In this document: one piece after another, positions 1-64,000 of the stretch | How the letters are laid out: each line of letters begins with the position of its first letter | How positions within the stretch are numbered: position 1 is the first letter of the stretch | NCBI GenBank assembly: GCA_031551135.1 | Contig: JAVBOA010000010.1 | Coordinates: 774-64,773 of the forward strand | Length of the DNA: 64,000 nt | DNA from: Eubacteriales bacterium | Lineage (GTDB): Bacteria; Bacillota; Clostridia; Lachnospirales; JAITVM01 | Direction of reading: 5' to 3' | The notes under the pieces: generated by a model | Told to the model about the DNA's origin: nothing | Seen by the model: the letters and a program-made list of their open reading frames with translations, nothing else | Database searches by the model: none | Made by a program: the position numbers and the translations under genes

Positions 1-10
1 CATGTTTTTA

Positions 11-649
11 TTATTCGTTAGGAATACCCGTGGTATGCTGTTTGATAATGGCGAGTGAAGCAAGATGCTTTATGGATTTTCTTGTGATATTATTGTACCT
101 TTCTCCGGTAACAAATCGTAGGAAATCCTCATGTGATACCCAAAATACTTCGCGCACTTTGACAGCAGAAAGAGAATTATTTATAATCCATTTCCGGATA
201 CTCTCTTTACCGTATCCAGTGATTTTGCTTATATCTGATATTGAAAGCGCATCGCTATATTTTGACAAAACCCCTTCATAAAAGGTATGTATTTGCTTCG
301 CTATCTGAGCAGGTAGCTTCGAACATTGCTCTTTTTCGTGTTTATATCGTAAAGCTTCAGTGATTGGGATTTTGTAAAAATGTAACCGTCCCTCAATGCA
401 CTTTTCACATAATATACTTCCCGTTTTCAAGATTTTAGTCGCTGACGACCTGCAAACCCCGCAAATTTCACAGAATTGCTTTTCTGTTAAGTATTCAGGG
501 TATAGACCTTTGTCAAAATTCATATCATCATCCCTCGTATCCATATTGTCAATGGTAGGTAATATTGGGGATGATGGGTATTGTTCTCTTGCAGTTCTCT
601 TTTTTGTGCTGAAATTTGCTCTTTGTATCAGTTTTTCAAGAGTGCCCAT
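11..649 (-). CDS. DNA-binding protein with two excisionase/MerR-like helix-turn-helix modules, probably belonging to an integrated element
   Basis: 212-aa ORF. Two similar HTH-like segments (YLTEKQFCEICGVCRSSATKILKTGSI and ALSISDISKITGYGKESIRKWIINNSL), each followed by a short hydrophobic wing. A minus-strand ATG at 3..1 suggests another gene continues leftward. Lies next to a truncated tRNA. Confidence 0.45.
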   Translation of the reverse strand: MGTLEKLIQRANFSTKKRTAREQYPSSPILPTIDNMDTRDDDMNFDKGLYPEYLTEKQFCEICGVCRSSATKILKTGSILCEKCIEGRLHFYKIPITEALRYKHEKEQCSKLPAQIAKQIHTFYEGVLSKYSDALSISDISKITGYGKESIRKWIINNSLSAVKVREVFWVSHEDFLRFVTGERYNNITRKSIKHLASLAIIKQHTTGIPNE

Positions 650-777
650 AAATGCAGGGAAAAACTAAAAAAGAAGCTGCAAACCCCCGTTTTTACAAGG
701 TTTTCGGCTTCTCATAACTACCGTTATAAGGTGCTATTTTCCTTTTTGTTCTCTTAGCTTCTCGATAGTCCAAATCA

Positions 778-832
778 CTCGAAATCAAGTGTACCTTCAC
801 AGGTACCGTGGGTTCGAATCCCACCGCTTCCG
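778..832 (+). other. 3' fragment of a class II tRNA (tRNA-Ser, anticodon CGA): anticodon loop, long variable arm, T arm and 3' acceptor strand only; putative att site
   Basis: CTCGAAA loop, variable-arm hairpin GTACC-ttcaca-GGTAC, T arm GTGGG-TTCGAAT-CCCAC, 3' acceptor CGCTTCC plus G. No matching 5' acceptor (GGAAGCG), D arm or 5' anticodon-stem strand upstream. Confidence 0.6.
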
Positions 833-929
833 TCATCTGATGCACCTATTGGAATCCTAACCCCACGGTTTGGATGACGATAGGTGTTTTGTTATTTTCC
901 CTTATTTTATGCGGTTTCTGTCATCCACT

Positions 930-1038
930 TTTACTATTAGAACTGGAGACAATTTGTTGAAAAAAATTTCACAACAAAGCATTCCCCAAAACGCTCCGCT
1001 GTGAAATATTTTTTTATATATCAAAATGTAAATGGTAT
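930..1038 (+). repeat. Degenerate long-form copy of the palindromic intergenic repeat family
   Basis: Shares GAAAAAAATTTCAC...AACGCTCCGCTGTGAAATATTTTTTT...CAAAATGTAAATGGTAT with the copies at 12718 and 56160. The central hairpin is decayed. Confidence 0.6.
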
Positions 1039-1085
1039 TAGCTGTTTGTATCTTTCTTTGTTATCCAATTAATCCCATTCGAATA

Positions 1086-1646
1086 TTAAAATATCTTGAT
1101 TTTCAATCCGGTAAAAAATGTAATATATGCAATAAAAATAAAGACGCACAGACCCGCGAAAGAATACAAAAATATTATTGCTGTTTTAATTTTATTCTCA
1201 TCTTTCAGGAAAAAATATAAAATTCTATAAATCAATACACCGAGAAAACCTCCGATTGTATTTAAAATAATATCGTCTATATCAAAAGCGCCGATTGCAA
1301 AAATATACTGTATAATTTCAACAGCTAAACTTATCGCGCATGCTAAAAATACCGAATATAAAATATTTTTATTTTTTTTGAATATTTGCAAATATATGCC
1401 TAACGGCACAAATATAATAATATTGCCGATAACATTCATTATAGCAATCCAAATATTAAAATTAGTGCCGAAATATCGGTTTATTGTCTCAAAAGGAATC
1501 AAATTATAATTTCTAATTCTTTCAGAATTAAAAAGCTCAAGCGGTGAAATATATTTAAAAAATAATATTTTCACAAGCAAAAAAATATACAAAATAAGAA
1601 ATAAATAAAACAAAATTCGTTTTATATTAGAAAAATCTTTTGACAT
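1086..1646 (-). CDS. VanZ-like family membrane protein
   Basis: 186 aa, multiple TM segments, C-terminal FDIDDIILNTIGGFLGVLIY resembling the VanZ D-x-D-D...N-x-x-G-G signature. Confidence 0.65.
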   Translation of the reverse strand: MSKDFSNIKRILFYLFLILYIFLLVKILFFKYISPLELFNSERIRNYNLIPFETINRYFGTNFNIWIAIMNVIGNIIIFVPLGIYLQIFKKNKNILYSVFLACAISLAVEIIQYIFAIGAFDIDDIILNTIGGFLGVLIYRILYFFLKDENKIKTAIIFLYSFAGLCVFIFIAYITFFTGLKIKIF

Positions 1647-1676
1647 CGCTGTCCCCTTCGCATCATTAAAACCAAA

Positions 1677-2771
1677 TCACACATTAAAGCGGAACAAAAT
1701 AACATCGCCGTCTTTAACAATATATTCTTTGCCTTCAAGACGAACAAGACCTTTTTCTTTGCAAAGATTGTAATTTCCAAATAAAACGAGGTCATCATAA
1801 TTTACTATTTCCGCGCGGATAAAGCCGCGTTCAAAATCGGAATGTATTTTTCCGGCGGCACCGGGCGCTTTTGTACCGGCTTTTATTGTCCAAGCTCGAA
1901 TTTCTTTCGGGCCTGCGGTTAAAAAGCTGATTAGTCCCAAAAGTTTATAAGAGGCTTTTACAAGCCGATCCAAGCCGCTTTCGGAAACGCCAAGCTCCTC
2001 AAGAAACATGCGTTTTTCGTCATTATCAAGCTCTGCAATTTCCTCTTCTATTTTTGCGCAGACCACAAAAACTTCTGAGCCGTCGTTTTCCGCTAAATCC
2101 TTTACTTTGCGTACATATTCATTTTCCGCACCGTCGTTAATCAAATCCGTTTCCAAAACATTTGCGGCGTAAAGAACTTTTTTGAATGTTAAAAGGTTGT
2201 ATTCCTCAACAATTTCCAATTCCTCGGCCTCAAACGAAATATTTCGGGCAATTATCCCGTCTTCGAGATTTTTTATAAGCTTTTGCAATAATTCAAATTC
2301 TTTCTGCAAAGTCTTATCGTTTTTCACCGTGCGGTTTATTTTAGAAAATCTGCGTTCCAAAACCTCCAAATCAGAGAATATCAGTTCAAGATTAATTGTT
2401 TCGATATCTCTAATCGGGTCGACTGTATTATCAACATGAGTTATATTTTCGTCGTCAAAACAACGGACAACATGAACAATCGCATCCACTTCACGAACAT
2501 GCGATAAAAACTGATTTCCCAAGCCCTCGCCTTTGCTGGCTCCGCGAACAAGTCCGGCTATATCAACAAATTCAATAATAGCGTTTGTGATTTTTTCGGA
2601 TTTATATATTTCGTCAAGCTTGTATAATCTATTATCCGGAACATTGACAATACCCACATTCGGATTTATTGTACAGAAAGGATAGTTTGCGGATTCAGCT
2701 CCGGCTTGTGTAAGCGAATTAAAAAGCGTGGATTTACCGACATTTGGCAAACCGACAATTCCCAGTTTCAT
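1677..2771 (-). CDS. ychF: Redox-regulated ATPase YchF (Obg-family GTPase-like)
   Basis: MKLGIVGLPNVGKSTLFN P-loop, DIAGLVRGASKGEGLGNQFL, C-terminal TGS-like RAWTI...GFIRAEV. Start moved to M23 (ATG 2771), which has a GGAAGGAAG RBS. Confidence 0.9.
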   Translation of the reverse strand: MKLGIVGLPNVGKSTLFNSLTQAGAESANYPFCTINPNVGIVNVPDNRLYKLDEIYKSEKITNAIIEFVDIAGLVRGASKGEGLGNQFLSHVREVDAIVHVVRCFDDENITHVDNTVDPIRDIETINLELIFSDLEVLERRFSKINRTVKNDKTLQKEFELLQKLIKNLEDGIIARNISFEAEELEIVEEYNLLTFKKVLYAANVLETDLINDGAENEYVRKVKDLAENDGSEVFVVCAKIEEEIAELDNDEKRMFLEELGVSESGLDRLVKASYKLLGLISFLTAGPKEIRAWTIKAGTKAPGAAGKIHSDFERGFIRAEIVNYDDLVLFGNYNLCKEKGLVRLEGKEYIVKDGDVILFRFNV

Positions 2772-2920
2772 AAAGTTTTCTTCCTTCCAAAAATTTATAT
2801 ATGTCAAAAAAATATCAATATAATATACCATTGGCACAAAATTTATGCCCTTCTGAATTTTGATTATACTTTAAAAAGATTCAAATTACAATCATTCCGG
2901 AAGCATAAAAAAACTATCTG

Positions 2921-2954
2921 ACAGTATTTCCATTTTTAAGAACGGAAATAGTAT
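2921..2954. repeat. Mini-form palindromic repeat
   Basis: ACAGTATTTCCA-ttttaagaa-CGGAAATAGTAT. The arms match the family terminal repeat ATACTATTT(T/C)CA. Confidence 0.6.
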
Positions 2955-2974
2955 CGAATAGTTTGATTTTCTCG

Positions 2975-3643
2975 CTAATGATACCATTCGGAAGGCACCG
3001 AATTAGAAATATTTTCTCCAAGATTTTCTCTCACAATCTCACGCTTTGCCTGTATCGCCACAACTTTATATTGGATTTCAAATATACTGTCCAATTCAAA
3101 ATTCCGCAATTCGGATTTTGAGCCGTGTTCTTCGTGATTCCCGCCAAACTCGCTGATTAACTCGAGATATATTTCGCTCAAAGGAATAATAGAATTCGGC
3201 TTGAGCATGGCATAATATGAATCGTTTATTTTTACCCATTTATTATTATTGTCCAAGCTCATATTAATCCGCATTACTTCATCAAGCCTTTTATCGCCAA
3301 AATACCAGATACCGTTTTCAAAATAATAATCATTTGTAAATTGTTTCGGCGGGTCTTTCGGCAAAATACCTTTTGCAGAATCCTCGAAAGAAATCTGCAA
3401 AATACAACTTTTCGAGCCTTTATTAGAAATCTTGGCAAGGCCGGTGTCGTTTAATAGAATTTTTTCTCCGGGCATTTTATTGCTGGCTGTAATGAGTTCA
3501 GATACCGCAGTATCTGTTATAGATGTCGACACATCTATCGGTTTTACATTCATCCGAAAATACAATGAATAAGCAACAGATACGGCTATTAATATCATTA
3601 ACAAAGCAGCAATAAGTGCATACAAACGCTTATTACCTTTCAT
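2975..3643 (-). CDS. Hypothetical membrane-anchored protein
   Basis: ORF with N-terminal hydrophobic anchor (LYALIAALLMILIAVSVAYSLYF). Start set at MKGNK (ATG 3643), preceded by a GGGGGGAG RBS. No recognisable motif. Confidence 0.5.
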   Translation of the reverse strand: MKGNKRLYALIAALLMILIAVSVAYSLYFRMNVKPIDVSTSITDTAVSELITASNKMPGEKILLNDTGLAKISNKGSKSCILQISFEDSAKGILPKDPPKQFTNDYYFENGIWYFGDKRLDEVMRINMSLDNNNKWVKINDSYYAMLKPNSIIPLSEIYLELISEFGGNHEEHGSKSELRNFELDSIFEIQYKVVAIQAKREIVRENLGENISNSVPSEWYH

Positions 3644-3831
3644 TAATGCTCCCCCCAAAAATATAGTTATTTTTTATAAATCAAAACAAATTTCGTTTAT
3701 ATGAATCGATAGATAGAGCAGAGAGTTCTGCAATTTAATGTTAATATAAATAAATAACATAATGATTACTTTATCGATTCTATAAAAAATAACGGTATTA
3801 TTTTTGAGAATGGGGTTCCGTTTGTAATATA

Positions 3832-4545
3832 TTATAAATTCAAAATATCTCTGATTACCTGAGAGGCGATAATTATTCCGGCCACGGACGGCACAAAAGG
3901 ACTGCTTCCGATAATTTTACGTTTTTTATTCAGAGTCGTTTCGTCGGAATCGCCGCAATCAATCGGGATTTCTGTAGAATAAACAACTTTAAGTTTTTTG
4001 ATATTCCGCGCCTTCAACTCTTTGCGCATAACTTTTGCAAGCGGACAAACGCTGGTTTTATAAATATCGCTGACCATGAGTTTGCAAGGGTCTAGCTTAT
4101 TTCCCGTACCCATAGAGCTGATTAACGGAATATTGAGATTTTGACTGATTTCCGCAAGCATAATTTTTGAAGAAATTGTGTCGATCGCATCTACCATATA
4201 ATCAAATTTTTCGTAATTTAATAAATCCTCTGTATCTTTCGTATAAAAAAAATCATATTTATTTATTTTCGCATTCGGGTTTATTTCGATTATACGCTGT
4301 TCGGAAACATCGGTTTTTCTTTGTCCGATTGTTTTGTGAGTTGCTATCAATTGGCGGTTAAGATTTGTAATACTGACAAAATCGTTATCAATCAAAGAAA
4401 ATTCGCCTATTCCGGCACGGCAGAGCGCTTCAGTTACAAAAGAGCCGACACCGCCCAGCCCGAAAATCGCTATATGCTTTGATTGTAATTTTTTTATATT
4501 TGATTCACCGATTATCAATTCTGTTCTGGAAAATTCGTTTAACAT
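3832..4545 (-). CDS. tcdA: tRNA threonylcarbamoyladenosine dehydratase (ThiF/MoeB-family, TcdA/CsdL-like)
   Basis: IAIFGLGGVGSFVTEALCRAGIGEFSLIDNDFVSITNLNRQ Rossmann/ThiF signature. About 237 aa, typical of TcdA. The start (GTG 4554 or ATG 4545) is uncertain. Confidence 0.75.
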   Translation of the reverse strand: MLNEFSRTELIIGESNIKKLQSKHIAIFGLGGVGSFVTEALCRAGIGEFSLIDNDFVSITNLNRQLIATHKTIGQRKTDVSEQRIIEINPNAKINKYDFFYTKDTEDLLNYEKFDYMVDAIDTISSKIMLAEISQNLNIPLISSMGTGNKLDPCKLMVSDIYKTSVCPLAKVMRKELKARNIKKLKVVYSTEIPIDCGDSDETTLNKKRKIIGSSPFVPSVAGIIIASQVIRDILNL

Positions 4546-4564
4546 TATGACCACTTTCTAATTT

Positions 4565-4606
4565 ATACTATTTACATTTTTATATCTTTTAGAATGGAAA
4601 TAGTAC
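4565..4606. repeat. Mini-form palindromic repeat
   Basis: ATACTATTTACA-tttttatatcttttagaa-TGGAAATAGTAC. Near-identical in layout to the copy at 52532. Confidence 0.7.
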
Positions 4607-4623
4607 TGGCATTATAGTAATTT

Positions 4624-4938
4624 TTATTGTTCGGATTTTTCTATATACTCAAAATCTATCGGCGAAAGCGGCTTTTCTTTCGGCAATAAAAAAAGAGTTT
4701 GTCTGTTTTCGACCGATACTGTTGGCACTACGCTCGGCGAAGCCGGATTTTCTTTTTGAATACTTTCAGTTGCCGCTACTGCTTTTTCTTCGCTGAAAAA
4801 CATTTCGGTAGCGTAATTATATGTGAATATCGAGCCGATTGTAAATAGGCAAATAACAATAGCATAGCTCATTCCGTTGCCTTTTTTCTGCTTCATGGCT
4901 TTGGTTCGCTTCTTTTTCCATTTGGATTCTTTTTTCAT
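4624..4938 (-). CDS. Hypothetical small membrane protein with a basic N-terminus
   Basis: Start at MKKESKWKKK (ATG 4938, RBS AAAGGGGTG). One TM segment (YAIVICLFTIGSIFTY). No recognisable family. Confidence 0.45.
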   Translation of the reverse strand: MKKESKWKKKRTKAMKQKKGNGMSYAIVICLFTIGSIFTYNYATEMFFSEEKAVAATESIQKENPASPSVVPTVSVENRQTLFLLPKEKPLSPIDFEYIEKSEQ

Positions 4939-5058
4939 TTTGCACCCCTTTCGCTTATAATTAATACAACTATACAATATTAGGAAAGAATTGTCAAAAA
5001 AATCTAGGGAATAAAAAATCCCCTTATCGAATAATTCGACAGGGGAGAGGATTATATT

Positions 5059-6084
5059 CTATTTACCGCCGTATCTTGTATACGCTTCTTGAGCATTTTC
5101 CGGCGTAATCAATTCTGTACCAAGTGTAATCATTTTTTCCAATTGTTGCTTTTCAACCAAAAGTTTGTACGCGCTTTCCATCGCTTCTTTACCGCCTGTT
5201 GGATAAACAAGAGTCAAATCCATTCTCCCGTCGATAACAGATTTAATTCCGCCGTCCGGAGTCGGAAGTCCATCGAATCCAACAAATTTAATATTGCCTT
5301 CACGTCCCATATTTTTTGCAGCGATATACGCGCCCTCTGTCATTGGGTCGTTCAATGTAATAATAAGGTCAACTTCCGCATTTGTTTGAAGCATTTCTTC
5401 AGCAACAGTTATTGCTTTTTCTCTCAGCCAGTCAGCATTATTAACGCCGACGATTTCTACTTTTGGATTGCCTTTGATTCCTTCACGGAAACCGTTGTCA
5501 CGGTCAATACCGCCGGATGTTCCTTCCAAGCCTTTGATTTCCAAAACTTTTCCGCCGTCCGGAAGAAGTTTTTCAGCAACATATTTACCGGCTTCGCGTC
5601 CCATCAAAACATTGTCCGCGCCGATAAATTGTGTATAAGCTTCGCCTTCGATTTTTCTGTCGAGAAGAATAACCGGAATGCCTGCTTCATGAGCTTTTGT
5701 AATTACATTAGTAAGCGGTTTTGCTTCGTTCGGAGATGTAATCAAAAGGTCTACGCCCATTTGTATAAAGTTTTCTATGTCCGCAATTTGTTTGGAATTA
5801 TCTTGTGCAGCATCAGCATAAATTACTTCGAACATTGGATAATCTTTCGCTGCCATAGCAATTTGGTCGTTCATTGCAACACGCCAAGGTTCACCAAGAT
5901 TACACTGAGACATACCGATAATAAACTTATCTTTTGTTTCGGTTTTTCCTTCGTCAGCAGACGCTTGAGTTGTAGTTTCGGCAGCTGTGCTTGCGTTTGT
6001 TGTAGCATCACCGGTTCCGCCGCATGCTGTAAATAAAGAAGCGGAAAATGTTACGGCCAAGATTAATGCTAAAAATTTTTTCAA
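5059..6084 (-). CDS. Sugar ABC transporter substrate-binding lipoprotein (ribose/RbsB-like, periplasmic binding protein type I)
   Basis: Lipobox LFTAC, Thr/Ala-rich linker, PBP-I pattern (IIGMSQCNLGEPWR, LLITSPNE, PVILLDR). Lies in an operon with the permease and ATPase. Confidence 0.85.
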   Translation of the reverse strand: MKKFLALILAVTFSASLFTACGGTGDATTNASTAAETTTQASADEGKTETKDKFIIGMSQCNLGEPWRVAMNDQIAMAAKDYPMFEVIYADAAQDNSKQIADIENFIQMGVDLLITSPNEAKPLTNVITKAHEAGIPVILLDRKIEGEAYTQFIGADNVLMGREAGKYVAEKLLPDGGKVLEIKGLEGTSGGIDRDNGFREGIKGNPKVEIVGVNNADWLREKAITVAEEMLQTNAEVDLIITLNDPMTEGAYIAAKNMGREGNIKFVGFDGLPTPDGGIKSVIDGRMDLTLVYPTGGKEAMESAYKLLVEKQQLEKMITLGTELITPENAQEAYTRYGGK

Positions 6085-6183
6085 GATTATTTCCTCCTTT
6101 AATTTTTAAATTATTATGTTTTGAAAAACTTTTCAAAAACTACATATGTAAAGCCGACTTTCTAAACAGCCGGATTCATATGA

Positions 6184-7170
6184 TTAATCAGTTGTTTTTT
6201 CTGCTTGCATAAATACCGCCAAAATCAGAATTAAACCTTTTACGATAAGCTGGATATTCGAGTTTATTCCGTTAAGTCCCATAATATTGTCGATAAGCCC
6301 GAGAATAATCGCGCCGACTACCGTTCCGGCAATCGTTCCTTTACCGCCGGAAAGCGAAGTTCCGCCGATACAAACTGCGGCAATTGCGTTTAATTCGTAG
6401 CCTTGACCGTCGTTAGGTCCGCCTTGACCGACTTGCGCCGCATGAATCATTCCGGCGAGAGCCGCCAAAATACCGCTCAGCACAAAAACCCAGATTGTAA
6501 CTCTATCAACTTTTATTCCCGAAAGAAATGCCGCTTTTTTATTTCCGCCTGTAGAATAAATTTGCCTACCGAATTTTGTATTATTAAGGACAATTGAAAA
6601 TATTGCAGCCACAACAACGAATATTATTGCCGGAACAGGAATCAATCCGCCGATTCGGCTTTGCAAAACTTCGTATGCTTTTGGTGCCAGACCTCCACCG
6701 TCACCGTAGCTTAAAGGGATTCCCGCACCGTTCGCCCAAATTCTTGCAAGTCCGCGGGCTATACCCATCGAGGCAAGTGTAACCAAAAAAGGCTGCATTT
6801 TCATTTTTGTGATTACAATTCCGTTAAAAAGTCCGTAAGCCGCACCGATTAACGAGCCAACGATAATTGTCGGAATAAAACCGAAATTATGCTGCATCAT
6901 GAGAGCCGCGCATCCCGTGCCGACCAAACCCAAAACAGAACCGACCGAAAGGTCTACGCCGCCGAGCAAAATTACCATGCACATTCCAACAGCGATTATA
7001 CCGTTTTCTGAAACAGCGCGCAAAACATTCATTAAATTTCTCATATCGAGAAATAAATTTTTTCCTCCTTTGATACAAACCACGGAGGCTATCGCAAATA
7101 TTATAACAAGTCCGAAAATACTTTGAAATTTTTTTATATATTCAAAAGAAGTTTTCTTTGTATCAGACAT
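6184..7170 (-). CDS. Sugar ABC transporter permease (RbsC/AraH family)
   Basis: 328-aa polytopic protein. GGIDLSVGS, MQPFLVTLASMGIARGLA and TGGNKKAAFLSGIKV are typical of the family. Confidence 0.85.
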   Translation of the reverse strand: MSDTKKTSFEYIKKFQSIFGLVIIFAIASVVCIKGGKNLFLDMRNLMNVLRAVSENGIIAVGMCMVILLGGVDLSVGSVLGLVGTGCAALMMQHNFGFIPTIIVGSLIGAAYGLFNGIVITKMKMQPFLVTLASMGIARGLARIWANGAGIPLSYGDGGGLAPKAYEVLQSRIGGLIPVPAIIFVVVAAIFSIVLNNTKFGRQIYSTGGNKKAAFLSGIKVDRVTIWVFVLSGILAALAGMIHAAQVGQGGPNDGQGYELNAIAAVCIGGTSLSGGKGTIAGTVVGAIILGLIDNIMGLNGINSNIQLIVKGLILILAVFMQAEKTTD

Positions 7171-8686
7171 TTTGAGTCACCTCCACTTTTGTAGCCGCCA
7201 TCAAAAGTTTTTCCTGTGTCACTTCACTGCGGCTGAATTCGCCTGTCAAATTCCCTTCACAAAAAGCTACAATCCTATCGGAAAGCCCGATTAATTCCGG
7301 CATTTCGGAAGAAACAACAAGTATTGCAATTCCTTGTTTCGCAAGGTCGTTTATAAGTTTATAAATTTCGGATTTCGCACCGACATCGATTCCTCTCGTC
7401 GGTTCATCCAAAATCAGAAGTTTAGGACCCATCAAAAGCCATCTGCCCAAAACAACTTTCTGCTGATTTCCGCCGGATAAATTTCCTGCCAAAGTTTTGA
7501 CGCTTGGAGCTTTTATGCGTAAATCATTTTTTTCTTTTTCCCAGCTGTTTTGCTCACGGATTTTATCCATGAATCCGAATTTCGAAAAATAATCCAAAAG
7601 CGGAAGCGAAATATTTTCGCCGATAGAACGCAGCAGAACAAGCCCTTGGTCTTTTCTGTCTTCGGTAGCGAATGCGATTTTATTTCTGATAGACTCCCGA
7701 GGATTTTTTAGATCAACCTCTTTCCCCTCTATAAAAATTTTGCCGCTTGTGTATTTTCCATGAACCCCGAAAATACATTCGCAAAACTCGCTTCTGCCTG
7801 CGCCCATCAATCCGGCAATCCCCAAAACTTCGCCCGCTCGTATATTCAATGATATATTGTTTAATTTTCGTCTGAAACTAGATGCAGGCGGATTAAAACA
7901 AAGATTTTCTACCCTCAGTACTTCATCGCCCGGCTTTGTCTCTTCCTTTTGGAAAAGATTTTTTATATCTCTGCCGACCATCATCCGCACAATTTCCTCT
8001 TCCGACGAATTTTCGGTTTTTACGGTTCCGATATATTGACCGTCCCGCATTACCATCAACCTGTCGGATATTACAAAAACTTCTTCCATTCGGTGGGTTA
8101 TGTAAATAATCCCGACACCGTTTGATTTTAATTTATTTATAATTTTAAATAAATGCTCTGTTTCGGCTTTGCTGATAGCCGAAGTCGGTTCATCCATAAT
8201 AAGCAATCTGGAATTTAAAGAAAGTGCTTTTGCGATTTCGACCATCTGCTGTTCGCCCACGCGCAAATCTTTTATAAGAGTATTCGGGTCTATCGAAATT
8301 TCCAATTGGCTCAAATATTTTTCGGCCTCTTTTCGCATAAATGCTTTATCCACAAATCCGAATTTTGCTGTTTCCCGACCCATAAACATATTTTCATAAA
8401 CCGGAACATAAGGCACTAATTGCAATTCCTGATGAATTTTCGCAATCCCCAGTCTTTGCGCATTTAGCGGAGTTTTCAAATAAACTTCTTTTCCGTCGAG
8501 CAGAACATTTCCCTCAAAATTAGAAATACCGCCCGATAGGATATTCATCAAAGTCGATTTTCCGGCACCATTTTCACCCATCAGCGCAAGAACTTCGCCC
8601 GAATTTAAATCAAGGGAAACGTTTTTTAGAGCGGCTACCGAACCGAAGCTTTTTGAGATATTATTCATTTTTAATAATTGTGCCAA
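7163..8686 (-). CDS. Sugar ABC transporter ATP-binding protein, duplicated ATPase (RbsA/MglA type)
   Basis: Two NBDs: GENGAGKST Walker A with LLIMDEPT, and a second signature LSGGNQQKV with LLILDEPTRGIDV. The stop overlaps the permease start. Confidence 0.9.
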   Translation of the reverse strand: MAQLLKMNNISKSFGSVAALKNVSLDLNSGEVLALMGENGAGKSTLMNILSGGISNFEGNVLLDGKEVYLKTPLNAQRLGIAKIHQELQLVPYVPVYENMFMGRETAKFGFVDKAFMRKEAEKYLSQLEISIDPNTLIKDLRVGEQQMVEIAKALSLNSRLLIMDEPTSAISKAETEHLFKIINKLKSNGVGIIYITHRMEEVFVISDRLMVMRDGQYIGTVKTENSSEEEIVRMMVGRDIKNLFQKEETKPGDEVLRVENLCFNPPASSFRRKLNNISLNIRAGEVLGIAGLMGAGRSEFCECIFGVHGKYTSGKIFIEGKEVDLKNPRESIRNKIAFATEDRKDQGLVLLRSIGENISLPLLDYFSKFGFMDKIREQNSWEKEKNDLRIKAPSVKTLAGNLSGGNQQKVVLGRWLLMGPKLLILDEPTRGIDVGAKSEIYKLINDLAKQGIAILVVSSEMPELIGLSDRIVAFCEGNLTGEFSRSEVTQEKLLMAATKVEVTQNV

Positions 8687-8860
8687 AATTTTTCCCCCTC
8701 TGTATCAATTTCTGTTTATTTTTATATAATTTGAATTATATCAATTTGATTTTTAAAAGTATTTATAAAAAACAGCACTCTGTTTACAAATTTTTGTATA
8801 TATACTTACAAATGATTAGATTTACTGTATAGCAATTTAACAAAATATTAACTATTACTA

Positions 8861-8898
8861 ATACTATTTTTTTCTATTCTTTAAAAGGGAAATAGTAT
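8861..8898. repeat. Mini-form palindromic repeat
   Basis: ATACTATTTTTTTCTATTCTTTAAAAGGGAAATAGTAT. Confidence 0.65.
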
Positions 8899-9066
8899 AT
8901 GCAACATTTTCGTTACATAAATTCGACAAAATCAAAACACAAATGCAAATCAAATGAAAACGCATCGAAACCGCATTGACATAAATTGGGTTTATAATTA
9001 ATTTATCGATTTTATAATCTGAATAGTCGAAAAAAAGCATTCTACACAAAGGGGAGATTATGCACT

Positions 9067-10440
9067 GTGAAGAAAAATTTTAATAAAGTTCTGGTTACAT
9101 CACTGGTTCTTGGATTGTTTGCAACCTCGACAGTTTATGGCGCGGCTATATCCAAAACCCTAAAGGCATTCTACCGCGATATAAAGATTTATGTAAATGA
9201 TGTTCAAATTGATCCGAAAGACCAAAACGGCAACAGCGTTGAACCATTTATAGTGAACGATTCAACATATTTACCTTTGCGTGCGATTTCGGAAGTAACA
9301 GGCAACGCAGTTATATGGGAAGATAAAACATCTTCCATTAAAATCAACAGTAAAGTCAAATATCCAATAGATTATTTATACGGAGATTTCGGACTATACA
9401 GCATGTATATAGACGGCTCAAGAATGACTATACAGGAAAAAATTGCGACAAAACCCGTTTTTTCGGTATTTAGGAATAAAACAGACTCTCGAGATAATTA
9501 TTTTTTTGTTACTATGACTGACGAACAATATAATTTGCAAAAAAATAATGACCGCTTTGACCATATGCGCGACGGAAAGCTTTTGATACAATACAATTCG
9601 CAGGACGGAAATAGAATTATTCTCGATACAAGAAATATTTCGGAAGTAAACGGATATAAATTAGAAGGCATTGATGAAGTCACTAATGTAAGCGGTGATG
9701 AAGTATTTTTTTCATCTTACGCAAAATCAGAATCCGGGACGGATTATTTCTACTATGAATATAAAATCAATCTTAAAACATACAAAATTACAGTTCTGAA
9801 CTATACTCCTTCAAAAGATGACGAAAGTAAATATACTGCTTCCACTAAGCAAGATTTTATTAATAAGCAAATATCCAATCAGCAATTAGCGGTTAATAAT
9901 TATAAAGCTCCCGAATCTTCGATTCTAAAGCCGGAAGACGGCGGTTTATATATTGAATATTTGACGGGTGATAAAGCCGGTAAAAAAGAATTAATTTACG
10001 ATAGGCCGGTTTCCCAGGCTCTAAAATCTTCCGATGATTTGTATTGCGTTCTCACGGTAAATGATGAAATCCTAAAAAAATATAAGAACGGCGGATTTGG
10101 GGAAAGTGGTATGTATTTTGAGGATTATACGGTTTTGCAAATAATAGATAAAAACGGTACTGTTAAAAAAGATTTTATCGATATCCCAAACAGAAGGATT
10201 ACGTTAATTTCTTTCGACGGCAAAACCATCGAATACAGTACTACAATTAAGGAATCAGCTTCCAGATCGGGTTTCTTTAATTATTCAATAAACACAGATA
10301 CAGGAAAAATTACAGTACTTTCTTTCAGCTCTGAAATAATGAGTTTAGGACATTTTTACGGAGATATTACCGAGTACAACAAATATAACGCCGAACGTGT
10401 AGCCGAAGAACAAGAACGCATCGACAAAGGATTGAATTAG
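9067..10440 (+). CDS. Secreted protein with an N-terminal copper-amine-oxidase-N-like (stalk) domain and a repeated beta-rich module
   Basis: GTG start with AGGGGAG RBS and a signal peptide. The stalk domain motif is IKIYVNDVQI...VEPFIVNDSTYLPLRAISEVTGNAVIWEDKTSSIKI. Paralog of the next gene. Confidence 0.7.
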   Translation: MKKNFNKVLVTSLVLGLFATSTVYGAAISKTLKAFYRDIKIYVNDVQIDPKDQNGNSVEPFIVNDSTYLPLRAISEVTGNAVIWEDKTSSIKINSKVKYPIDYLYGDFGLYSMYIDGSRMTIQEKIATKPVFSVFRNKTDSRDNYFFVTMTDEQYNLQKNNDRFDHMRDGKLLIQYNSQDGNRIILDTRNISEVNGYKLEGIDEVTNVSGDEVFFSSYAKSESGTDYFYYEYKINLKTYKITVLNYTPSKDDESKYTASTKQDFINKQISNQQLAVNNYKAPESSILKPEDGGLYIEYLTGDKAGKKELIYDRPVSQALKSSDDLYCVLTVNDEILKKYKNGGFGESGMYFEDYTVLQIIDKNGTVKKDFIDIPNRRITLISFDGKTIEYSTTIKESASRSGFFNYSINTDTGKITVLSFSSEIMSLGHFYGDITEYNKYNAERVAEEQERIDKGLN

Positions 10441-10652
10441 CCCCGAAATTTTCGGTTTTCTTTCTCATTTGGCGGTGAAACGCTGCCGCCGGAGCATTAC
10501 TGCGGTTTGGTTTTTCTGATTAATATAATAAAATCAATAAGAATCAAATCGCATTTTAATCAATATATTAATGCTATATATTTCAAAGGCGGTTGACATG
10601 CACCGCCGCAACAGACCAATTATTTTTATTTCTTTAAAAGGTGGGAATTAGT

Positions 10653-12581
10653 ATGAAAAAAAATCTGAAAAAAATTTTGACTACAACTCTCGTAGTTGGA
10701 TTATTTGCGACTTCGACAGTTTACGCGGCTACTATCAGCAAAACTTTGCAGGCATATTACCGTGACATAAAAATTTACGTTGACAGCAAACTGTTTAAAC
10801 CTGTCGATGTTAATGGAAACAGCGTCGAGCCGTTTATTGTAAACAATTCCACTTATCTTCCATTAAGAGCGGTTTCGGAGGCCGTTGGCTGCGAAATCGG
10901 CTGGGACGACAAAACCAACACAATTACAGTTAAAACCGGCGCAATCACAGCAAACAGCTTTACTTTCGGCAATTTTGGATTATATGATGTTTCAATTGTC
11001 GGCGGCAAAGTTAATTTGACAAAACATTATATAAACAAACCTGTTATTTCCGCTTATAAATTAAGCGACGAAAATTATGTTATTGCAACAATTACAGACG
11101 AACAATTTAAATCGGGAAATTTATCAAATATCAATAATTTCACAGACGGAAAACTTTTGCAAACAATAGATTACAGCGGAAAAACCAAAACTATCATTGA
11201 CACAAGAACCCTCAATAAATCAAATGGCTATTCTCTGGACGGAATTTATGAAATTACAGGCGCAAAAGGCGACGAGATATTTTTTAAATCCGCCGTAAAA
11301 TCCGAAAAGGGAACAACAAATTCATATTACGAATACTCGGTTAATACAAAAACAAATAAAATTACTGTTTTGAATTATGTTCCGGGCTCGAATGACGAGG
11401 GCAAATATGCTCCTTCAAAATTAAAAGAATATGTTGCCCAACAAGTTGCCAATCAGCAAGCGGCTATCGACGGAACTAAACCTGCTGAAACATTTGACCT
11501 TATTTTCGGCAGCGAAGGTTTGACTATAGATTATAAAACCGGAGATAATGCCGGCAAAAAAACTAAAATATATTCGAAACCGGTTTTGTCGGCAATAAAA
11601 ATTTCCAATGACCAGTTCGCAATCCTTACTGTTACAGATGCCGAAGCCAAAAAAGTTCAAAACGGCTCTACCGGATTCGGAACATTGGCTTATCAAGAAG
11701 GCAAGATTATACAAATAATCGATAAAAACGGAAATATAAAAGAAGAAGTTTTGAATATCACAAAAGCCGACTCCACGCTTAAATATATTAACGAAATAAA
11801 ATCCTGTGATGACAAGACTGTTGTTTTCACAAGATCAGTTTCCGTAGGCCAAACAAAATACGACACTTACACTTATTCTTATAACAGGTCTACTAAAAAA
11901 ATAACTGTTACCGATTATACTTCGGATGTTTATACGCTTGGATATTTCAGCGGAAACACTACCGAATTTAATAAATATATTCAAAACGCAATTGCCTCCG
12001 AGCAAGGCGTTATTGATAATAAAAAACCTGCTGAAACATATGACCTCGTAGCAAGCGCTAACGGTTTGGTTATTGAATATAAAACGGGCGATAATGCAGG
12101 AACAAAAACAACTATATTCACAAATCCTGTTCTTTCCGCAGTAAAAGTCAACGATGATTTATTTGCTATCTTTACTGTAAGCAATGACGAAGCGGCTAAA
12201 ATCAAAGCCACTCCAAGTTTATATAATAGCCCTACAACTTGTATTTTGAAAACTATCGATAAAACCGGCGCTGTTAAAAGCGAACATATGGATATTATGA
12301 AGCTTATTGGCACAGCCACTAATCTTTCGACACCGGAAATCGGAACATTTGACGGAAAAAACCTTAGCTTTATAATTCCGGGCAGAGATGATAATGATTC
12401 GAATAAAGATTTTGAATTCACTTATAATCTCGAAGTAAATACAAAAAGACTTATTGTTCGTGATTTTTACTCAGAATTTTTTACTTTAGAATATTTTAAA
12501 GGCATCGCTGCAGATTTTAATGAATACAAAGAAATGAGAATATCTGACGAACAAACAAGAGTTGGCGATTATTATAAATAA
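10653..12581 (+). CDS. Secreted paralog of 9067..10440 with the C-terminal module duplicated
   Basis: Same signal peptide and stalk domain (IKIYVDSKLF...VEPFIVNNSTYLPLRAVSEAVGCEIGWDDKTNTITV). The module KPAET(F/Y)DL...GL(T/V)I(D/E)YKTGDNAG(K/T)KT.I(Y/F)..PVLSA(I/V)K occurs twice. Confidence 0.7.
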   Translation: MKKNLKKILTTTLVVGLFATSTVYAATISKTLQAYYRDIKIYVDSKLFKPVDVNGNSVEPFIVNNSTYLPLRAVSEAVGCEIGWDDKTNTITVKTGAITANSFTFGNFGLYDVSIVGGKVNLTKHYINKPVISAYKLSDENYVIATITDEQFKSGNLSNINNFTDGKLLQTIDYSGKTKTIIDTRTLNKSNGYSLDGIYEITGAKGDEIFFKSAVKSEKGTTNSYYEYSVNTKTNKITVLNYVPGSNDEGKYAPSKLKEYVAQQVANQQAAIDGTKPAETFDLIFGSEGLTIDYKTGDNAGKKTKIYSKPVLSAIKISNDQFAILTVTDAEAKKVQNGSTGFGTLAYQEGKIIQIIDKNGNIKEEVLNITKADSTLKYINEIKSCDDKTVVFTRSVSVGQTKYDTYTYSYNRSTKKITVTDYTSDVYTLGYFSGNTTEFNKYIQNAIASEQGVIDNKKPAETYDLVASANGLVIEYKTGDNAGTKTTIFTNPVLSAVKVNDDLFAIFTVSNDEAAKIKATPSLYNSPTTCILKTIDKTGAVKSEHMDIMKLIGTATNLSTPEIGTFDGKNLSFIIPGRDDNDSNKDFEFTYNLEVNTKRLIVRDFYSEFFTLEYFKGIAADFNEYKEMRISDEQTRVGDYYK

Positions 12582-12667
12582 TCCGTTCGTCTTGTAGATT
12601 ATTTTTGCCGCCTTATGCTATAAGTATTACGCAAAATATCTGCATTTTGGTTTGAGGATTTAAGTAT

Positions 12668-12709
12668 AACGGGAGTTCGCTGAGCGTTTTTGCTCATAGA
12701 ACTCCCGTT
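12668..12709 (+). terminator. Hairpin terminator after 10653..12581
   Basis: AACGGGAGTTC...GAACTCCCGTT 11-bp stem followed by CTTTAATT. Confidence 0.55.
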
Positions 12710-12717
12710 CTTTAATT

Positions 12718-12831
12718 ATACTATTTTCAATATTAAGGGTAGAAAAAAATATTTCATTTCGCGCCAGAAGCATTGCGCGAAACGCTCCGCTGTGAAAAAT
12801 TTTTTTCTACTTATCAAAATGAAAATAGTAT
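12718..12831 (+). repeat. Long-form (114 bp) palindromic MITE-like repeat, orientation A
   Basis: Terminal inverted repeats ATACTATTTTCA / TGAAAATAGTAT. Inner inverted TAGAAAAAAA / TTTTTTTCTA. Central hairpin TTTCGCGC-cagaagcatt-GCGCGAAA followed by CGCTCCGCTGTGAAA. Confidence 0.85.
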
Positions 12832-14675
12832 TAAATAATATATTTTATTTCGATTGGCTTGCTTAATTCAATTTCTTTTATCAATAAATCATTTTCGGCG
12901 TATAAAATTACTTTCGAATCCGTGATATTTTCGGGATAAACTCTGGCTGTAAATGTAAATATTCCGCCAAACATAAATATTTCTATGGAAGAAGAATCTA
13001 CACAGATTTCAAACTCAAATGCAGAATCCGGCTTTTCGGGCAGAGCTTTAATTATTTTATCTATATCTCCCAAAATATTTCGCTCAAGGATTATTGTATT
13101 ACCATCAGAATTATAATAAAAATCCGCAAAATTTTGAATTTTAACACATAAACTTCCGCTTGCAATTCCTTTTAAAACAAAACAAGGCTCACCGCTATAA
13201 ATTTCCCGTATTTCGCCCTGTTTCAACGAAAATCCTTTATCAAAAAATAAAATCTCTCTGTTTTCCAAAATCGGTTTTTGAATTAAATATCCGTCTTTTT
13301 CCGAAAGCATTCTCGGGACAGACATTGCGCCTGCCCAATTATATTTTTCGGTCGGGTGAACGCTTTCCCAATTATCCATCCATCCGAATAAAATTCGCCG
13401 GCTGTTATCAGAATAAGATTGCGGAGCGTAAAAATCCGGCCCTAAATCTAAAAGCTTAAATTCCGAACCCTCAAAACGCCCTGTATTATAATCAAGTTTT
13501 CCGACACTGTAAATTACATCGTGAGATTTTCCCGCCAAAGAAATAATGAGTATGTCCACATTTCCCAAATGAAAAATATCCGGACATTCCCATACTTCGC
13601 CTTCAGCCGGCGCGCCTTCCAGCATAACGGATAAAAATTCCCAATTATATAAATCAAGCGATTTATAAAGCAAAATCTGTCCGCTTCCGTTTTTACAATT
13701 GCCTATAACCGTGTAAAAAACTCCGTCTTTTTCCCAAATTTTCGGATCACGAAATTCCTGTTCAAATTCACTACCCGGCGTAATGACCGGATTTTTTTCG
13801 TATTTAATAAAATTCCTTCCGTCCGTGCTTTTCGCAATGCATTGCACTTCTTTCGGGTCGCCAAAGTCCAAATGACCGGTATACATTAAATATAAATCGC
13901 CGCCGAACGAAATTGCGCTACCCGAATAACAGCCGTTCAAATCATACGGCATATTCGGCGCAATGGCGGTCGGCTCTATTTTCCATTCTGCCAAATCTGC
14001 AGATGAAAAATGCACCCAATGCTTGTATCCGTTTTTTGGCTCAAAAGGATACGCCTGATAAAATAAATGATGCCTGCCATTGTGAAAAACTGCTCCGTTC
14101 GGGTCGTTCATCCAGCCGGTCGGCGGTATAAGATGATATTTTAATTTATGCGGGCCTTTGATCATATTCATTCGGCTTTCGATGAATTTATTGGAGGCTT
14201 CCAGCATTTTTTCCGTTTCGCAGTCTTCGAGAGAATAAAAAGCAAATTTTCGGAATAATAATTTGCCGTCGTTTTTTAATAGGATATTATTGTTTGGATT
14301 TAAGCCTGTATGCATAACGAATTTACTTTCATTAATTAAAATTTCGCAGGAAGAAATATCGTTATAAATCTCAAATTTTAATAAATGCTCGTCATACAGC
14401 TCAAAAGGGAATTTAATTTTTTCTTTTTCGAAACCCGGAATAAAAAATATAATCTTCTTTTTTAAATCAAATTTAATCTCGCATTTATTTTCAAAATTTT
14501 CGTCAGCGTTGAAAAATAATGAAAATTTTTTGGCATCGGATTTTGATAAATCAATCACAAATCTAATTTCAAATTTTACCGACTTTTTTAGCTTCTCATT
14601 TTTTTTAATTATGAAATTCTCTTTTTCAAAACCCTTTTTCCGAATTTGCATAAATTTATTATAGATATCAACCAT
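12831..14675 (-). CDS. Glycoside hydrolase family 32 (beta-fructofuranosidase / sucrose-6-phosphate hydrolase-like) with an extra N-terminal domain
   Basis: WMNDPNG, FRDPKIW and ECPD catalytic motifs. No signal peptide. About 170 aa of N-terminal extension. The stop codon overlaps the last base of the repeat at 12831. Confidence 0.85.
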   Translation of the reverse strand: MVDIYNKFMQIRKKGFEKENFIIKKNEKLKKSVKFEIRFVIDLSKSDAKKFSLFFNADENFENKCEIKFDLKKKIIFFIPGFEKEKIKFPFELYDEHLLKFEIYNDISSCEILINESKFVMHTGLNPNNNILLKNDGKLLFRKFAFYSLEDCETEKMLEASNKFIESRMNMIKGPHKLKYHLIPPTGWMNDPNGAVFHNGRHHLFYQAYPFEPKNGYKHWVHFSSADLAEWKIEPTAIAPNMPYDLNGCYSGSAISFGGDLYLMYTGHLDFGDPKEVQCIAKSTDGRNFIKYEKNPVITPGSEFEQEFRDPKIWEKDGVFYTVIGNCKNGSGQILLYKSLDLYNWEFLSVMLEGAPAEGEVWECPDIFHLGNVDILIISLAGKSHDVIYSVGKLDYNTGRFEGSEFKLLDLGPDFYAPQSYSDNSRRILFGWMDNWESVHPTEKYNWAGAMSVPRMLSEKDGYLIQKPILENREILFFDKGFSLKQGEIREIYSGEPCFVLKGIASGSLCVKIQNFADFYYNSDGNTIILERNILGDIDKIIKALPEKPDSAFEFEICVDSSSIEIFMFGGIFTFTARVYPENITDSKVILYAENDLLIKEIELSKPIEIKYII

Positions 14676-14842
14676 AGTTCACATCCCAATTTATAATTTT
14701 TTATGGTAAAATGACACATATTAATCTATACTCAATAAATAATAGTACACTATATTTAATTTTTTGTCTTACAAATTTTTAGGATTTATTATAAAATTAA
14801 TTTACTTGAATTTATAAAAAACGGAATGGAGGAGATTTTATT

Positions 14843-16600
14843 ATGATAAAGATATCGAACGCCAATAAACCGCTAAGAAACAGGCTGACTGCGAGTTTTT
14901 CAACGATAATTATGATTTGCGTTATATCCATAAGCATAATTTGTACGATTTATTTTACCTCCACCGTAAAAGAACAAAATTTCACACACACGGCGCAAAT
15001 GCTTGAGCAAGTTCAATATAATGTGGACGCGTATGTAAAAGGTACAGAGGAGATTATTTCGATATTAAGCCGTTCGCCGGAAGTCGTGGAATACATGAGG
15101 CTTCCGCTTTATCAAGAGGATACAAGGGTTGAATACGAGACTTCTCTCCGAAAATTACTTCTTAATTATAAAAAAGAATTAAAAAGCATTGCCGGTATTA
15201 TTATATCCAGCAACAGCAAATATGTTTCAAACGAATTTTACCGGCTTGTAAAAGATTCTTTCAATAATGAGCATTGGTATAAATCGGCTGTCGAAAACCC
15301 CGACCGCCTTATTATTGTGCCCAAACCCATCAAAAGAAATTTGCGTAACTGGATGAATTATTCCGGAAACGAAGTAGTTATGCTATCCAAAGCGGTTATC
15401 GACCCGCTGACCGGAAAGCCTTTGGGTGTTATAGCCGCCGATTTGAAATTAGACGAAATTGCTTCATTTCTGTCTGAGCTTAAACTCGGCCAGAAAGGCA
15501 CAATTTTTATTATGGATGAAAACGGAGAAGTAGTTTATACGCCGATTAACCCGCTGGTTTATAGAGTTCGCTCGAACTGGTTCGGCAATAATGATATTTC
15601 CGAAAAACAATTTTCCGCAAATATAAACGGCGACCCGTTTGCTTTTTTATATTCCGTCTCAAAATACACAGGCTGGAAAACAATCGGAATGTTTTCGCAG
15701 GAAGCTCCGCCGGGAATCGTATCGGCTTTGCAGGGCACAATTGCTATCGTTGCAATAATAATTCTGATTTTCGGGATATTGACCGGGCTTGTTTTGACGC
15801 GGTCTGTGACTGAGCCGATTTTGCATTTGCAAAAATTGATGAAACAAGCGGAAGACGGAGATTTAAAAGTCTATTATGAAAATAAAAACTCGTATGATAT
15901 CGATAAATTGGGCGCAAGCTTTAATACAATGATAAGCAAAATCAGAGAGCTTTTGGAGGTTGTACTGAAAGAACAAAAGTCAAAGAGGGAAGCCGAATTA
16001 AAGGCCTTGCAGGCGCAAATCAATCCGCATTTTTTGTATAATACGCTGGACACTATTCATTGGATGGCGAAAGAATACAACGCCCTCGATATCGTGGATT
16101 TGGTGAATGCCCTCACAAAGCTTTTTAGAATCGGACTTTCAAAAGGTAAAGAATACATAAACCTTTCGGAAGAAATTGCACATGTTGAATCATACCTTCA
16201 TATACAAAAAGTTAGATATGAGGAAAAACTAAGCTATACATTAAAAGTTGACGAGTCACTTTATAAGCTCAAAATTCTAAAAATTATTATTCAGCCGCTT
16301 GTTGAAAACGCAATTTATCACGGTATTAAAGAAAAACAAGGCAACGGAAATATTTATATTTCGGTTTTTAAGGAAGGCAGAAGCATTATTATAGAAGTTG
16401 CCGACGATGGCGCAGGCATGGAAAGCTCAATGATAGACGAAATCAATAATTCGCTTAAATCAAACGAAAACCAAAAAGGTTACGGAATTTATAATGTCAA
16501 CGAACGTTTGATGATGCATTTTGGCTCTGAGTTTTTTTTAATTTTGTACGCCAACGAATACGGCGGAATTACAAGCAAAATCAAACATCCTATTTTATAG
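14843..16600 (+). CDS. Sensor histidine kinase (YesM/LytS-type: two TM segments, extracellular sensor, HAMP, His_kinase, HATPase)
   Basis: QINPHFLYNTLDTI (PF06580-type phosphoacceptor region), ENAIYHGI, DDGAGM, GYGIYNV ATPase motifs. Two TM segments flank a ~260-aa loop. Confidence 0.85.
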   Translation: MIKISNANKPLRNRLTASFSTIIMICVISISIICTIYFTSTVKEQNFTHTAQMLEQVQYNVDAYVKGTEEIISILSRSPEVVEYMRLPLYQEDTRVEYETSLRKLLLNYKKELKSIAGIIISSNSKYVSNEFYRLVKDSFNNEHWYKSAVENPDRLIIVPKPIKRNLRNWMNYSGNEVVMLSKAVIDPLTGKPLGVIAADLKLDEIASFLSELKLGQKGTIFIMDENGEVVYTPINPLVYRVRSNWFGNNDISEKQFSANINGDPFAFLYSVSKYTGWKTIGMFSQEAPPGIVSALQGTIAIVAIIILIFGILTGLVLTRSVTEPILHLQKLMKQAEDGDLKVYYENKNSYDIDKLGASFNTMISKIRELLEVVLKEQKSKREAELKALQAQINPHFLYNTLDTIHWMAKEYNALDIVDLVNALTKLFRIGLSKGKEYINLSEEIAHVESYLHIQKVRYEEKLSYTLKVDESLYKLKILKIIIQPLVENAIYHGIKEKQGNGNIYISVFKEGRSIIIEVADDGAGMESSMIDEINNSLKSNENQKGYGIYNVNERLMMHFGSEFFLILYANEYGGITSKIKHPIL

Positions 16601-16612
16601 CGAGGTGAGTTT

Positions 16613-17809
16613 ATGTGGAAAGTTATGGTTGTTGATGATGAACCGAAAATCCGGCGAGGATTGTGCCGTTTTATTGAAAATTCGGAGCTACCGCTAATTT
16701 TATGCGGGCAGGCAAGCGACGGTATTTCGGCGGCAAAATTAGCACTCGAAACCGAACCTGATATTATTCTTTTGGATATTTGTATGCCAAAAATGGACGG
16801 TTTGGAATTTCTTTCTTTGCTCAGAAAAAACAGCATTAACGCAAAAACCATACTGATTACGGGTTTTGACGAATTTTCTTTTGCGCAGACCAGTATTTCG
16901 CTGAAAGCCTTCGCCTATCTTCTAAAACCCATTGATGACAATACACTTCACAACCATTTAGAGAAGGCTATCCATGAACTTGAAGCCGAGCAAGCCGAAA
17001 CGAAACAGAAAAAACAGGCTTTGTACCAATTAGAAAAAAACAGCGTTTTGCTAAAACAAATTTTCGGGCGCGATTGGGCAAACGGCCGCCTAAGCCAATC
17101 GCAAATCGAAGAACAAATTAATTTTTGGGGATATGAATTGGAGAATGGATTTTATTTGACTGTTGTAAGCCCGAATCTAAAACCTCTCCATCAAATTACA
17201 TCAAAGGAAAAAGAATTAATGCTTTTTGCCGTTGATAATATGGCGGCCGAGACTTTGGAGAAATTCAATATTTTCTTTAGCTTTCGTGATATAAATTCGT
17301 ATTCTTTAATGCTTTCAGAAAAATATCCGACTGCAGAAATTTGTGAGCAGGTAAATATTAATACCAGGCAGCATTTAGAAATCGGATGTGTTGTAAAATC
17401 ATGTCCGGTTAAAAGTCCGGAAACGCTTCATGAAATTTACGCTCAATTAAAAGAGGATATTGAAGCGGAGGAAAATGCAAACCCTTTAGTTGATGAAGTT
17501 ATAAACTATATTGATAAAAATTACGGCAACCCTTCGCTGTCGCTGATTGATTTATCAAATGCCCTCTGCATCAGCCAATCGTATATTTGCAAAGTTTTAA
17601 AATCAAAATCAAAAACCTCTTTTGTTGAATATCTGACAGAAAAAAGAGTAAAAGAGGCTATGCGGCTTTTATCCGAGACGGATTTTAAAATTTCTTTGAT
17701 TTCTCAAAAAGTCGGTTTTTTTAATCAGCATTATTTCAGTTCGGTTTTTAAAAAATATACAGGAGTGTCTCCGTCTGTATTTCGCGAAAAAAATTTAGGG
17801 AATGATTAA
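16613..17809 (+). CDS. Response regulator with AraC-type HTH output (YesN-like)
   Basis: REC domain (MVVDDEP...DIILLDICMPKMDG...LKP). C-terminal AraC HTH (ISQKVGFFNQHYFSSVFKKYTGVSPSVFR). Confidence 0.85.
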   Translation: MWKVMVVDDEPKIRRGLCRFIENSELPLILCGQASDGISAAKLALETEPDIILLDICMPKMDGLEFLSLLRKNSINAKTILITGFDEFSFAQTSISLKAFAYLLKPIDDNTLHNHLEKAIHELEAEQAETKQKKQALYQLEKNSVLLKQIFGRDWANGRLSQSQIEEQINFWGYELENGFYLTVVSPNLKPLHQITSKEKELMLFAVDNMAAETLEKFNIFFSFRDINSYSLMLSEKYPTAEICEQVNINTRQHLEIGCVVKSCPVKSPETLHEIYAQLKEDIEAEENANPLVDEVINYIDKNYGNPSLSLIDLSNALCISQSYICKVLKSKSKTSFVEYLTEKRVKEAMRLLSETDFKISLISQKVGFFNQHYFSSVFKKYTGVSPSVFREKNLGND

Positions 17810-18716
17810 ATTGAAGCTTTTATTTACAAAAATTACGCTGTTGATTTTGATGATTATGCTCTTTTGTTCATGCCAAAAAAAATCAGACGGATATAAATAT
17901 GTAATCGGTGTGAGCCAATCCAATTTAGTTGAGCCGGCTCAAATTGCGCTATATGAAGAAATCCTTGCGGAAGGAAATAAATATTCCGACCTAAAATTAA
18001 TTTTCAGCGATTCTTCCGGCGAATCCAAAAGACAGGAAAGCGAAATAAACCGGCTTATGGAATTGGGAATCGACTTGCTGATTGTATCGCCCGCCGATTC
18101 AAAATCCCTGACTCCTGCGATTAATGAAGTTTATAAAAAAATACCCGTGATTGTTATGGACAGAAATATCGAATCTGATAATTATACGCTTTTTATCGGC
18201 GCAAATAATAAAAAAATCGGAACAATGGCAGGAGATTTTATTGTAGATATTCTTGGAGAAAAAGGCGGAAATGTTTTGGAATTAATGGGAAATGTTTCGT
18301 CTGTTCCTACACAGGATATATCTATGGGCTTGGATGAAGTATTAAAAAATAATCCCAATATAAATTTGATGGGAAAAGTCGACGCGAATTGGCTCAGAGA
18401 CCCCGCAGAGATGATTATGAAATCATTCCTCATGAGAAATCAAAAAGTCGATATCGTTTTCGCGCATAATGATGCTATGGCATACGGCGCGTATCTCGCC
18501 GCGCAGCAATACAGGGTTTACGGTATTAAATTTATCGGCGTCGGCGGGCTTGAGGAAGAAGGCGTAAAAATGGTTGAATCAGAAATTTTCGCAGGAACGT
18601 TTTTTCGGGAAATCGGCGGAAAATCAGCCGTAGATTATGCAATAAAAATTCTGGACGGCGAAAGCGAAATCCCGAAACAAATTATTTTGGAACCGGAAAT
18701 AATAAAAGCAAATTAA
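17802..18716 (+). CDS. Periplasmic sugar-binding-protein-like lipoprotein, probable third component of the sensor system
   Basis: Lipobox LFCSC. PBP-I pattern (VIGVSQSNLVEPAQ, LLIVSPAD, PVIVMDR). The start overlaps the regulator stop (ATGATTAA). Confidence 0.7.
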   Translation: MIKLKLLFTKITLLILMIMLFCSCQKKSDGYKYVIGVSQSNLVEPAQIALYEEILAEGNKYSDLKLIFSDSSGESKRQESEINRLMELGIDLLIVSPADSKSLTPAINEVYKKIPVIVMDRNIESDNYTLFIGANNKKIGTMAGDFIVDILGEKGGNVLELMGNVSSVPTQDISMGLDEVLKNNPNINLMGKVDANWLRDPAEMIMKSFLMRNQKVDIVFAHNDAMAYGAYLAAQQYRVYGIKFIGVGGLEEEGVKMVESEIFAGTFFREIGGKSAVDYAIKILDGESEIPKQIILEPEIIKAN

Positions 18717-18720
18717 AAAA

Positions 18721-18739
18721 ACACCTTAAAATAAGGTGT
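18721..18739. terminator. Bidirectional intrinsic terminator
   Basis: ACACCTTA-aaa-TAAGGTGT perfect 8-bp stem, A-run upstream and T-rich tract downstream. Confidence 0.7.
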
Positions 18740-18763
18740 TTGAAAATTTTTGCAAAACTGATG

Positions 18764-18850
18764 CTATGAATTGTTTTCAGTTGCGGTTGACTTATCTTTC
18801 ATAGCTCTTGGATCTTTTTTTGCTTTTTTTTCGTTCCTGTTTTTAGCCAA
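18764..18850 (-). CDS. Candidate 28-aa basic small protein (MAKNRNEKKAKKDPRAMKDKSTATENNS)
   Basis: Absent from the ORF track because it is under 60 aa. GAGGAG RBS 7 nt upstream of a TTG start. Lies between tRNA-Val and the bidirectional terminator on the same strand. Confidence 0.3.
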   Translation of the reverse strand: MAKNRNEKKAKKDPRAMKDKSTATENNS

Positions 18851-18917
18851 ACAATCACTCCTCAAAATATTGATGAAGCTATTATTTGCAGAAATCGAAA
18901 AATTATGCATAAAAAAA

Positions 18918-18990
18918 TGGGAGCTATAGGGCTCGAACCTATGACCCTCTGCTTGTAAGGCAGATGCTCTCCCAGCTGAGCTAAGCTCCC
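18918..18990 (-). tRNA. tRNA-Val (anticodon TAC)
   Basis: The reverse complement folds as a 73-nt cloverleaf: GGGAGCT-TA-GCTC-AGCTGGGA-GAGC-A-TCTGC-CTTACAA-GCAGA-GGGTC-ATAGG-TTCGAGC-CCTAT-AGCTCCC-A. Confidence 0.92.
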
Positions 18991-19006
18991 AAAAAATCTT
19001 TTTACA

Positions 19007-19034
19007 TTATTACATAAAATACAGTTCTTGTCAA
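19007..19034 (-). promoter_or_regulatory. Putative SigA promoter for tRNA-Val
   Basis: Minus strand TTGACA (19034..19029), 16-nt spacer, TAATAA (19012..19007), about 17 nt before the tRNA 5' end. Confidence 0.45.
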
Positions 19035-19143
19035 TATAGCGGCTTGATTTTAATCTCGTAAAAAATATTTTTTCTGAAAGATAAAAAAACAAACCGCTAT
19101 GTATATAAACTTTAGTACTTAAAACTAATAGAAATATTTATGA

Positions 19144-20340
19144 TTAATATTGGTCATAAGCTTCTTTAATCCATTCTTCAACATCCGCCAGACCGATACC
19201 CGGGCAAGACATAGTTCCATATTTCCACGCAACGTCGTTCATAATCTTAGGAGCCATAGCAAGAGAATCTTCTAAAGAAATTCCCATGCCTTTTAAAGTA
19301 GGAAGTCCGGAAGCCTTCATAAAATCTTTCAAAGCTTGAGCAGTTTTTTCGCCAAGTTCTTCGTCCGATTTAATGCTTGTTATATCAATGCCAATAGCTT
19401 CTGCGGCAATTTTAAGTCTGTCAGGCATATGTTTTGCATACAATTTAGCGAGCTGCGGAAGACAGAGAGCACAGCAAAGACCGTGAGGTTTGTGATAAAC
19501 CGAGCCAACAGTATGTCCGACAGCATGAGTCAAGTGGCACATAACTGTATTGATGGCATAACCGCCGAGAGAAGAAGCAAAAGCAAGTCCTTCGCGGGCT
19601 TCAATATTATTTCCGTCTTCAAGAGCTACAGGAAGCCATTTATGGATATTTTTAATCGATTCAACAGCATACATTGTAGCATATTTTTCTTTAGCCATAG
19701 GGTCGTTTCGGCAGATACAGTCAAATGAGTGAGTATAAGCATCAAAGGCACATGCGGCAGTTCCGGCAGGAGGCATTCCACAGTAAAGTTTCGGGTCATT
19801 AAGGGCAAGAGAAACATAGCAAGCAGGACCAAAAAGTCCGAATTTTTGATTTACTTTTGTATCGGATATAACTGCACCTAAAGTTGCTTCGGAGCCGGTG
19901 CCTGCCGTTGTCGGAATAGCGATTATCGGCGTAGTCGGCATAGTAAATTTTTCTGTGCCCGGCATTCCCGGTATCATAATACCAAACCATTGATTGATTG
20001 GCGGTGGATTGTGCAAAAGGTATCTGACAGCCTTTGCGGTATCCATAGAGCTTCCGCCGCCGATTGCAATAATTCCGTTTACTTTTTCATTGTTGGCAAG
20101 AGCGCCTGCTTCGTCACAAACAAAATCCGGCGGATCGGCCTGTACTCCGTCGAATTCGCAATACTCGATTCCTGCCTCTTTGAGTTTGGCAAGAAGCGGA
20201 TCAACAACTCCGGCAGCTTTGATTCCTTTGTCATAAACAACTATTGCTTTCGTCATTTTTAGTTCTTTTGCCTTTTCGCCTATAAGCTCTGATGCACCAA
20301 CTCCAAAAATTTGAGGAGCGAAGTAACCTGTCTTTACCAT
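19144..20340 (-). CDS. Iron-containing (group III) alcohol dehydrogenase
   Basis: GIIAIGGGSSMDTAKA, and a His-rich metal site region (THSFD...HLTHAVGHTVGSVYHKPHGL). Start set at MVKTGYF (ATG 20340) with an AGGAGG RBS. Confidence 0.85.
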   Translation of the reverse strand: MVKTGYFAPQIFGVGASELIGEKAKELKMTKAIVVYDKGIKAAGVVDPLLAKLKEAGIEYCEFDGVQADPPDFVCDEAGALANNEKVNGIIAIGGGSSMDTAKAVRYLLHNPPPINQWFGIMIPGMPGTEKFTMPTTPIIAIPTTAGTGSEATLGAVISDTKVNQKFGLFGPACYVSLALNDPKLYCGMPPAGTAACAFDAYTHSFDCICRNDPMAKEKYATMYAVESIKNIHKWLPVALEDGNNIEAREGLAFASSLGGYAINTVMCHLTHAVGHTVGSVYHKPHGLCCALCLPQLAKLYAKHMPDRLKIAAEAIGIDITSIKSDEELGEKTAQALKDFMKASGLPTLKGMGISLEDSLAMAPKIMNDVAWKYGTMSCPGIGLADVEEWIKEAYDQY

Positions 20341-20363
20341 ATAATTACCTCCTAAAATATAAA

Positions 20364-20408
20364 TAAAAAAAGCAAACAACGAGAATCTAAGTACGTGAAC
20401 GTTTGCTT
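20364..20408 (-). terminator. Leader terminator upstream of the alcohol dehydrogenase
   Basis: Minus strand AAGCAAACG...CGTTGTTTGCTT hairpin followed by TTTTTTT, located between leader copy B and the RBS. Confidence 0.65.
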
Positions 20409-20427
20409 AAACCGAACCCAAAAAAAG

Positions 20428-20518
20428 CCATCTCCTTCTCGCAATGGAAAGCATTTCTGTTTCCGGAAATACTCATCGGCTGCTATCCATGACACTCGTT
20501 TTAGGATTAACATCTCGG
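20428..20518 (-). promoter_or_regulatory. Conserved leader RNA element, copy B (riboswitch/attenuator candidate)
   Basis: Minus strand reads CCGAG-N33-GCCGAUGAGUAUUUCCGGAAACAGAAAUGCUUUCCAUUGCGAGAAGGAGAUGG. Matches copy A with compensatory changes in two stems. Confidence 0.6.
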
Positions 20519-20535
20519 TTTTAGCAATTATAACA

Positions 20536-20564
20536 ATTATAATCGAGTAAATTTACAAAGTCAA
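20536..20564 (-). promoter_or_regulatory. SigA-type promoter for the adh leader
   Basis: Minus strand TTGACT (20564..20559), 17-nt spacer, TATAAT (20541..20536). Confidence 0.65.
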
Positions 20565-20812
20565 GGCAGTTTCACTATAGTTATTTAATTAACAATCTTG
20601 TCAATTGATAAAATAGCCTAAATTCATGTTAAATATATTTGGAGTAAACAAATATCTGCGGCTTATTTTATATTTATATTTTTTTAACAATCTTTAAACC
20701 TAATATAAAATATTTTTTGTAATAACTAAAGAGAGCAAAAAAATGCTATATGAAAAATAGCTAAAAATCATACAAATACTTTGTTAAATATATAAAATAT
20801 GATATTTGTATA

Positions 20813-20841
20813 TTGACATATTTTAAACTATTAAATATAAT
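20813..20841 (+). promoter_or_regulatory. SigA-type promoter for the mop operon leader
   Basis: TTGACA (20813..20818), 17-nt spacer, TATAAT (20836..20841). Confidence 0.7.
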
Positions 20842-20857
20842 AAAAATGTACAAATTT

Positions 20858-20949
20858 CCGAGCCGAAGTATCTAAAGTGTATACTATGATATAAGGCCGA
20901 TGAGTATAGTTGGAAACAGCTATGCTTTCCATGGTTGAGAAGGAGATGG
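20858..20949 (+). promoter_or_regulatory. Conserved leader RNA element, copy A (riboswitch/attenuator candidate)
   Basis: CCGAG-N33-GCCGAUGAGUAUAGUUGGAAACAGCUAUGCUUUCCAUGGUUGAGAAGGAGAUGG. Contains a 10-bp stem capped by a GAAA tetraloop at 20903..20926. Confidence 0.6.
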
Positions 20950-20970
20950 TTATATTTTATTTATGTATTA

Positions 20971-21020
20971 AATCAATCTGAAAGCCTTTTTTGACTTTCC
21001 GGTTGATTTTTTTTATTTTT
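20971..21020 (+). terminator. Leader terminator upstream of mop
   Basis: AATCAATCTGAAAG...CTTTCCGGTTGATT (13 of 14 bp) followed by TTTTTTTTATTTTTT. The RBS AAGGAGG and ATG 21049 follow. Confidence 0.7.
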
Positions 21021-21048
21021 TAATCATTTTGAAAAGGAGGAAGAATGA

Positions 21049-23892
21049 ATGGCTTTAAAGAAAATGACTTTAGTTATTAACGGCACAGAGCGTATGTTTA
21101 TGTGCGAGCCCGAAAAAGATTCCCTTGCTCAAGTAATTAGGCGGTTGGGGTTGACTGGAACAAAGATTGGATGCGGAACAGGCCAATGCGGTGCATGTTC
21201 CGTAATTTTGAACGGCGAGGTTTGTCGTTCATGCTCGAAAAAAATGAAAACAGTTGCTGAATATAGCGTAATCACTACCATCGAAGGACTTGGCACAGCG
21301 GAAAACCTTCATCCGCTTCAAAAAGCGTGGATAATTTACGGCGGTGTTCAATGCGGTTTTTGCAGCCCGGGCTTTATTGTTTCCGCAAAATGCCTTTTAG
21401 ACCACAATCCGAATCCTACACGTCAAGAAGTCAGAGACTGGTTCCAAAAGAACCGCAACGCTTGCCGTTGTACAGGATATAAACCTTTAGTTGATGCCGT
21501 TATGGCGGCCGCCGAAGTAATGCGCGGTGACAAGCCTATGTCTTCGCTTGAATACAAAATGCCGGAAGACGGCAAAATATACAGTTCTCATTTTCCGCGT
21601 CCTGCCGCTCTCGGAAAAGTTCTCGGCGCTACAGATTATGGCGACGATATTTCGCAAAAAACTCCGGGCATGCTGGAATCGGCTGTCGTTCTTGCAAGAG
21701 TTCATCACGCTAACATAATTTCGATTGATATTTCGGAAGCTGAAAAAGCTCCGGGCGTAGTTAAAGTTGTTACTTCAAAAGACGTTAAAGGAATGAACCG
21801 CGTGCCTATTCCAATAGCTTCACCGCGTGCAAAAGGTTCCGGATTTGAACGTCCGATTTATAATGATAAAAAAGTTTTCCGTTATGGCGATATTTTAGCT
21901 TTGGTTATTGCTGACACCCGCGAAAACGCAAGGGCTGCCGCAAAACTTGTAAAACTGGAGCTTGAAGAACTTCCTGCAAATTTAACAGCAGTAGAGGCTT
22001 TGGCCGAAGACGCTGTCAGAGTACATGACGAATATCCTCCTGTAGTATGCGACATGCCTTGCTTCCACGGCGACGACCCAAGAGAAGAACTCAAAAAGAG
22101 CAAATTCGTTGTTGAAGGAAGTTTCCATTCCAGCAGAGAGCCGCATTTACCGATTGAACCGGACGTTGTTCAAGCATATATCGACGAAAACGGAATTTTG
22201 ACTATACACAATAAAACATTGGCTCTGCATTTGAGCTGGGCAGTTATTGGGCCGGGCGTAGGATTCCCTAAAGAAAAAATCCGTATTATAGAAAATCCAA
22301 CCGGAGCAAGTTTCGGATACTCCATGGATCCGCATACTTCCGCTGTGGTTGCGGTTGGTACAATCGCAGTTGACGGCCGCCCTGTCAACCTTACGCTGAC
22401 ATATGAAGAGCATATGCATGTAACAGGCAAGCGTCTTCCTTCTTATACAAACGCAATTATGGGCTGTGATGAAAACGGCAAGCTCAACACAATGGCTTAT
22501 GAAATTATAATGGAAAAAGGTGCGTATTCTCAATTGGCTTATGTTTATGCCGAAGCCGGCCTTCGTTTCTTTGGTGCGCCTTATACCGTGCCGAACACAT
22601 GGGGAATTTGCGAAGTTGTAATGACAAACCACAATTTCGGAATCGCATACCGCGGCGCCGGTTCTCCGCAAGGTCAGCACGCATCAGAAATTTTGGTAGA
22701 CATGCTTGCTGAAAAAGCCGGAATCGATCCGCTCGAATTCAGATATATGAACGTTTATAAAGAAGGCGATACTTCGCATATCGGTCATAAGTTCAATGTA
22801 TATCCTATGCAGGCTATTTTGGACAAGCTTCGCCCGAAATATCAAGCTGCAAAAGAAAGAGCTGCAAAAGAATCCACTCCGGAGAAAAAACGCGGCGTTG
22901 GTGTTTGCTGCGGTACTTTCAACGTTGGACCTAATCCGAACGATAACTGTACTATAACTCTTGAGCTTAATGAAAAAGACGGCATTACGCTTTATTCGAA
23001 CTGGCAAGACCAAGGACAAGGCGCGGATATCGGTTCTCTTACAAACTGCCACGAGGCATTCAAAGAACTCGGAATCAGACCTGACCAAATCAAACTTGTT
23101 ATGAACGATACATTCCTTCCTTCTGTTCATGGTCCTTCCGGCGGAAGCCGCTCGCACTATATGGACGGTATGGCAATGGTTAATGCCGCTAACAAACTTA
23201 TGGACGCAATGAGAAAAGATGACGGCACTTTCAGAACATATCAAGAAATGAAAGCCGAAGGAATTGAAACAAAATACGCCGGCGCAGGCTCGACAGGAGC
23301 ATTTACTTCTCCGCTCGACCCGAATACCGGACAAGGAAACCCTTCCGGCGAATATATGTTTGCGGCTTACCTCGCTGATGTTGAGGTTGAAGTTGCAACC
23401 GGCAAAACAAAAGTAATCAGCATGCACTGTGTATGCGACGTCGGCGTAATCGGAAATTATCTTGCTGTAGACGGTCAAGCATACGGCGGTATGTCGCATT
23501 GTATCGGCTTTGCGCTTTCGGAAAATTATCATGATGTAGATAAACATAAGCATCTTATCGGCGCAGGACTTCCGTTTATAAATGATGTTCCGGACGGTGA
23601 CGATTTCACGGTTGAATATAATATTTCTCCGAGAAATACAAATCCTTTCGGCTCCGGCGGATGCTCCGAAGTTTTCCAAAGCTCGGATCACGTTGCTATA
23701 CTTAACGGTATTTACAATGCTGTTGGCGTACGTATTACCGATATTCCGGCACTTCCTGAAAAAGTTAAAGCCGGAATCGACGCTCTTGCCGCAGGCAAAG
23801 AAGTTGAAAACCTGAAATATAATCTGGGTAAAGATTTGTTTGAAAAACTCGATTTTGCGAAAGCAAATCCGGTTGAGATTAAAAAAGCCTAG
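21049..23892 (+). CDS. mop: Mop-type molybdenum aldehyde oxidoreductase (xanthine oxidase family; two [2Fe-2S] domains fused to the Mo-pterin domain, no FAD domain)
   Basis: GCGTGQCGACSV and QCGFCSPGF cluster motifs. ENLHPLQKAW...RDWFQKNRNACRCTGYKPLVDAVM closely parallels Desulfovibrio gigas MOP as I recall it. The 947-aa single-chain layout also matches. Confidence 0.88.
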   Translation: MALKKMTLVINGTERMFMCEPEKDSLAQVIRRLGLTGTKIGCGTGQCGACSVILNGEVCRSCSKKMKTVAEYSVITTIEGLGTAENLHPLQKAWIIYGGVQCGFCSPGFIVSAKCLLDHNPNPTRQEVRDWFQKNRNACRCTGYKPLVDAVMAAAEVMRGDKPMSSLEYKMPEDGKIYSSHFPRPAALGKVLGATDYGDDISQKTPGMLESAVVLARVHHANIISIDISEAEKAPGVVKVVTSKDVKGMNRVPIPIASPRAKGSGFERPIYNDKKVFRYGDILALVIADTRENARAAAKLVKLELEELPANLTAVEALAEDAVRVHDEYPPVVCDMPCFHGDDPREELKKSKFVVEGSFHSSREPHLPIEPDVVQAYIDENGILTIHNKTLALHLSWAVIGPGVGFPKEKIRIIENPTGASFGYSMDPHTSAVVAVGTIAVDGRPVNLTLTYEEHMHVTGKRLPSYTNAIMGCDENGKLNTMAYEIIMEKGAYSQLAYVYAEAGLRFFGAPYTVPNTWGICEVVMTNHNFGIAYRGAGSPQGQHASEILVDMLAEKAGIDPLEFRYMNVYKEGDTSHIGHKFNVYPMQAILDKLRPKYQAAKERAAKESTPEKKRGVGVCCGTFNVGPNPNDNCTITLELNEKDGITLYSNWQDQGQGADIGSLTNCHEAFKELGIRPDQIKLVMNDTFLPSVHGPSGGSRSHYMDGMAMVNAANKLMDAMRKDDGTFRTYQEMKAEGIETKYAGAGSTGAFTSPLDPNTGQGNPSGEYMFAAYLADVEVEVATGKTKVISMHCVCDVGVIGNYLAVDGQAYGGMSHCIGFALSENYHDVDKHKHLIGAGLPFINDVPDGDDFTVEYNISPRNTNPFGSGGCSEVFQSSDHVAILNGIYNAVGVRITDIPALPEKVKAGIDALAAGKEVENLKYNLGKDLFEKLDFAKANPVEIKKA

Positions 23893-23986
23893 AAAAATTC
23901 CAGAAATATAACTATAATAATAGGGCTGCGTTTTTTGCAGCCCTTAACTATATAACTATATAACAAATCCCAAAAGTGGTGTGTTT

Positions 23987-26233
23987 ATGAATCCTAATTA
24001 TTTTGAAGAAAAAATTAATAAATGTTTAAGAGATGAAAAAGCATTCTGTTCGAATGCTTGTCCTTTTGATATCGATATCAGAGATTTTCTCGGAAAAATC
24101 CAGAAAGGCTTGTTCACTCAGGCGTACAATGCTTATGCTAAAACAGTTTTGTTCCCGAATATTGTTTCGCGTCTTTGTCCGGAAATGTGTAAAAATAATT
24201 GTATCCGTTGCGGAATCGACGAGCCGGTTTTAGTTGGAGAATTAGAAAAATCTCTTTCATATATGCATAAAAATCAGGTCACGCCTGCATATTATATTCC
24301 CGAAAAAAACAAAAGCGTGCAGATTATAGGCGGCGGTTTATGTGCCCTAGCCTGCGGAATAAAATTGGCGCAGAGCGGATATAGAGTTGACCTTTATGAA
24401 AAAAATCCCAAAACCGGCGGAACTGTTTGGAATACAGAAGAAAATATTCTGCCGCAAGATTTGATTGAAGAAGAAATTCAAAACAAAGCAAACCAAAGAT
24501 TTTTGAATATTTTTACCGATGCCGATTCAGAAGAAATCAATTTAGATTACGACGCTGTTTTCGTGGCGACGGGTTTTGGCGGAAATACTTTCGGCGCGGA
24601 AAAAAGAGATAACGAGTTTTTTTTAGACGATAAAGTATTTTTCGGTGGCTCGCTTGTGAATGGCGAACAATCCAAAGTTCTCTCTGTTCAGCAAGGTATT
24701 TATTGCGCTAAAAAAATAGATGCTTTTTTACGCAAAGTTAAATTAATTACTCCGAAACCTCAAACGGCGTTTTTCAAACCCGATACCGAAAAAATTCTTT
24801 CAAAAAATCCGGTGAAGCCGATTGATGAAAATTCATGGACTGAAGCGGAAATAAAAGAAGAAGCTTCGAGATGTATTCAATGCAGATGTAATAATTGCAT
24901 GGAAGTATGCGATATGCACAATTATTACGGTCGAGAGCCAAAAAAAACTCTTGGCTCAGTTGCCGAAACTATTTTTAAATCTCAGTGGTCAAGAAAGACC
25001 GCACATATTTTAGCTAACAGCTGCACAAACTGCGGTGCGTGCAAAGACGCATGTCCTGTCGGAATTGATTTTTCACAAATCTACAAAGATTCCAGACGGG
25101 TTATGCATTTGCAGGGCGTTACGCCGCCTGCTTATCACGAATACTGGATTAATGACTTGATTCACAGCAACAGCGATGCCGCGCTTGTAAAGCCTGCGAA
25201 AAAAACTACGAATTATCTTTTGTTCCCGGGCTGTCAGCTTGGCGCGACTGACCCTGCTTACGTAGTCGAAAGCTACAGGCTTCTTTCGGAGCTTTTGGAC
25301 AACGAAGTCGGAATTATGTATCAATGCTGCGGTGCGCCGGCCTATTGGGACGGAAATCTGGAAATGTTTTCGTCAACATGCGATAATATCAGAAATTCGT
25401 GGGAAGAACTCGGCAAGCCTGTTATGGTTACAATATGCCCCAGCTGTTACGCGCTTTTCAAAGAGCAATTGCCGGATATTCCGAATATTTCAATTTGGGA
25501 ATTATTAGCGGAAAAATTTGAGCCGTTGGATATCGGAAACTCCCAAAAAATAACGGTTTTCGACCCTTGCTCAAGCTCTGAGTTTCCCGAAATGCAAAAA
25601 TCTGTACGGAAATTGATTGAAAAAATCGGTTTTATCATAGAAGAGGCGGAGGCTGAATCGTCCGCCTGCTGTGGCTACGGCGGTTTAATTTACGGCGCAA
25701 ATCCTGACCTTTATGATAAGATAAACGAAAAAAATATCACGGCTTCGAAAAATGATTTCATTGCTTATTGTACAAACTGCCGAGAGGCCTTTGTGAAATA
25801 CAAAAAGCCGACTTATTATCTTTTGGAGTTGCTTCTTTTTAAAGATACAAACAGAAAATCCCACAGCCGTCTTTCTTTGACCCAGCGCAGAAAAAACAAA
25901 GAAAACACTAAAAAAGCATTATTGAAGGAGTTTTGGCAATTGGACGAAAAAGAAAATCCGAAAAAAATAAAACTTGTTATTTCTGATGAGCTTGTGGAGA
26001 AAATGGACGCACTTTTAATACATGAAGAGAATTTATCCGCGTGTATTCTTTATGCCGAAGAAAACGGCAGCAAAATATTCAACAACGAAAGAAAGTCCTA
26101 CACTGCACATTTATTGCAGGGAATTATTACTTTTTGGGTTGAATATCAAAAAAATTCCGACGGAAGTTTTTCTGTACTGAACGCGTATAAACATCGGATG
26201 AGTATAATTGAAAAAGGTGATATAGATGGCTGA
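23987..26233 (+). CDS. Multidomain redox protein: GltD-like Fe-S N-terminus, FAD/NAD(P) Rossmann, 2x[4Fe-4S] ferredoxin domain, two CCG (HdrD/GlpC-like) Cys-rich domains and a C-terminal extension
   Basis: IIGGGLCALACGIKLAQSGYRVDLYEKNPKTGG, CIQCRCNNCMEVC, CTNCGACKDACPVG, PGCQL...QCCGAP, DPCSS...ACCGYGG. The start is ATG 23987 or GTG 23981. Confidence 0.7.
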   Translation: MNPNYFEEKINKCLRDEKAFCSNACPFDIDIRDFLGKIQKGLFTQAYNAYAKTVLFPNIVSRLCPEMCKNNCIRCGIDEPVLVGELEKSLSYMHKNQVTPAYYIPEKNKSVQIIGGGLCALACGIKLAQSGYRVDLYEKNPKTGGTVWNTEENILPQDLIEEEIQNKANQRFLNIFTDADSEEINLDYDAVFVATGFGGNTFGAEKRDNEFFLDDKVFFGGSLVNGEQSKVLSVQQGIYCAKKIDAFLRKVKLITPKPQTAFFKPDTEKILSKNPVKPIDENSWTEAEIKEEASRCIQCRCNNCMEVCDMHNYYGREPKKTLGSVAETIFKSQWSRKTAHILANSCTNCGACKDACPVGIDFSQIYKDSRRVMHLQGVTPPAYHEYWINDLIHSNSDAALVKPAKKTTNYLLFPGCQLGATDPAYVVESYRLLSELLDNEVGIMYQCCGAPAYWDGNLEMFSSTCDNIRNSWEELGKPVMVTICPSCYALFKEQLPDIPNISIWELLAEKFEPLDIGNSQKITVFDPCSSSEFPEMQKSVRKLIEKIGFIIEEAEAESSACCGYGGLIYGANPDLYDKINEKNITASKNDFIAYCTNCREAFVKYKKPTYYLLELLLFKDTNRKSHSRLSLTQRRKNKENTKKALLKEFWQLDEKENPKKIKLVISDELVEKMDALLIHEENLSACILYAEENGSKIFNNERKSYTAHLLQGIITFWVEYQKNSDGSFSVLNAYKHRMSIIEKGDIDG

Positions 26234-26441
26234 GGACTTGACGAAAAATATTAATATGGATTCCCTTATTTGCGGTAAATGCAATATTCCGCTAGAAAAG
26301 AAAACAACTTATTTTAAATATATGGGATTTGATTTTAATGCCGATTTGCCTTGCTGTCCGTCTTGCAAGCAAGTGTACATTCCCGAAGAACTTGTTACAG
26401 GAAAAATGCAGAAAGTAGAAATGGAGCTTGAGGAAAAGTGA
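26226..26441 (+). CDS. 71-aa zinc-ribbon-like protein (CxxC ... CCPxC)
   Basis: CGKCNIPL...LPCCPSCKQVYIPEE. The start overlaps the upstream stop (ATGGCTGA) and the stop overlaps the GTG start of the radical SAM gene. Confidence 0.6.
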   Translation: MAEDLTKNINMDSLICGKCNIPLEKKTTYFKYMGFDFNADLPCCPSCKQVYIPEELVTGKMQKVEMELEEK

Positions 26442-27679
26442 GACATACATACAGCCTTTGCCCGATATGCTTCAAAAAAATTTCGGCTATACAAATCAAA
26501 AGAGGAAACGATTTTTATCTTGAAAAAGAATGTCCAAATCATGGAAAGTTTTCAACCATAGTTTGGCGCGGTGAGCCTAATCTCGAAAATTGGAGAGGCG
26601 ATTACCCGCCGCTCGAAAAAATGCCGCCGTGTCCGCAAGCCTGCGGCCTTTGCGCGGAGCATCAGCAACAGACTTGCTGTGTAATAATCGAAATTACGAA
26701 TCACTGCAATTTGGATTGTAATATTTGTTATAACGGCGGAAATAAAAATGATATTAACCCCGATACTGAGACCGTAAAAAATTGGATCAGTGAGTTAGCC
26801 GCTAAAGGCAAGAGTTTTTTGCAAATAAGCGGCGGCGAGCCGACAACAAGAGACGACATTCCCGAAATTATCGCGCATGCCAAAGAATGCGGCTTTGAAT
26901 ATATCCAACTCAATTCAAACGGTTTAAGAATCGCTTACGAGGACGGATATGCCAAAAATTTAGCAGATGCCGGGCTGAGTTTTGTCTTTTTGCAGTTTGA
27001 CGGCACTAACGACGATATTTACAGAAAACTGCGGAACAGAGAGCTTTTAAAAGAAAAGCTTGAAGTCATCAGAATTTGCGGCGAGCTGAATATCGGCGTT
27101 GCGCTCGTGGCTACGCTTGTACCCGGAATAAATATTGACGATATCGGAAATATTATACGGCTTGGAGCGTCGCTGTCGCCGGCGGTCAGAGGAGTGCATT
27201 TTCAACCGGTAGGATATATGGGAAAATTTAACCCGACGATTCCCGAAAACGATGACCGTTTCACATTGCCCGAATTAATCAGAGAGATTACAAAACAAAC
27301 CGAACTTCCGATTGAAAGCATTCTTGCTTCACGCTGTGACCACGCAATGTGCGGATTCCACGGCGATTTTATTTCCGAAAACGGCAAGCTAAGACCACTC
27401 GCCGTCAGAAAACCGACTACTTGCTGTTGTGATGTATCTGCCGAAGCAAATAGGAATTTTATCGGCAGAAGATGGAAAAGAAGTGAAAGCACCGATACCG
27501 AAGGCGGAGATAGTTTTGAAATTTTTCTGGAAAACTTGCGTCAGCACGGCTTTACAATCACCGCAATGGCTTTTCAAGATGCATATAGTATTGACTTTGA
27601 GAGAATTTGCAGATGTTCATTGCATGTCTATAAAGATAAAAATTTGATTCCGTTCTGCTTAAAGCATATTTTATATTGA
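26438..27679 (+). CDS. Radical SAM enzyme with an N-terminal zinc-ribbon (CPxC...CPNHG) and a Cys-rich C-terminus
   Basis: CNLDCNIC (Cx3Cx2C), QISGGEPT, N-terminal CPICFKK...ECPNHGKF, C-terminal TTCCCD. There is no in-frame TGA. Confidence 0.8.
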   Translation: MRHTYSLCPICFKKISAIQIKRGNDFYLEKECPNHGKFSTIVWRGEPNLENWRGDYPPLEKMPPCPQACGLCAEHQQQTCCVIIEITNHCNLDCNICYNGGNKNDINPDTETVKNWISELAAKGKSFLQISGGEPTTRDDIPEIIAHAKECGFEYIQLNSNGLRIAYEDGYAKNLADAGLSFVFLQFDGTNDDIYRKLRNRELLKEKLEVIRICGELNIGVALVATLVPGINIDDIGNIIRLGASLSPAVRGVHFQPVGYMGKFNPTIPENDDRFTLPELIREITKQTELPIESILASRCDHAMCGFHGDFISENGKLRPLAVRKPTTCCCDVSAEANRNFIGRRWKRSESTDTEGGDSFEIFLENLRQHGFTITAMAFQDAYSIDFERICRCSLHVYKDKNLIPFCLKHILY

Positions 27680-27722
27680 TACGATTTGATTCCAAAGGAT
27701 AGAAATAATATGACGAATAAAA

Positions 27723-27778
27723 AATTTCACACTCATTCTGCCCAAACTACCGAGCGGAACGAATGTGAAATTTTTTTC
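27723..27778. terminator. Probable bidirectional terminator between convergent operons
   Basis: ATTTCACA...TGTGAAAT stem flanked by an A-run (left) and TTTTTTT (right). Confidence 0.45.
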
Positions 27779-27788
27779 TTGAAATTCC

Positions 27789-29042
27789 TTAATGCTTTGA
27801 TATCAGCCTTTTTCCTAGTTTAGATGGTGAAAGTCCGTCCGACTTGTGAATAATTTTCACATCTGCCCCATAAATTCCGCAAATTTCGGATAAAGCCGCT
27901 TCGTAGGCTTTCGGGCGGATTTCGCAATTATCTTTGCTCCAAATTCCTATATTAATCAATTTCTCTGTTAAATTTAAATTTACCGAAAAGTCTACAATTT
28001 CTTCAAATCTAAACAGAATGTTGTCAAAATCAATCATTGAGACTTCGCCTTCTTTTCGGTAAGGCGGCGCGATTCTTGTAAGAAAAGAGCCGCATTGGCA
28101 TTTTTCTTTCATAAAATGCGTATAATCGCCGGTTCTGTATCGAATTAGCGGCACTCCCTCACGTTGCAGAGTAGTAAAAACTAATTCGCCGGTCGTTCCG
28201 TCCGGTAGCGGTATTCCGCTCAATGGGTCGATTACTTCGAAAAATAATTCTGCCTCTCGAAGATGCATGCCTTCGTGTGCGGAGCATTCAAGAGCCGCAC
28301 CGTAGCCCATTTCCGTAGTTCCGTAATGATTGAAAACGGTACAATCCAAATTATTTTCGATTCTTTTTCGGACAGTTTCGGCAAGACAATCCGCGGAAAG
28401 CAGTACGCTTTTGAGTTTATAATTTTTGTCTTTTAAATATTCCGAAAGTTCGAGAATCTGCACGGGCAATCCGGCGATACAATTCGGCTTGTATTCGATA
28501 AGATTGTTAAGTGCATCGGAAATATCTTTGATAGAGCCGTAAATTTCCGCTTGCATGCCTTTTTTTTCGCATGCAGATTTTAAAAGCTGAGAAACGCCGT
28601 ATTCGGAGCTTCCCGGCATAAAAATCAAAACTCTGTCACCATTTTTCGCAAGCTCGAGCATTCCCTGCGCAAAAAAATCCGTAGTCATTTCCAATTCGGA
28701 AGCCGTAAAGCCGATTCTTTTTGGCTCTCCTGTTGAGCCTGAGCTGAAGAGCGTTACCATTCGCAAAATCTCCTGCGGTGAAACCGAAAAAAAACTCTCC
28801 GCCTGATTTGTGATTAAATCTTCTGCCGAAGTCGTCTTTAGTTTTCCAAATTCTTCAAAAGATCCAATTTCTTTCGAAAACCGGTTTTTATAAAATTTAG
28901 AACTTTCGCCCGCCAGCGCAAGTGTTTTATTTATCGCTTTTAGCTGTAGCTTTCGCAAAGAAGCTAAACTGTTTTCCGAGACGGTTTTATTCAGCATATC
29001 GTTTACAAAAAAATCCAATACAGTTGGGTTCATATTGCTCAT
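27789..29042 (-). CDS. AMP-dependent (PaaK/phenylacetate-CoA-ligase-like) acyl-CoA ligase
   Basis: SSGSTGEPKR adenylation P-loop and YGTTE. About 417 aa, typical of the short PaaK-like branch. Confidence 0.75.
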   Translation of the reverse strand: MSNMNPTVLDFFVNDMLNKTVSENSLASLRKLQLKAINKTLALAGESSKFYKNRFSKEIGSFEEFGKLKTTSAEDLITNQAESFFSVSPQEILRMVTLFSSGSTGEPKRIGFTASELEMTTDFFAQGMLELAKNGDRVLIFMPGSSEYGVSQLLKSACEKKGMQAEIYGSIKDISDALNNLIEYKPNCIAGLPVQILELSEYLKDKNYKLKSVLLSADCLAETVRKRIENNLDCTVFNHYGTTEMGYGAALECSAHEGMHLREAELFFEVIDPLSGIPLPDGTTGELVFTTLQREGVPLIRYRTGDYTHFMKEKCQCGSFLTRIAPPYRKEGEVSMIDFDNILFRFEEIVDFSVNLNLTEKLINIGIWSKDNCEIRPKAYEAALSEICGIYGADVKIIHKSDGLSPSKLGKRLISKH

Positions 29043-29078
29043 CCTTTGGGAGTATTGTTCTATTTTTTGGAAAAATAT

Positions 29079-31283
29079 TTACAAATTATTTTTATTATAG
29101 TTAATCAAACATCCGGCAAGCAAAATTTCACGTTCTTTATCGTTCAATTCTCCGAGAGACAATTCGATTTCTTTATTTTTATTAAGAACGATACCTTTTA
29201 TAATCTCATCTTTGTTTATAATTGCTTTTTTCAAATCGGGGATATAAATATAATCATCTAATTCAAACTCGATTTCCGATTTCAGCACAAAAGGCATAAT
29301 TCCCCAATTTATTAAATTTGAGCGGTAGCGTTTTGTAGCGTATTCGCTGACGATATTCGCATAAGTTCCCAAAACTTTTTGGCAGGAAGCCGCCTGTTCA
29401 CGCGCCGAGCCGTCGCCCGGTTTTATTGCATAAACTGCCGAACCGATTGAGGTTTTCGAAAAATCTATCGGAAAACCGGATTTTATATTCGTTATATTTT
29501 CACCTTTAATGCGGCTTTTTTCGATTTCTTGAACAGCCTTGGCTTTCGGAACATAATCCGGATCTTTTCTCGATAATGTAAATTCCGCTAATTTCAGCGG
29601 ATTGGAACGATAACTCGAAGTTTCGCCAGAAGGAATTAATTCGTCTGTAGTCGTAACTTTATCCGTAATAAATGAAACAATTTTTATCAGCATATTATCT
29701 GCAAGCTCAATCATTTCCGGCCAATCTGCGATATTCGGTCCGTAAATCAATTCCGATTCGCTTTTTGGATTATTATATCCGTTATAACAGCGTTTTTCAT
29801 AGATACTCAAATCGAATGCGTATTTTGGAATATTATTATCAATTTCTCCTGCCGCTGTCAAAAATCCGCCGTTTGCGGCAGTTGCGGCAATTGATTTTGC
29901 GTCCATCAATGCGACTCCGGTCATTTGACCGTCGGAAGGTTTTGAGCCGTCACGGTTTGGAAAATTACGTGTAGTATGGCGGATGCTCAAGCTTCCGTTT
30001 TTAGGTATATCGCCTGCGCCGAAGCACGGACCGCAAAACGCAGGTTTTATTACCGCGCCCGAGGAAATTAATTTTGCAATCGTTCCGTTTTTGACAAGCT
30101 CTAAATATGACGGCTGAGATTCCGGATAAAGCGTTAAAGAAAATTCGTCGTTTCCGAGGGCGGTATTTTCCAAAATATTCGCCGCATGACATACGGAAGC
30201 GTAATTTCCTCCGGCGCAACCGGCGATAATTCCCTGATCGACTTTCAATTTTCCGTTTATAATTTTCTTGCTTAAATCCAATTTCAATTTAGGATCTTTT
30301 ACGTAATTAAGGCTGTCTTCAGCGACTTTCGATAAAATTTCTTCAAGATTATTGTTAAGATAATCGATTTCATAAACATTGCTTGGATGGAAAGGCAGAG
30401 CAATCATTGGTCTTATTTCGGATAAATCGATTTCAATAAGACCGTCATAATAAGCAGTATCTTTTATAGAAAGAGGCTTGTAATCTCCGCCGCGCAAATG
30501 CGTTTTCAAGTACTCCTCCGTGATTTCGTCGGTTTCCCAAATACTCGATAGGCAAGTGGTTTCGGTAGTCATAACGTCGATTCCGTTTCGGAAATAAATA
30601 TCCAGATTTTTTATTCCGTCTCCCACAAATTCCAGAACTTTATTTTTCACAAAGCCCGACGCGAATACTTTACCGATAAGCGCAAGCGCAACGTCATGCG
30701 GACCGATATTGCTCTTTGGTTTTCCGCTCAATTTTACACAGATAATTTCCGGGTAATTTATATCGTAAGTTTGGTTAAGAAGCTGTTTTGCAAGCTCGCC
30801 GCCGCCTTCTCCAATAGCCATTGTTCCGAGCGCGCCGTATCTTGTATGCGAATCCGAGCCGAGAATCATTTTTCCGCAGCCGGCAAACATTTCACGCATA
30901 TATGAATGAATAACTGCCATATTTGGGGGAACGAAAATTCCGCCGTATTTTTTTGCCGCCGAAAGTCCGAAAACGTGGTCATCCTCGTTAATCGTTCCGC
31001 CGACCGAACAAAGCGTGTTATGGCAATTTGTCAGAACATAAGGTATCGGAAATTTTTGCAGACCGGAAGCTTTTGCGGTTTGAATAATTCCGACGTAAGT
31101 TATGTCATGCGAAGCCATAGCGTCAAAAACGATTTTCAATTTATCCATATTTCCGGATTTATTGTGATTTTCCAGAATTCTATAAGATATTGTATTTTTT
31201 TTCGCTTCATCTACAGGCATTTGAGTATTTTCTAAAATTTCATATTTATTGCTGACAAAAATTCCTTTATCAATAATTTTCAT
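29079..31283 (-). CDS. Aconitase-superfamily hydratase (fused catalytic and swivel domains)
   Basis: [12 protein letters not shown] and CGPCFGAGD cluster-ligand motifs. C-terminal swivel-like region ([22 protein letters not shown]). 36 nt upstream of the CoA ligase gene. Confidence 0.75.
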
Positions 31284-31476
31284 TTAAATCCTCCATATCC
31301 GCTCGTATAATTATTCATAATATCTTTTAAAAGTATAGTATATATTCATACTTAAAGCAATATAGCGGATTGATTTTTGAATCTTATTTTTCTTACAAGA
31401 ATTTTTTCTGAGACATACACAAAATTTTTTTATTTGCGTATGTTGGAATTAAAATATATTTTCGAGGTGGGTACTA

Positions 31477-31920
31477 ATGGATATTGGTCAAGATGTAAAG
31501 AATAATAATGATATTTTAAGAGACTATGGACCCGGCGCATTTGTGGTAGAAATAGATAAGATTGCAGAAATAAATAATAATTACCGAACCGCATTATGGA
31601 CAGGCAAATATATACAGCTTACTTTAATGAGCATAAAACCAAACGAATCTATCGGGCTTGAAATGCATCCCGACACAGACCAGATTATTTTCATTGTTAA
31701 AGGAAAAGGTATGGTAAAAATGGGAGACACGCAAGAAAACATGACATTCGAGAGCAATGTATTTGAAGATTGTGCAATTTTTGTTCCGGCCGGAAAATGG
31801 CATAATGTTATGAATACAGGGCGAGTCCCGATGAAAATTTATACAGTATACGCGCCGCCACATCATCCGCACGGCACCATTCAAACAAATCCTTCGGATA
31901 TTGAAAAAGAAATGTATTAA
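31477..31920 (+). CDS. Cupin-domain protein
   Basis: GLEMHPDTDQIIFIVKGKG...FVPAGKWHNVMNTG two-motif cupin pattern. Confidence 0.6.
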   Translation: MDIGQDVKNNNDILRDYGPGAFVVEIDKIAEINNNYRTALWTGKYIQLTLMSIKPNESIGLEMHPDTDQIIFIVKGKGMVKMGDTQENMTFESNVFEDCAIFVPAGKWHNVMNTGRVPMKIYTVYAPPHHPHGTIQTNPSDIEKEMY

Positions 31921-32025
31921 AAAAATATTATTTCAATAATAATCGCTTATTCGTGAACAAATATTGATAGATATTTTATTTACAAATATTTTTGAATTTG
32001 GTATACTAATTTCAAAAAAAAGGAA

Positions 32026-32757
32026 GTGTTTGATTTGGAATTAATTATTTGTAATGATGCTATAGAAGCCGCAAAAAAGGCAACAGAAGTTTTTATTGAG
32101 CAAATAAAAGAAAAATCGGATTCGTTATTGGGTTTTGCAACAGGCTCAACACCGCTTTTATTATATAAAAATCTTGCTGAAGCCAATAAAAACGGAGAAG
32201 TTTCTTTCGAAAACGTAAAAACGGTTAATCTTGATGAATATGTTGGGCTTGAACCGACTCATGACCAATCCTACAGATATTTCATGAATACAAATCTTTT
32301 TGATAATTTGAATATTAAAAAAGAAAATACCTATGTTCCGAACGGAATCGGCGACCCATACGAAAACGCCAAAAAATATGACGAAGTTTTAGAAAAACTC
32401 GGCGCGGTAGATCTTCAGCTTTTGGGAATCGGAAATAACGGACATATCGCTTTTAATGAACCCGGCTCTTCTTTTGAAGCAACAACTTCTATTATTGATT
32501 TGACAGAAAATACAATTCAAGCGAACTCAAGATTTTTTGAAAGTATCGATAATGTTCCCAAAAAGGCGATAAGCATGGGAATTAAATCTATATTAAGCGC
32601 GAAAAAAATCGTACTTATCGCTACAGGAAAAAACAAAGCAGAAGCTCTTAGAGATATGTTTAAACTTGAACCAACCGAGGCCATGCCTGCCTCCGCTCTC
32701 CAAAATCATCCGAATGTTCTGGTTTTTGCGGATAAAGATGCAGCTTCATTGATGTAA
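32026..32757 (+). CDS. nagB: Glucosamine-6-phosphate deaminase
   Basis: GFATGSTPLLLY, NLDEYVGL, LLGIGNNGHIAFNEPGSSF. The start is ambiguous (GTG 32026 or TTG 32035). Confidence 0.88.
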   Translation: MFDLELIICNDAIEAAKKATEVFIEQIKEKSDSLLGFATGSTPLLLYKNLAEANKNGEVSFENVKTVNLDEYVGLEPTHDQSYRYFMNTNLFDNLNIKKENTYVPNGIGDPYENAKKYDEVLEKLGAVDLQLLGIGNNGHIAFNEPGSSFEATTSIIDLTENTIQANSRFFESIDNVPKKAISMGIKSILSAKKIVLIATGKNKAEALRDMFKLEPTEAMPASALQNHPNVLVFADKDAASLM

Positions 32758-32938
32758 CAAAGTTTCGATTATTTAAAAATAAAACGGTGTGATTTTTTGA
32801 ATTTCAAAAGTCACGCTGTTTTTTATTTTTTTACAAATTATGATGTTTTAATTAAAAAATCAACTTACCCCTTGAAATTATTACAAAAAGCATATATATT
32901 ATAGGGTATCGAACGAGAATCGATTTTTTTATAGTTTT

Positions 32939-32969
32939 ATACTATTTTCATCATAAATGAAAATAGTAT
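32939..32969. repeat. Mini-form palindromic repeat (shortest version)
   Basis: ATACTATTTTCA-tcataaa-TGAAAATAGTAT, perfect 12-bp arms. Solo arm-like sequences follow at 33006..33017 and 33031..33042. Confidence 0.75.
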
Positions 32970-33072
32970 TACCTTAATTTAAATATTATTTATTGGGTCG
33001 AAAAAGATAAATAGTATTTTTATTTAAATGTTGAAAATAGTTTTGTTTGCATTGAGAAAGAAATTGCAGTAA

Positions 33073-33106
33073 ATACTATTTCCATTCTACAGGGTAGAAA
33101 TAGTAT
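33073..33106. repeat. Mini-form palindromic repeat
   Basis: ATACTATTTCCA-ttctacagg-GTAGAAATAGTAT. Confidence 0.65.
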
Positions 33107-33197
33107 GTTTTAGAGTTTTTTCCTGATTCATAAAAAATAATGAAATCGAAAATTCTATTGACCACGGAACATAAATTAACAGCAAGGGAGGAAATTT

Positions 33198-34208
33198 ATG
33201 CTTAAGAAAAGTGTCTTCTCAATAGATTATGAGTTTTCGGCTATCGGTCTTGGCTGTCGCTCATTTTCCGGAAAAAGCTATTGGAGTACATATAACGAGA
33301 CCGATTCGGTAGCGGTAATAAACAATGCGCTGAACCTCGGCATAAACGTTTTTGACGTTTCGCCGACATATGGCAACGGACACGCCGAATCGCTTCTTGG
33401 AAAAACTCTGAACGAAGCAAAAAAACGAAACGATGTTTTTATAATCACAAAGGGCGGACTTATTCTTGAAAAAAATAATAAAATCAGAATCGATTTATCA
33501 CGAGAGAGTATCTTAAAGGGAATTGATGAAAGTTTAAAGCGTTTGAAAACAAATTATATCGATTTGTATACATGCCATTTTCCGGACCCTAATTCGGATA
33601 TTGTGGAAACAATGGAAACGCTTGTTTTTCTGAAAAAGCTTGGAAAAATACGGTATATCGGGCTTACAAACTTTTCAAAAAGTGAAACGGAGCGCGCGCT
33701 GCGTGTTGCAAAGGTCAATGCACTTCAGGGGCTTTACAATCTTATCGAGCGGAATCCCAGATATGTCTATACATCGGCGCTTTCATATTTATCAGAAAAA
33801 GACCTTTTCCCATTATGTAAAGATGAGAGTATGGCTTTTTTTCCGTACAGTCCTCTGTTCCACGGCGTTTTGACGGATAATTACCGCAAACATATTTATC
33901 ATGAAACCGATATTCGAAAAGACGACCCTAAGCTTTCTGATGAAAGAATAAAATCTTATGTTTCACTTTTGGAAAAATTAGAAAATTTCGCAAAGGAAAT
34001 CGGAAGAACCATCAGCCAAATTGCGATTAATTTTTTAATCCAAAAAGAAGCCGTTACTTCTGTTTTGGCAGGCGCGAGCAATCCCGCACAGCTTATTTCA
34101 AATGCTCAAGCAGTGAATTTTATGCTGACCAATGAAGAACTTAGCGTAATTGAAAAATTTGTCCATGATTTCAGCCTTGAAACCGGAGATATTTTTCAGG
34201 ATATTTAA
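33198..34208 (+). CDS. Aldo/keto reductase family oxidoreductase
   Basis: FDVSPTYGNGHAESLLG, IITKGG, YIDLYTCHFPD, GLTNFS. Confidence 0.8.
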   Translation: MLKKSVFSIDYEFSAIGLGCRSFSGKSYWSTYNETDSVAVINNALNLGINVFDVSPTYGNGHAESLLGKTLNEAKKRNDVFIITKGGLILEKNNKIRIDLSRESILKGIDESLKRLKTNYIDLYTCHFPDPNSDIVETMETLVFLKKLGKIRYIGLTNFSKSETERALRVAKVNALQGLYNLIERNPRYVYTSALSYLSEKDLFPLCKDESMAFFPYSPLFHGVLTDNYRKHIYHETDIRKDDPKLSDERIKSYVSLLEKLENFAKEIGRTISQIAINFLIQKEAVTSVLAGASNPAQLISNAQAVNFMLTNEELSVIEKFVHDFSLETGDIFQDI

Positions 34209-34593
34209 TTTCAAAATAATAAGGAGTTTGTGAAATTTTTTCGCAGGCTCTTTTTTGTTATCAAACATTATGCACAAAATATTTATAACGAATTCTTGTA
34301 ATAAAGCTATAATTATTATATACTAATTATATCCAAGATATTTCACTGCTAAGACTATACTTATTAACCTTTTCACATTAATCTTTTTAAAAATTATTAT
34401 TTCGCTTAATTCAAGCCATAATAGCACATAGAGCATAAATATATTTAAATTACAAATTTTAACTAAAAATTTCATATTGTATTCTAATAATTGGTGAATG
34501 TTCTCTTTCTCTTATATAATATATTCATATTTTGAATTTTCAAAAATATATTATTTTTAAGAAGCTTTCCAAAAGCTTTAAGGGGAGACAAAT

Positions 34594-35181
34594 GTGAAAA
34601 ACCTAAAATTGATTTTTGTGATTTTTATTTCAATTATTTTGCTTTCGTGTGATGAAAATAAAATCCCTATAGATAAGATCGAAATAATTTTAAATGACTC
34701 GAACGCCGAAAAAGGTAAATTGGATATAGCTCAAACAAAGAAATTTTACGAGCAAGAAAAAAATGAAACCGACTCAGTTGTTTTGGATAAAGGGCGCGCC
34801 TTGGAAGAATTGCGCCTGCAATATAAAAAATATACCGTGGAGCAACTTGAAGAAATCATAGAGTTTTATGAGGAATATAATAAATTGGACGGCATAATAT
34901 CTTCTGCACCTGATAGCAGCTTAACCGGCGATTATATAGGGCTTAAAGAGGATAATGATTTTAGAAATTATGTTTTTGTTTATAAATTCAGCGGTGATTT
35001 GAAGAAATTAGATGAAATTAATTTTGATGCGATAAATAAATTTTTCAACGAATCCGAGCTTATTATAAAATCATCAGAAAAAGACGAAAGACTGAGTTTT
35101 TTTCTAATCGATGAATATTTAGTATCAGTTAGCGGAAAATATAATGATAAACTTGATGAAATAAAAAAATCTTTTCAATAG
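34594..35181 (+). CDS. Hypothetical lipoprotein
   Basis: GTG start with AAGGGGAG RBS, lipobox ILLSC. No recognisable domain. Confidence 0.5.
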   Translation: MKNLKLIFVIFISIILLSCDENKIPIDKIEIILNDSNAEKGKLDIAQTKKFYEQEKNETDSVVLDKGRALEELRLQYKKYTVEQLEEIIEFYEEYNKLDGIISSAPDSSLTGDYIGLKEDNDFRNYVFVYKFSGDLKKLDEINFDAINKFFNESELIIKSSEKDERLSFFLIDEYLVSVSGKYNDKLDEIKKSFQ

Positions 35182-35275
35182 TTGAAATATATTTCACAAA
35201 AAAGATTGCATAATTCGACAGTATTTCGAGATGTTTTTTCAATAAGCAAACGTATAATACTGAACTATTAAGTAT

Positions 35276-35302
35276 TTGACAAATAATTTGTTTTGATATA
35301 AT
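35276..35302 (+). promoter_or_regulatory. Putative promoter for cysK
   Basis: TTGACA (35276..35281), 15-nt spacer, then an extended -10 TGATATAAT (35294..35302). The spacer is short. Confidence 0.4.
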
Positions 35303-35392
35303 ATTTCATGAAATAAGCTTTTTAATAGTTACATTGGTATATTTTGAGACCTCTGACATATTCTATAAACAAGACCGAACGGGAGGAAAAAA

Positions 35393-36319
35393 ATGTTTAA
35401 AAACAATATTGATGAGCTTATCGGCAAAACGCCTTTGCTGAAACTAAATAATTTTATTTTGAAATATAATTTAGAAGCTGATATTTTTGCGAAGCTGGAG
35501 TATTTTAATCCGGCTGGAAGCGTTAAAGACAGGGTTGCTAAAGCAATGCTTGACGACGCTGAGCAAAAGAATTTGATAAATAAAGAATCGGTTATTATTG
35601 AGCCGACAAGCGGCAATACCGGTATCGGGCTTTCGTCAATCTGCGCATCCCGCGGATATAAATTGATTTTGACTATGCCCGAAACAATGTCGATTGAACG
35701 CCGAAAACTTTTAAAAGCCTACGGCGCTGAAATTGTATTGACCGAAGGCGATAAAGGAATGAAAGGCGCAATCGAAAAAGCCGAAGCTCTGAATAAAGAA
35801 ATTCCCAATTCCATAATTTTGGGTCAATTTATAAATCCGTCAAATCCTAAAGTCCACTATGCCACAACAGGTCCAGAAATTTGGGAAGATATGGACGGAA
35901 ATATCGATATATTTGTTGGAACGGTCGGAACCGGCGGAACTCTATCCGGTACCGGAAATTTTTTGAAATCTAAAAATAATGAAATAAAAATCGTAGCCGT
36001 AGAACCGCAAAGCTCTAATATTTTATCCGGCGGAAAAGCAGGCGCACATAAAATTCAAGGAATCGGCGCAGGCTTTGTGCCTTTAAATTTAGATACCTCC
36101 GTTTATGATGAAATTATCACGGTTACGGACGAAGACGCATTTTTTTATCTAAGCGAAATCTGCAAATCCGACGGAGTTTTGGTAGGAATATCTTCGGGAG
36201 CGGTACTTTTTGCGGCAAAAACCCTTGCCGAGCGCCCCGAAAATAAAAATAAAAATATTGTTGTTGTATTTCCTGATACCGGTGAGAGATATTTATCTAC
36301 GCCCGTGTTTTCAGAATAA
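35393..36319 (+). CDS. cysK: Cysteine synthase A (O-acetylserine sulfhydrylase)
   Basis: IGKTPLLKLN, NPAGSVKDR (PLP lysine), EPTSGNTGIGL, GTGGTLSG. Confidence 0.9.
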   Translation: MFKNNIDELIGKTPLLKLNNFILKYNLEADIFAKLEYFNPAGSVKDRVAKAMLDDAEQKNLINKESVIIEPTSGNTGIGLSSICASRGYKLILTMPETMSIERRKLLKAYGAEIVLTEGDKGMKGAIEKAEALNKEIPNSIILGQFINPSNPKVHYATTGPEIWEDMDGNIDIFVGTVGTGGTLSGTGNFLKSKNNEIKIVAVEPQSSNILSGGKAGAHKIQGIGAGFVPLNLDTSVYDEIITVTDEDAFFYLSEICKSDGVLVGISSGAVLFAAKTLAERPENKNKNIVVVFPDTGERYLSTPVFSE

Positions 36320-36431
36320 ATTTTCTTGAGACTCCCCAAATTCTCAAGAGCCCCTCTAAAATAAAGCTTAAGGCTTTATTAAGGCTGCCGTTGATAATAT
36401 CCGGCAGCCAGTTTTTTTATGAAATCTTTTA

Positions 36432-37658
36432 TTAATTTTTGTGATTTCCAATGCTGTAAAAAATTTCGGTTGCAATTTGAATTTTCGTAACATTAAAAGC
36501 TTCATCGTCTGAATACAAATAATAACAGCATTTATTTGTAGATAATACAATGCATTGACCTTTTCCTTTGTAATCGTATTCCGTTTGAACAGACGAGGCG
36601 TTCGGGAAAAACAATTCTATGCCGCTGTTTTTTATATGCAAATAAAAGCCGGAATCGTCGTGGCGTAAAAATCCATCTCCCATTTGTACAAAACCTTTTT
36701 CATTCGGCAGAGCTTCGATTCGTACTTTTATATTGAGTGAATATTTATTTTGCTCAATTTGTTTTTTTATTTCGCCTTTTTGAAATTCATAATAATCCGG
36801 AATATGGAGCATTTCACCGGATTTCGAACAAAGCTGTCCATATTCGTCCATTTGCCATATTTCGCCGCAGTTTTTGCATTTAAGAGTATTTTCATAGCTC
36901 TCGATTTTATTTTCACTATGGCAATTTTTGCAGATAAAAAGAACTTTATGTAAACCCTCGGCGCGCTTTGGATAATCAATTTTTATTTTGTTCTCTGCTT
37001 GATATTTGTATTCGTCATAATAAAAATATAGATTCAGTGCATCCGTTATCTCTTTAGGACTTAAATTTTTTGTTTCATCAATATCGAAAGCCTTGATTAG
37101 CTTTATCGAAAACGGAGCTTTTCGCCTGTGGCTTTCGTCCCAAATCGGCTGAGAAAGATAAGAGCCTTGAAATTTCATAATCACAACCGGAACATTTAAA
37201 TGCTTTACTAATTTTCCGATAGATTCCTGCAATTCGCTGTTTGTTCCGACATTCGAATGGCGTGCTTCCGGATAAATTACGACGATATCTTTTTTTATTG
37301 CGTGCAGAATATTTTTTATAAAAGAAATATCACTTGTGAATCGTCGTTTTGCTATACATCCAAGCTTTGAATATAAAAACTTTCCGTATGCCGCAAAGCC
37401 TTCCATATCGGAAACGTAAGAAGCACGGTGCGGAAAAAGTGCAAGCGGAGACAAATAATAGTCCATATATCCCTGATGCTCCGAGAGCACCAAAAAAGGC
37501 GGTTTTAGGCCTTTGATTCCGGCTCGGTCAATTTGCAGTCCCGAACCGGCTGTCATTAAATACGAGGCCGACCAGATAAGCGGCAGCAAAAGCAAGGACT
37601 GCCGCGAAGGTTTTTCCGCCATATTATAAGGGGTAAAATCTTTATTATTATAATTCAT
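36432..37658 (-). CDS. Lysophospholipid (PlsC-family) acyltransferase with a C-terminal zinc-ribbon-containing domain
   Basis: H-x4-D motif in LSEHQGYMDY. CKNCHSE...CKNCGEIW lies in the C-terminal half. Confidence 0.6.
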   Translation of the reverse strand: MNYNNKDFTPYNMAEKPSRQSLLLLPLIWSASYLMTAGSGLQIDRAGIKGLKPPFLVLSEHQGYMDYYLSPLALFPHRASYVSDMEGFAAYGKFLYSKLGCIAKRRFTSDISFIKNILHAIKKDIVVIYPEARHSNVGTNSELQESIGKLVKHLNVPVVIMKFQGSYLSQPIWDESHRRKAPFSIKLIKAFDIDETKNLSPKEITDALNLYFYYDEYKYQAENKIKIDYPKRAEGLHKVLFICKNCHSENKIESYENTLKCKNCGEIWQMDEYGQLCSKSGEMLHIPDYYEFQKGEIKKQIEQNKYSLNIKVRIEALPNEKGFVQMGDGFLRHDDSGFYLHIKNSGIELFFPNASSVQTEYDYKGKGQCIVLSTNKCCYYLYSDDEAFNVTKIQIATEIFYSIGNHKN

Positions 37659-37823
37659 ATAATCACCCGAAAATTTAAGATTTTTGTGGATCTCATGTCA
37701 ATTCCAAAAAATATCATTCTCTATTTTCTCAAGATAAAATATTTCAATTGCAAAGTTTTATCAATAATATTAAAATAATTCTATGCTAATATAAACACGG
37801 CACAATTACAATTATTTCAAATT

Positions 37824-37936
37824 ATACTATTTTCATTTTGATAAGTAGAAAAAAATTTTTCACAGCGGAGCGTTTCACGCATGCTTCAAGCGTGAAATGA
37901 AATATTTTTTTCTATCCTTAATAATGAAAATAGTAT
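37824..37936 (-). repeat. Long-form (113 bp) palindromic repeat, orientation B
   Basis: ATACTATTTTCA...TTCACAGCGGAGCG-TTTCACGC-atgcttcaa-GCGTGAAA...TGAAAATAGTAT. The central stem carries a compensated change relative to copy 12718. Confidence 0.85.
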
Positions 37937-37971
37937 TACAACAATGTTTAAAGTAGATAGGAGCGAAAATT

Positions 37972-38280
37972 ATGAATAAAAATTCAGAAGATATCTCTTT
38001 AAAAATTAAAAAAGTAAAATACGAAATATATTCATTAACGCTCACCGGCGTGATTTTTTTGATAATATTAATGCTTTTTTTCACAAACGTATTCCCCGAA
38101 AATTTTGGAATAGAGATTTATGGTTTTGGTATTAAAAATATTTTGAACTATATGTTTTTAATCGGAATCTTTTTAACAATGATTAACTTAATATACTCAA
38201 AATTCCGTTTACTCGAAAATTTGAAATCGGAACAAGAAAGCCTCAGTAAATACAAGCGAAAACCGAATAAACGCAGATAG
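37972..38280 (+). CDS. Small membrane protein, hypothetical
   Basis: 102 aa with two hydrophobic segments. Immediately upstream of the phosphodiesterase/ABC operon. Confidence 0.45.
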   Translation: MNKNSEDISLKIKKVKYEIYSLTLTGVIFLIILMLFFTNVFPENFGIEIYGFGIKNILNYMFLIGIFLTMINLIYSKFRLLENLKSEQESLSKYKRKPNKRR

Positions 38281-38290
38281 GAGAAATAAA

Positions 38291-39403
38291 TTGAATGATA
38301 TACGTGATACTATTTGTACAATTTTAGACCACTATAGCGTGCATGAAAAACATAATCCGATTATTAATCTAAAAAATAAATTGGATAAAAATTATAAAAA
38401 TGTGATTTTACTAATTTTAGACGGAATGGGATCCGAAATTTTGAAAAAAAATCTCTCTGAAAATGATTTTTTGTTGCGGAATTTATCCGAATCCGTTAAT
38501 TCGGTTTTCCCGAGCACGACGACCGCCGCAATGACGACTTATTATTCGGCTCTGCCGCCGGTCACGCACGGTTGGATTGCCTGGTCGTTATTTTTTAAAG
38601 AATACGGGTCTTTTGTGGATATTTTCAATAATTTTGATTCTTTCACAAAATTATATATTGACACCGGAGAAAAACGAATCGCTGATATTTATATGCCTTA
38701 TGAATCGATTTTTACTAAGCTGAAAGGAAAAGTCGAGACGCATTTTATTATGCCGGAAGGCGTAATTTTGCAGGAAGGCGCAGACAATGAAATTCCTGTT
38801 CGCGAACTGCACGATATTGCATTTCATATTGCGGAAATTTGTAAAAACGATAAACAGAATTTTATTTTTGCCTATCACTTCGAGCCTGATTTTACTTTGC
38901 ATTATAACGGCTGTACTTCTGATAAGGCTAAGTTTTTGATAAAATACATAAATGATTTGACCGAAAAGCTTTGCGGCGAATTAAACGACAGCCTTGTTAT
39001 TATTACCGCCGACCACGGTCATATCGACTGCAATATGGTCGATCTTCGGAATTATCCGGATATTTGCTCATGCTTAATTATTCCGCCGACTATTGATGCA
39101 CGTGTGCTTTCGTTTTATATTAAAGCGCATAAAAAACAGGAATTCGAAGAATTATTTAATAAATATTTCGGCGAACATCATTTGCTTTTAAATAGAGATG
39201 AGTTTTTTGAAAAAAATTGTCTTGGCATCGGCGAAAAACATCCGCGACTGGAGGATTTTATCGGCGATTATGTGGCTATTGGCACAGGAAACACAATGAT
39301 ATATTATCTTTCAATGAAAAAAAATATGAACACTTACCGCTCCACACATGCAGGCCTGACCGACGACGAAATGAAAGTACCTTTAATTATGATTGAAAAA
39401 TAA
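38291..39403 (+). CDS. Alkaline-phosphatase-superfamily protein (type I phosphodiesterase / nucleotide pyrophosphatase-like)
   Basis: LILDGMGSE, FPSTTTAAMTT (nucleophile region), ITADHGH metal ligands. TTG start with AGGAGA RBS. Confidence 0.7.
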   Translation: MNDIRDTICTILDHYSVHEKHNPIINLKNKLDKNYKNVILLILDGMGSEILKKNLSENDFLLRNLSESVNSVFPSTTTAAMTTYYSALPPVTHGWIAWSLFFKEYGSFVDIFNNFDSFTKLYIDTGEKRIADIYMPYESIFTKLKGKVETHFIMPEGVILQEGADNEIPVRELHDIAFHIAEICKNDKQNFIFAYHFEPDFTLHYNGCTSDKAKFLIKYINDLTEKLCGELNDSLVIITADHGHIDCNMVDLRNYPDICSCLIIPPTIDARVLSFYIKAHKKQEFEELFNKYFGEHHLLLNRDEFFEKNCLGIGEKHPRLEDFIGDYVAIGTGNTMIYYLSMKKNMNTYRSTHAGLTDDEMKVPLIMIEK

Positions 39404-39416
39404 CGGGGGCAAATAT

Positions 39417-40904
39417 ATGAAAAAAATTTATATATTGATATTAATATTTTTAATGGCAGGCTGCGGACAAACGCCAAAAGAAGAAGCCAAAAACGGCATT
39501 ATTGTTGCGATTCCGCAGGATTTTGATTCGCTCGACCCGCATAAAGCCACAGCGACAGGCACGCAGGAAATTATGTATAATATTTTTACATGCCTGATAA
39601 ATACCGACGAAAACGGCGAAATTATTCCCGAGCTTGCAGAATCCTTTGAATCTTCAGACGATTTGAAAACATATACATTTAAATTAAAACAAGATGTAAT
39701 TTTCCATAACGGCGTGAAAATGACCTCAAAAGATGTACTTTATACCTTCAACAGATTATCGGGCAAAACTCAAGATCAATCCGAGCCGATTTCGGATATT
39801 TCAAAAAATATCGACAGCGTTGAAGCGCCTGATGATTATACAATTATCATTCATTTAAAAGAAAAAGATGCATCATTTTTAGCAAAATGTTTGATTGCGA
39901 TTATTCCGGAAAACAGCGGTCCTCAGCAGGAAAAAACTCCTATCGGTGCCGGACCGTATGCTTTTGAATCCTATACACAGGGCATTTCTTTGAAAATGAA
40001 AAAAAACAAAGATTTTTATATGAACGACCTGCCGAAAATCGAAAATGTTGAATTTAAAATTTTCACAAATACAAGCGCCGGACAGCTTGCTTTGAAAAAC
40101 GGCGAAATTGATATTATGTTCAATTTAATGGAAGCTGATGTAAAAGCTATCGGCGATGGTTTTGATATTTTGCGCGTGCCGCGGAATATGGTGCAATTAA
40201 TGGCATTCAATTACGATTTTGCGCCGTTTAAGGATATTCGTGTGCGCCAAGCAATAAATTATGCCGTAAACAAAAAAGAGATTATCGACCTGATTGTTCC
40301 CGGCTCAGTACAGATTGACACAAATTTTTCGCCTGTAATGGCAGGATACTATAATAAAGATGTAGAGAATTTTTATCAAAATGATATCGAAAAAGCCAAA
40401 ACGCTTTTAAAGGAGTCCGGAAACGAAAATCTTAGTTTTACCGTAAAAGTTCCGTCGGAATATAAACAGCATGTGGACACCGCTCAAATTATAAAACAGC
40501 AGTTGGCACAGGTCGGAATCGAAATGAACATCGAAACCGTGGAATGGAATACTTGGCTCTCTGAGGTTTATAAAGGAAAAAAATTCGAGGCTACAATAAT
40601 CGGTTTTACGGGAAAGCTCGACCCTTATCCGATAATCGGGCGTTATGCGTCGGATTATAAAGATAATTTTATGTCTTATTCAAATCCCGAATTTGATGAA
40701 GTAATTAAAAAAGCTACCGCCGAAAGCGATATGCAAAAAAGAACCGAATATTATAGAGAGGCGCAAATGCTCTTGACTCAAGATGCCGCCGCCCTTTATA
40801 TAATGGATCCGTCAAATATTATCGCTATAAATAAAAATTTGGAGAATTTCAAAACCTATCCAATCGGATATATAGACATAAAAAATCTCTCTTACAAGGA
40901 TTGA
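39417..40904 (+). CDS. ABC transporter substrate-binding lipoprotein, family 5 (Opp/Dpp/Nik type)
   Basis: Lipobox LMAGC. Family-5 pattern (DSLDPHKA, AESFE.SDD.KTYTFKLK..V.FHNG). Start moved to MKKIYILIL. Confidence 0.8.
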   Translation: MKKIYILILIFLMAGCGQTPKEEAKNGIIVAIPQDFDSLDPHKATATGTQEIMYNIFTCLINTDENGEIIPELAESFESSDDLKTYTFKLKQDVIFHNGVKMTSKDVLYTFNRLSGKTQDQSEPISDISKNIDSVEAPDDYTIIIHLKEKDASFLAKCLIAIIPENSGPQQEKTPIGAGPYAFESYTQGISLKMKKNKDFYMNDLPKIENVEFKIFTNTSAGQLALKNGEIDIMFNLMEADVKAIGDGFDILRVPRNMVQLMAFNYDFAPFKDIRVRQAINYAVNKKEIIDLIVPGSVQIDTNFSPVMAGYYNKDVENFYQNDIEKAKTLLKESGNENLSFTVKVPSEYKQHVDTAQIIKQQLAQVGIEMNIETVEWNTWLSEVYKGKKFEATIIGFTGKLDPYPIIGRYASDYKDNFMSYSNPEFDEVIKKATAESDMQKRTEYYREAQMLLTQDAAALYIMDPSNIIAINKNLENFKTYPIGYIDIKNLSYKD

Positions 40905-40909
40905 GTTTT

Positions 40910-41860
40910 ATGTACAAAATTATAATCAAGATTTTACATTCTTTGCTTACGATTTTTCTCGTTTCGCTTGTGATATTTTTTATGTTTCAGATTATTCCGG
41001 GCGATGCGATTTTAGAAAAAATCGGCGAAGTATCTGACCCGGCCTTGGAATCGGCGTTGCGAAAACAATTCGGGATGGATGCGCCGCCGCATATTCGGTA
41101 TTTTAATTATTTATCGGGAATTTTCAGCGGGGATCTCGGGATTTCGATAAGATATTCCGTTCCTGTTATCGAATTAATGAAAAGCCGGCTGCCGAATACC
41201 TTGGGTATAACGGCGCTGGCTATGCTGATTACGATTCTAATCGGGATTCCTTTAGGCGTAATCACCGCAAAATACTCCAAAAAATCTATTGGCTTCACTT
41301 TTAATATCATAACGCAAATTTGTACCTCGATACCGTCTTTTTTCATGGCTGTAATTTTGACTTTGATATTTTCGATTTGGTTACGATTATTTGATGTTGT
41401 GCTTTATGTTCCGATAGATCAGGATTTTTTCGGATATTTAAAAGGGCTTATCCTGCCGTCGCTTGCGGTTTCTATCGGGACAATGGCGACTGTTGCGCGG
41501 TATACACGCGGCTCTGTTTTGGAACAGCTTAATATGAATTATGTCCGAACGGCACAAAATAAAGGCCTTACGGAGAATTATATTTTGATCAAGCATATTT
41601 TGCCTAATACTTTGATTACGGTTTTGACGATAGCCGGAATTTTGCTCGCAAATATTTTGGGCGGCACGATTGTTGTGGAGTCTGCTTTTTCTATCCCCGG
41701 AATCGGCAGTCTTTTGGCAACCGGCATAAAATCTCGGGATTTTCCGCTGGTACAGGGAATTTCTTTATATATCACGATTTGTGTTGTGATTGTATTTTTG
41801 ATTTTGGATATTTTGTACAATTTGATTGACCCAAGAATCGAGACGGGAGGAAGCGGATGA
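40910..41860 (+). CDS. ABC transporter permease (DppB/OppB type)
   Basis: Polytopic. YVRTAQNKGLTE EAA-loop region. The start is ATG 40910 (or TTG 40901). Confidence 0.8.
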   Translation: MYKIIIKILHSLLTIFLVSLVIFFMFQIIPGDAILEKIGEVSDPALESALRKQFGMDAPPHIRYFNYLSGIFSGDLGISIRYSVPVIELMKSRLPNTLGITALAMLITILIGIPLGVITAKYSKKSIGFTFNIITQICTSIPSFFMAVILTLIFSIWLRLFDVVLYVPIDQDFFGYLKGLILPSLAVSIGTMATVARYTRGSVLEQLNMNYVRTAQNKGLTENYILIKHILPNTLITVLTIAGILLANILGGTIVVESAFSIPGIGSLLATGIKSRDFPLVQGISLYITICVVIVFLILDILYNLIDPRIETGGSG

Positions 41861-42678
41861 AATTTTTTGAAAAAGCTTTCAGAAATCCGTATTTTTTGAT
41901 TGGCTCAATAATGCTGATAATAGTATTTTTATTTTCGTTTATCGGGGTTTTTTATACGCCCTATGACCCCGAATTTATAGACACAGCTTTACAATCCGCG
42001 CCGCCGGGAATCTTGCATTTATTCGGAACGGATTCGCTGGGACGGGATGTTTTTTCGAGATTGATGGATGCCGGAAAATATTCGTTTTTCGGTGGATTGC
42101 TTTCGGTTTTAATATCGCTTCTAATTTCGCTTGCATTAGGTTTAGCTGCAGGATTTTTAGGCGGAATTTGGGATATTGTCCTGACAAAAATAACCGATAT
42201 AATGCGTTCGATTCCGGGTACATTATTTGCGCTTATGATAATTGCGGTTTTGGGCAAGGGTTTTAAAAATACAATTATCGCAGTTTGTTTTTTGACCATT
42301 CCGGTTTTTTTCCGCATTATCCGTTCCAATGTCTATCAAATAAAAAATTATGATTATATAATTCATACAGATTTGATTGGGTTGAGTTTTTTTCGGGTTT
42401 GTTTTTTTCATATATTGCCGAATATTATGTCACCGCTGATAGTTATGTCAGCTACGGGAATTGCTAATGCGATTATGATAGAAGCCTCACTTTCGTATTT
42501 GGATCTCAGCATACAGCCGCCGGCGGCGAGTTTTGGAAAAATGCTGAGCGAAGCACAGGAAAATATATTTTTCGCTCCGTGGGAAGTTTTAGCCGTTGGG
42601 TTTTGCATAAGCTTTATGGTGCTTGCGTTTAATCTTCTGGGTGATGGTCTGCGTGATGTTTTGGATGTTAAAAACTGA
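41857..42678 (+). CDS. ABC transporter permease (DppC/OppC type)
   Basis: HLFGTDSLGRDVFSRL motif. Start overlaps the upstream stop. Confidence 0.8.
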   Translation: MKFFEKAFRNPYFLIGSIMLIIVFLFSFIGVFYTPYDPEFIDTALQSAPPGILHLFGTDSLGRDVFSRLMDAGKYSFFGGLLSVLISLLISLALGLAAGFLGGIWDIVLTKITDIMRSIPGTLFALMIIAVLGKGFKNTIIAVCFLTIPVFFRIIRSNVYQIKNYDYIIHTDLIGLSFFRVCFFHILPNIMSPLIVMSATGIANAIMIEASLSYLDLSIQPPAASFGKMLSEAQENIFFAPWEVLAVGFCISFMVLAFNLLGDGLRDVLDVKN

Positions 42679-42715
42679 GAAAGCAACAAATATCTTTTGT
42701 GAACAGAGGTTGTAT

Positions 42716-43663
42716 ATGGAGAATCTTCTTTCTGTAAAAAATTTGAATATTTACGTAAATAACGATTTAAAAGCCGTCGATTCGCTTTCATTTGATTTAA
42801 AAAAAGGCGAAATTTTGGGAATCGTCGGAGAATCCGGCTGCGGCAAAACCCTGACTGCGCTTGCACTAGCTCGGCTTTTAAATAAAAATATCCGCGCAGA
42901 AGGCGAAATTTTTTTAGATGGAAAAAATATTTCTTCATACAGCGACAGTGAATTTTTAAAACTACGAAAATCCGAAATTTCGATGATTTTTCAAGATTCG
43001 GCTTTTAATCCGCTGATGAAAATCGGTCATCAAGTTATTGAAGCGATAAGGGATTTCGAAAACAACACAAAGGCCAAGAATTTTGAAATTACTTTGGATT
43101 TATTGAAAAAAGTTCGGCTGAATGACCCCGAAACGAGTTTTTACAAATATCCGCATGAGCTTTCGGGCGGACAGCGCCAAAGGGTGATGATTGCAATGTC
43201 GATTGCCTCAAACCCAAAGCTTTTAATTGCCGACGAAGTTACAACCGCTTTGGACGTAACAACACAGCTCCAGATTTTGAATTTGCTGAAAGAATTGCAG
43301 AACGACACGGGAATGATTATTATTTCTCATGATGTCTCGGTAATAAAGCATATTTGCGATTTTGTATGCATTATGTATTCGGGAAATATTTTGGAATACG
43401 GCCCTGCGCGCGAAGTTCTGGAAAATCCGAAACATCCGTATACCTACAGCTTATTAAAGTCAATTCCGAGCCAAGATAAAGACCAAATATTGCACAGCAT
43501 AAGAGGGATTGTTCCGTCGCTTAAAGAGCGTGAAAAAATTCACGGCTGTATATTTGCGCCGCGCTGTGATTTCGTTTGTACAAAGCATAAAGAGGAAATC
43601 CAAAAGCATTATATTTCGCCTGAGCATTATGTGCTTTGCCATAGAAACGGAGAATTTTTATGA
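42716..43663 (+). CDS. ABC transporter ATP-binding protein (DppD/OppD type)
   Basis: GESGCGKT Walker A, LSGGQRQRV, LLIADEVTTALDV, C-terminal oligopeptide-type extension. Start moved to MENLLSV (ATG 42716). Confidence 0.85.
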   Translation: MENLLSVKNLNIYVNNDLKAVDSLSFDLKKGEILGIVGESGCGKTLTALALARLLNKNIRAEGEIFLDGKNISSYSDSEFLKLRKSEISMIFQDSAFNPLMKIGHQVIEAIRDFENNTKAKNFEITLDLLKKVRLNDPETSFYKYPHELSGGQRQRVMIAMSIASNPKLLIADEVTTALDVTTQLQILNLLKELQNDTGMIIISHDVSVIKHICDFVCIMYSGNILEYGPAREVLENPKHPYTYSLLKSIPSQDKDQILHSIRGIVPSLKEREKIHGCIFAPRCDFVCTKHKEEIQKHYISPEHYVLCHRNGEFL

Positions 43664-44610
43664 TTCTGGAAGCCGAAAATATAAAAAAATCCTATTATTT
43701 ACGAAAATCTTTTTTTAATAAAATCGAATCAAAAGCCCTTGAATCGGTTTCTTTAAATATTCCTAAAGGTAAAACCGTGGGTTTGATCGGAGAATCCGGC
43801 TGCGGCAAAACTACACTAGGGAAAATTATTTCGAAACTGCTTGAGCCTAGCGAAGGCAGAATTATTTTTGACGGAACCGATATTACAAAGCTGAGCAAAA
43901 AAGAATTTCGCCCTTCGCGCCACGAAATACAAATGATTTTTCAAGACCCGAACGCCGCCCTAAACCCAAGCCATAAAATCCGCTTTACGCTGAACGAATG
44001 TCTTTTGGCGAAAGGAATTCGGGAAAATCATGATGAAATTATAGAAAATAATATCAAAAAAGTCGGCTTGGATTTATCTTTTTTGGATAGATATCCGCAT
44101 GAATTGTCCGGCGGACAAAAACAGCGCATTGCGATTTTGCAGGCTTCGATGATGCAGCCTAAGCTGATTATTGCCGACGAAGTTGTTTCGGCTTTAGACG
44201 TTTCGGTGCGGTCGCAGATTTTGAATTTATTAAAATTAATCCAAAAAGACACGGATGTTTCGTATTTATTTATTTCACATGATTTGAATGTCGTTTATTA
44301 TGTGGCCGATTATATTTCGGTCATGTATATGGGCGAAATTGTTGAGGAAGGCAGTGCCGACGATATTTATTACCGCCACAGGCATCCGTATACAAAAATC
44401 TTATTCGAATCGCTTCTGGATTTCCGCCAGAAAAATATTTCGGGTTTTGAGACTCAAAGCAGGCTGATAAATTACGAGGGCTGTAAATTTGAAAGCCGCT
44501 GTAAATATTCGCAGGAGATTTGCAAAAATCAAAAGCCAAAGAATTTTTATTTTGAAAACAATCATCGAGTTTATTGCCACAGGGCAAATATAGAGGAGCT
44601 ATTTAAATGA
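43660..44610 (+). CDS. ABC transporter ATP-binding protein (DppF/OppF type)
   Basis: GESGCGKTT, LSGGQKQRI, LIIADEVVSALDV. The start overlaps the upstream stop. Confidence 0.85.
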   Translation: MILEAENIKKSYYLRKSFFNKIESKALESVSLNIPKGKTVGLIGESGCGKTTLGKIISKLLEPSEGRIIFDGTDITKLSKKEFRPSRHEIQMIFQDPNAALNPSHKIRFTLNECLLAKGIRENHDEIIENNIKKVGLDLSFLDRYPHELSGGQKQRIAILQASMMQPKLIIADEVVSALDVSVRSQILNLLKLIQKDTDVSYLFISHDLNVVYYVADYISVMYMGEIVEEGSADDIYYRHRHPYTKILFESLLDFRQKNISGFETQSRLINYEGCKFESRCKYSQEICKNQKPKNFYFENNHRVYCHRANIEELFK

Positions 44611-46091
44611 AATTTTTACATTTATCCGATACGCATATTTTGCGGAATTACAAAGATATTTTTATAAGTAAATTGAATATCGACCCTACCGAAAATTTTT
44701 TGAAAACCTTGAGGCATATTAACGCAAAACATTCGGATGCGGAATTTATCATAATTTCCGGAGATTTGACGTATAACGGAACGGTTGAAGATTACCGTTT
44801 TTTGAAAAATATTTTGGAGAAAAAGCTTAAACAAAAAATTTATTTTGCGCTCGGAAATCACGATTATTCTGCAAATTTCAGAGAAGGATTTTTCGGCGAA
44901 AAATCCGACGAGCCGTTTTATTATTGCGAAATAAATAACGGACTTAGAATAATTTGTCTGGATACGAATTGTAATAACGAAGATTCGGGATTTTTGGATA
45001 AAAAGCAATTGGATTGGCTGGAAAAATTATTAAAAGAAGATTCGGAAAATGGAAGTATTATTATAATGCATCATCCGCCGGTGACTGAATTTAAAGACGG
45101 CTTGCTTGGCTATGCGCTGAAAAACTCCGAAGAATTTTATAATATCGTAAACCATAGTGATGTAATCGCCGTTCTTAGCGGTCATACCCACAAAAATGCG
45201 CAATTCGGGATAAATTATACAGCCGACTCTGCGTCGTTCGGCGTGGATTTCGAAAATGGAAACATGAAAATAGACGATACAATTGGTTTCAATGTTTGCG
45301 AAATCATAAATAAAAAAATATCTGTGCATAGCGAAAAAGTTAATCCGATGATTTTTGCGGATAGGGAAAATTTTAGATTGGGATTGGAAGGCTGTTTGAA
45401 TTTCAGAGATATCGGCGGATATGATACAATCGACGGAAAAAATGTCGTTAGCGGAAAAATATACCGTGCGGATTCTTTGGCGAAGCTCACCGAAAAAGAT
45501 ATCGATGCTTTAAAATCATTGGGAATAAATGTTGTAATTGATTTAAGATACTCAAACGAGACCGAAAACGAAATAAATCCGCTTAATAATCTTGACGGTT
45601 TTGAATATTATAATGTTTCTTTATTGGACGGTGTTTTTTCAAATGATTTGAAAGGCGGCTTTCCGCCGAGTTTGGAAGAAATGTATATCCAGCTTGTTGA
45701 CGAAGCGAAAGACCTCTTAATTGAAGTTTTGCGCATTATTATAAAATCTTCCGATAAAAAAATAGTTTACCATTGCACCGCCGGCAAAGACCGGACAGGC
45801 GTTATAACCGTGCTTTTGCTACTTTTGGCAGGTGTTTCAAAAGAGGAGATTATTAACGATTATTCGCTGACTTACGGATATATAAAAGACAGCGTTGAAA
45901 AAATGATTGAAAATGCTGTAAAAACAGGAATTGTTTTGCCGAGGTTTTTGTTTAAATCAGACCGCGAGTCAATGATTGAGTTTTTGGACTATTTTACAAA
46001 AAAATACGGAGATGTGGAAAAATATTTACTTCAAGTTTCTATGAAGAAAGAAGAAATTCTGGAATTAAAAAATATTTTAATCGAAAAATAA
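44607..46091 (+). CDS. Fusion protein: calcineurin-like metallophosphoesterase (N-terminal) plus Cys-based tyrosine-phosphatase-like domain (C-terminal)
   Basis: N-terminal HLSDTHI, SGDLTYNG, GNHD, MHHPP, GHTH. C-terminal NFRDIGGY...IYRADSL...VIDLR and HCTAGKDRTG (CX5R). Confidence 0.75.
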   Translation: MKFLHLSDTHILRNYKDIFISKLNIDPTENFLKTLRHINAKHSDAEFIIISGDLTYNGTVEDYRFLKNILEKKLKQKIYFALGNHDYSANFREGFFGEKSDEPFYYCEINNGLRIICLDTNCNNEDSGFLDKKQLDWLEKLLKEDSENGSIIIMHHPPVTEFKDGLLGYALKNSEEFYNIVNHSDVIAVLSGHTHKNAQFGINYTADSASFGVDFENGNMKIDDTIGFNVCEIINKKISVHSEKVNPMIFADRENFRLGLEGCLNFRDIGGYDTIDGKNVVSGKIYRADSLAKLTEKDIDALKSLGINVVIDLRYSNETENEINPLNNLDGFEYYNVSLLDGVFSNDLKGGFPPSLEEMYIQLVDEAKDLLIEVLRIIIKSSDKKIVYHCTAGKDRTGVITVLLLLLAGVSKEEIINDYSLTYGYIKDSVEKMIENAVKTGIVLPRFLFKSDRESMIEFLDYFTKKYGDVEKYLLQVSMKKEEILELKNILIEK

Positions 46092-46102
46092 ATTAAAAAA
46101 AA

Positions 46103-46144
46103 ATTCAGCCTGACGCGGCGTAAAAACTCCGTTTCGGGCTGAAT
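46103..46144. terminator. Bidirectional terminator between convergent genes
   Basis: ATTCAGCC...GGCTGAAT stem with an A-run upstream and TTTTT downstream. Confidence 0.6.
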
Positions 46145-46159
46145 TTTTATAAATTTATA

Positions 46160-46978
46160 CTATTTCTTCATTACCGGCGCTTGAAGCTCAGTCAGCCATT
46201 TTTCCGGATTTTTTTCATCATCAGGAGAAATAATTACATGTCCGCGCAAATTTCCCGCAAAAATATAATTATTCGCCTCTATCCATTCGGCTAGCTTTGA
46301 CGTGGCTGCGTCGTAGCCGCCGTCAAAAGGTCCCGAAAAACGAACTGTTGCCGCAAGCGGAATTTCGTCATATTGCTTATAAATAAATTCTCCTTGATTA
46401 GTTCCAAATTCATCAACAGGAATTGCGATTTCAACATCCGGATTTGATTCTTTATATTCTTCGTCAAAATAAGTGGAATAGCCGTCGCTGTGGCACTGCA
46501 GATTATTTTCAATTATAAATTTCCCAAGCTTCTCCCAAAGTATCCCTTCGTCTCTGTAATGTGGGATTATTCCGCGCAAAGTCAAAACTTTAACCGCAGG
46601 CAATTTTTTTAATTCAATTTCATAAACCATAATATTGTGCTCCTCTCTGAATTTACCGCTCATTTGCATGAGCTTGTTATATCTTTCCTGTTCGGCTTCG
46701 ATAAGCGATTTAACCGAAGCGGCTTTGGAGCGAAAAACCTCGTCCATATAGGCAGAATTGTCAAAATTGGGCAGGATATCACGTATTTCCTCAATAGAAA
46801 AACCTAAATCCCGAAGAAGTACAATATTCGCAAGCATGGGAATTTGTGCGGCGCTGTACATTCTATATCCTGTGAAAGAATCGATTTCAGCCGGCTGAAA
46901 AAGATTGCATTTTTCATAATGCCTCAGCATACGCGGCGAGACACGCACTAATTTAGAAAATTCACCAATTTTAAACAA
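46160..46978 (-). CDS. MerR-family transcriptional regulator with a GyrI-like effector domain (BmrR-like)
   Basis: FKIGEFSKLVRVSPRMLRHYEK HTH. C-terminal GyrI-like region. Start reassigned to TTG 46978, 7 nt after GGAGG. Confidence 0.75.
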   Translation of the reverse strand: MFKIGEFSKLVRVSPRMLRHYEKCNLFQPAEIDSFTGYRMYSAAQIPMLANIVLLRDLGFSIEEIRDILPNFDNSAYMDEVFRSKAASVKSLIEAEQERYNKLMQMSGKFREEHNIMVYEIELKKLPAVKVLTLRGIIPHYRDEGILWEKLGKFIIENNLQCHSDGYSTYFDEEYKESNPDVEIAIPVDEFGTNQGEFIYKQYDEIPLAATVRFSGPFDGGYDAATSKLAEWIEANNYIFAGNLRGHVIISPDDEKNPEKWLTELQAPVMKK

Positions 46979-47130
46979 GATAAAACCTCCATTGCCATTC
47001 GTATCAGAAATTTGTTGCAAATTCAGAATAAGCCTTGACATAATGTCAGAGTCAAGCAGAAAAAAATTTTTGTTATGTCGAGGAACGTATGGAAATTTTC
47101 GCTTTTATTTATCAGTATACCGTATGAAAA

Positions 47131-47598
47131 TCATATCAGGCAAGATTTCACATAATCAACCGGAACGTCCATACGTACAGCAGTTTCTTCGGCAGTGAAG
47201 CCGCTCTCCACAAATCGGCGGACTACGCTTATTATATTTTCGGCAACTTCAATAATATGCCCGTCCGGGTCATAAAAGCGAACGGCGCGCTGTCCCCAGC
47301 TATGTTCTAAAATTTGATGCAGATAAGAAATTTCTGAGAAGCTTGATAGCTTATTTGCGAAATCGTCAATATCTTCGACCTCGAAATATAATTCCATCGC
47401 GTTATTTTTATAAATAATTTCATTTTCGGTCTTTCTGATAAATTTTATCCACGATTCAGCAGTCTGCAAAGATAAACCTCCTGACAGCATGACATTCGCC
47501 CCGAAGTCACCAACCACCTCCAAGCCCAAAATATCAAAATAAAATTTTTTAGACTTTTCCATATCCTTAACAGCAATTAATGTTCCTTTATACATCAT
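47131..47598 (-). CDS. VOC (glyoxalase/bleomycin-resistance) family protein
   Basis: MYKGTLIAVKDMEKSKKFYFDILGL...RFYDPDGHIIEV pattern. Start at ATG 47598, 6 nt after AGGAGG. Confidence 0.7.
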   Translation of the reverse strand: MMYKGTLIAVKDMEKSKKFYFDILGLEVVGDFGANVMLSGGLSLQTAESWIKFIRKTENEIIYKNNAMELYFEVEDIDDFANKLSSFSEISYLHQILEHSWGQRAVRFYDPDGHIIEVAENIISVVRRFVESGFTAEETAVRMDVPVDYVKSCLI

Positions 47599-47611
47599 TT
47601 TCATCCTCCTA

Positions 47612-47724
47612 ATATTATTTCCCATTTGATTTGTAGAAAAAAATTTTCACAGCGAAGCGTTCCGCGCAATGCTTCAAGCGCGGAATGAAATATTTTTTTC
47701 TATTCTTTAGAAGGGAAATAGTAT
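47612..47724 (-). repeat. Long-form (113 bp) palindromic repeat, orientation B, diverged arms
   Basis: ATATTATTTCCCA...TTCACAGCGAAGCG-TTCCGCGC-aatgcttcaa-GCGCGGAA...GGGAAATAGTAT. A second compensated variant of the central stem. Confidence 0.8.
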
Positions 47725-47927
47725 AATATTTTACTCAAAAAGATTGTTGAAATTTTAACATAGCGATATATGAAATATGCTTATATTCAAAATCAGCGTG
47801 TCGGCATTTTATACTAAATAGTACAGAATAAAATCTTTCTAACGAAGCATAAATACCAGTTGACAATTGTTTCAAGGTAGATTACAATTCACAAGGTAAT
47901 AAATATAACTAAAAGGAGAACATTATC

Positions 47928-49193
47928 ATGAGCGGCTATAACGCAGTACTAGCAAGAAATACCGAAAACGCTCCAATAAACGCTTCATATTCGCAAACGG
48001 TAGCTTTTTCACATTACAATAATTTTTCGGCTCAATTACCTATCGATCCAAAATCCGGCAAATTAGTGGCCGGCGGCGTAAAAGAACAAGCCGAGCAATG
48101 CTTTAAAAACATCAAAGCAGTAGTAGAAAGCATAAACCATGTTATGAGTGACGTTGTCAGAATCACTGTATTCGTTAAGAATATCAAAGATGTCGACGCT
48201 GTAAACGAAGTTTATAAAACATTCTTCCCGACATATGTTCCTACAAGAACTACAGTTGCAGTAGATGCATTGCCTATGGATGCTTTAGTGCAAATCGAAG
48301 CGCTTATTTCGAACGGCGAAGGCACAATTCCAAACGCACCGCAAGCAGGCGACTTGATTAAGCTTACAAACAACACGGCAAATGCGCCAATATGTGCGCT
48401 TTCTACACAAACCGTGTCTTTTTCTCATTACAATAATCTTTCGGCTCAATTGCCTATCGACCCAAAAACCGGCAGATTAGTAATCGGCGGCGTAAAAGAG
48501 CAAACTGCACAGTGCTTAAAAAATATTAAGGCGATTTTAGAAAGTATCGACGTTCCTTTTGACGATATTGTTAAAATTAATATATTCCTTAAAGACCTTT
48601 CGGATATTGAAGCCGTAAACGAAGTTTATACAACATTTTTCCCTGACTCGGCTATCGCAAGAGCCGTTGCTTATCTTCCTGCAAGAACTGTAATTTCAGC
48701 GTCCGCTTTGCTTATGGATGCTTTAGTTCAAATCGAAGCAGTGGTTTCACACGGAGACGGTACGCCTCCGCAAGCTATTGAAGATAGACACGGACTTATT
48801 ATCGAAGCAAACAATACAGAAAATGCACCAAAATCTTCTCTGTCTACACAGACCGTGGCTTTTTCTCATTACAATCATCTTTCGGCGCAATTGCCTTTAG
48901 ACGCAAAAGGCAGCATGGTAGCCGGCGGTGTAAAAGAACAAGCCGGACAATGCTTGAAAAATATTAAAGCAATTGTAGAAAGTATCGACCATTCTATGGA
49001 AGATATAGTTAAAGTAAATGTATTCCTTAAAAATATCGCGGATATCGACGCTATGGATGAAGTTTACAAAACATTCTTTCCAAGCGGCACTCCTGCACGC
49101 AGAGTAGTCGGCGTATCGGCTTTGCTTAACGATGCTCTGATTCAAATAGATGCCGTTGTATCAAACGCAGAAGGAACTCCGCCAATAGCATAA
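47928..49193 (+). CDS. Triple tandem RidA/YjgF/L-PSP domain protein
   Basis: Three ~135-150-aa repeats, each with NT(E/A)NAP...S(T)QTV(A/S)FSHYN..SAQLP(I/L)D...GGVKEQ..QC(F/L)KNIKA..ESI...(V/I)FLK(N/D)...(V/M)(N/D)EVYK(T)FFP...AR...L(P/L).DAL(V/I)QI(E/D)A. Confidence 0.85.
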   Translation: MSGYNAVLARNTENAPINASYSQTVAFSHYNNFSAQLPIDPKSGKLVAGGVKEQAEQCFKNIKAVVESINHVMSDVVRITVFVKNIKDVDAVNEVYKTFFPTYVPTRTTVAVDALPMDALVQIEALISNGEGTIPNAPQAGDLIKLTNNTANAPICALSTQTVSFSHYNNLSAQLPIDPKTGRLVIGGVKEQTAQCLKNIKAILESIDVPFDDIVKINIFLKDLSDIEAVNEVYTTFFPDSAIARAVAYLPARTVISASALLMDALVQIEAVVSHGDGTPPQAIEDRHGLIIEANNTENAPKSSLSTQTVAFSHYNHLSAQLPLDAKGSMVAGGVKEQAGQCLKNIKAIVESIDHSMEDIVKVNVFLKNIADIDAMDEVYKTFFPSGTPARRVVGVSALLNDALIQIDAVVSNAEGTPPIA

Positions 49194-49352
49194 AACTTTT
49201 TATTATAAATCAGCCGTTCTCGAAAGAGAGCGGTTTTTTTACGCATTACAATCAATGTATTGTTAAAGACAGTATAAAATTAAAAAAATTGTATATTTAT
49301 CGCATTTTATTTTGTATAATAGTATAAAATACATAAATATGGGGGATACTAA

Positions 49353-50432
49353 ATGATTAACGAAGTAAAAAAATATTATGACCTCAGCGGAAATATTACT
49401 TCTTGCGAACCTTTCGGACAAGGGCATATTAATGATACTTATCTTGTTATTTTAGATGACGGCAAAAAATACATATTGCAAAGAATTAATACCCGTGTTT
49501 TTAAAAATCCGGACGAACTTATGCAAAATATTGAAGGCGTAACAAATTTTTTAAGAAAAAAGATAATCGATAATGGCGGAAATCCCGACCGTGAATCTCT
49601 GACCATTATAAAAACTATAGACAATAAAACCTATTTTGCCGATTCCAACAGCGATTGCTGGCGTATTTATACTTTTATAGATGATGCCGTTACTTACCAA
49701 ATCGCCGAATCGCCTTTGCATCTTTACGAATCGGGCCGCGCTTTCGGTATGTTTCAAAAAAACTTGGCGGATTATCCGGCGCATACTCTTTTCGAGCCGA
49801 TTGCAAATTTTCATAATACAAAAGTCAGATTCGAAACTTTTTTAAAAGCCGTTGACGAAGATGTAAAATCCAGAAAAAATGATGCACTAAACGAAATCGA
49901 ATTTGCCATGAAGCGCGCCGGCGAAACGGGTATTTTGGTAGATATGCTGGCGAACAGCGAATTGCCTTTGCGCGTCACACATAATGATACAAAATTCAAT
50001 AATGTTATTATCGATAAAAACACCGGAAAAGCAATCTGCGTTGTAGATCTCGATACCGTAATGCCCGGCCTTGCTTTATATGATTACGGCGATTCTATTC
50101 GTTCCAGCACAAATCCTGCGGACGAGGACGAAAAAGATATTTCGAAAGTATTTATGGATAATGATTTTTTTGAAAGCTTCACAAAGGGATATTTAGAGGT
50201 TGCGAAAGAATTTCTCCAGCCTAATGAAATTAAAATGCTTGCTTTTTCCGCAAAACTCATGACTTTGGAATGCGGAATCAGATTTTTGACCGACCATCTT
50301 CAAGGCGATGTTTATTTTAAAACACACCGCGAAAACCATAATCTCGACCGCTGCCGCACGCAATTTAAATTAGTGGCTGATATGGAAGAAAAAATGCAAT
50401 ATATGCACGATTTTATTAATAGCAATCTATAA
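49353..50432 (+). CDS. nahK: N-acetylhexosamine 1-kinase-like (NahK/MdsC, APH-fold kinase)
   Basis: PLRVTHNDTKFNNVIID, VDLDTVMPG, YGDSIR, EDEKDISKV, LMTLECGIRFLTDHLQGDVYF and HNLDRCRTQFKLV closely parallel Bifidobacterium NahK as I recall it. Same 359-aa length. Confidence 0.7.
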   Translation: MINEVKKYYDLSGNITSCEPFGQGHINDTYLVILDDGKKYILQRINTRVFKNPDELMQNIEGVTNFLRKKIIDNGGNPDRESLTIIKTIDNKTYFADSNSDCWRIYTFIDDAVTYQIAESPLHLYESGRAFGMFQKNLADYPAHTLFEPIANFHNTKVRFETFLKAVDEDVKSRKNDALNEIEFAMKRAGETGILVDMLANSELPLRVTHNDTKFNNVIIDKNTGKAICVVDLDTVMPGLALYDYGDSIRSSTNPADEDEKDISKVFMDNDFFESFTKGYLEVAKEFLQPNEIKMLAFSAKLMTLECGIRFLTDHLQGDVYFKTHRENHNLDRCRTQFKLVADMEEKMQYMHDFINSNL

Positions 50433-50462
50433 ATATCAGGGCCGCTCAATGCGACCCCTTTT

Positions 50463-51542
50463 TTATAATTTCATGCCCTCTTTCCAATCAAGCGACAAAA
50501 GTTTTTTCGAAGCTATCAGATACATCACGAAAGCCCCAATAAACACAATAAATGTAAAAATTATTTTATTCTCGACAAAAAATATCCTATAGTCATAAAA
50601 TCGTATAATCAATAAATTTACCGCGTAAAATAATATTCCCAGTGAATTTAGCTTTGTTTTTATGGGAATCATTATCAACAAATATGTACATCCGTAATAT
50701 AAAATCGAAAATAAAGAAAACTCGATAATCGATTTTTTAAAAATAACTGACGAACAGAGCATGAGAAAAAGCATGATTAAAATCATTAATACGATATTTT
50801 TATTGCTTTTTTTATCAAGAAAAAAACCAAACACGAATATTACTAAAAAAGTAATTAAATGAACCGCAAGTTCTGATAATGTCCGGAAATCATAAAGTAA
50901 TTTAGAATAATCGGTATAAATTTTGAAAAAGCACGCACATGCACTAAGAATTACCATCAAAAATATATTAGATAATTCAATTTTTTCGCTTTTAAATTCC
51001 TCGGTATTTTTGAAATAAAAGCAGTATAAAAAAAATGCGAATAACGAAACTAATAGAAGTATCAGAAAATTCTGTGCTCCTTCGCTGAAAATCTCAGATC
51101 TGCCTTCATTGGCCGCCGAAAGCATGGAATAATTATAGCTTTTGTAAAAAAAGAACTTTCTTATGTAGTAAAAAATAGATTCTCCGATAACAATGGCTGT
51201 GATAAAAATTGCTAAGATTTTGTAGGAGCTGTCAGAACAATTAATAAGCGTGTCGGAAAACAGGATTCCGGTCAAAATACCATGGGCCAATATTAAATAC
51301 GAATAAAACGGTATATTTTTATAAAACAGCAAAACTTCAAGAATCATAAACAGGAAAAAGATAAATTTAAGATTGTATTTTTTTTGTTTTATTATGTGAA
51401 AAAAAGAGCGGATTAAAATGCCAAGCATAATCGAAACTAAAAAATTGCGGTACATTTTATCATCGCTGACAATATTAGCGGACAAAAAAGCAAAAGAAAT
51501 AAATAAAAAAGACAAAATGTAAAAAGAAAGCTTCCTGAGCAT
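50463..51542 (-). CDS. Polytopic membrane protein, function unknown
   Basis: 359 aa, roughly ten hydrophobic segments, Phe/Tyr/Ile-rich. No motif recognised. Confidence 0.5.
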   Translation of the reverse strand: MLRKLSFYILSFLFISFAFLSANIVSDDKMYRNFLVSIMLGILIRSFFHIIKQKKYNLKFIFFLFMILEVLLFYKNIPFYSYLILAHGILTGILFSDTLINCSDSSYKILAIFITAIVIGESIFYYIRKFFFYKSYNYSMLSAANEGRSEIFSEGAQNFLILLLVSLFAFFLYCFYFKNTEEFKSEKIELSNIFLMVILSACACFFKIYTDYSKLLYDFRTLSELAVHLITFLVIFVFGFFLDKKSNKNIVLMILIMLFLMLCSSVIFKKSIIEFSLFSILYYGCTYLLIMIPIKTKLNSLGILFYAVNLLIIRFYDYRIFFVENKIIFTFIVFIGAFVMYLIASKKLLSLDWKEGMKL

Positions 51543-51581
51543 TAAATTATCATCCCCTTTTAATCATCTGTAGAAATATAG

Positions 51582-51848
51582 AAGCCTTCGACTTTGTCGG
51601 ACACACGTAATTTCATAGCTCATACATTTTTATAGAAAAACGCTATAAAAATGTATTCGTTACGTGTTAAAGCCTTCGGCTTTAATCCGCGGCGCGGATT
51701 TTGTCCGACTTCGTCGGACACACGTTATTTCATAGCTCATACATTTTTATAAAAAAACGCTATAAAAATGTATTCGTTACGTGTTAAAGCCTTCGGCTTT
51801 AATCCGCGGCGCGGATTTTGTTCGACTTCGTCGAACACACGTAATATT
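51582..51848. repeat. Tandem repeat, 117-bp unit, two full units plus partial units at both ends; each unit is a string of four hairpins
   Basis: Units start at 51596, 51713 and 51830 (GTCGGACACACGT...). Hairpins are a long CACGTAA..ATACATTTTTATAG-loop-CTATAAAAATGTAT..TTACGTG, then TTAAAGCC-TTCG-GGCTTTAA, TCCGC-GGC-GCGGA and GTCCGAC-TTC-GTCGGAC. Confidence 0.85.
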
Positions 51849-51932
51849 ATACCCTTTTATGGTTATTTTTTCAATATACGTGCCGAATTTTGGCATAAAA
51901 AAAGCTGAAGTTAAATACTCCAGCAGAAATTA

Positions 51933-52328
51933 CTATTCTTCCTCATCTTCGTCAAAATCATCTTCATCGTAATCTTCGTCGTCTTCTTCGTCATAAATAT
52001 ATTCAACATCATCAAAACCATCAAATTCATCAAACTGAAAAAGTTGCTCAAATTCCTTTGATACTTTGTCGAACTCATCATCGGATTCAATAAGTTCCAG
52101 TTCTACTTCGTCGCCGTTTTCTTTATATACATAAATCAAAACTTCGTCGTCGCCAATAGGCATTAATGCAATATACGATTTATTTTCAACATCAAAAACA
52201 CCAAGCACGCTGCACTCTAACTCTGAACCGTCGTCTAAGGTTATAATAATTGTTTCTTGGGCATGGTCGTGATCGCAGCCACAGTCACAAGAATCGCCAC
52301 AATCTCCGTCAAAATGATTATGTTCCAT
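51933..52328 (-). CDS. DUF1292-family small acidic protein
   Basis: IITLDDGSELECSVLGVFDVENKSYIALMP...LIYVYKENGDEVELELIESDDEFDKV pattern. N-terminal His/Cys/Asp-rich stretch, poly-acidic tail. Start at MEHNH with an AGGAGG RBS. Confidence 0.65.
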   Translation of the reverse strand: MEHNHFDGDCGDSCDCGCDHDHAQETIIITLDDGSELECSVLGVFDVENKSYIALMPIGDDEVLIYVYKENGDEVELELIESDDEFDKVSKEFEQLFQFDEFDGFDDVEYIYDEEDDEDYDEDDFDEDEEE

Positions 52329-52456
52329 AAATGAACCTCCTAAAAAAGATTTGCCATTCAAATTGTCTGACGTTAGCTTATATTATACCATAAATAATTA
52401 TTTGTAAACAAAAATTTATTAATTCGTTGAGTAAATATTTTAACAAAATTTTATTT

Positions 52457-52500
52457 ATACTATTTTCATTTTTTTCTATCCTTTATAATGAAAATAGTGT
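52457..52500. repeat. Mini-form palindromic repeat
   Basis: ATACTATTTTCA-TTTTTTTCTATCCTTTATAA-TGAAAATAGTGT. Equals the long form of copy 37824 minus its central ~70 bp. Confidence 0.75.
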
Positions 52501-52531
52501 TATAACAATTCCACAAAAATAACACTCTGTA

Positions 52532-52574
52532 ATACTATTTACATTTTTCTATCTTTAAAGAATGGAAATCGTAA
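52532..52574. repeat. Mini-form palindromic repeat
   Basis: ATACTATTTACA-TTTTTCTATCTTTAAAGAA-TGGAAATCGTAA. Confidence 0.65.
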
Positions 52575-52597
52575 AATATACAAAGTGTTATTTTTTA

Positions 52598-53290
52598 TTA
52601 CTCGGTATTCTCGTTAAAATACTTGATAATCCCTTTATAAATCGCCCATGCGATTTTTTCTTGGTATTCGTTATCAGAAAGCTTATTGGTGTCGCTGGGA
52701 TTCGATAAAAACCCGCATTCCACAATAATCGCCGGTGTTTTTGATTTTTTCAGCAAATAATAATTCGTATTCGCCTTTGCTTCTCTACGGTTTTCCGGAT
52801 CAACGAAAGCCTTAATTTCCTCCTGAACATTTTCGGCAAGCTTTTTGGAATTTTCGAAATTCTCAAAATAAAAAACCTGCGCCCCTTGAACAGTTTCTTT
52901 CGGATAAGAGTTTTGGTGTATGCTGACAAGAATATCCGATTTGTAATCATTCGCAATGACGATTCTTTCACGCATATCAATCGACTTTCGCTCGCCCAAC
53001 GCTTCGTCCGTAGTTCTTGTCATCAAAACCGTAGAACCGCCCTGCTCTAAATATGACTGCAATTTTTTCGCTATCTGCAAATTTATATCTTTTTCTAATT
53101 TTTCGTCAGCGCTGACTTTTCCGGGGTCCCAGCCGCCGTGACCGGAGTCAATCGCAATTATTTTTTTAGAGATCGGCATCGAAAAAGTAGCAACTGTTTC
53201 ATCTTTATAAATTTTAATAACACCGATAATTATTACAGTCAAATAAGTAAAAAATAATATAGTTTCTTTTTTAATTGAAAATACTTTCAA
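52598..53290 (-). CDS. cwlD: N-acetylmuramoyl-L-alanine amidase (Amidase_3; CwlD-like)
   Basis: N-terminal TM segment, IAIDSGHGGWDPGK, SIHQNS, ECGFLSN. Confidence 0.75.
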   Translation of the reverse strand: MKVFSIKKETILFFTYLTVIIIGVIKIYKDETVATFSMPISKKIIAIDSGHGGWDPGKVSADEKLEKDINLQIAKKLQSYLEQGGSTVLMTRTTDEALGERKSIDMRERIVIANDYKSDILVSIHQNSYPKETVQGAQVFYFENFENSKKLAENVQEEIKAFVDPENRREAKANTNYYLLKKSKTPAIIVECGFLSNPSDTNKLSDNEYQEKIAWAIYKGIIKYFNENTE

Positions 53291-53409
53291 AGAGCACCCC
53301 CAAAAATAAATTCCTAATCATCTCTATTCAAAGAACTTCTATAAAATATTATTCGGGAGTTATCATAAATATTCGAAATAACCTAAAAAGGATTTTTCGT
53401 CAGCCTAAA

Positions 53410-54849
53410 TCAATTTAATGTAATTTCCACTTTTCTTTCTTTTTGATTCCAATCGACTTCGGCTTTAAAAGCCTCCGAAATCGCACGTATCGGGACAAAA
53501 GTACGGTCATTTACGATTATCGGCTCAGTGTCCAAAGATATTTCTCTGTCATTTACAGACATATTATTTTTTCCGATAGTTAAATTTATTATTGTACTGC
53601 CCTTTTTTGCCGTAATATTTTTATTTGAGTCATTCCATTCGACTTCTGCGCCGAGTGCATTAAAAACCGCGCGCATCGGTACGAGAACACGTTCATTTTC
53701 GATTATCGGATTTTGCTCAAATCCTAAATATTCTCCATTTATATAAACCCGAACAAGCGGATTTTTTATAACACCGTTTACTTCGTTAGCAACTGTCCAA
53801 GTCAAACCTTCTCTGAAATCCAGCGCAAAATTGAAAACCGGCTCAATTACTAAATTATTTTTTTTATCAATAAATCCATTTTTGCCGTCTTTGCCGATAC
53901 AAGCCAAGCCTTCGCTGAAATCATAAGCCTCGTCATATTCGAACGGAATTTTCAAAATACCGTTTTTATCAATAAAACCCCATTTTCCGTCCATCATAAC
54001 GGCGGCGTACCCTTCATAAAAATCCCGTGCGTCTTCAAATTGACAAGGTATAATTTCTGCGCCTGTTTTGTCCAGATATCCGAATCCGTTTTCCGATTTT
54101 ACGAGCGCCCTTTCGTCCTTAAAATAAATATCCATGCTCATATTATCGTAAGGCCTTGTTGCGATTACGATTTTTCCGGTTTTATCGATAAAAGTCAGCC
54201 TATTATGCGCCGCAATAGAATCTTTTTCGGCAACGGCGATTGATGCCGGCGCAAGCCCTTCATTAAAATAATCATCAAATATCCAATAAATTATGTCGTC
54301 CTGCTCATAAATATCGCCTATAAGAGCTTTATTAATCAAAGGTTTTTCGATAACGATTTCGCCTTTTTTATTTATAAAATATTGCTGTCCGTCCAAAATA
54401 ACCGGTGCCAAACCGTCATTGAACTCCCCTGCCCAATCGTAGACAAAAGGAATCACGATATTATTATTTGCGTCCAAATATCCGAATAATTCATCCTTTT
54501 TAACAGAGCAAAGCCCCTCTTTATAATCAAAAGCCGATTGATAAATACAAGGGATAACTTCTTCGCCTTTTTTATTTATATAACCCCACTGCCCTTCTCC
54601 TTTTGCAACAACCGCCAATCCCTCATTAAAATAAAAAGCATATTCATATTGCTGCTTAATAACGGTTTTTCCGTCAACATCCATATATCCGAATAAATCG
54701 TCCTCGGAAAAAACCATCAAGCCCTCTTGATAATTTCCGACTGAAGTCACCTCGTTGTCATAGAAAAATTTATAGTCGACCGGCTCTGCAAAAATTGATT
54801 GCGGAAAAACAAAAATTAAAAACAAAAAAGCAATAAATACCCTTTTCAT
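53410..54849 (-). CDS. Secreted WG/KWG-repeat protein with two C-terminal copper-amine-oxidase-N-like stalk domains
   Basis: Signal peptide. Many repeats of F.EGLA.V...GKWG(Y/F)I(D/N)K.G. C-terminal VLVPMRAVFNALGAEVEWN and TFVPIRAISEAFKAEVDWN. Confidence 0.7.
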   Translation of the reverse strand: MKRVFIAFLFLIFVFPQSIFAEPVDYKFFYDNEVTSVGNYQEGLMVFSEDDLFGYMDVDGKTVIKQQYEYAFYFNEGLAVVAKGEGQWGYINKKGEEVIPCIYQSAFDYKEGLCSVKKDELFGYLDANNNIVIPFVYDWAGEFNDGLAPVILDGQQYFINKKGEIVIEKPLINKALIGDIYEQDDIIYWIFDDYFNEGLAPASIAVAEKDSIAAHNRLTFIDKTGKIVIATRPYDNMSMDIYFKDERALVKSENGFGYLDKTGAEIIPCQFEDARDFYEGYAAVMMDGKWGFIDKNGILKIPFEYDEAYDFSEGLACIGKDGKNGFIDKKNNLVIEPVFNFALDFREGLTWTVANEVNGVIKNPLVRVYINGEYLGFEQNPIIENERVLVPMRAVFNALGAEVEWNDSNKNITAKKGSTIINLTIGKNNMSVNDREISLDTEPIIVNDRTFVPIRAISEAFKAEVDWNQKERKVEITLN

Positions 54850-55200
54850 AAAAAGCCCTCCTTCAAATACTTTATCCTTCTGTTGAAAATAACAAGATTT
54901 CATCTATCGGTCAAAAAAATCTTTTTGCTTTTAACTTTATTGTGTATAATAAAATAAGATTAAAATGCTATAATAATTATGTTAAACAATCGTTATGAAT
55001 ATATTATAATACGAATTCTTTACAGGCACAGTATGCTTTTTTTAACATATTATGCGATTTTTTATAGCTTTGGGATTTCCTACACTATCCATATTTTCCC
55101 GAATTATGTCCAAAAATACTCAACTAATTTATCGACATATTTTCCAAAAACATTCTATATTGTCAGTTGAATTTTAATAATTTTGAAAAGAGGTAAATTT

Positions 55201-56115
55201 ATGTTATATGATTGCTTGATAGTCGGAGCCGGCCCGGCCGGACTTACAGCCGCTTTGTACACCAACAGAGCCGGACTTTCCACAATTGTGCTGGAGAAAT
55301 TTTTTGTCGGCGGGCAAGTTTCGAATACTTATGAAGTAGATAATTATCCGGGATATTCACAGATTTCCGGTCCCGAATTGATGCAGAAAATCGAAGAACA
55401 TTCCAAAAACCACGGAACGAATATTGTTTTTGATGAAGTAACGGATATCAGCAAAGAAGGAAATATTTTTAAAATAAAATGCAAAAAAAATGAATATACA
55501 TCAAAAACCGTTATCGTTACAACAGGCGCTAAACCAAGACTTTTGGAGGTAAAAGGCGAATCGGAATTTAAAGGGCGCGGTGTTTCTTATTGTGCGACTT
55601 GCGACGGCGCATTTTATAAAGCTAAAGATGTAGCCGTACTCGGAAGCGGCAATACCGCCGTTGAAGATGCGATTTTTTTGGCGAGACTTTGCCGAAAAGT
55701 CTATTTAATCAGCAGATCGGGCAGATTAAAAGCGGAACAGCGAATTTTGGACCGTTTACCGGATTTTTCGAATATCGAAGTGATTTATAATCATACATGT
55801 AAAGAAATCACGGGAAGTAATTTTGTCGAGAAAATAATAATGTCCAATATATCGGATAATTCTATCAGAGAATTTGAAGTCTCGGGAGTTTTTGTGGCGA
55901 TTGGAATTACTCCTAATTCAAATATTTTAGCGGATAAACTCAGCACAACAAACCACGGTTATATTACTACAAATGAAAAAATGCAGACTGAAATACCGGG
56001 GCTTTTCGCCGCCGGTGATGCTAGGGACACTCCGCTCAGGCAGATTATTACGGCTGCCTCCGACGGCGCAATTGCCGCTTATCATGCATCTTTGTATATT
56101 GCCGAAAATAAATAA
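55201..56115 (+). CDS. trxB: Thioredoxin-disulfide reductase
   Basis: VGAGPAGLTAALY, redox-active CATCDG, GSGNTAVEDA, FAAGD. Confidence 0.9.
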   Translation: MLYDCLIVGAGPAGLTAALYTNRAGLSTIVLEKFFVGGQVSNTYEVDNYPGYSQISGPELMQKIEEHSKNHGTNIVFDEVTDISKEGNIFKIKCKKNEYTSKTVIVTTGAKPRLLEVKGESEFKGRGVSYCATCDGAFYKAKDVAVLGSGNTAVEDAIFLARLCRKVYLISRSGRLKAEQRILDRLPDFSNIEVIYNHTCKEITGSNFVEKIIMSNISDNSIREFEVSGVFVAIGITPNSNILADKLSTTNHGYITTNEKMQTEIPGLFAAGDARDTPLRQIITAASDGAIAAYHASLYIAENK

Positions 56116-56120
56116 AAAAA

Positions 56121-56159
56121 TCCGCCGAAAACACTTTCGCTGTTTTCGGCGGATTTTTT
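56121..56159 (+). terminator. Intrinsic terminator of trxB
   Basis: TCCGCCGAAAACA-ctttcgc-TGTTTTCGGCGGA followed by TTTTTT. Confidence 0.85.
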
Positions 56160-56272
56160 ATACTATTTTCAATATTAAGGATAGAAAAAAATATTTAATT
56201 TCGCGCTTAAAGCCTGCGCGAAACGCTCCGCTGTGAAAGATTTTTTTCTACTTATCAAAATGAAAATAGTAT
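56160..56272 (+). repeat. Long-form (113 bp) palindromic repeat, orientation A
   Basis: ATACTATTTTCA...TTTCGCGC-ttaaagcct-GCGCGAAACGCTCCGCTGTGAAAG...TGAAAATAGTAT. Abuts the trxB terminator on the left and the stop codon of the next gene on the right. Confidence 0.85.
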
Positions 56273-58098
56273 TAATAAAGTTTTTCCAGTTCGTTTGCTA
56301 CATATCCGTTTCCAATCAAAATATCATATTGAAACATTTTATACCTGTCGTCGGTTTCCAGAAAATTATAGGGATAAATGTCATCATAAACATTATTTTT
56401 ATCGATAAAAAGGTCAACTCTTGACATATAATTCGCTTTTTCATAGACTTCGTCAATAAAATGGAAAAAAAGCGGTTTTTTCAAGCCCGTCAAATTCAAA
56501 ATATAATTTCCCATAAAATTAGAGCCCATAATATCAATATTTTCTTTTGGTAAACCATAATTCGAATAAATCAAAAACGGTGGCGTAACTATTTTTACTA
56601 AATCTTCGGTATCAAGCTTACTATCGTCTTTTATAAACCCTAATTCACGGTAAAAGCTAAAGCTTTTGCCAAGGTTCGGCAAATGGTCGCCAAAAAAAAG
56701 AACAATCGTTTTCTCGTCTTCTTTTTCAAAATAATCAATTATTTTTTTCAAAGATTTATCAGCATTATAAAGCCCTTGTATATAATTTTCGCCCACATTT
56801 TTCGAATTTTCCGAAATATCATCATTCAAAATTTTAATTTCAGTATTTTCGTATTTATTATCATATGGCTGATGATTCTCCATCGAAATCCCAAAAAGAA
56901 ATAATTTTGACTTTTTATTTTCGTAAGCTTCAATCAATTGGTCGGCAAAATAATCATCCGAAACATATGTACCCGAATATTCGGGATTTTCCATATCTTC
57001 CAGTGCTGTGAACTCGTCGAATCCTAATTTATCGTAATAAGTATCCCTGCTGTAAAAATTTTTATTATAAGTATGTACGGCTTTCGTTTCGTAATTATTC
57101 GTTTTAAAAATATTCGGCAGAGCGTTAATCGGCTCTTTTATGTAAGTTTCATATGATGAATGGTCCGCAAAAAAGTATTTGTTCAAAAAACCGGTTAGGA
57201 TTTCATATTCAACATTTGCCGTGCCGCCGCCGTAAGTCATCGAGCCTAAATCGCCGGAAGTATATTTTTTTGAATATTCTCTGAAATTCGGAATCGGGTC
57301 TTTTGATAATTTCAAATTTCCGATTTTTGTAATATCAAAAAAAGATTCGCTGAGAATAACAACTACATTCGGACTTTCTTCTTTTTCAAGATTTAAAAGC
57401 TCAATATCCTGCGAATTTTCTGTTTTTTTCTGAACTCTGTCTTTTAAATCGAAAATCGCATTATCCAGAAAAATTTTATTATAATTCATAAATTCGGCTT
57501 TTGATTCATATAAGCCGTGCGAAACAAAACCAAGCACAAATCCTTTTGATTTATAAGAAATATCGTCCCAAACATTTGTTTTCAAAAATGAGGTTGTGAA
57601 TATAATATTCGCTAAAATAAGCGAAAACAAAACACAGAAAATTCTTGAACCAAGAGATATTGAGCGATATTTTTTTTCAACAAAAAAAATCCCTATACCG
57701 ATAATAATAGTCAAAAAAAGCAGAAAATAAATTAAAAATGTCACCGAAATATTAGATTTATCTACCACGCCGCCGATCGAAAAAGTCAAGGATAAATCAT
57801 TCAAATAAAAAACTTCGTTACGTTGGGAAACTTTCAAATAGTTGACAGTAGATAATAAAAAAACGACAGTCTGAAGAATCAAAAATGAAATAAATATTTT
57901 GCCCGTGATAAAGCCAATAAACAAGAGAAGCATAAAAATAAAAAGGCTTGCAGTCAGGAAAAGCGGCAGATTTTCGCCTATCCAATCTACAACGTCAAAA
58001 AAAGATTGCCTTGCAATCAGTTCCGAAAAGAAAACTATCAGCAAAGATGTCAAAACATTAAGCCAAAAAAATAAAACAAATGAATATCTTTCTTTCAT
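56272..58098 (-). CDS. LTA-synthase-family sulfatase-domain membrane protein
   Basis: Five N-terminal TM segments and an extracellular AP/sulfatase-like domain (VVVILSESFFD, GGGTANVEYEILTG, FFGDHLP). Confidence 0.7.
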   Translation of the reverse strand: MKERYSFVLFFWLNVLTSLLIVFFSELIARQSFFDVVDWIGENLPLFLTASLFIFMLLLFIGFITGKIFISFLILQTVVFLLSTVNYLKVSQRNEVFYLNDLSLTFSIGGVVDKSNISVTFLIYFLLFLTIIIGIGIFFVEKKYRSISLGSRIFCVLFSLILANIIFTTSFLKTNVWDDISYKSKGFVLGFVSHGLYESKAEFMNYNKIFLDNAIFDLKDRVQKKTENSQDIELLNLEKEESPNVVVILSESFFDITKIGNLKLSKDPIPNFREYSKKYTSGDLGSMTYGGGTANVEYEILTGFLNKYFFADHSSYETYIKEPINALPNIFKTNNYETKAVHTYNKNFYSRDTYYDKLGFDEFTALEDMENPEYSGTYVSDDYFADQLIEAYENKKSKLFLFGISMENHQPYDNKYENTEIKILNDDISENSKNVGENYIQGLYNADKSLKKIIDYFEKEDEKTIVLFFGDHLPNLGKSFSFYRELGFIKDDSKLDTEDLVKIVTPPFLIYSNYGLPKENIDIMGSNFMGNYILNLTGLKKPLFFHFIDEVYEKANYMSRVDLFIDKNNVYDDIYPYNFLETDDRYKMFQYDILIGNGYVANELEKLY

Positions 58099-58203
58099 AC
58101 CAATAAATAATCACCACTCTATGGCTATACCGACAAACGAAGCTTACACCCGTTCCTCAGTATATATAATACAGAGCCCCGGAAAACCGGGACTCAGAAA
58201 AAT

Positions 58204-58845
58204 TTATTTTTCTTCAAATTTTCTATTGCGCTCTTTCGGCGAGATTACCACATATCTATACGGCTCTACGCCTTGGCTGAAAGTGCTTACAAAACGGTCA
58301 TTTTGAAGCGCAGAATGAATAATACGCCTTTCATAAGGATTCATAGGCTCAAGAGAAACCTCTTTGCGAGTCTGCTTAACTTTTTTAGCAAGATTATGCG
58401 CTAAATTATCCAGCGTTTCCTTGCGGCGTTCGCGGTAATTTTCGGCATCAATCGTAACGCTGACATAAGGCGCATTTCCTTTATTAACCGCGAGATTAAC
58501 AAGATATTGCAAAGAATCCAAAGTTTGTCCGCGTTTTCCAATCAAAACTCCCATATCGTCACCTTTTAATACTATATCGATATGCCTGTCCTTTTCCGTA
58601 ATATCAAATTCTACAACGATTCCCATGCAAATAAATATTTCACGTAAAAAGTTCTTAATTGTGGATACAGGGTCAAATTTTTTAGTTACTTTTATTTTAA
58701 AAGGTTTGCTTCCAAAGCCCAAAATTCCTTTCGAGCCTTGCTCTAATATAACGTAATCAACATTGTCTTCTGTAGTTTTCAATTCGCTTATAGCTAGGCT
58801 CAAAGCTTCCTCTAATGTCTTCCCTGTTTTTTCGATCGAATCCAT
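58204..58845 (-). CDS. khpB: RNA-binding protein Jag/KhpB (Jag_N, KH, R3H)
   Basis: N-terminal GKTLEEALSLAISEL, KH-like VLIGKRGQTLDSLQYL, R3H PMNPYERRIIHSALQ. Conserved position after yidC. Confidence 0.88.
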   Translation of the reverse strand: MDSIEKTGKTLEEALSLAISELKTTEDNVDYVILEQGSKGILGFGSKPFKIKVTKKFDPVSTIKNFLREIFICMGIVVEFDITEKDRHIDIVLKGDDMGVLIGKRGQTLDSLQYLVNLAVNKGNAPYVSVTIDAENYRERRKETLDNLAHNLAKKVKQTRKEVSLEPMNPYERRIIHSALQNDRFVSTFSQGVEPYRYVVISPKERNRKFEEK

Positions 58846-59861
58846 TATTTATCAATCCCCTTTTTTTTAGCATAGACTTTATTAAGAACTAACTGCTGAC
58901 AAATTTGAAATACATTAGAAGTAATCCAGTACAAACCAACACCGATCGGAGTAGAAATCGTAAAAAATGCCATCATTAAAGGCGTAACATAAGTCATAGT
59001 TTTTTGTGTACTGGCTACAGTTGGATCTGAAGGAGTATTTTTTTGCTGTTTCATCATAATATATGAAGTTAAAAAGCTTGTTACGGCTGCCAAAATAGGA
59101 ATTATAATAGCAGGCGACAATCTAAATCCGGGCGTATCGGTCAATTTCAATCCTAGAAAAAGATCAGATGCCGCAACTTCCAATAAAAACCCTTTAATCT
59201 GTTCAATCTGTGCAGAAAACTCCGCCGGAACTTTTGCGAAAAAAGCTGCCCATTCGGATTCGGAGAATTTAGCTAAAACTCTTGCCAATTGATCAGGCGC
59301 ATCTGCGCCGATATTCAGCGGTTTCATAAGTTTCGGTTCTATTATCGGTTTCAGCATCTCCAAGCTTCCGCTTATCGATAAAACCGTAGCCGCTAATTTA
59401 TCAACATACAATTCTTTAAGCTGAGAAATATAAAGAAAAGGCTGCTGCATTATATAAGAGAGTGCGAAAAATATAGGTAATTGTAAAAACAAAGGTAAAC
59501 ATGAAGCAATCGGGTTAATTTTTTCTTTCGAGTACAAAGCTTGCAGCTCCGCATTCTTTTTTTGCAAAACCGCAGAGTCTTTTGAATCACCGTATTTTTT
59601 ATTTATTTTGTCAATCTCTGGCTGTATTTTTTGGGTTTTCATCATTGATTTTTGAGAGCTGATAGCAAACGGCACCATTATAAATCTTGTAAAAATCGTA
59701 AACAAGATTATGGATATACCCAAAACATGCGCAGAAGTAAAATTCGATATAAAATTATAAATTACATTAAGAATAACACCTAAAATATTTGCAATAAATC
59801 CGATTATCGCAGAAGGCTCGTTCGGGACTTTAGTTGTGTTCAAAAACAAAAACAGGTTCAA
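58845..59861 (-). CDS. yidC: Membrane protein insertase YidC/Oxa1 family
   Basis: [17 protein letters not shown]-type motif, [24 protein letters not shown]. Conserved synteny. Confidence 0.88.
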
Positions 59862-60097
59862 ATATTTTCCTCCTCAGATTTATTTTCCAAAGGCACAGGG
59901 TCAAAACCGCCTTTAGAAAAAGGGTTACAACGCAATAATCTTTTTGCTCCCAAAAAAATACCCTTAACAACACCGTATCTCTCTATCGCTTCGTAGGCAT
60001 ATTGCGAACATGTGGGATAAAATTTACATGAGTTTGGAAGCCCCGGCGATATTGCCCGCTTATAAAAAATCAACAGATACAGACAAATTTTTTTCAT
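59858..60097 (-). CDS. yidD: Membrane protein insertion efficiency factor YidD
   Basis: [31 protein letters not shown]...[14 protein letters not shown]. Confidence 0.9.
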
Positions 60098-60133
60098 AAA
60101 AACAAAGCCCCTTATGAATAAAAACAGAATAGA

Positions 60134-60502
60134 TCATACACCTTTATTATATAGATTATGTTTTTTTAAAAGATGTATCAAAGAATCATTAATTTCAAAA
60201 TAGCCCAGCCCTTTTGTTGTGTTTCTGGCAACAACAACAATATTATATCCGCGCGCGATTTTTTTTTCCAAAAGCCTGTAGCTTTCGCGAATACAGCGCG
60301 TGACTCTGCTTCTGACAACAGAGTTCCCGACTTTTTTGCTAACGGAAATGCCTAAATAATTTAATGAAGAATTATTTTTCAAAATATACAATACCAAGTT
60401 TCTATTTGCGATAGACTTTCCTTTACCATATACAATACGAAAATCCTTATTTTTTTTTAGGGATGTGGTAAATTCCAAAAGAACGTCCTCCCGCTTTTTC
60501 AT
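60134..60502 (-). CDS. rnpA: Ribonuclease P protein component
   Basis: LKKNKDFRIVYGKGKS...GISVSKKVGNSVVRSRVTR(C)IRE RNR-like motif. Synteny with rpmH. Confidence 0.88.
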   Translation of the reverse strand: MKKREDVLLEFTTSLKKNKDFRIVYGKGKSIANRNLVLYILKNNSSLNYLGISVSKKVGNSVVRSRVTRCIRESYRLLEKKIARGYNIVVVARNTTKGLGYFEINDSLIHLLKKHNLYNKGV

Positions 60503-60611
60503 ACAAATTCGATTTTTTTCTTAAAACAAATACGCTTAATCAAATAACCTAAAATACGTATAAATAAAAGACCACAAAAAAGTGGCCTCATACTTAAGAC
60601 TTTATAAATAA

Positions 60612-60740
60612 TTAAGCAGACAATACTTTTCTACCTTTTTGACGTCTTCTAAGTAGAACTTTTCTACCGTTTTTAGTACTCATTCTTTTTCTAAAACCAT
60701 GCTCTTTGCTTCTTTGCCTTTTTTTAGGCTGAAACGTCAT
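60612..60740 (-). CDS. rpmH: 50S ribosomal protein L34
   Basis: Not in the ORF track (42 aa). My translation is [42 protein letters not shown]. Confidence 0.93.
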
Positions 60741-60951
60741 TTTCAATTTCAGCACCTCCTTATAAAAAAGATGAATCGTATAAAAAATTTTTGCAAAGCA
60801 ATAATAATTTCATAAAAACAGGATTTTTTAAAAAATCTGTCTATAACTTTGCACACACTGCCAATAAACAGCCATACGAACTATTGCTATTATATAAAAT
60901 AAAATTTTCCTAGTCAAGTACAGTTTTATTATAAAAATTTAATTGTATTGC

Positions 60952-61301
60952 TTATCCACAAATATTTTGATATTATTATATTAATTCTGTGTAAAACATG
61001 TTTAATTTTCTAAGTTATTCACATTCTGTTGATAAGTCTGTGTATAACTATTAAATTCTTTCCAAATTATTGTTTTCTTATATAGCTGTTGATTTTTTGC
61101 TGCAAATATATTTTGTTTTCGTGTCATATATAATCAAGAAAAATCAAAATTAATGAATAATTGTATTCTTAAAATGCTATATATTGTAATTTGTTGATAA
61201 CTGTAATTTAATGTTGTTAATTATATTTTCTCTTGCAAATAACACCCAATTTTTACAGGGTTTTATTTTTTCTGTATTTTATAGTTTTACACATATCCAC
61301 A
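60952..61301. promoter_or_regulatory. oriC part 1: DnaA-box cluster between rpmH and dnaA
   Basis: Perfect TTATCCACA at 60952..60960. One-mismatch boxes at 61015..61023 (TTATTCACA), 61027..61035 and 61192..61200 (TGTTGATAA), 61039..61047 (TGTGTATAA) and 61293..61301 (ATATCCACA). Confidence 0.8.
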
Positions 61302-61329
61302 ATTTAATTATTAACATTATCAACAATTA

Positions 61330-61407
61330 ATATTTTTTCCATTTGAATGGAAATATTATAAAATATGATTATTTCTATTTTTCTATCCTTAAAAATGGAA
61401 ATAGTAT
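61330..61407. repeat. Two mini-form palindromic repeats immediately upstream of dnaA
   Basis: 61330..61359 ATATTTTTTCCA-tttgaa-TGGAAATATTAT (degenerate) and 61368..61407 ATTATTTCTA-TTTTTCTATCCTTAAAAA-TGGAAATAGTAT. Confidence 0.6.
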
Positions 61408-61431
61408 TAAAACTCCCAGGGGGAAATTCGC

Positions 61432-62760
61432 ATGGATACTCAAATCGAATATTATTGGGTTGAGGTTTGCAAACTTTTGGAAAAGGAATTGACCGAAATC
61501 GCAATGGATATTTTTATTAAAACATTGAAACCTCTTTATATAAATGAAGATTTTTTTGTTTTAGAAGCCTCTGAAACCGCGCATAAGAATACTGTAGAAC
61601 AACGCTACATCGGCATAATTACAAGTTTTATCAGAGCTGTAACCGAAAAAGAGCTTGATGTTAAATTACTTTTACCCGAAAGTTTCAGCGCTTTAGAAAC
61701 GCCGTTAAGCGAAAAACAAATCCCGAACGCAATGGGAAATATTAAGCAAAAATACGTTTTCGAGACTTTTGTCCGCGGAAAATCAAATGAGCTCGCCTAT
61801 GCGGCCTGTGTTGCAGTGTCTGAGGCCCCCGGCAAAACTTCTTATAATCCTTTGTTTTTATACGGCGGAGTTGGGCTTGGCAAAACTCATCTTATGCATA
61901 GCATAGGTAATAAAATTCTATCGGATGATCCAAAATCTAAGGTATTATATTGTTCAACCGAGACCTTTACAAACGAGCTGATTAATTCCATAAAAGAACG
62001 AAAAAATCAAGATTTCCGAAATAAATACCGCGATATCGACGTTTTGCTGATCGACGATATTCAATTTTTGTCCGAAAAAGAAGGTACTCAGGAAGAATTT
62101 TTCCATACTTTCAATACACTATATGACGCTAACAAGCAAATCGTTATATCTTCAGATCAACCTCCAAAAGAATTAAAAACCTTGGAGGACAGGCTTAGAA
62201 GTCGCTTCGGCTGCGGGCTAATAGTTGACATAACTTTTCCGGATTATGAAACCCGTGTGGCGATTTTGGAAAAGAAAGCGGAACTTGATCATACAAAAGT
62301 TTCGAAAGAGGTAACGAATTTTATCGCTAAAAATATTGTTTCCAATATACGTGAGCTTGAGGGCGCACTGAATAAAGTTATCGCTTTCGCTACTCTCTGC
62401 AATACTCCTATAACAATCGATCTTGCCGAAAATGCCCTGCGAGACATAATTTCCGCGCAGGACAAGCCCGAAATTACGCCGGAATTCATACAAAATATCG
62501 TTTCGACTCATTATAATATTTCGCCGGACGATATACGCGGTAAAAAACGCACCGCAAATATTTCTTATCCACGTCAGGTTGCAATGTATTTAACACGGAA
62601 AATAATCGATATGTCTTTACCTAAAATCGGCGATTGTTTCGGCGGCAGGGATCATTCCACAGTTATTCACGCCTGCGATAAAATCAGCTTTGAATTGGAG
62701 AACGATAAAAATGTGGCGAATACCCTATTGGAATTAGAGAAAAAAATAAAAGGTGAATAA
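61432..62760 (+). CDS. dnaA: Chromosomal replication initiator protein DnaA
   Basis: GGVGLGKTHLMH Walker A, LLIDDIQF, SNIRELEGAL, C-terminal DNA-binding GGRDHSTVIHA. Confidence 0.95.
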   Translation: MDTQIEYYWVEVCKLLEKELTEIAMDIFIKTLKPLYINEDFFVLEASETAHKNTVEQRYIGIITSFIRAVTEKELDVKLLLPESFSALETPLSEKQIPNAMGNIKQKYVFETFVRGKSNELAYAACVAVSEAPGKTSYNPLFLYGGVGLGKTHLMHSIGNKILSDDPKSKVLYCSTETFTNELINSIKERKNQDFRNKYRDIDVLLIDDIQFLSEKEGTQEEFFHTFNTLYDANKQIVISSDQPPKELKTLEDRLRSRFGCGLIVDITFPDYETRVAILEKKAELDHTKVSKEVTNFIAKNIVSNIRELEGALNKVIAFATLCNTPITIDLAENALRDIISAQDKPEITPEFIQNIVSTHYNISPDDIRGKKRTANISYPRQVAMYLTRKIIDMSLPKIGDCFGGRDHSTVIHACDKISFELENDKNVANTLLELEKKIKGE

Positions 62761-62799
62761 ATATCTATATTTACTTTGTCAACAATCTTGTTTATTTCC

Positions 62800-63012
62800 T
62801 GTTGATAAGTTTGTATTTTTTGTTTATAAATATTTATACTTTTTTCCGCTGTTGATAATGTGGATAAGTTTATATTTTAAAAAAAGATATCCACATAGTT
62901 TATCGGGCAAAAAAACCTATATCTATCAGCCAAACAGCACTTTTGAACAAATCCACAGCCCCTACTACTACTACTACTAAAATTATTTAATTAATATATA
63001 CAAATATCCACA
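62800..63012. promoter_or_regulatory. oriC part 2: DnaA-box cluster between dnaA and dnaN
   Basis: Perfect TGTGGATAA at 62859..62867, directly preceded by TGTTGATAA (62850..62858). Further boxes at 62800..62808, 62887..62895 (ATATCCACA), 62949..62957 (AAATCCACA) and 63004..63012 (ATATCCACA). Confidence 0.8.
62963..62980 (+). promoter_or_regulatory. Candidate DnaA-trio array and unwinding element
   Basis: AAATCCACA box, GCCCC cluster, TAC x5 plus TAA, then the AT-only tract AATTATTTAATTAATATATA. Confidence 0.5.
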
Positions 63013-63050
63013 CAATCGGATTGTTTAAAACTTTTTTTTGGAGGTACCAA

Positions 63051-64000
63051 ATGAAATTCACATGCATGAAAGAAACTTTGTTAGAAGGAATCAATATTGT
63101 ATCGAGAGCTGTATCCGCAAAAACCTCAATGCAGATATTAGAATGTATTCTCATAGATGTTAATGAAGATGGTTTTAAATTAACCGCAAACGATTTGGAA
63201 ATGGGCATAAAAACAAAAAATCTCGAAGCGACTGTTATCGAAACCGGCAAAGTGTGTATAAAAGCGAAATTATTAATCGATATAATTAAGCATTTGCCGG
63301 AAGGTATGGTTAGTGTTAAAACAGACGAAAATTTTGTTACACAAATAAAAGCCGGTAAATCTGAATTTAAATTGCTTGGTCAGGATTCCTATGAGTATCC
63401 GGAATTGCCGGTTGTTGAAAAAAATAATCGATATGAAATATTTTCTTTGGATTTGAAAAACATGATCAGACAGACTATTTTTACGGTTTCTTTTGACGAA
63501 TCGAAGATCACTTTTACCGGGGAATATCTTGATATAAAATCCGATGAACTGAATATCGTTGCTGTTGACGGATTCCGCATATCATGCAGAAATTCAAAGC
63601 TCTTTTATTCTTCCGGCGATACCGGTGTAATTGTTCCTTACAAAGCCATGAACGAGATCGGAAAAATAATTTCAGCAGAGCCAAACGAGAAGATAAATTT
63701 TTACATTACCGATAAACATATTTTGTTTGAAGATGAAAATTGTATTCTTGTATCTCGGCTTATCGAAGGCGATTTTATGAATTATGAACAGGTCTTTACC
63801 GATGATTTCAACACCAAAATCACAGCTGACAGAGATAATTTTATTTCTTGTTTAGAGCGGTCATTGCTGGTAAATTCGGACGTTAAAAAGAATCCTATTA
63901 AAATAAAAATAGATAAAGATTTGATGGCAATCTCTTCTGCTACCGAAATCGGAACAGCTTATGATGAGCTGGAAGTTGACTTGGAAGGCAATAATATTGA
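63051..64000 (+). CDS. dnaN: DNA polymerase III beta sliding clamp (5' partial; continues past the window)
   Basis: ATG 63051 after a GGAGGT RBS. MKFTCMKETLLEGINIVSRAVSAKTSMQILECILI is typical of a DnaN N-terminus. The frame stays open to 64000. Synteny after dnaA. Confidence 0.9.
   Translation, partial: MKFTCMKETLLEGINIVSRAVSAKTSMQILECILIDVNEDGFKLTANDLEMGIKTKNLEATVIETGKVCIKAKLLIDIIKHLPEGMVSVKTDENFVTQIKAGKSEFKLLGQDSYEYPELPVVEKNNRYEIFSLDLKNMIRQTIFTVSFDESKITFTGEYLDIKSDELNIVAVDGFRISCRNSKLFYSSGDTGVIVPYKAMNEIGKIISAEPNEKINFYITDKHILFEDENCILVSRLIEGDFMNYEQVFTDDFNTKITADRDNFISCLERSLLVNSDVKKNPIKIKIDKDLMAISSATEIGTAYDELEVDLEGNNI

Follow-up and report, generated by a model that had tools for sequence, protein, structure and literature searches.

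A family of short palindromic repeats is dispersed through the window (the whole 64,000-nucleotide stretch of chromosomal DNA that was analysed), and these repeats are best read, at a rough probability of 0.68, as a lineage-specific family of non-autonomous MITEs which is moved in trans by a DDE transposase encoded elsewhere. The repeats are small, carry terminal inverted repeats, are flanked by direct repeats and occur as dispersed copies in unrelated contexts, and it is this combination that leads to the MITE reading. The original prediction had described them as MITE-like and non-autonomous; that description is now supported by 3-bp duplications, short derivatives, unrelated flanks, assembly breaks within copies, and the lack of a transposase in the window.

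The window comprises the DNA around the replication origin, with rnpA-yidD-yidC-jag, dnaA and dnaN. The best named relatives of its DnaA are found in Clostridiales, Tyzzerella and Defluviitaleaceae MAGs, the closest being 88% identical, and no relative of its LtaS-like protein exceeds 63% identity; the host belongs to a barely sampled uncultured Clostridia lineage. A Pfam scan of the 47 window ORFs returned transporters, redox enzymes, regulators and similar proteins, but no transposase, integrase or Y1 domain, in agreement with the earlier statement that the window holds no transposase. The genes next to the long copies are housekeeping genes that are unrelated to one another.

Five long copies had been predicted, and alignment confirmed the coordinates and orientations of all of them. 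The family is nevertheless larger than five members, since it also includes about ten short forms and a sixth, decayed long copy, which brings the long copies in the 64-kb window to six (four intact and two decayed). The long copies, with the inner features of the first one, are the following:

12718..12831, plus strand: intact long copy; the element proper spans 12719-12830, with flanks TTA (12716-12718) and TTA (12831-12833).
12757..12782, plus strand: central G+C-rich hairpin of copy 12718, TTTCGCGC-loop-GCGCGAAA.
12783..12797, plus strand: conserved box CGCTCCGCTGTGAAA of copy 12718; its 5' part, CGCTCCGC(TG), is an asymmetric unpaired bulge.
56160..56272, plus strand: intact long copy flanked by TTA on both sides; a bidirectional intrinsic terminator (56115-56159) precedes it, and the TAA stop of the LtaS-like gene follows.
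37824..37936, minus strand: intact long copy with TAA/TAA flanks and the stem variant TTTCACGC/GCGTGAAA.
47612..47724, minus strand: most divergent intact long copy, with TTA/TTA flanks, the stem variant TTCCGCGC/GCGCGGAA and the terminal-repeat variant TTTCCC/GGGAAA.
930..1038, plus strand: decayed long copy; box and right half kept, left end and central stem decayed.
27681..27779 (approximate), plus strand: divergent decayed long copy (nhmmer E 0.006 with a profile of the four intact copies).

The intact long copies are 84-92% identical in pairwise comparison. Copy size is 113-114 bp, and the ORFs that run across the copies reach at most 45 aa in a frame that is not conserved between copies, which leaves no transposase coding capacity. 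The copy at about 27681-27779 retains AAGGATAGAAA and the inner stem AAAAAATTTCACA...TGTGAAATTTTTTT, lies between convergent genes and abuts a stop codon at 27789.

The ends of the element were redefined as the 11-bp terminal inverted repeats TACTATTTTCA...TGAAAATAGTA. The 12-bp ends described originally are exact in three intact copies, but copy 47612-47724 reads ATACTATTTCCC/GGGAAATAATAT, with two compensated changes and one mismatch, and the twelfth base pair (A...T) of that description is the inner base of each duplicated 3-mer. Inside each end, the arm consists of a variable loop of about 7 nt followed by TAGAAAAAAA(T)ATTTCA on the left and by the complement on the right; the outer arms are about 82% complementary, and the predicted inner A7/T7 tracts are found in all four intact copies. 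The centre of the element is formed by the G+C-rich hairpin, followed by the conserved box, which had rightly been placed beside it. The part of the box that remains unpaired, CGCTCCGC(TG), bulges on one side only, while its 3' end, TGAAA, pairs with an upstream TTTCA in copy 12718. The box CGCTCCGCTGTGAAA occurs five times, at the five sites listed originally (four exact occurrences and one with a single mismatch): it is identical at 15/15 positions in four copies, the decayed copy 930 among them, and at 14/15 in the fifth. It is the best-conserved segment of the element, better conserved than the stems, and a 24-nt pattern that joins box and T7 tract has five occurrences in the window against none in 100 shuffles. 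Each intact copy is predicted to fold into one long hairpin of -32 to -38 kcal/mol (z -5.7 to -8.0); the central stem is destroyed in copy 930-1038, and the folding of this decayed copy falls to -16.9 kcal/mol (z -1.6).

When the ends are taken as TACTATTTTCA...TGAAAATAGTA, identical 3-mers flank all six elements with intact ends (TTA in five of them and TAA in one), that is, the long copies 12718, 56160 and 47612 and the short forms 32939 and 52457, all with TTA/TTA, and the long copy 37824 with TAA/TAA. These 3-mers are direct repeats and not inverted ones; a mere extension of the palindrome would give TTA...TAA instead. They are read as a 3-bp target-site duplication at TWA, a reading of modest power given an AT-rich 3-mer from which one copy alone departs (TAA for TTA), with an estimated likelihood ratio of roughly 15, which is not proof. 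Several short forms carry no matching flanks. The right-hand copy of the duplication coincides, at both 12831 and 56272, with the TAA stop codon of the convergent minus-strand gene (for the first, the TTA at 12831-12833, which closes a GH32 gene). Both insertions are read as having hit the stop codon, with the duplication restoring it. The claim that all copies are intergenic has to be adjusted to this extent, as in copies 12718 and 56160 the final base doubles as the first base in the stop codon of the convergent gene.

The same two copies lie between the terminator of the upstream gene and the stop codon of the convergent one. The terminator beside copy 56160 was predicted by a scan, and the one beside copy 12718 (about 12670-12712), a hairpin with a T-rich tail, was recognised by eye. 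Because these copies have separate terminators next to them, the elements are not the terminators themselves and are sited in 3'UTRs, a placement found for copies 12718, 56160, 930 and 27681. The original alternative of a terminator module is not sustained either: no terminator-like site was found inside any of the four copies scanned, and the terminators adjoin two copies. Copies 37824 and 47612, judging from the signals around them, probably lie within 5'UTRs. The former, which follows a promoter-like site (TTGCAA-17-TAAAAT), ends 36 nt ahead of the ATG at 37972, and the latter ends 3 nt from the AGGAGG ribosome-binding site of a glyoxalase-family gene. The longest ORF at this locus (47131-47625) begins within copy 47612, and an alternative start, AGGAGG-N6-ATG, is present just outside the copy.

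In addition to the long copies, the window contains about ten hairpins of 31-44 nt that carry the termini of the family, detected by looking for ends that occur in pairs (0-2 such pairs arise in shuffles), and a 28-nt arm pattern gave 8 matches against 0 expected. These short forms are:

2923..2954: short hairpin form of 32 nt.
4565..4606: short hairpin form of 42 nt; it belongs to a subtype whose stem position 10 is an A.G mismatch.
8861..8898: short hairpin form of 38 nt.
32939..32969: minimal short form of 31 nt, with perfect 12-bp ends, a 7-nt loop and TTA/TTA flanks.
33011..33043: degenerate short hairpin form of 33 nt.
33073..33106: short hairpin form of 34 nt with TTTCC/GGAAA-type ends.
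52457..52500: short form of 44 nt in which the left end is fused to the final ~32 nt of the long form; TTA/TTA flanks.
52532..52574: short hairpin form of 43 nt; A.G subtype shared with 4565.
61330..61360: minimal short form, degenerate, located upstream of dnaA.
61364..61407: short form, 25 nt before the start of dnaA.

The short forms correspond to the long form minus its inner ~70 bp, with the ends and part of one arm retained. They outnumber the long forms, look more decayed and tend to cluster, with a group of three ahead of 33198, a pair between the genes for the DUF1292 protein and the amidase, and another pair ahead of dnaA. Conversely, the halves of long forms resemble degenerate short forms with 3 mismatches (12718-12752, 56160-56194 and 37902-37936), the inner 'arm' being degenerate. 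Both the clustering and this resemblance would also fit a REP/REPIN-like system.

Further copies lie beyond the window. The Logan contig L006 (7,976 nt), which represents this region in an independent assembly, stops at the A7 tract within copy 56160, and its other end begins inside a further copy located just past the end of the window, beyond dnaN; breaks at both ends within copies are the behaviour expected of a multi-copy repeat in short-read assembly. A search of the element translation against 1.8 and 5.8 billion proteins returned two more copies as predicted peptides (P0241 and P0243) on an NCBI contig of 185,569 nt, with 84-87% identity to the element translation. Peptide P0241 has an Arg-to-Cys change in one stem arm, and the pairing partner of this position is a synonymous third-codon position.

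No family members were detected in the relative with the 88% identical DnaA (L008; 15 kb around dnaA), nor in a more distant one (L009). Upstream of dnaA, the interval from the conserved DnaA-box region to the ribosome-binding site is 15 nt long in L008 and about 100 nt long in the window; the short forms 61330 and 61364 lie within the ~85 nt that L008 lacks. Likewise, the pair of short forms in the DUF1292-amidase intergenic region is missing from a more distant relative (L007). Both comparisons would fit insertion, although they cover short forms only and involve diverged genomes. Among the plasmids searched by BLAST, only matches of 21-31 nt were obtained (E = 1), the box+T7 pattern had no match in the metagenome or viral collections, and the degenerate arm pattern had none in the viral collection. 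Matches to the arm pattern in two mutually homologous ENA metagenome contigs (L010 and L011) have a different hairpin register and were treated as chance, as were, among the genome-collection matches listed, five 18-mer matches (L001-L005) that cover only 18-27 nt of the model. In sum, no convincing homologue was found outside the source organism in the plasmid, viral and metagenome collections or in L008 and L009.

A mechanism consistent with these features can be outlined. A DDE-type transposase from elsewhere in the genome would bind both ends of the element and cut a TWA target with a 3-nt stagger, and insertion would then yield the duplication. The best guess for the partner is an enzyme of the IS5/PIF-Harbinger-type superfamily, because a TWA 3-bp duplication is the product of that enzyme type. 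Insertions would survive only where they are harmless, such as at TAA stop codons (which are regenerated), beside terminators and in leader regions, and the copies would be co-transcribed within 3' or 5' UTRs. Once transcribed, they would form RNA hairpins of -32 to -38 kcal/mol, which could incidentally alter mRNA stability or translation. Several observations do not sit easily with the MITE model. No autonomous partner is seen in the window, and the transposase family is a guess. The ends of many IS5-family elements are typically GG/GA; those of the present element begin with TAC, which speaks against an IS5 partner. Nor does the MITE model account for the clustering of the short forms, or for the unpaired box, whose conservation exceeds that of the stems and extends to a decayed copy.

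What first set the family apart was the preservation of pairing. The central-stem variants are as originally read (TTTCGCGC/GCGCGAAA in two copies, TTTCACGC/GCGTGAAA in 37824 and TTCCGCGC/GCGCGGAA in 47612, with different loops), and in the alignment of the four intact copies the two double substitutions of the central hairpin keep pairing exactly as described. When this alignment was set against the predicted 39-pair structure, 95.5% of cells were paired, and four pairs had changed on both sides against none on one side. The compensated pairs are 10/105 and 12/103 (in the ends, copy 47612), 42/63 (copy 47612) and 44/61 (copy 37824). The observed pairing values were reached by 2 of 500 shuffles and by none of the slid controls, and a simulation in which the observed substitutions of each copy (3, 4, 3 and 15) were placed at random gave at least four compensated Watson-Crick pairs with P ~2.5e-5. 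Disruptive changes affect 7 of the 78 stem columns versus 11 of the 36 variable loop columns (Fisher p = 0.005). The excess of compensated pairs over chance is real, and the pattern shows that pairing between the two halves of the element has been retained during the divergence of the copies.

It had been argued from these changes that selection acts on a DNA or RNA structure. The excess stands; however, the pattern alone does not show selection, since only four sequences are available, three of the four compensated pairs lie in a single divergent copy (47612) and may be inherited from another master, two fall within terminal repeats that must both match one transposase anyway, and template switching in palindromes makes double changes without selection (PMC8794818). 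Selection on the hairpin is thus a plausible explanation, one among others. The likeliest reason for the retained pairing would be that only palindromic masters transpose efficiently, with ends fitted to one transposase and possibly through a hairpin intermediate; templated repair may contribute, and host-level selection on each copy is a less likely cause.

A purely mutational origin, which concerns only the cause of this pattern, is quite conceivable even if the odds lean somewhat against it. Either one event of template switching or hairpin-templated repair would transfer a change between the arms, or the paired states would be inherited from divergent masters. Template switching is known to create and maintain perfect stems together with apparent compensatory substitutions (PMC8794818), and one-sided (G.U) intermediates are absent among the four copies, as one-step events predict. 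The concentration of three compensated pairs in copy 47612, the most divergent, suits both a mutational and a master-copy origin. Master-copy inheritance also gains from the short forms, in whose sub-lineages stem position 10 is T-A, C-G or the A.G mismatch shared by 4565 and 52532; this sharing indicates that stem states are inherited from masters and that pairing at this position is not obligatory. Nonetheless, loops and the edges of the weak helix do gather uncorrected differences, and the limited complementarity of the outer arms (only ~82%) means that homogenisation is not pervasive; four sequences do not separate the two causes.

Two rivals to the MITE reading itself were weighed, both of them unlikely. 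According to the first, the short hairpins are REP-like units and the 113-bp form is an inverted doublet of them around a spacer, mobilised as single-stranded hairpin DNA by a single-copy Y1 (RAYT/IS200-type) transposase; such mobilisation would directly account for selection on pairing. The halves of the long form do score as degenerate short forms, the short forms are more numerous, more decayed-looking and clustered, compensatory changes across the hairpin are common in REPINs (PMC3116915), and the copies are preferentially placed where convergent genes meet, a preference also reported for some REPs (PMC3184786). On the other side stands the direct 3-bp repeat that flanks 6/6 intact elements, which runs counter to the expectation of no duplication. 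To our knowledge, Y1 transposases make no target duplications. Moreover, no Y1 domain was found among the 47 window ORFs, the TTA/TTA flanks of the minimal 31-nt form with perfect ends make the short forms look mobile rather than dead remnants, and internal deletion accounts for the short forms equally well. The REP-like alternative raised originally is therefore kept as a minority rival, in which doublet and clusters fit and the flank duplication conflicts.

It is similarly improbable that the copies are now kept by the host as structured RNA or DNA elements of UTRs, for instance as mRNA stabilisers, as translational or RNase-processing signals, or as binding sites for a protein that recognises the box. 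Exaptation of this kind would account for the compensatory changes and likewise for a box that is so well conserved (15/15 in four copies including the decayed 930, 14/15 in the fifth); every long copy is placed where transcription is expected (3'UTR for 12718, 56160, 930 and 27681, likely 5'UTR for 37824 and 47612), the hairpins are very stable, and the stems vary less disruptively than the loops. Against this, the neighbouring genes have no common function, orientation with respect to transcription is not fixed (4/5 copies are alike, which is not significant), and no G.U asymmetry points to one strand as the functional RNA. Furthermore, two copies are decayed, which means that individual sites are not maintained, and the family was not found in the sampled DNA of the nearest relative nor in the collections searched. 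A related and equally doubtful thought is that the family is not ordinary selfish DNA, its hairpin being kept both for its structure and on account of the invariant unpaired box CGCTCCGC; it might then be an AT-rich REPIN-like system with a domesticated transposase, or a UTR module read by a host RNA- or DNA-binding protein. We know of essentially no description of REPIN/domesticated-transposase systems in Clostridia.

The remaining candidates can be set aside briefly. A small RNA, also suggested at first, has no support, as does a known RNA family: Rfam 15 gave no hit on the element at gathering score (the best, from generic miRNA-hairpin models, reached 26 bits against a 100-bit threshold), and over the whole window only one tRNA and two Moco riboswitches pass. 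A SPRITE-type terminator repeat was rejected since the T7 tract comes 22 nt after the central stem and not immediately, a duplicated gene-end segment since the flanking genes are unrelated, a transcription-factor operator since the half-site spacing varies from 7 to 90 nt, and an integron attC site since there is no cassette context and the neighbours are housekeeping genes.

As a MITE family, the repeats add a new member from a barely sampled Clostridia lineage, with 11-bp ends, a TWA duplication and nested short derivatives, whose insertions include some precisely at stop codons and others a short distance ahead of ribosome-binding sites, that of dnaA among them. They place strong predicted hairpins in the UTRs of housekeeping genes, fragment the assemblies of the source organism, and might be used as strain markers. 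The family would gain interest only if the box or the hairpin had a host function or if the mobilising enzyme were unusual.

Regarding known systems, the duplications of the eukaryotic Tourist/PIF-Harbinger elements are typically TTA/TAA, and TWA 3-bp duplications also occur in several groups of the IS5 family, their bacterial relatives. The new family resembles all of these in the TTA or TAA found on both sides of its copies, but its ends are unlike typical IS5-family ends, and it is a candidate member from the duplication only. A 3-bp target-site duplication is described for PIF-Harbinger/Tourist-type MITEs (PMC2213677). The likeness to RUP (107 bp, Streptococcus pneumoniae), Correia/nemis (Neisseria) and ERIC is a broader one and includes a size of ~100-150 bp, terminal inverted repeats, a duplication, a long hairpin, intergenic location, co-transcription and short deleted variants (PMC3184786; PMC10969869). 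The new family differs from them in its 3-bp TWA duplication, in having no parent found, and in ends and core that are unrelated in sequence. RUP and Correia elements duplicate TA (2 bp), and their parent elements have been identified or proposed.

REPINs, which are G+C-rich and mostly proteobacterial, go together with a RAYT gene and leave no target-site duplication. With them the new family shares the long hairpin, the abundant shorter singlets, the compensatory changes, which are common across the REPIN hairpin (PMC3116915), and possibly the palindromic doublet architecture; it differs in its direct 3-bp flank repeats and in the lack of a Y1 transposase in the window. Among Firmicute repeats, the nearest analogue is bcr1 from the Bacillus cereus group (~155 bp), a non-autonomous, dispersed intergenic repeat with short direct flank repeats that is transcribed with its neighbours and in which compensatory changes keep the fold (PMC3184786). 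Both occur in Firmicutes, are dispersed in intergenic DNA, have direct repeats at their flanks and show pair-preserving changes. Nonetheless, the flank repeats of bcr1 measure 5 bp and its fold is a cruciform of two independent stem-loops, whereas the new family combines 3-bp TTA/TAA repeats with a single long, asymmetrically bulged hairpin, and no sequence similarity between the two was detected. Pair-preserving mutation is already documented for this class of repeats, in bcr1 as well as in REPINs, and the present case is one more example and not the first; the family itself appears to be undescribed and restricted to its lineage.

The window holds two Moco (molybdenum/tungsten cofactor) riboswitch aptamers, which are mutually inverted and flank a divergent gene pair:

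19144-20379, minus strand: iron-type alcohol dehydrogenase gene, one half of the pair
20419-20531, minus strand: Moco riboswitch aptamer, 36.1 bits
20844-20961, plus strand: Moco riboswitch aptamer, 67.4 bits
21049-23892, plus strand: molybdopterin-binding xanthine-dehydrogenase-like gene, the other half

The score of the weaker aptamer is exactly the gathering score.

The ORF at 47928-49193 (plus strand) encodes three tandem RidA/L-PSP endoribonuclease domains, and its DNA repeats of 414-441 nt are 70-82% identical. Copper amine oxidase N-terminal-like domains occur in three secreted-looking proteins (9067-12581 and 53410-54903), two of which are neighbouring paralogues whose genes contain internally repeated stretches (direct-repeat families D9, D11, and D15), and one of the three carries WG beta-repeats.

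Among the intergenic repeats, one tandem array is not related to the MITE family (palindromic repeats of about 113 bp):

51589-51845, intergenic: tandem repeat, unit 117 bp, 2.2 copies, 95% identical

The array lies upstream of an ORF (50463-51542, minus strand) that has no Pfam match. Several small hairpins lie in every unit, for instance TTAAAGCCTTCGGCTTTAA and TCCGCGGCGCGGA followed by a T run, and the array could represent a repeated terminator or small-RNA-like module.

Near the window start, a stretch at about 781-832 looks like the 3′-half of a tRNA, with a T-arm (GGTTCGAATCCCACC) and acceptor; ARAGORN makes no tRNA call there, and its Rfam matches are only to tRNA-like models, all of them sub-threshold. 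It is adjoined by the gene of an HTH_17 (excisionase-type) protein (ORF 11-649, minus strand) and, directly, by the decayed MITE copy at 930. The stretch may be an attachment-site remnant at one border of an integrated element whose sequence continues beyond the window start.

At least one further MITE copy lies just outside the opposite end, since L006, a Logan contig from an independent assembly of the same region, begins inside an element arm (its positions 1-25, CTATCCTTTATATTGAAAATAGTAT and then AAAC), about 200 nt past the window end and downstream of dnaN. Short-read assemblies of this organism therefore break at these repeats.

The short hairpin forms, which share the ends of the long copies, also reach the replication origin. 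The rpmH-dnaA intergenic (oriC) region measures about 930 bp in the window (60500-61432) versus about 430 bp in a relative with 88% DnaA identity (L008, 3353-3779). DnaA-box-like blocks (TTATCCACA, TGTGTATAAC, and TTGTTGATAA) are kept in both, and the extra blocks of the window include two short hairpin repeats directly 5′ of the dnaA ribosome-binding site. Across the window, short forms occur in groups of two or three within about 170 bp, in three separate intergenic regions:

32939-33106: short-form cluster
52457-52574: short-form cluster
61330-61407: short-form cluster

Such grouping is tighter than expected under independent insertion. It could stem from a preference for hairpin- or AT-rich targets, or from a behaviour like that of REP clusters.

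Follow-up and report, generated by a model that had tools for sequence, protein, structure and literature searches.

Within the window, the whole 64-kb stretch of DNA that was analysed, a four-gene operon (mop) and a gene for an iron-containing alcohol dehydrogenase (Fe-ADH, hereafter ADH) are transcribed divergently, each from its own promoter and each behind a structured leader (Table 1). The first gene of the operon encodes a pterin-dependent aldehyde oxidoreductase of the Mop type, whose domains (PF02738, PF20256 and PF01315) assign it to the xanthine-oxidase family, which to our knowledge is known only with molybdenum. It is followed by a dicluster/pyridine-nucleotide oxidoreductase, a 71-aa reading frame and a radical SAM protein resembling TrsS that scores just below the cutoff of that model. 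A literature search on TrsS, DVU_1553 and DUF7479 returned nothing but unrelated acronyms. For the ADH, no NCBIfam equivalog scored at or above its cutoff, and the ORFs scanned in the window include none of the tungsten genes tupA/tupB, wtpA or AFOR. The window sequence is also represented in Logan samples SRR23967709 and SRR23967707.

Table 1. Features of the divergent ADH and mop transcription units (window coordinates).
Feature	Position	Strand	Details
Iron-containing alcohol dehydrogenase, 398 aa	19144..20340	-	PF00465 and PF25137; ATG 20340; RBS GGAGG 20352-20348
ADH terminator	20360..20408	-	stem 20408-20370, 3-nt bulge, 12-nt loop, then U7
Candidate ADH antiterminator, 3' strand UCGGUUUAAGCAA	20403..20415	-	overlaps first 6 nt of terminator 5' arm
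ADH-side aptamer without P3	20419..20531	-	RF01055 match; core strings identical to mop copy
Candidate ADH antiterminator, 5' strand UUGCUAAAACCGA	20515..20527	-	holds P1 5' strand and CCGA of the CCGAG junction
ADH promoter, TTGACT-17-TATAAT	20536..20564	-	11/12 consensus matches
mop operon promoter, TTGACA-17-TATAAT	20813..20841	+	12/12 consensus matches
mop-side aptamer without P3	20844..20961	+	RF01055 match
mop P1	20854-20859 / 20942-20947	+	
mop P2	20862-20897	+	receptor-like CUAAA/UAUG
mop P4	20902-20927	+	GAAA loop
mop P5	20928-20938	+	
mop terminator	20970..21021	+	15-nt arms 20970-20984 / 20995-21009, then U8
RBS GGAGG and ATG of Mop gene	21036..21051	+	ATG at 21049; from sequence and ORF list
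mop operon	21049..27679	+	four genes
Mop-type pterin aldehyde oxidoreductase	21049-23892	+	NF045668, 1227.6 bits (cutoff 1100)
Dicluster/pyridine-nucleotide oxidoreductase	23981-26233	+	NF045663, 682 bits
71-aa ORF	26226-26441	+	putative DUF7479, by its position as in related operons
Radical SAM TrsS-like protein	26438-27679	+	TrsS, 488.9 bits (cutoff 490)

An earlier note on this DNA had described both near-consensus promoters, a hairpin with a U-run ahead of each start codon and a ribosome-binding site before each ATG, and all of these features are present. The promoters are the best two promoter-like sites of the region, and transcription would start near 20848 (+) and near 20529 (-). The mop hairpin (20970-21009) has a predicted stability of -13.2 kcal/mol (z = -4.72; as stable in 0/200 shuffles) and the ADH hairpin (20408-20370) of -9.2 kcal/mol (z = -2.02; as stable in 6/200 shuffles). 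The same note had taken the two leaders for inverted copies of one element, and they are indeed homologous: inverted arms of 37 nt (20444-20480 / 20896-20932) and 21 nt (20420-20440 / 20937-20957) are 84% and 86% complementary, mean column identity in the whole-leader pairwise alignment is 77%, and the five strings called invariant all lie at matching offsets in both copies. The structured element is 113-118 nt long, however, rather than ~92 nt. Such a pair may have originated by inverted duplication of one promoter and leader unit, or two closely related units may have been acquired separately.

A covariance-model search identified both leaders as matches to a single Rfam family, RF01055. The mop-side leader scores 67.4 bits (E = 4.4e-14) and the ADH-side leader 36.1 bits (E = 6.8e-05), the latter borderline against the curated gathering score of 36 bits; both match the model over its full length (positions 1-135). 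When rerun on the 801-nt region, the search returned the same matches with E = 5.5e-16 (mop) and 8.5e-07 (ADH), and no other Rfam family came near in score for either leader. Alignment to the model places the junction strings CCGAG, GGCC/AGCC, AUGAGU...GCUUUCC and GAGAAGGAG in both copies. The junction nucleotides tested were CCGAG, the GCC ending P2, the GG...CC of the P4 base and the AAAGGAG closing P1; the departures from consensus are GAG for GGG at the P4 base and GCUUUCC for GCCUCCC. In both copies P4 is capped by GGAAAC, a GAAA tetraloop, and at the receptor columns of the model (CUAa...AuG) P2 carries UCUAAA...CUAUGA (mop) or CCUAAA...UCAUGG (ADH). Both copies lack the 15 consensus columns of P3, so that just a C and a single inserted G stand between the 3' end of P2 and the AU preceding P4. 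Judged by their sequence, therefore, both leaders are Moco/tungsten-cofactor riboswitch aptamers (Moco RNA motif) of the P3-less subgroup, and their presumed ligand is the pterin cofactor in its Mo or W form.

This anatomy corrects part of the earlier description and supports the rest. One of the two helices drawn there is P4 with its tetraloop; the other is the tetraloop-receptor part of P2, and its supposed 15-nt loop starting UAAA is actually a GAAA-tetraloop-receptor-like bulge of P2 (CUAAA...UAUG) together with a small distal hairpin. The leaders share with the E. coli moaA leader, the RF01055 prototype (PMC2408646), a multistem junction with CCGAG, GCC and AAGGAG, helices P1, P2, P4 and P5, the GAAA tetraloop on P4 and the receptor in P2. 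As is typical of RF01055, there is a 5' UTR location before a pterin-cofactor enzyme gene, and an intrinsic-terminator platform has been described for some members. By contrast, P3 is present in the E. coli prototype, whose ribosome-binding site is hidden in P1 (translational OFF), whereas the window RNAs lack P3 and have separate terminators; further, one of the window targets, the ADH, neither uses nor makes the cofactor.

The divergence between the two copies is informative about their structure. Identical columns number 32/53 among paired positions and 30/41 among unpaired ones, and eight pairs are altered on both sides, all of them standard in the ADH copy, bearing out the compensatory stem changes claimed previously. 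Because the stems have diverged more than the single strands and carry these two-sided changes, the pattern is that of selection on structure. Across four sequences, the RF01055 helices are paired in 89.5% of cells, against 35-43% with slid partners, and two-sided changes are seen in 13 pairs.

In the mop copy every modelled pair is standard. The ADH copy is less regular: its P1 is weak and interrupted (CC:GG plus GCUA:UGGC over a 3x3 internal loop, leaving 2 contiguous + 4 bp), P4 and P2 each have one broken pair, and nearest-neighbour folding gives its aptamer fold a low probability at all transcript lengths (P2 at most 0.21). These irregularities, a score exactly at threshold and a modest terminator (z = -2.02) would suit a locus at which only the mop copy works, the ADH copy being a decaying by-product of inverted duplication and ADH being expressed through a leaky hairpin. 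We nevertheless regard decay as very unlikely, given that the junction strings are all identically kept in the ADH copy, that its two-sided changes preserve pairing in stems more diverged than the single strands, that it has its own near-consensus promoter and terminator as well as a 12-bp candidate antiterminator, and that P3-less RF01055 elements before orthologous ADH genes recur in two other lineages.

The earlier note had matched the element to no riboswitch class. Both leaders reach the RF01055 gathering score, and the novelty claimed for the element, which the note itself had made dependent on there being no confident match to an existing Rfam family, is lost. Its proposal of structured cis-regulatory leaders combining a riboswitch with a terminator is supported by the RF01055 matches and the hairpins. 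Its hypothesis of a Moco/Wco riboswitch was correct in kind; confining this to the mop side was not, since both sides match. For the ADH it had entertained a different, aldehyde-related effector, but the ADH leader keeps the aptamer core of the mop leader and the ADH clade is linked to pterin oxidoreductases. The case for a new riboswitch class or for a protein-dependent attenuator, answering to an aldehyde-related or other non-pterin effector common to both enzymes, could appeal to two points: the ligand of P3-less RF01055 members is not directly demonstrated in PMC2408646 or PMC11725836, and the ADH is not a pterin enzyme. Such an effector seems extremely unlikely in the face of full-length matches that include the junction nucleotides, tetraloop and receptor, the lack of any competing Rfam family near in score, and gene associations, here and in relatives, that all involve pterin-cofactor enzymes. 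The leaders are not a new RNA class; they are ordinary members of a known family, if somewhat unusually arranged.

The absence of P3 bears on the metal sensed. The P3-less subgroup has been proposed to sense the tungsten cofactor in a study that relies on genetic assays for the response of the family to the pterin cofactor, and P3-less variants with downstream terminators were described there as well (Regulski et al., 2008; PMC2408646). The usual gene association of the subgroup (pterin synthesis, tungsten-cofactor use or tungstate transport) does not extend to the window Mop. Exceptions to the association of P3-less aptamers with tungsten, nirB and sulphite-oxidase, are already listed (Regulski et al., 2008; PMC2408646), and the window case would be one more. 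The gene context characteristic of RF01055 is found directly on the mop side and indirectly, through clade linkage, on the ADH side.

That linkage emerged from comparison of nine distinct ADH contexts (relatives at 44-100% identity, window included): in seven of the nine, a Mop or AFOR aldehyde oxidoreductase lies in the same cluster. Two of the relatives, L002 (ADH 52% identity; leader 3549-3661) and L007 (ADH 46% identity; leader 4772-4881), have a P3-less RF01055 match directly upstream of an ADH-AFOR operon; by virtue of AFOR, these two do show the gene association usual for the subgroup. The P4 loop of both is GAGA and a receptor is lacking, which agrees with the loop/receptor correlation reported for GCAA-loop members (Regulski et al., 2008; PMC2408646). 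As a background, used as a control only, we took generic Fe-ADH loci from a metagenome scan with the ADH-clade alignment, in which the matches listed were mostly at 28-44% identity; a P3-less RF01055 element lay upstream in 0/80 of these loci, among the matches listed, and a search of the 20 closest loci among the matches listed against Rfam found a cobalamin riboswitch only. A covariance model built from four P3-less sequences (R1) recovered just its training set and a Logan contig of the same organism (L009). The riboswitch before the ADH is explained by the linkage of the ADH clade to pterin-dependent aldehyde oxidoreductases, together with the presence of the same riboswitch before ADH-AFOR operons elsewhere. 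Although not itself a cofactor user, the ADH works alongside aldehyde oxidoreductases as their metabolic partner (alcohol <-> aldehyde <-> acid), so that one cofactor signal would co-regulate both steps. Our literature search found no report joining riboswitch, aldehyde oxidoreductase, alcohol dehydrogenase and molybdenum cofactor.

Neither the closest Mop orthologue (L094, 74%) nor the Mop of Acetobacterium woodii (L095, 60%) has an RF01055 match, and the closest ADH orthologue (L001, 72%) has no riboswitch. Recruitment of the riboswitch here is thus lineage-specific, and the closest orthologues, L094 and L001, lend no comparative support to its placement at these two genes. A suspected aptamer 3' end upstream of a Mop-ADH-ADH operon (L092/L093) was set aside after bases 1-400, which run to the contig end, gave no Rfam match. 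When the genome collection was searched for relatives of the ADH and Mop proteins, none was confirmed; the lineage is too distantly represented in that collection for single-sequence patterns.

We then considered how the leaders might transmit a signal. Control would be by transcription attenuation, with an aptamer followed by a separate intrinsic terminator. The window terminators start ~20 nt past P1 and have no nucleotide in common with the aptamer, and in equilibrium partition functions of the window leaders the probability of the terminator is unchanged whether or not the aptamer is enforced. Together, these results exclude for the window leaders the simple ON wiring of L007, in which the P1 3' strand itself serves as the terminator 5' arm (GGAGUCU). 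In L002, formation of the terminator pairing CAGAUAUUC:GAAUAUUUG has a competitor in the outer P1 pairing AUAUUUG:CAGAUAU, and both relatives' leaders are wired as ON switches. A purely thermodynamic switch was rejected for the window leaders, in which the equilibrium calculations predict no switching; because the terminator forms in both states at equilibrium, any switching must be kinetic.

On the ADH side, a candidate antiterminator pairs 20527-20515 with 20415-20403 over 13 nt (92% complementary, 12/13 bp), with a duplex energy of -17.0 kcal/mol that was equalled by 43/1000 shuffles. In transcripts of 128-146 nt it forms with a mean pair probability of 0.96, which declines to 0.95 at 152 nt and 0.91 at 158 nt; the value of 0.96 precedes synthesis of the terminator 3' arm. 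On the mop side, the probability of P1 falls from 0.9 at 104-110 nt to 0.00-0.06 once the terminator 5' arm emerges; the corresponding antiterminator is weak (-8.7 kcal/mol; 474/1000 shuffles equal or better), and no anti-antiterminator element was found on this side. In the absence of ligand, an aptamer segment would pair with the terminator 5' arm and delay formation of the terminator, this segment being the P1 5' strand and CCGA junction on the ADH side and the P4-base/P5/P1 region on the mop side. With cofactor bound, the aptamer would keep those segments and the terminator would form. We take kinetic OFF switches, in which cofactor binding leads to termination, to be the most likely logic. 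In E. limosum, limitation of W up-regulates the terminator-type P3-less switches (fetABC1, focA), as expected of OFF control (PMC11725836).

The same riboswitches could instead be ON switches, with cofactor causing read-through so that apo-enzyme and ADH are made only when cofactor is available. This physiology is intuitive for a cofactor-using enzyme, whereas repressing such an enzyme amid plentiful cofactor is not an obvious strategy, and the related ADH-AFOR leaders of L002 and L007 are wired in the ON direction. Another reading of the long ADH helix makes it an extended P1 by which the terminator 5' arm is sequestered. We rank that reading lower because the helix takes up CCGA from the conserved CCGAG junction; GAGAAGGAG and ~20 nt would also be left in a one-sided loop, which does not fit the consensus aptamer core. 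Given, in addition, the separation of both terminators from the aptamer and the lack of a detected anti-antiterminator element on the mop side, we consider ON logic somewhat unlikely. Our preferred explanation as a whole, which we hold to be likely, is that a P3-less RF01055 pair, derived by inverted duplication or two acquisitions, co-regulates the mop operon and ADH by attenuation with kinetic OFF logic.

The closest described counterparts are the P3-less 'Tuco' variants, of which E. limosum has five (WOR1, tupABC, fetABC1/2 and focA; PMC11725836) and S. wolfei has examples with terminators (PMC2408646). Like the window leaders, these occur in anaerobes without P3, some have a terminator hairpin and poly-U, and the 5' part of the aptamer is engaged in alternative pairings. 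Genes other than those of cofactor enzymes, namely iron transporters, are also under their control, so that extension of the regulon to functionally coupled genes has precedent. The window differs in that its enzyme is a xanthine-oxidase-family Mop, not an AFOR/WOR tungstoenzyme, and its copies lie back to back on divergent promoters. In Pelobacter carbinolicus, Moco riboswitches lie upstream of the aldehyde:ferredoxin oxidoreductase genes aorA1-3 of alcohol metabolism (PMC3543383), a similar case of a riboswitch over aldehyde-oxidising pterin enzymes that work with alcohol dehydrogenases; there, unlike here, it is reported before the aor genes rather than ADH, and the enzymes are AFOR-type (PMC3543383). 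The leaders of L002 and L007 share with the window a P3-less RF01055 element directly upstream of an orthologous Fe-ADH. They differ in their GAGA loops without receptor, in ON-type terminators that overlap the P1 3' strand, and in an ADH that is co-operonic with a tungsten-type AFOR, whereas the window ADH is divergent from Mop.

B12 riboswitches repress B12-independent isoenzymes such as metE. By analogy, a P3-less OFF pair sensing the W cofactor might shut off the Mo-dependent Mop operon and its ADH, while ON copies such as those of L002 and L007 would activate ADH-AFOR; we offer this Mo/W isoenzyme switch as a speculation that is rather unlikely to be correct.

The main value of these results is negative, in that what might have been a new riboswitch class belongs to RF01055, known since 2008. 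Beyond this, the pterin-cofactor riboswitch regulon reaches an Fe-ADH that is not itself a cofactor user, a clean example of one signal co-regulating a metabolic partner. A P3-less aptamer before a xanthine-oxidase-family enzyme is either an exception to the rule that no P3 means tungsten or a hint of cross-metal isoenzyme control. The OFF-like wiring here and the ON-like wiring before orthologous ADH genes provide compact natural variants for testing signal transduction by a poorly characterised riboswitch and, if the Mo/W reading is true, the locus would represent a riboswitch-based Mo/W isoenzyme switch.

The two divergent transcription units in 20364-21020 are laid out as the earlier note described, and far beyond chance. 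The leaders are inverted copies of one another (37-nt arms 84% complementary, 21-nt arms 86%; mean column identity 77% when aligned), the five strings called invariant lie at matching offsets, and both leaders close with a terminal hairpin, a U-run, GGAGG and ATG, in that order. The scanned 801-nt region holds 11 promoter-like sites against 5.7 expected.

A scan of the entire window with Rfam 15 at the gathering threshold returned three matches: one tRNA and two to RF01055, the Moco/tungsten-cofactor riboswitch. Both RF01055 matches run the full length of the model except for a deletion of its 15 P3 columns, and no competing RNA family emerged when the 801-nt region was scanned permissively. 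Each leader is a riboswitch with attenuation, of the known RF01055 family; the earlier note had that much right, including its Moco/Wco hypothesis, and erred in leaving the class unmatched, a claim that by its own terms falls with a confident match to an existing Rfam family. A new RNA class was rejected because both leaders reach the RF01055 gathering score. What had been called helix b corresponds to P4, capped by the GAAA tetraloop, and helix a to the inner portion of P2; the supposed 15-nt loop starting UAAA actually comprises a tetraloop-receptor-like bulge and a small distal hairpin.

Features of the divergent region, the genes it serves and other elements of the window
Feature	Position	Strand	Details
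Mop-side promoter	20813-20841	+	TTGACA-17-TATAAT; one of the two best sigma-70-like sites
ADH-side promoter	20564-20536	-	TTGACT-17-TATAAT; the other of the two
Spacer between promoters	20565-20812		AT-rich, 248 nt; several more promoter-like sites
RF01055 aptamer, mop side	20844-20961	+	67.4 bits, E = 4.4e-14
RF01055 aptamer, ADH side	20531-20419	-	36.1 bits (gathering score 36), E = 6.8e-05
Mop-side terminator hairpin	20970-21009	+	-13.2 kcal/mol, z = -4.72, then U8
ADH-side terminator hairpin	20408-20370	-	-9.2 kcal/mol, z = -2.02, then U7
Mop-type molybdopterin-dependent aldehyde oxidoreductase	21049-23892	+	NF045668, 1227.6 bits; 2Fe-2S and xanthine-oxidase-family Moco domains
"Dicluster near Sec" pyridine-nucleotide oxidoreductase	23981-26233	+	NF045663
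71-aa ORF	26226-26441	+	DUF7479 position of related operons (position only)
Radical SAM TrsS-like protein	26438-27679	+	488.9 bits (cutoff 490); no in-frame stop
Iron-containing ADH	19144-20340	-	ADH-side gene; no specific equivalog
tRNA-Val(TAC)	18917-18991	-	same strand as the riboswitch-controlled ADH and 153 nt downstream of it
421-aa protein	47928-49193	+	three tandem RidA/L-PSP (PF01042) domains, an uncommon architecture

Both window copies look structurally constrained, judging from sequence comparison, because paired columns are the more diverged (32/53 identical between copies vs 30/41 unpaired), 13 pairs show double changes across four P3-less sequences (both window copies and the leaders of two ADH-AFOR operons, L002 and L007), and 89.5% of cells pair in these four against 35-43% with partners slid. 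The compensatory changes reported between the copies are borne out: all eight pairs altered on both sides are standard pairs in the ADH copy. The ADH copy is the weaker, its P1 being interrupted and a single pair broken in each of P2 and P4.

A DVU_1553-family CoA ligase gene is convergent to the Mop operon, as is that of a PRK11413-type aconitase-family hydratase, the conserved cluster spanning 21049-31283. L001, L093, L094 and Acetobacterium woodii (L095) share the Mop/dicluster/DUF7479 core, and L001 and L094 also have TrsS and the CoA ligase; our literature search found no paper explaining the function of the Mop/dicluster/TrsS/CoA-ligase cluster. Elsewhere, 58204-62760 contains minus-strand jag, yidC and rnpA and plus-strand dnaA (61432-62760); the window adjoins the chromosomal replication origin.

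Close relatives of the ADH are few, one at 72% identity and the next at 53% and below. We compared nine distinct genomic contexts, window included.

Genomic contexts of the ADH and its relatives
Locus	ADH identity	Context	RF01055 upstream of ADH
Window	100%	divergent from Mop operon	yes, P3-less
L001	72%	adjoins same Mop/dicluster/DUF7479/TrsS/CoA-ligase cluster	no
L002	52%	ADH-AFOR operon	yes, 40.7 bits
L003	52%	ADH-Mop-dicluster	no
L004	51%	ADH then AFOR-ThiS	no
L006	48%	ADH alone	no
L007	46%	ADH-AFOR operon, MoeA genes nearby	yes, 40.0 bits
L091	44%	ADH alone	no
L092/L093	44-47%	Mop-dicluster-DUF7479-ADH-ADH	no

The ADH is linked to a pterin aldehyde oxidoreductase in 7/9 contexts and preceded by a P3-less RF01055 in three of the nine, and is best seen as a putative partner enzyme dedicated to aldehyde oxidoreductases. 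Among the metagenomic matches listed, 0/80 generic Fe-ADH loci carried RF01055; in one metagenomic contig (L013) a generic Fe-ADH homologue is closely followed by an unrelated cobalamin riboswitch (RF00174, 49.2 bits; 4814-5045). The ancestral arrangement is a single leader for an ADH-oxidoreductase operon; in the window the genes are divergent, each with its own copy. At the closest orthologues of both genes, L001 (ADH), L094 (Mop, 74%) and A. woodii L095, RF01055 was not found. L001 and L094 come from sibling assemblies, GCA_031549525 and GCA_031549885. Because their leaders (L001 3013-3252, L094 2155-2465) are AT-rich and have no RF01055 match, the twin riboswitches were either gained in the window's lineage, probably as a recent, lineage-specific recruitment, or lost in those of L001 and L094.

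In L007 the terminator (4862-4894) has as its 5' arm GGAGUCU, the P1 3' strand, and as its 3' arm GGGCUCC, which mimics the P1 5' strand; in L002 (terminator region 3642-3681) two pairings compete, AUAUUUG:CAGAUAU of outer P1 and CAGAUAUUC:GAAUAUUUG of the terminator. Both terminators overlap the aptamer's P1 3' strand, with a 3' arm mimicking the P1 5' strand, and both leaders are, as modelled, ON-type designs in which ligand-stabilised P1 would prevent termination. The literature examined gave no description of ON-type Moco/Tuco switches. That the window leaders likewise act as ON switches is a serious, if doubtful, rival.

By contrast with L002 and L007, the window leaders have the opposite layout: their terminators begin ~20 nt past P1 and have no position in common with the aptamer. 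Enforcing the aptamer leaves the predicted terminator probability much the same (mop side, 0.89 vs 0.89; ADH side, 0.48 vs 0.55). In the ADH leader, UUGCUAAAACCGA (20527-20515), within the first 15 transcript nt, comprises the P1 5' strand and the CCGA of the conserved junction and is complementary at 12/13 positions to UCGGUUUAAGCAA (20415-20403), a segment overlapping the terminator 5' arm; this duplex (-17 kcal/mol; 43/1000 shuffles as stable) is predicted to dominate (0.96) while the transcript is 128-146 nt long and the terminator 3' arm has yet to be made. Predicted pairing of mop P1 is 0.9 at 104-110 nt and 0.00-0.06 once the terminator 5' arm emerges; at -8.7 kcal/mol the competing mop-side duplex, GCUUUCCAUGGUUGAG x AUCAAUCUGAAAG, counts as weak and no better than shuffles. 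Because the terminators are separate from the aptamers, and given the ADH duplex and the loss of mop P1, we lean modestly towards both leaders being kinetic OFF switches. This direction would agree with the terminator-type P3-less switches of Eubacterium limosum, whose fetABC1 and focA copies have a terminator downstream and are up-regulated under tungsten limitation, an OFF behaviour (PMC11725836).

Regulski et al. proposed, while listing a few exceptions, that P3-less RNAs sense Tuco, the tungsten cofactor (PMC2408646); by this 2008 proposal the absence of P3 would point to tungsten-cofactor sensing. L002 and L007 fit, AFOR being of a tungstoenzyme family. The misfit is the window's Mop, since the xanthine oxidase family is known only with Mo. 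One possibility is that P3 status is no strict metal marker; another, improbable in our estimation, is repression of a Mo-dependent isoenzyme pathway by a tungsten signal. Among the scanned ORFs of the 64-kb window, genes for Mo/W transport or cofactor synthesis were not found.

The kind of element, its P3-less form, its terminator platform and its link to aldehyde-oxidising enzymes are precedented. Among 176 Moco RNAs, 58 lacked P3; expression platforms either hid the RBS in P1 or used a separate intrinsic terminator, and downstream genes served cofactor synthesis, Mo/W transport or cofactor-using enzymes (Regulski et al., 2008; PMC2408646). E. limosum has five P3-less copies, some controlling iron transporters rather than cofactor enzymes (2024 study; PMC11725836), and the Pelobacter carbinolicus genome paper notes Moco riboswitches ahead of three genes for aldehyde:ferredoxin oxidoreductases that serve alcohol metabolism (PMC3543383). 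What is unusual here is modest: the copies are twinned and divergent, the regulon includes an Fe-ADH, a P3-less aptamer serves a Mo-type enzyme, and the predicted wiring is opposite to that of relatives.

What the first reader, a model, noticed from the sequence alone, without database searches (positions are those of the whole stretch)
21049..31283. Mop aldehyde oxidoreductase embedded in a tightly coupled redox / zinc-ribbon / radical-SAM operon, facing a CoA-ligase and aconitase-like hydratase operon
Seen in sequence: the mop gene (947 aa) is followed by a 748-aa FAD/Fe-S/CCG protein, a 71-aa CxxC..CCPxC protein and a radical SAM enzyme. The last three are linked by overlapping stop/start codons (ATGGCTGA at 26226..26233; GTGA at 26438..26441). 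The operon converges on a PaaK-like CoA ligase and an aconitase-family hydratase, which lie 36 nt apart in an operon. No step of a known pathway requires this combination. From memory only (not verifiable here), NCBI/TIGRFAM carry locus-tag-derived names for neighbours of mop in Desulfovibrio vulgaris: DVU_1553 family AMP-dependent CoA ligase, DVU_1557 family redox protein, and radical SAM (seleno)protein TrsS. If that recollection holds, this would be a Clostridia version of a module conserved across phyla but functionally uncharacterised. Possible roles are cofactor or active-site maturation of Mop, a dedicated electron-transfer chain, or a carboxylate/aldehyde/acyl-CoA conversion route. All of these are inference.
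Basis: partly seen in the sequence, partly recalled or inferred. Interest (0 to 1): 0.75.

Follow-up and report, generated by a model that had tools for sequence, protein, structure and literature searches.

The report
Conserved Mop aldehyde-oxidoreductase accessory gene module
This is a cut-down copy of a gene set that travels with one kind of molybdenum aldehyde oxidoreductase in many bacterial phyla; the set is already catalogued, but nobody knows what its accessory enzymes do.

Summary
All six ORFs, both overlapping stop/start junctions and the convergent layout are present as described.

- Mop: NF045668
- 748/750-aa FAD/Fe-S/CCG protein ("Diclust"): NF045663
- 71-aa zinc ribbon: NF045645 (DVU_1557 family, DUF7479)
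- Radical SAM enzyme: best hit NF045646 (TrsS), 1.1 bits under the cut-off
- Ligase: NF045666 (DVU_1553 family)

The genes co-occur strongly in both directions, across at least six phyla. Among 38 TrsS loci with good flanks, 25 carry Mop, Diclust, DVU_1557 and the ligase together. Of 7 loci with a close Mop and enough flank, 6 carry TrsS. Of 64 loci with only a distant XO-family enzyme, none do.

The aconitase-family hydratase is not part of the module (0 of 80 loci).

This lineage instead adds an Fe-alcohol dehydrogenase. It lacks the usual methyltransferase, XdhC-like, MocA-like and C-GCAxxG genes. P3-less Moco/Tuco-class riboswitches sit ahead of both mop and the ADH.

Natural fusions link Diclust to DVU_1557, and DUF5714 to TrsS.

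My best reading is that Mop plus Diclust/DVU_1557 form the redox unit, and that TrsS plus the ligase probably help mature a metallocofactor. That last part is inferred only.

Verdict: a new member of a known but uncharacterised kind, of moderate interest.

The parts
19144..20340 (-). Fe-dependent alcohol dehydrogenase (398 aa from ATG 20340 with an AGGAGG RBS; the ORF listing extends it to TTG 20379). A lineage-specific partner of the module.
   Evidence: Pfam Fe-ADH and ADH_Fe_C. No NCBIfam equivalog reached its cut-off. Orthologs 71-72% identical lie beside the module in L081 and L082, in an operon with the ligase. Start codon read.
20419..20531 (-). Moco/Tuco-class riboswitch aptamer (RF01055) lacking P3, in the ADH leader. 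A promoter-like TTGACT-17-TATAAT lies just upstream at 20564..20536.
   Evidence: 36.1 bits against a gathering score of 36. Aligns with the mop-leader aptamer. nhmmer E=7.8e-27 against the 3-aptamer profile, which includes this sequence itself. Promoter.
20813..20841 (+). Perfect consensus sigma-70-type promoter (TTGACA-17-TATAAT) for the mop operon
   Evidence: 12 of 12 matches, ending 3 nt before the riboswitch
20844..20961 (+). Moco/Tuco-class riboswitch aptamer (RF01055) lacking P3, in the mop leader
   Evidence: 67.4 bits against 36, E=4e-14; the P3 columns are deleted. Homologous aptamers sit upstream of the module in L082, L061, L068, L076, L079, L092 and L094.
20971..21016 (+). Terminator-like hairpin followed by a U-run, between the aptamer and the mop start. 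Candidate expression platform; whether it switches on or off is unresolved.
   Evidence: Fold of 20940..21052; sequence read. Inference only: that segment folds no better than its shuffles (z -0.29).
21049..23892 (+). Mop: molybdopterin-dependent aldehyde oxidoreductase of the D. gigas MOP type (two [2Fe-2S] domains plus Mo-cofactor-binding domains, no FAD domain)
   Evidence: NF045668 at 1227.6 bits against a cut-off of 1100. Pfam Fer2, Fer2_2, Ald_Xan_dh_C, MoCoBD_1/2. PDB 1SIJ/1VLB 919 bits and 1DGJ 893 bits.
23922..23944 (+). GC-rich hairpin between mop and the downstream genes; possibly a partial terminator or processing site
   Evidence: Fold z-score -3.17. The scan tool's + strand rule did not call it; it called the hairpin on the - strand only.
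23987..26233 (+). Diclust: Fer4_20 + FAD domain + 2x[4Fe-4S] dicluster domain + two CCG domains + a C-terminal alpha/beta domain. It has no recognisable NAD(P)H domain.
   Evidence: NF045663 at 682 bits against 530. Pfam domains. AF2 model pLDDT 87.8. Foldseek matches NfnB/GltD-type modules and EtfD. GltD HMM aligned only over positions 26-233 of 449.
26226..26441 (+). DVU_1557-family / DUF7479 zinc-ribbon protein (71 aa), translationally coupled on both sides
   Evidence: NF045645 at 79.4 bits against 60; DUF7479 at 87.5 bits. Conserved C16, C19, C43, C44 and C47. AF2 model is a zinc-ribbon hairpin plus helix. Found fused to the C-terminus of Diclust homologs P0132, P0133 and P0240.
26438..27679 (+). 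TrsS-type radical SAM enzyme (Cys form, 413 aa), a shortened relative of the tetraether lipid synthase Tes/GDGT-MAS
   Evidence: NF045646 at 488.9 bits against a cut-off of 490; Tes NF045702 at 276 against 450. PDB 7TOL 214 bits over residues 3-290 and 364-412. No in-frame TGA.
27719..27776 (.). Bidirectional intrinsic terminator between the convergent operons
   Evidence: Long hairpin flanked by A/T runs; z-scores -4.65 (+ strand) and -5.06 (- strand)
27789..29033 (-). DVU_1553-family PaaK-like adenylate-forming ligase (414 aa from ATG 29033; 417 aa if ATG 29042 is used)
   Evidence: NF045666 at 375 bits against 300; PaaK TIGR02155 at 122 against 646. PDB 4R1L 114 bits. Conserved SGSTGxPKR, YGxTE, RYRTGD and C-terminal GKR motifs.
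29079..31283 (-). PRK11413 aconitase-family hydratase. Shares an operon with the ligase here but is NOT part of the conserved module.
   Evidence: NF008503 at 1233 bits against 641. Absent from all 80 TrsS loci and all close-Mop loci. Replaced by Fe-ADH in L081 and L082.

Best explanation
The region is a reduced, riboswitch-controlled copy of the widespread module that NCBIfam models name after D. vulgaris loci DVU_1551 to DVU_1557.

Shown here:
- Mop is a D. gigas-type molybdenum aldehyde oxidoreductase.
- It is almost always followed by a large FAD/Fe-S/CCG protein (Diclust), the DVU_1557 zinc ribbon and the Tes-like radical SAM enzyme TrsS, and usually by a PaaK-like adenylating ligase.
- In some genomes DVU_1557 is the fused C-terminal domain of Diclust.
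- In some genomes TrsS is fused to a Cys-rich DUF5714 protein, whose nearest NCBIfam model (weak hit, far below cut-off) is the 'metal-binding double selenoprotein MbdU'.

Inferred:
(a) Mop oxidises aldehydes to acids. In this lineage the aldehydes would come from the co-regulated Fe-ADH. Mop passes electrons from its [2Fe-2S] clusters into Diclust/DVU_1557. Diclust has no NAD(P)H domain, so it serves as a dedicated electron wire ending at its flavin and CCG sites.
(b) TrsS and the ligase are not substrate-pathway enzymes. Elsewhere they occur with a methyltransferase and with C-GCAxxG or DUF5714 proteins. I read them as accessory enzymes that help build, tailor or insert a metallocofactor for the Mop/Diclust complex, and TrsS may draw its reducing electron from Diclust/DVU_1557.
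(c) The cell's molybdopterin-cofactor status gates the whole unit through P3-less Moco-class riboswitches on both the mop operon and the ADH gene.
For: Family assignments.

Conserved order and co-occurrence:
- 25 of 38 well-flanked TrsS loci carry Mop, Diclust, DVU_1557 and the ligase together.
- 6 of 7 loci with a close Mop and enough flank carry TrsS, against 0 of 64 loci with a distant XO-family enzyme.

Physical links:
- Diclust-DUF7479 fusions.
- DUF5714-TrsS fusions.
- Overlapping stop/start codons conserved in relatives.

Diclust architecture.

Support for a maturation role:
- 40 of 80 TrsS loci carry Mo-uptake or Moco genes. These include the XdhC-family 'aldehyde oxidoreductase maturation factor' (NF045664), the MocA-like NF045665, a cysteine desulfurase, ModA/ModB/ModE-like proteins, a MoCF-domain protein and a CobW-related GTPase.
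- The ligase lies within two co-directional genes of one of these in 17 loci, TrsS in 11 and the methyltransferase in 9.
- Catabolic neighbours differ by lineage: ADH here, ALDH elsewhere, and the hydratase only in this window.

Riboswitches at the head of the module were found in 8 loci.
Against: No experiment bears on any accessory gene, and the held literature gave none.

From my own knowledge: high-resolution D. gigas MOP structures show an ordinary Mo-MCD cofactor with no extra modification. Neither PaaK-like ligases nor Tes-like radical SAM enzymes have a known role in Moco biosynthesis.

This window has no XdhC-like, MocA-like, methyltransferase or C-GCAxxG gene within 64 kb. Here the maturation argument therefore rests on other genomes.

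In this lineage the ligase shares an operon with catabolic-looking genes, ADH or the hydratase. That favours a pathway role.

The DVU_1557 model is a generic zinc ribbon with no significant structural match, so nothing shows it carries electrons.
Confidence: 0.4

Rival explanations
1. Catabolic route. ADH makes an aldehyde, Mop oxidises it to an acid, and the PaaK-like ligase activates the acid to an acyl-CoA. TrsS, with an optional methyltransferase, performs a difficult C-H functionalisation on the same substrate family. Diclust/DVU_1557 carries the electrons away.
For: In L081 and L082 the ligase and the Fe-ADH share a convergent operon next to the module. In the window the ligase shares an operon with a hydratase. 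The ligase keeps every adenylation motif, and its closest solved relatives are phenylacetate-CoA ligases. The ADH and mop sit under matching riboswitches, which implies metabolic coupling.
Against: No catabolic gene is conserved with the module across phyla: hydratase 0/80 and ADH 1/80 (29% identity). In 17 loci the ligase lies among XdhC-like, MocA-like or Mo-uptake genes. TrsS partners are Cys-rich proteins with weak MbdU similarity, CobW-like GTPases and ModAB, not pathway enzymes.
Confidence: 0.2
2. Aldehyde-powered radical SAM system. Here TrsS is the client and Mop is the power supply. The very low-potential aldehyde/acid couple feeds electrons through Mop, Diclust and DVU_1557 to the TrsS radical SAM cluster. 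TrsS then acts on a substrate unrelated to Mop, for example a lipid-like or protein-bound one.
For: Diclust, DVU_1557 and TrsS are translationally coupled. Diclust lacks an NAD(P)H domain, so it needs a partner as donor or acceptor. DVU_1557 occurs fused to Diclust and sits directly before TrsS. TrsS keeps the N-terminal Zn-ribbon domain (Pfam PF23545) that aligns with the N-terminus of GDGT-MAS.
Against: In 5 of 38 well-flanked loci TrsS has none of the partner genes nearby, and in others it sits apart from Diclust. One close-Mop locus has Diclust but no TrsS (L091). A 947-aa molybdoenzyme is an expensive reductase for a single enzyme.
Confidence: 0.2
3. The genes are adjacent by chance or through recent rearrangement and have no shared function.
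For: The hydratase and the inverted position of the ligase show that local rearrangement has occurred.
Against: The same set and order recur in Bacillota, Bacteroidota, Acidobacteriota, Synergistota, Desulfobacterota and others. The set is specific to the close Mop clade. Gene fusions exist.
Confidence: 0.02

Closest known systems
NCBIfam-curated Mop/TrsS neighbourhood, whose models are named after D. vulgaris Hildenborough loci DVU_1551 to DVU_1557 (models NF045645, NF045646 and NF045663-NF045669). TrsS is attributed to Haft & Tolstoy 2025 (mSystems 10:e0141724) by the review PMC13188914.
   Same: Mop, Diclust, DVU_1557-family protein, TrsS-type radical SAM enzyme and DVU_1553-family ligase are all present. 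The first four are in the canonical order with coupled translation.
   Different: The DVU_1556 methyltransferase, XdhC-related factor, DVU_1551 NTP transferase and C-GCAxxG-C-C/DUF5714 protein are absent from the 64 kb window. The ligase is inverted and paired with a hydratase. An Fe-ADH and two riboswitches are added. TrsS has Cys rather than Sec and falls 1.1 bits below the model cut-off.
Desulfovibrio gigas / D. desulfuricans aldehyde oxidoreductase (MOP/MOD; PDB 1VLB, 1SIJ, 1DGJ)
   Same: Same family and domain order: two [2Fe-2S] domains plus Mo-cofactor domains, with no FAD domain. 919 and 893 bits.
   Different: About 40 residues longer at the C-terminus. From a low-GC organism. The solved enzymes were studied alone, without the accessory proteins.
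Tetraether lipid synthase Tes / GDGT-MAS (MJ0619; PDB 7TOL)
   Same: The N-terminal zinc-ribbon domain, the radical SAM core and the C-terminal segment all align.
   Different: About 110 residues of the central region are missing. Tes HMM score is 276 against a cut-off of 450. The genomic context is a molybdoenzyme, not lipid synthesis.
Radical SAM 'maturases' encoded beside tungsten AOR-family oxidoreductases (NCBIfam TIGR04317, 'tungsten cofactor oxidoreductase radical SAM maturase')
   Same: A radical SAM gene sits beside a pterin-dependent aldehyde-oxidising enzyme. This is a precedent for a dedicated maturase.
   Different: Different radical SAM family (only 52 bits) and a different oxidoreductase superfamily (XO family versus AOR family). 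Those maturases are also uncharacterised, as far as I know.
GltD/NfnB-type Fe-S flavoprotein modules and HdrD/EtfD-type dicluster-CCG proteins
   Same: The Diclust N-terminus matches the Fer4_20 + FAD part of NfnB, GltD and DPD. Its C-terminal half matches EtfD and CCG proteins.
   Different: The NAD(P)H-binding domain appears deleted. There are no membrane helices. It has a unique C-terminal domain, and in some genomes a fused DUF7479.
Moco RNA motif (RF01055), P3-lacking class proposed to sense the tungsten cofactor (Regulski et al. 2008, PMC2408646)
   Same: Both aptamers reach the Rfam gathering score and lack P3.
   Different: Here they control an XO-family molybdoenzyme operon and an Fe-ADH. 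They do not control cofactor biosynthesis genes or AOR-family tungsten enzymes.

Membership tests
Mop/TrsS module named after DVU_1551-1557 (NCBIfam) | Mop of the NF045668 equivalog | tested here: met
   1227.6 bits against a cut-off of 1100
Mop/TrsS module named after DVU_1551-1557 (NCBIfam) | Dicluster/CCG flavoprotein NF045663 immediately downstream of Mop | tested here: met
   682.4 bits against 530; adjacency confirmed
Mop/TrsS module named after DVU_1551-1557 (NCBIfam) | DVU_1557-family small Cys protein (NF045645 / DUF7479) | tested here: met
   79.4 bits against 60; Pfam 87.5 against 27
Mop/TrsS module named after DVU_1551-1557 (NCBIfam) | TrsS radical SAM enzyme reaching the NF045646 cut-off | tested here: inconclusive
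   488.9 bits against 490, so 1.1 bits short. It is by far the best hit (next is Tes at 276), and the gene sits in the canonical position.
Mop/TrsS module named after DVU_1551-1557 (NCBIfam) | DVU_1553-family AMP-dependent ligase (NF045666) | tested here: met
   375.2 bits against 300. It lies on the opposite strand to TrsS, as in only 4 of 51 other loci.
Mop/TrsS module named after DVU_1551-1557 (NCBIfam) | DVU_1556 methyltransferase, XdhC-related maturation factor, DVU_1551 NTP transferase and C-GCAxxG-C-C protein nearby | tested here: not met
   HMMs built from 12-46 family members each find nothing in the six-frame translation of the 64 kb window. These genes are optional elsewhere too: found in 18-46 of 80 loci, and at least 6 complete loci lack the methyltransferase.
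Mop/TrsS module named after DVU_1551-1557 (NCBIfam) | Selenocysteine in TrsS (the selenoprotein form) | tested here: not met
   Uninterrupted 413-codon ORF. None of the 86 TrsS loci examined has an in-frame TGA.
Tetraether lipid synthase Tes/GDGT-MAS | Full-length match to NF045702, including the central region of 7TOL (residues ~322-445) | tested here: not met
   276 bits against 450; only residues 3-290 and 364-412 align to 7TOL
Phenylacetate-CoA ligase PaaK | Equivalog score TIGR02155 / NF041878 | tested here: not met
   121.8 against 646 and 150.6 against 700. The adenylation motifs are nevertheless conserved.
GltD/NfnB NAD(P)H-dependent Fe-S flavoproteins | A second Rossmann domain that binds NAD(P)H | tested here: not met
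   GltD HMM aligned only over positions 26-233 of 449. Only ~208-224 columns aligned to GltD structures. The model has a single small Rossmann domain between residues 105 and 250.
Moco RNA motif RF01055 | Covariance-model score at or above gathering | tested here: met
   67.4 and 36.1 bits against 36. The second is borderline but clearly homologous to the first.
Moco RNA motif RF01055 | Ligand identity (Moco versus Tuco) and direction of switching | not testable with these tools
   P3 is absent. Regulski 2008 links that class to tungsten cofactor by correlation only.
D. gigas-type MOP aldehyde oxidoreductase | Aldehyde-oxidising activity with a Mo-MCD cofactor | not testable with these tools
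   Sequence membership only

The most novel reading that the evidence does not exclude
TrsS and the PaaK-like ligase (with the methyltransferase and C-GCAxxG/DUF5714 proteins in fuller versions) install a so-far unrecognised, possibly labile, modification or ligand on the metallocofactor of the Mop/Diclust complex. This would be a NifB/HydG-style radical SAM maturation system for an XO-family enzyme. The five-gene set in this window would then define the minimal machinery.
Probability: 0.2. Interest if true: 0.85.

Novelty: new member of a known kind. Interest (0 to 1): 0.45.

Why it matters
Mop-type aldehyde oxidoreductases are textbook molybdoenzymes, and they have been studied as isolated proteins. 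This analysis shows that across phyla the enzyme is encoded with a dedicated FAD/Fe-S/CCG partner, a zinc ribbon, a Tes-like radical SAM enzyme and an adenylating ligase. No function has been reported for any of them in the literature I could search.

If the accessory genes mature the cofactor, current views of XO-family cofactor assembly are incomplete. That might also bear on any difficulty in producing these enzymes recombinantly.

This window offers a stripped-down five-gene version with built-in riboswitch control. That makes it a convenient construct for heterologous tests.

P3-less 'tungsten-class' riboswitches recur in front of an XO-family enzyme. This bears on what that riboswitch class actually senses.

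Tried and rejected
1. Selenocysteine in TrsS. I looked for in-frame TGA in all 86 TrsS loci and found none, so I could not locate the Sec position.
2. Primary literature. The paper that names TrsS (PMC12013261) is not held. Searches on DVU locus tags, DUF names, and Tes plus selenocysteine gave nothing functional.
3. Hydratase, cupin and NagB as module members. Rejected: 0 of 80 loci.
4. Diclust as an NAD(P)H-dependent oxidoreductase, as its NCBI name suggests. Rejected on HMM coordinates and on the model.
5. DVU_1557 as a recognisable rubredoxin or other redox fold. There was no significant structural match; the best was a small zinc-finger protein at E=0.15.
6. The methyltransferase next to the ADH in L081 as a DVU_1556-family member. 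The similarity was weak and generic, 36.7 bits.
7. Organism identity.
8. The 335-aa antisense ORF inside mop (22684..23691 -). It recurs across loci only as a shadow of Mop coding sequence, so it is an artefact.

Full report
**Observation**

The ORF map shows six genes. mop runs 21049..23892 + (947 aa). A 750-aa ORF runs from GTG 23981, or 748 aa from ATG 23987, which is the public gene call. A 71-aa ORF runs 26226..26441 +. A 413-aa GTG-start ORF runs 26438..27679 +. Two convergent genes lie on the minus strand at 27789..29042 and 29079..31283.

Reading the junctions confirms ATGGCTGA at 26226..26233 and GTGA at 26438..26441. The 71-aa protein carries C16xxC19 and C43C44PxC47. The radical SAM enzyme carries CNLDCNIC.

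There are minor corrections. The ligase probably starts at ATG 29033, which has an RBS and matches the 414-aa gene call. That gives a 45-nt gap to the hydratase rather than 36. The Fe-ADH upstream starts at ATG 20340, behind an AGGAGG RBS.

**Identity of the proteins**

| Protein | Model | Bits | Cut-off |
|---|---|---|---|
| Mop | NF045668 | 1227.6 | 1100 |
| Large redox protein (Diclust) | NF045663 'diclust_near_Sec' | 682 | 530 |
| Small protein | NF045645 DVU_1557 family (Pfam DUF7479) | 79.4 | 60 |
| Radical SAM enzyme | NF045646 TrsS | 488.9 | 490 |
| Ligase | NF045666 DVU_1553 family | 375 | 300 |
| Hydratase | NF008503 (PRK11413) | 1233 | 641 |

For the radical SAM enzyme, the next hit is Tes at 276 bits.

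Matches to solved structures:
- Mop to D. gigas MOP (919 bits).
- TrsS to GDGT-MAS 7TOL over residues 3-290 and 364-412 only.
- The ligase to PaaK (114 bits).
- The Diclust N-terminus to NfnB, GltD and DPD modules.

A review (PMC13188914) attributes TrsS to Haft & Tolstoy 2025. That paper is not held.

**Is the combination conserved?**

I aligned TrsS homologs (A1) and scanned one genome per species. This gave 80 loci from Bacillota, Bacteroidota, Acidobacteriota, Synergistota, Desulfobacterota and others.

tBLASTn and ORF clustering give this canonical order: [C-GCAxxG] Mop > Diclust > DVU_1557 > TrsS > [methyltransferase] > ligase > [XdhC-like] [MocA-like]. Cluster representatives match these models:
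- NF045667 (DVU_1556 methyltransferase)
- TIGR01909 (C-GCAxxG-C-C)
- NF045664 ('XdhC family aldehyde oxidoreductase maturation factor')
- NF045665 (DVU_1551 NTP transferase)

Among 38 loci with at least 6 kb on both sides:
- Mop occurs in 29.
- Diclust occurs in 29.
- DVU_1557 occurs in 30.
- The ligase occurs in 30.
- All four occur together in 25.
- Five have none of the partners.

For the reverse test I scanned metagenomes with a Mop alignment (A2). Of 7 loci with Mop at 45% identity or more and enough flank, 6 carry Diclust, DVU_1557 and TrsS, and the seventh has Diclust only. Of 64 loci with XO-family enzymes at only 24-36% identity, none carries TrsS, DVU_1557 or the methyltransferase.

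The hydratase, the cupin and (but for one 29%-identity hit) the ADH are absent from all 80 TrsS loci.

**This lineage**

The nearest relatives have TrsS 60-61% identical and Mop 74% identical. Their arrangement is Mop > Diclust > DUF7479 > TrsS > < ligase < Fe-ADH. Their ADHs are 71-72% identical to the window's ADH.

So the inverted ligase is a trait of the lineage, and the Fe-ADH is a lineage-specific partner. The hydratase is unique to this genome.

HMMs built from the other families find no methyltransferase, C-GCAxxG, XdhC-like, MocA-like or DUF5714 gene anywhere in the 64 kb. The flanks encode unrelated sugar-transport, regulatory and housekeeping genes.

**Regulation**

Rfam finds two RF01055 aptamers. 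One is at 20844..20961 +, ahead of mop (67.4 bits). The other is at 20531..20419 -, ahead of the ADH (36.1 bits, at threshold). The second is clearly homologous to the first.

Each aptamer sits directly behind a near-consensus promoter. Both lack P3. Regulski et al. associate that class with tungsten cofactor by correlation.

The same riboswitch heads the module in L082, L061, L068, L076, L079, L092 and L094. It is absent in seven other loci tested.

Other features:
- A hairpin plus U-run follows the mop aptamer.
- A GC-rich hairpin separates mop from Diclust.
- A strong bidirectional terminator separates the convergent operons.

**Clues to mechanism**

1. Diclust. The GltD HMM aligns only over positions 26-233 of 449. 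The AF2 model (pLDDT 87.8) has one small Rossmann domain. Foldseek aligns only about 210-224 columns to GltD, and matches EtfD for the dicluster/CCG half. Diclust is therefore a flavin/Fe-S/CCG protein without an NAD(P)H site, which suits a dedicated partner of the FAD-less Mop.
2. DVU_1557. An exhaustive HMMER search finds DUF7479 as the C-terminal domain of Diclust-like proteins of 693-915 aa. DVU_1557 is thus effectively a detachable Diclust domain. Its model is a zinc-ribbon hairpin plus a helix, with no significant structural match.
3. TrsS fusions. TrsS occurs fused to DUF5714, a Cys-rich protein whose nearest NCBIfam model is the 'metal-binding double selenoprotein MbdU' (weak hit: 123.7 bits against a cut-off of 600).
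4. Neighbourhood. Across loci the accessory genes mix with Mo-uptake and Moco genes: XdhC-like, MocA-like, cysteine desulfurase, ModA, ModB, ModE-like, a MoCF-domain protein and a CobW-related GTPase. Of the 80 loci, 40 carry at least one of these. The ligase lies within two co-directional genes of one in 17 loci, TrsS in 11 and the methyltransferase in 9.
5. Two sub-modules can be seen. The first is a redox unit of Mop, Diclust and DVU_1557. The second is an accessory unit of TrsS, DUF5714 or C-GCAxxG, the methyltransferase, the ligase, and the XdhC-like and MocA-like genes.

**Interpretation**

It is shown that this is a member of the NCBIfam-catalogued module.

It is inferred that Mop/Diclust/DVU_1557 form an aldehyde-oxidising electron-transfer unit, and that TrsS and the ligase are accessory, probably maturation, enzymes. 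I give this 0.4.

The rivals are a true alcohol > aldehyde > acid > acyl-CoA route (0.2) and an aldehyde-powered reductase system that serves TrsS (0.2). The lineage's ADH-ligase operon supports the first rival. The translational coupling and the missing NAD(P)H site support the second.

Against maturation: from my own knowledge, D. gigas MOP structures show an ordinary Mo-MCD cofactor. No experiment exists for any accessory gene.

**Novelty**

The module is already curated (nine NCBIfam models) and has been partly described. This locus is a new, reduced member with added features: a P3-less riboswitch pair, an Fe-ADH and an inverted ligase. The function of the accessory genes remains an open question. 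I score interest at 0.45.

Noticed in passing
window 20419..20531 (-) and 20844..20961 (+): A divergent pair of P3-less Moco/Tuco-class riboswitches, each with its own near-consensus promoter. They control an Fe-ADH and the mop operon. An alcohol dehydrogenase that uses no pterin cofactor being under a Moco-class riboswitch is unusual, and implies it is only useful when Mop is functional.
   Followed up: partly
L061 3572..3695; L068 3608..3730; L076 2633..2748; L079 3791..3906; L092 723..841; L094 1760..1877; L082 4312..4429: The same riboswitch class recurs at the head of [C-GCAxxG]-Mop operons; P3 was seen deleted in the two alignments shown (L094, L092) and the other hits are similarly short (116-124 nt against a 135-position model). 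Regulski 2008 tied P3-less aptamers to the tungsten cofactor. Finding them in front of an XO-family enzyme questions that assignment, or hints at tungsten use by these enzymes.
   Followed up: partly
P0018 (665 aa), P0053 (675 aa); L010, L011, L012, L017, L022, L037, L043, L055: TrsS is fused to, or immediately preceded by, a DUF5714 protein. DUF5714 is Cys-rich, and its nearest NCBIfam model is the 'metal-binding double selenoprotein MbdU' (weak hit, 123.7 bits against a cut-off of 600).
   Followed up: partly
P0132 (813 aa), P0133 (782 aa), P0240 (915 aa), P0255 (471 aa): DUF7479 (DVU_1557) occurs as the C-terminal domain of Diclust-like or CCG proteins. In L009, L050, L052 and L067 Diclust is instead split, with its CCG/C-terminal half as a separate ~340-aa gene.
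   Followed up: partly
L002, L004, L026 (Clostridium ragsdalei P11), L034, L054: TrsS homologs about 50% identical also occur without Mop nearby. They sit directly after a CobW-related GTPase or ModA/ModB genes. This suggests a TrsS role tied to metal or cofactor handling that is not strictly Mop-specific.
   Followed up: partly
window 26438..27679: This TrsS scores 488.9 bits against the NCBIfam cut-off of 490. Automatic annotation would therefore leave it as a generic radical SAM protein, and the public copies of the protein carry no name.
   Followed up: yes
window 27719..27776: A long, near-perfect hairpin flanked by A-runs and T-runs acts as a bidirectional terminator between the convergent operons (z-scores -4.7 and -5.1).
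   Followed up: yes
window 23922..23944: A GC-rich hairpin lies in the 88-94-nt gap after mop. It could lower read-through into the accessory genes, or mark an RNA processing site.
   Followed up: no
window 22684..23691 (-): A 335-aa antisense ORF inside mop recurs in 45 loci, but only as a shadow of the Mop reading frame. It is an artefact of ORF listing, not a gene.
   Followed up: yes
L010, L035, L042, L069: Some genomes carry a second, shorter Mop paralog (884-890 aa) close to the module. In L010, L035 and L069 it lies beside a TIGR01977 cysteine desulfurase-family gene.
   Followed up: no
window 18917..18991 (-): A tRNA-Val(UAC) gene lies between the sugar-binding protein gene and the ADH. 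It marks the left edge of the module region.
   Followed up: yes
window 29079..31283 (-): A PRK11413 aconitase-family hydratase of unknown substrate shares an operon with the module's ligase, in this genome only. This is probably a local rearrangement that displaced the ADH to the other side of mop.
   Followed up: partly
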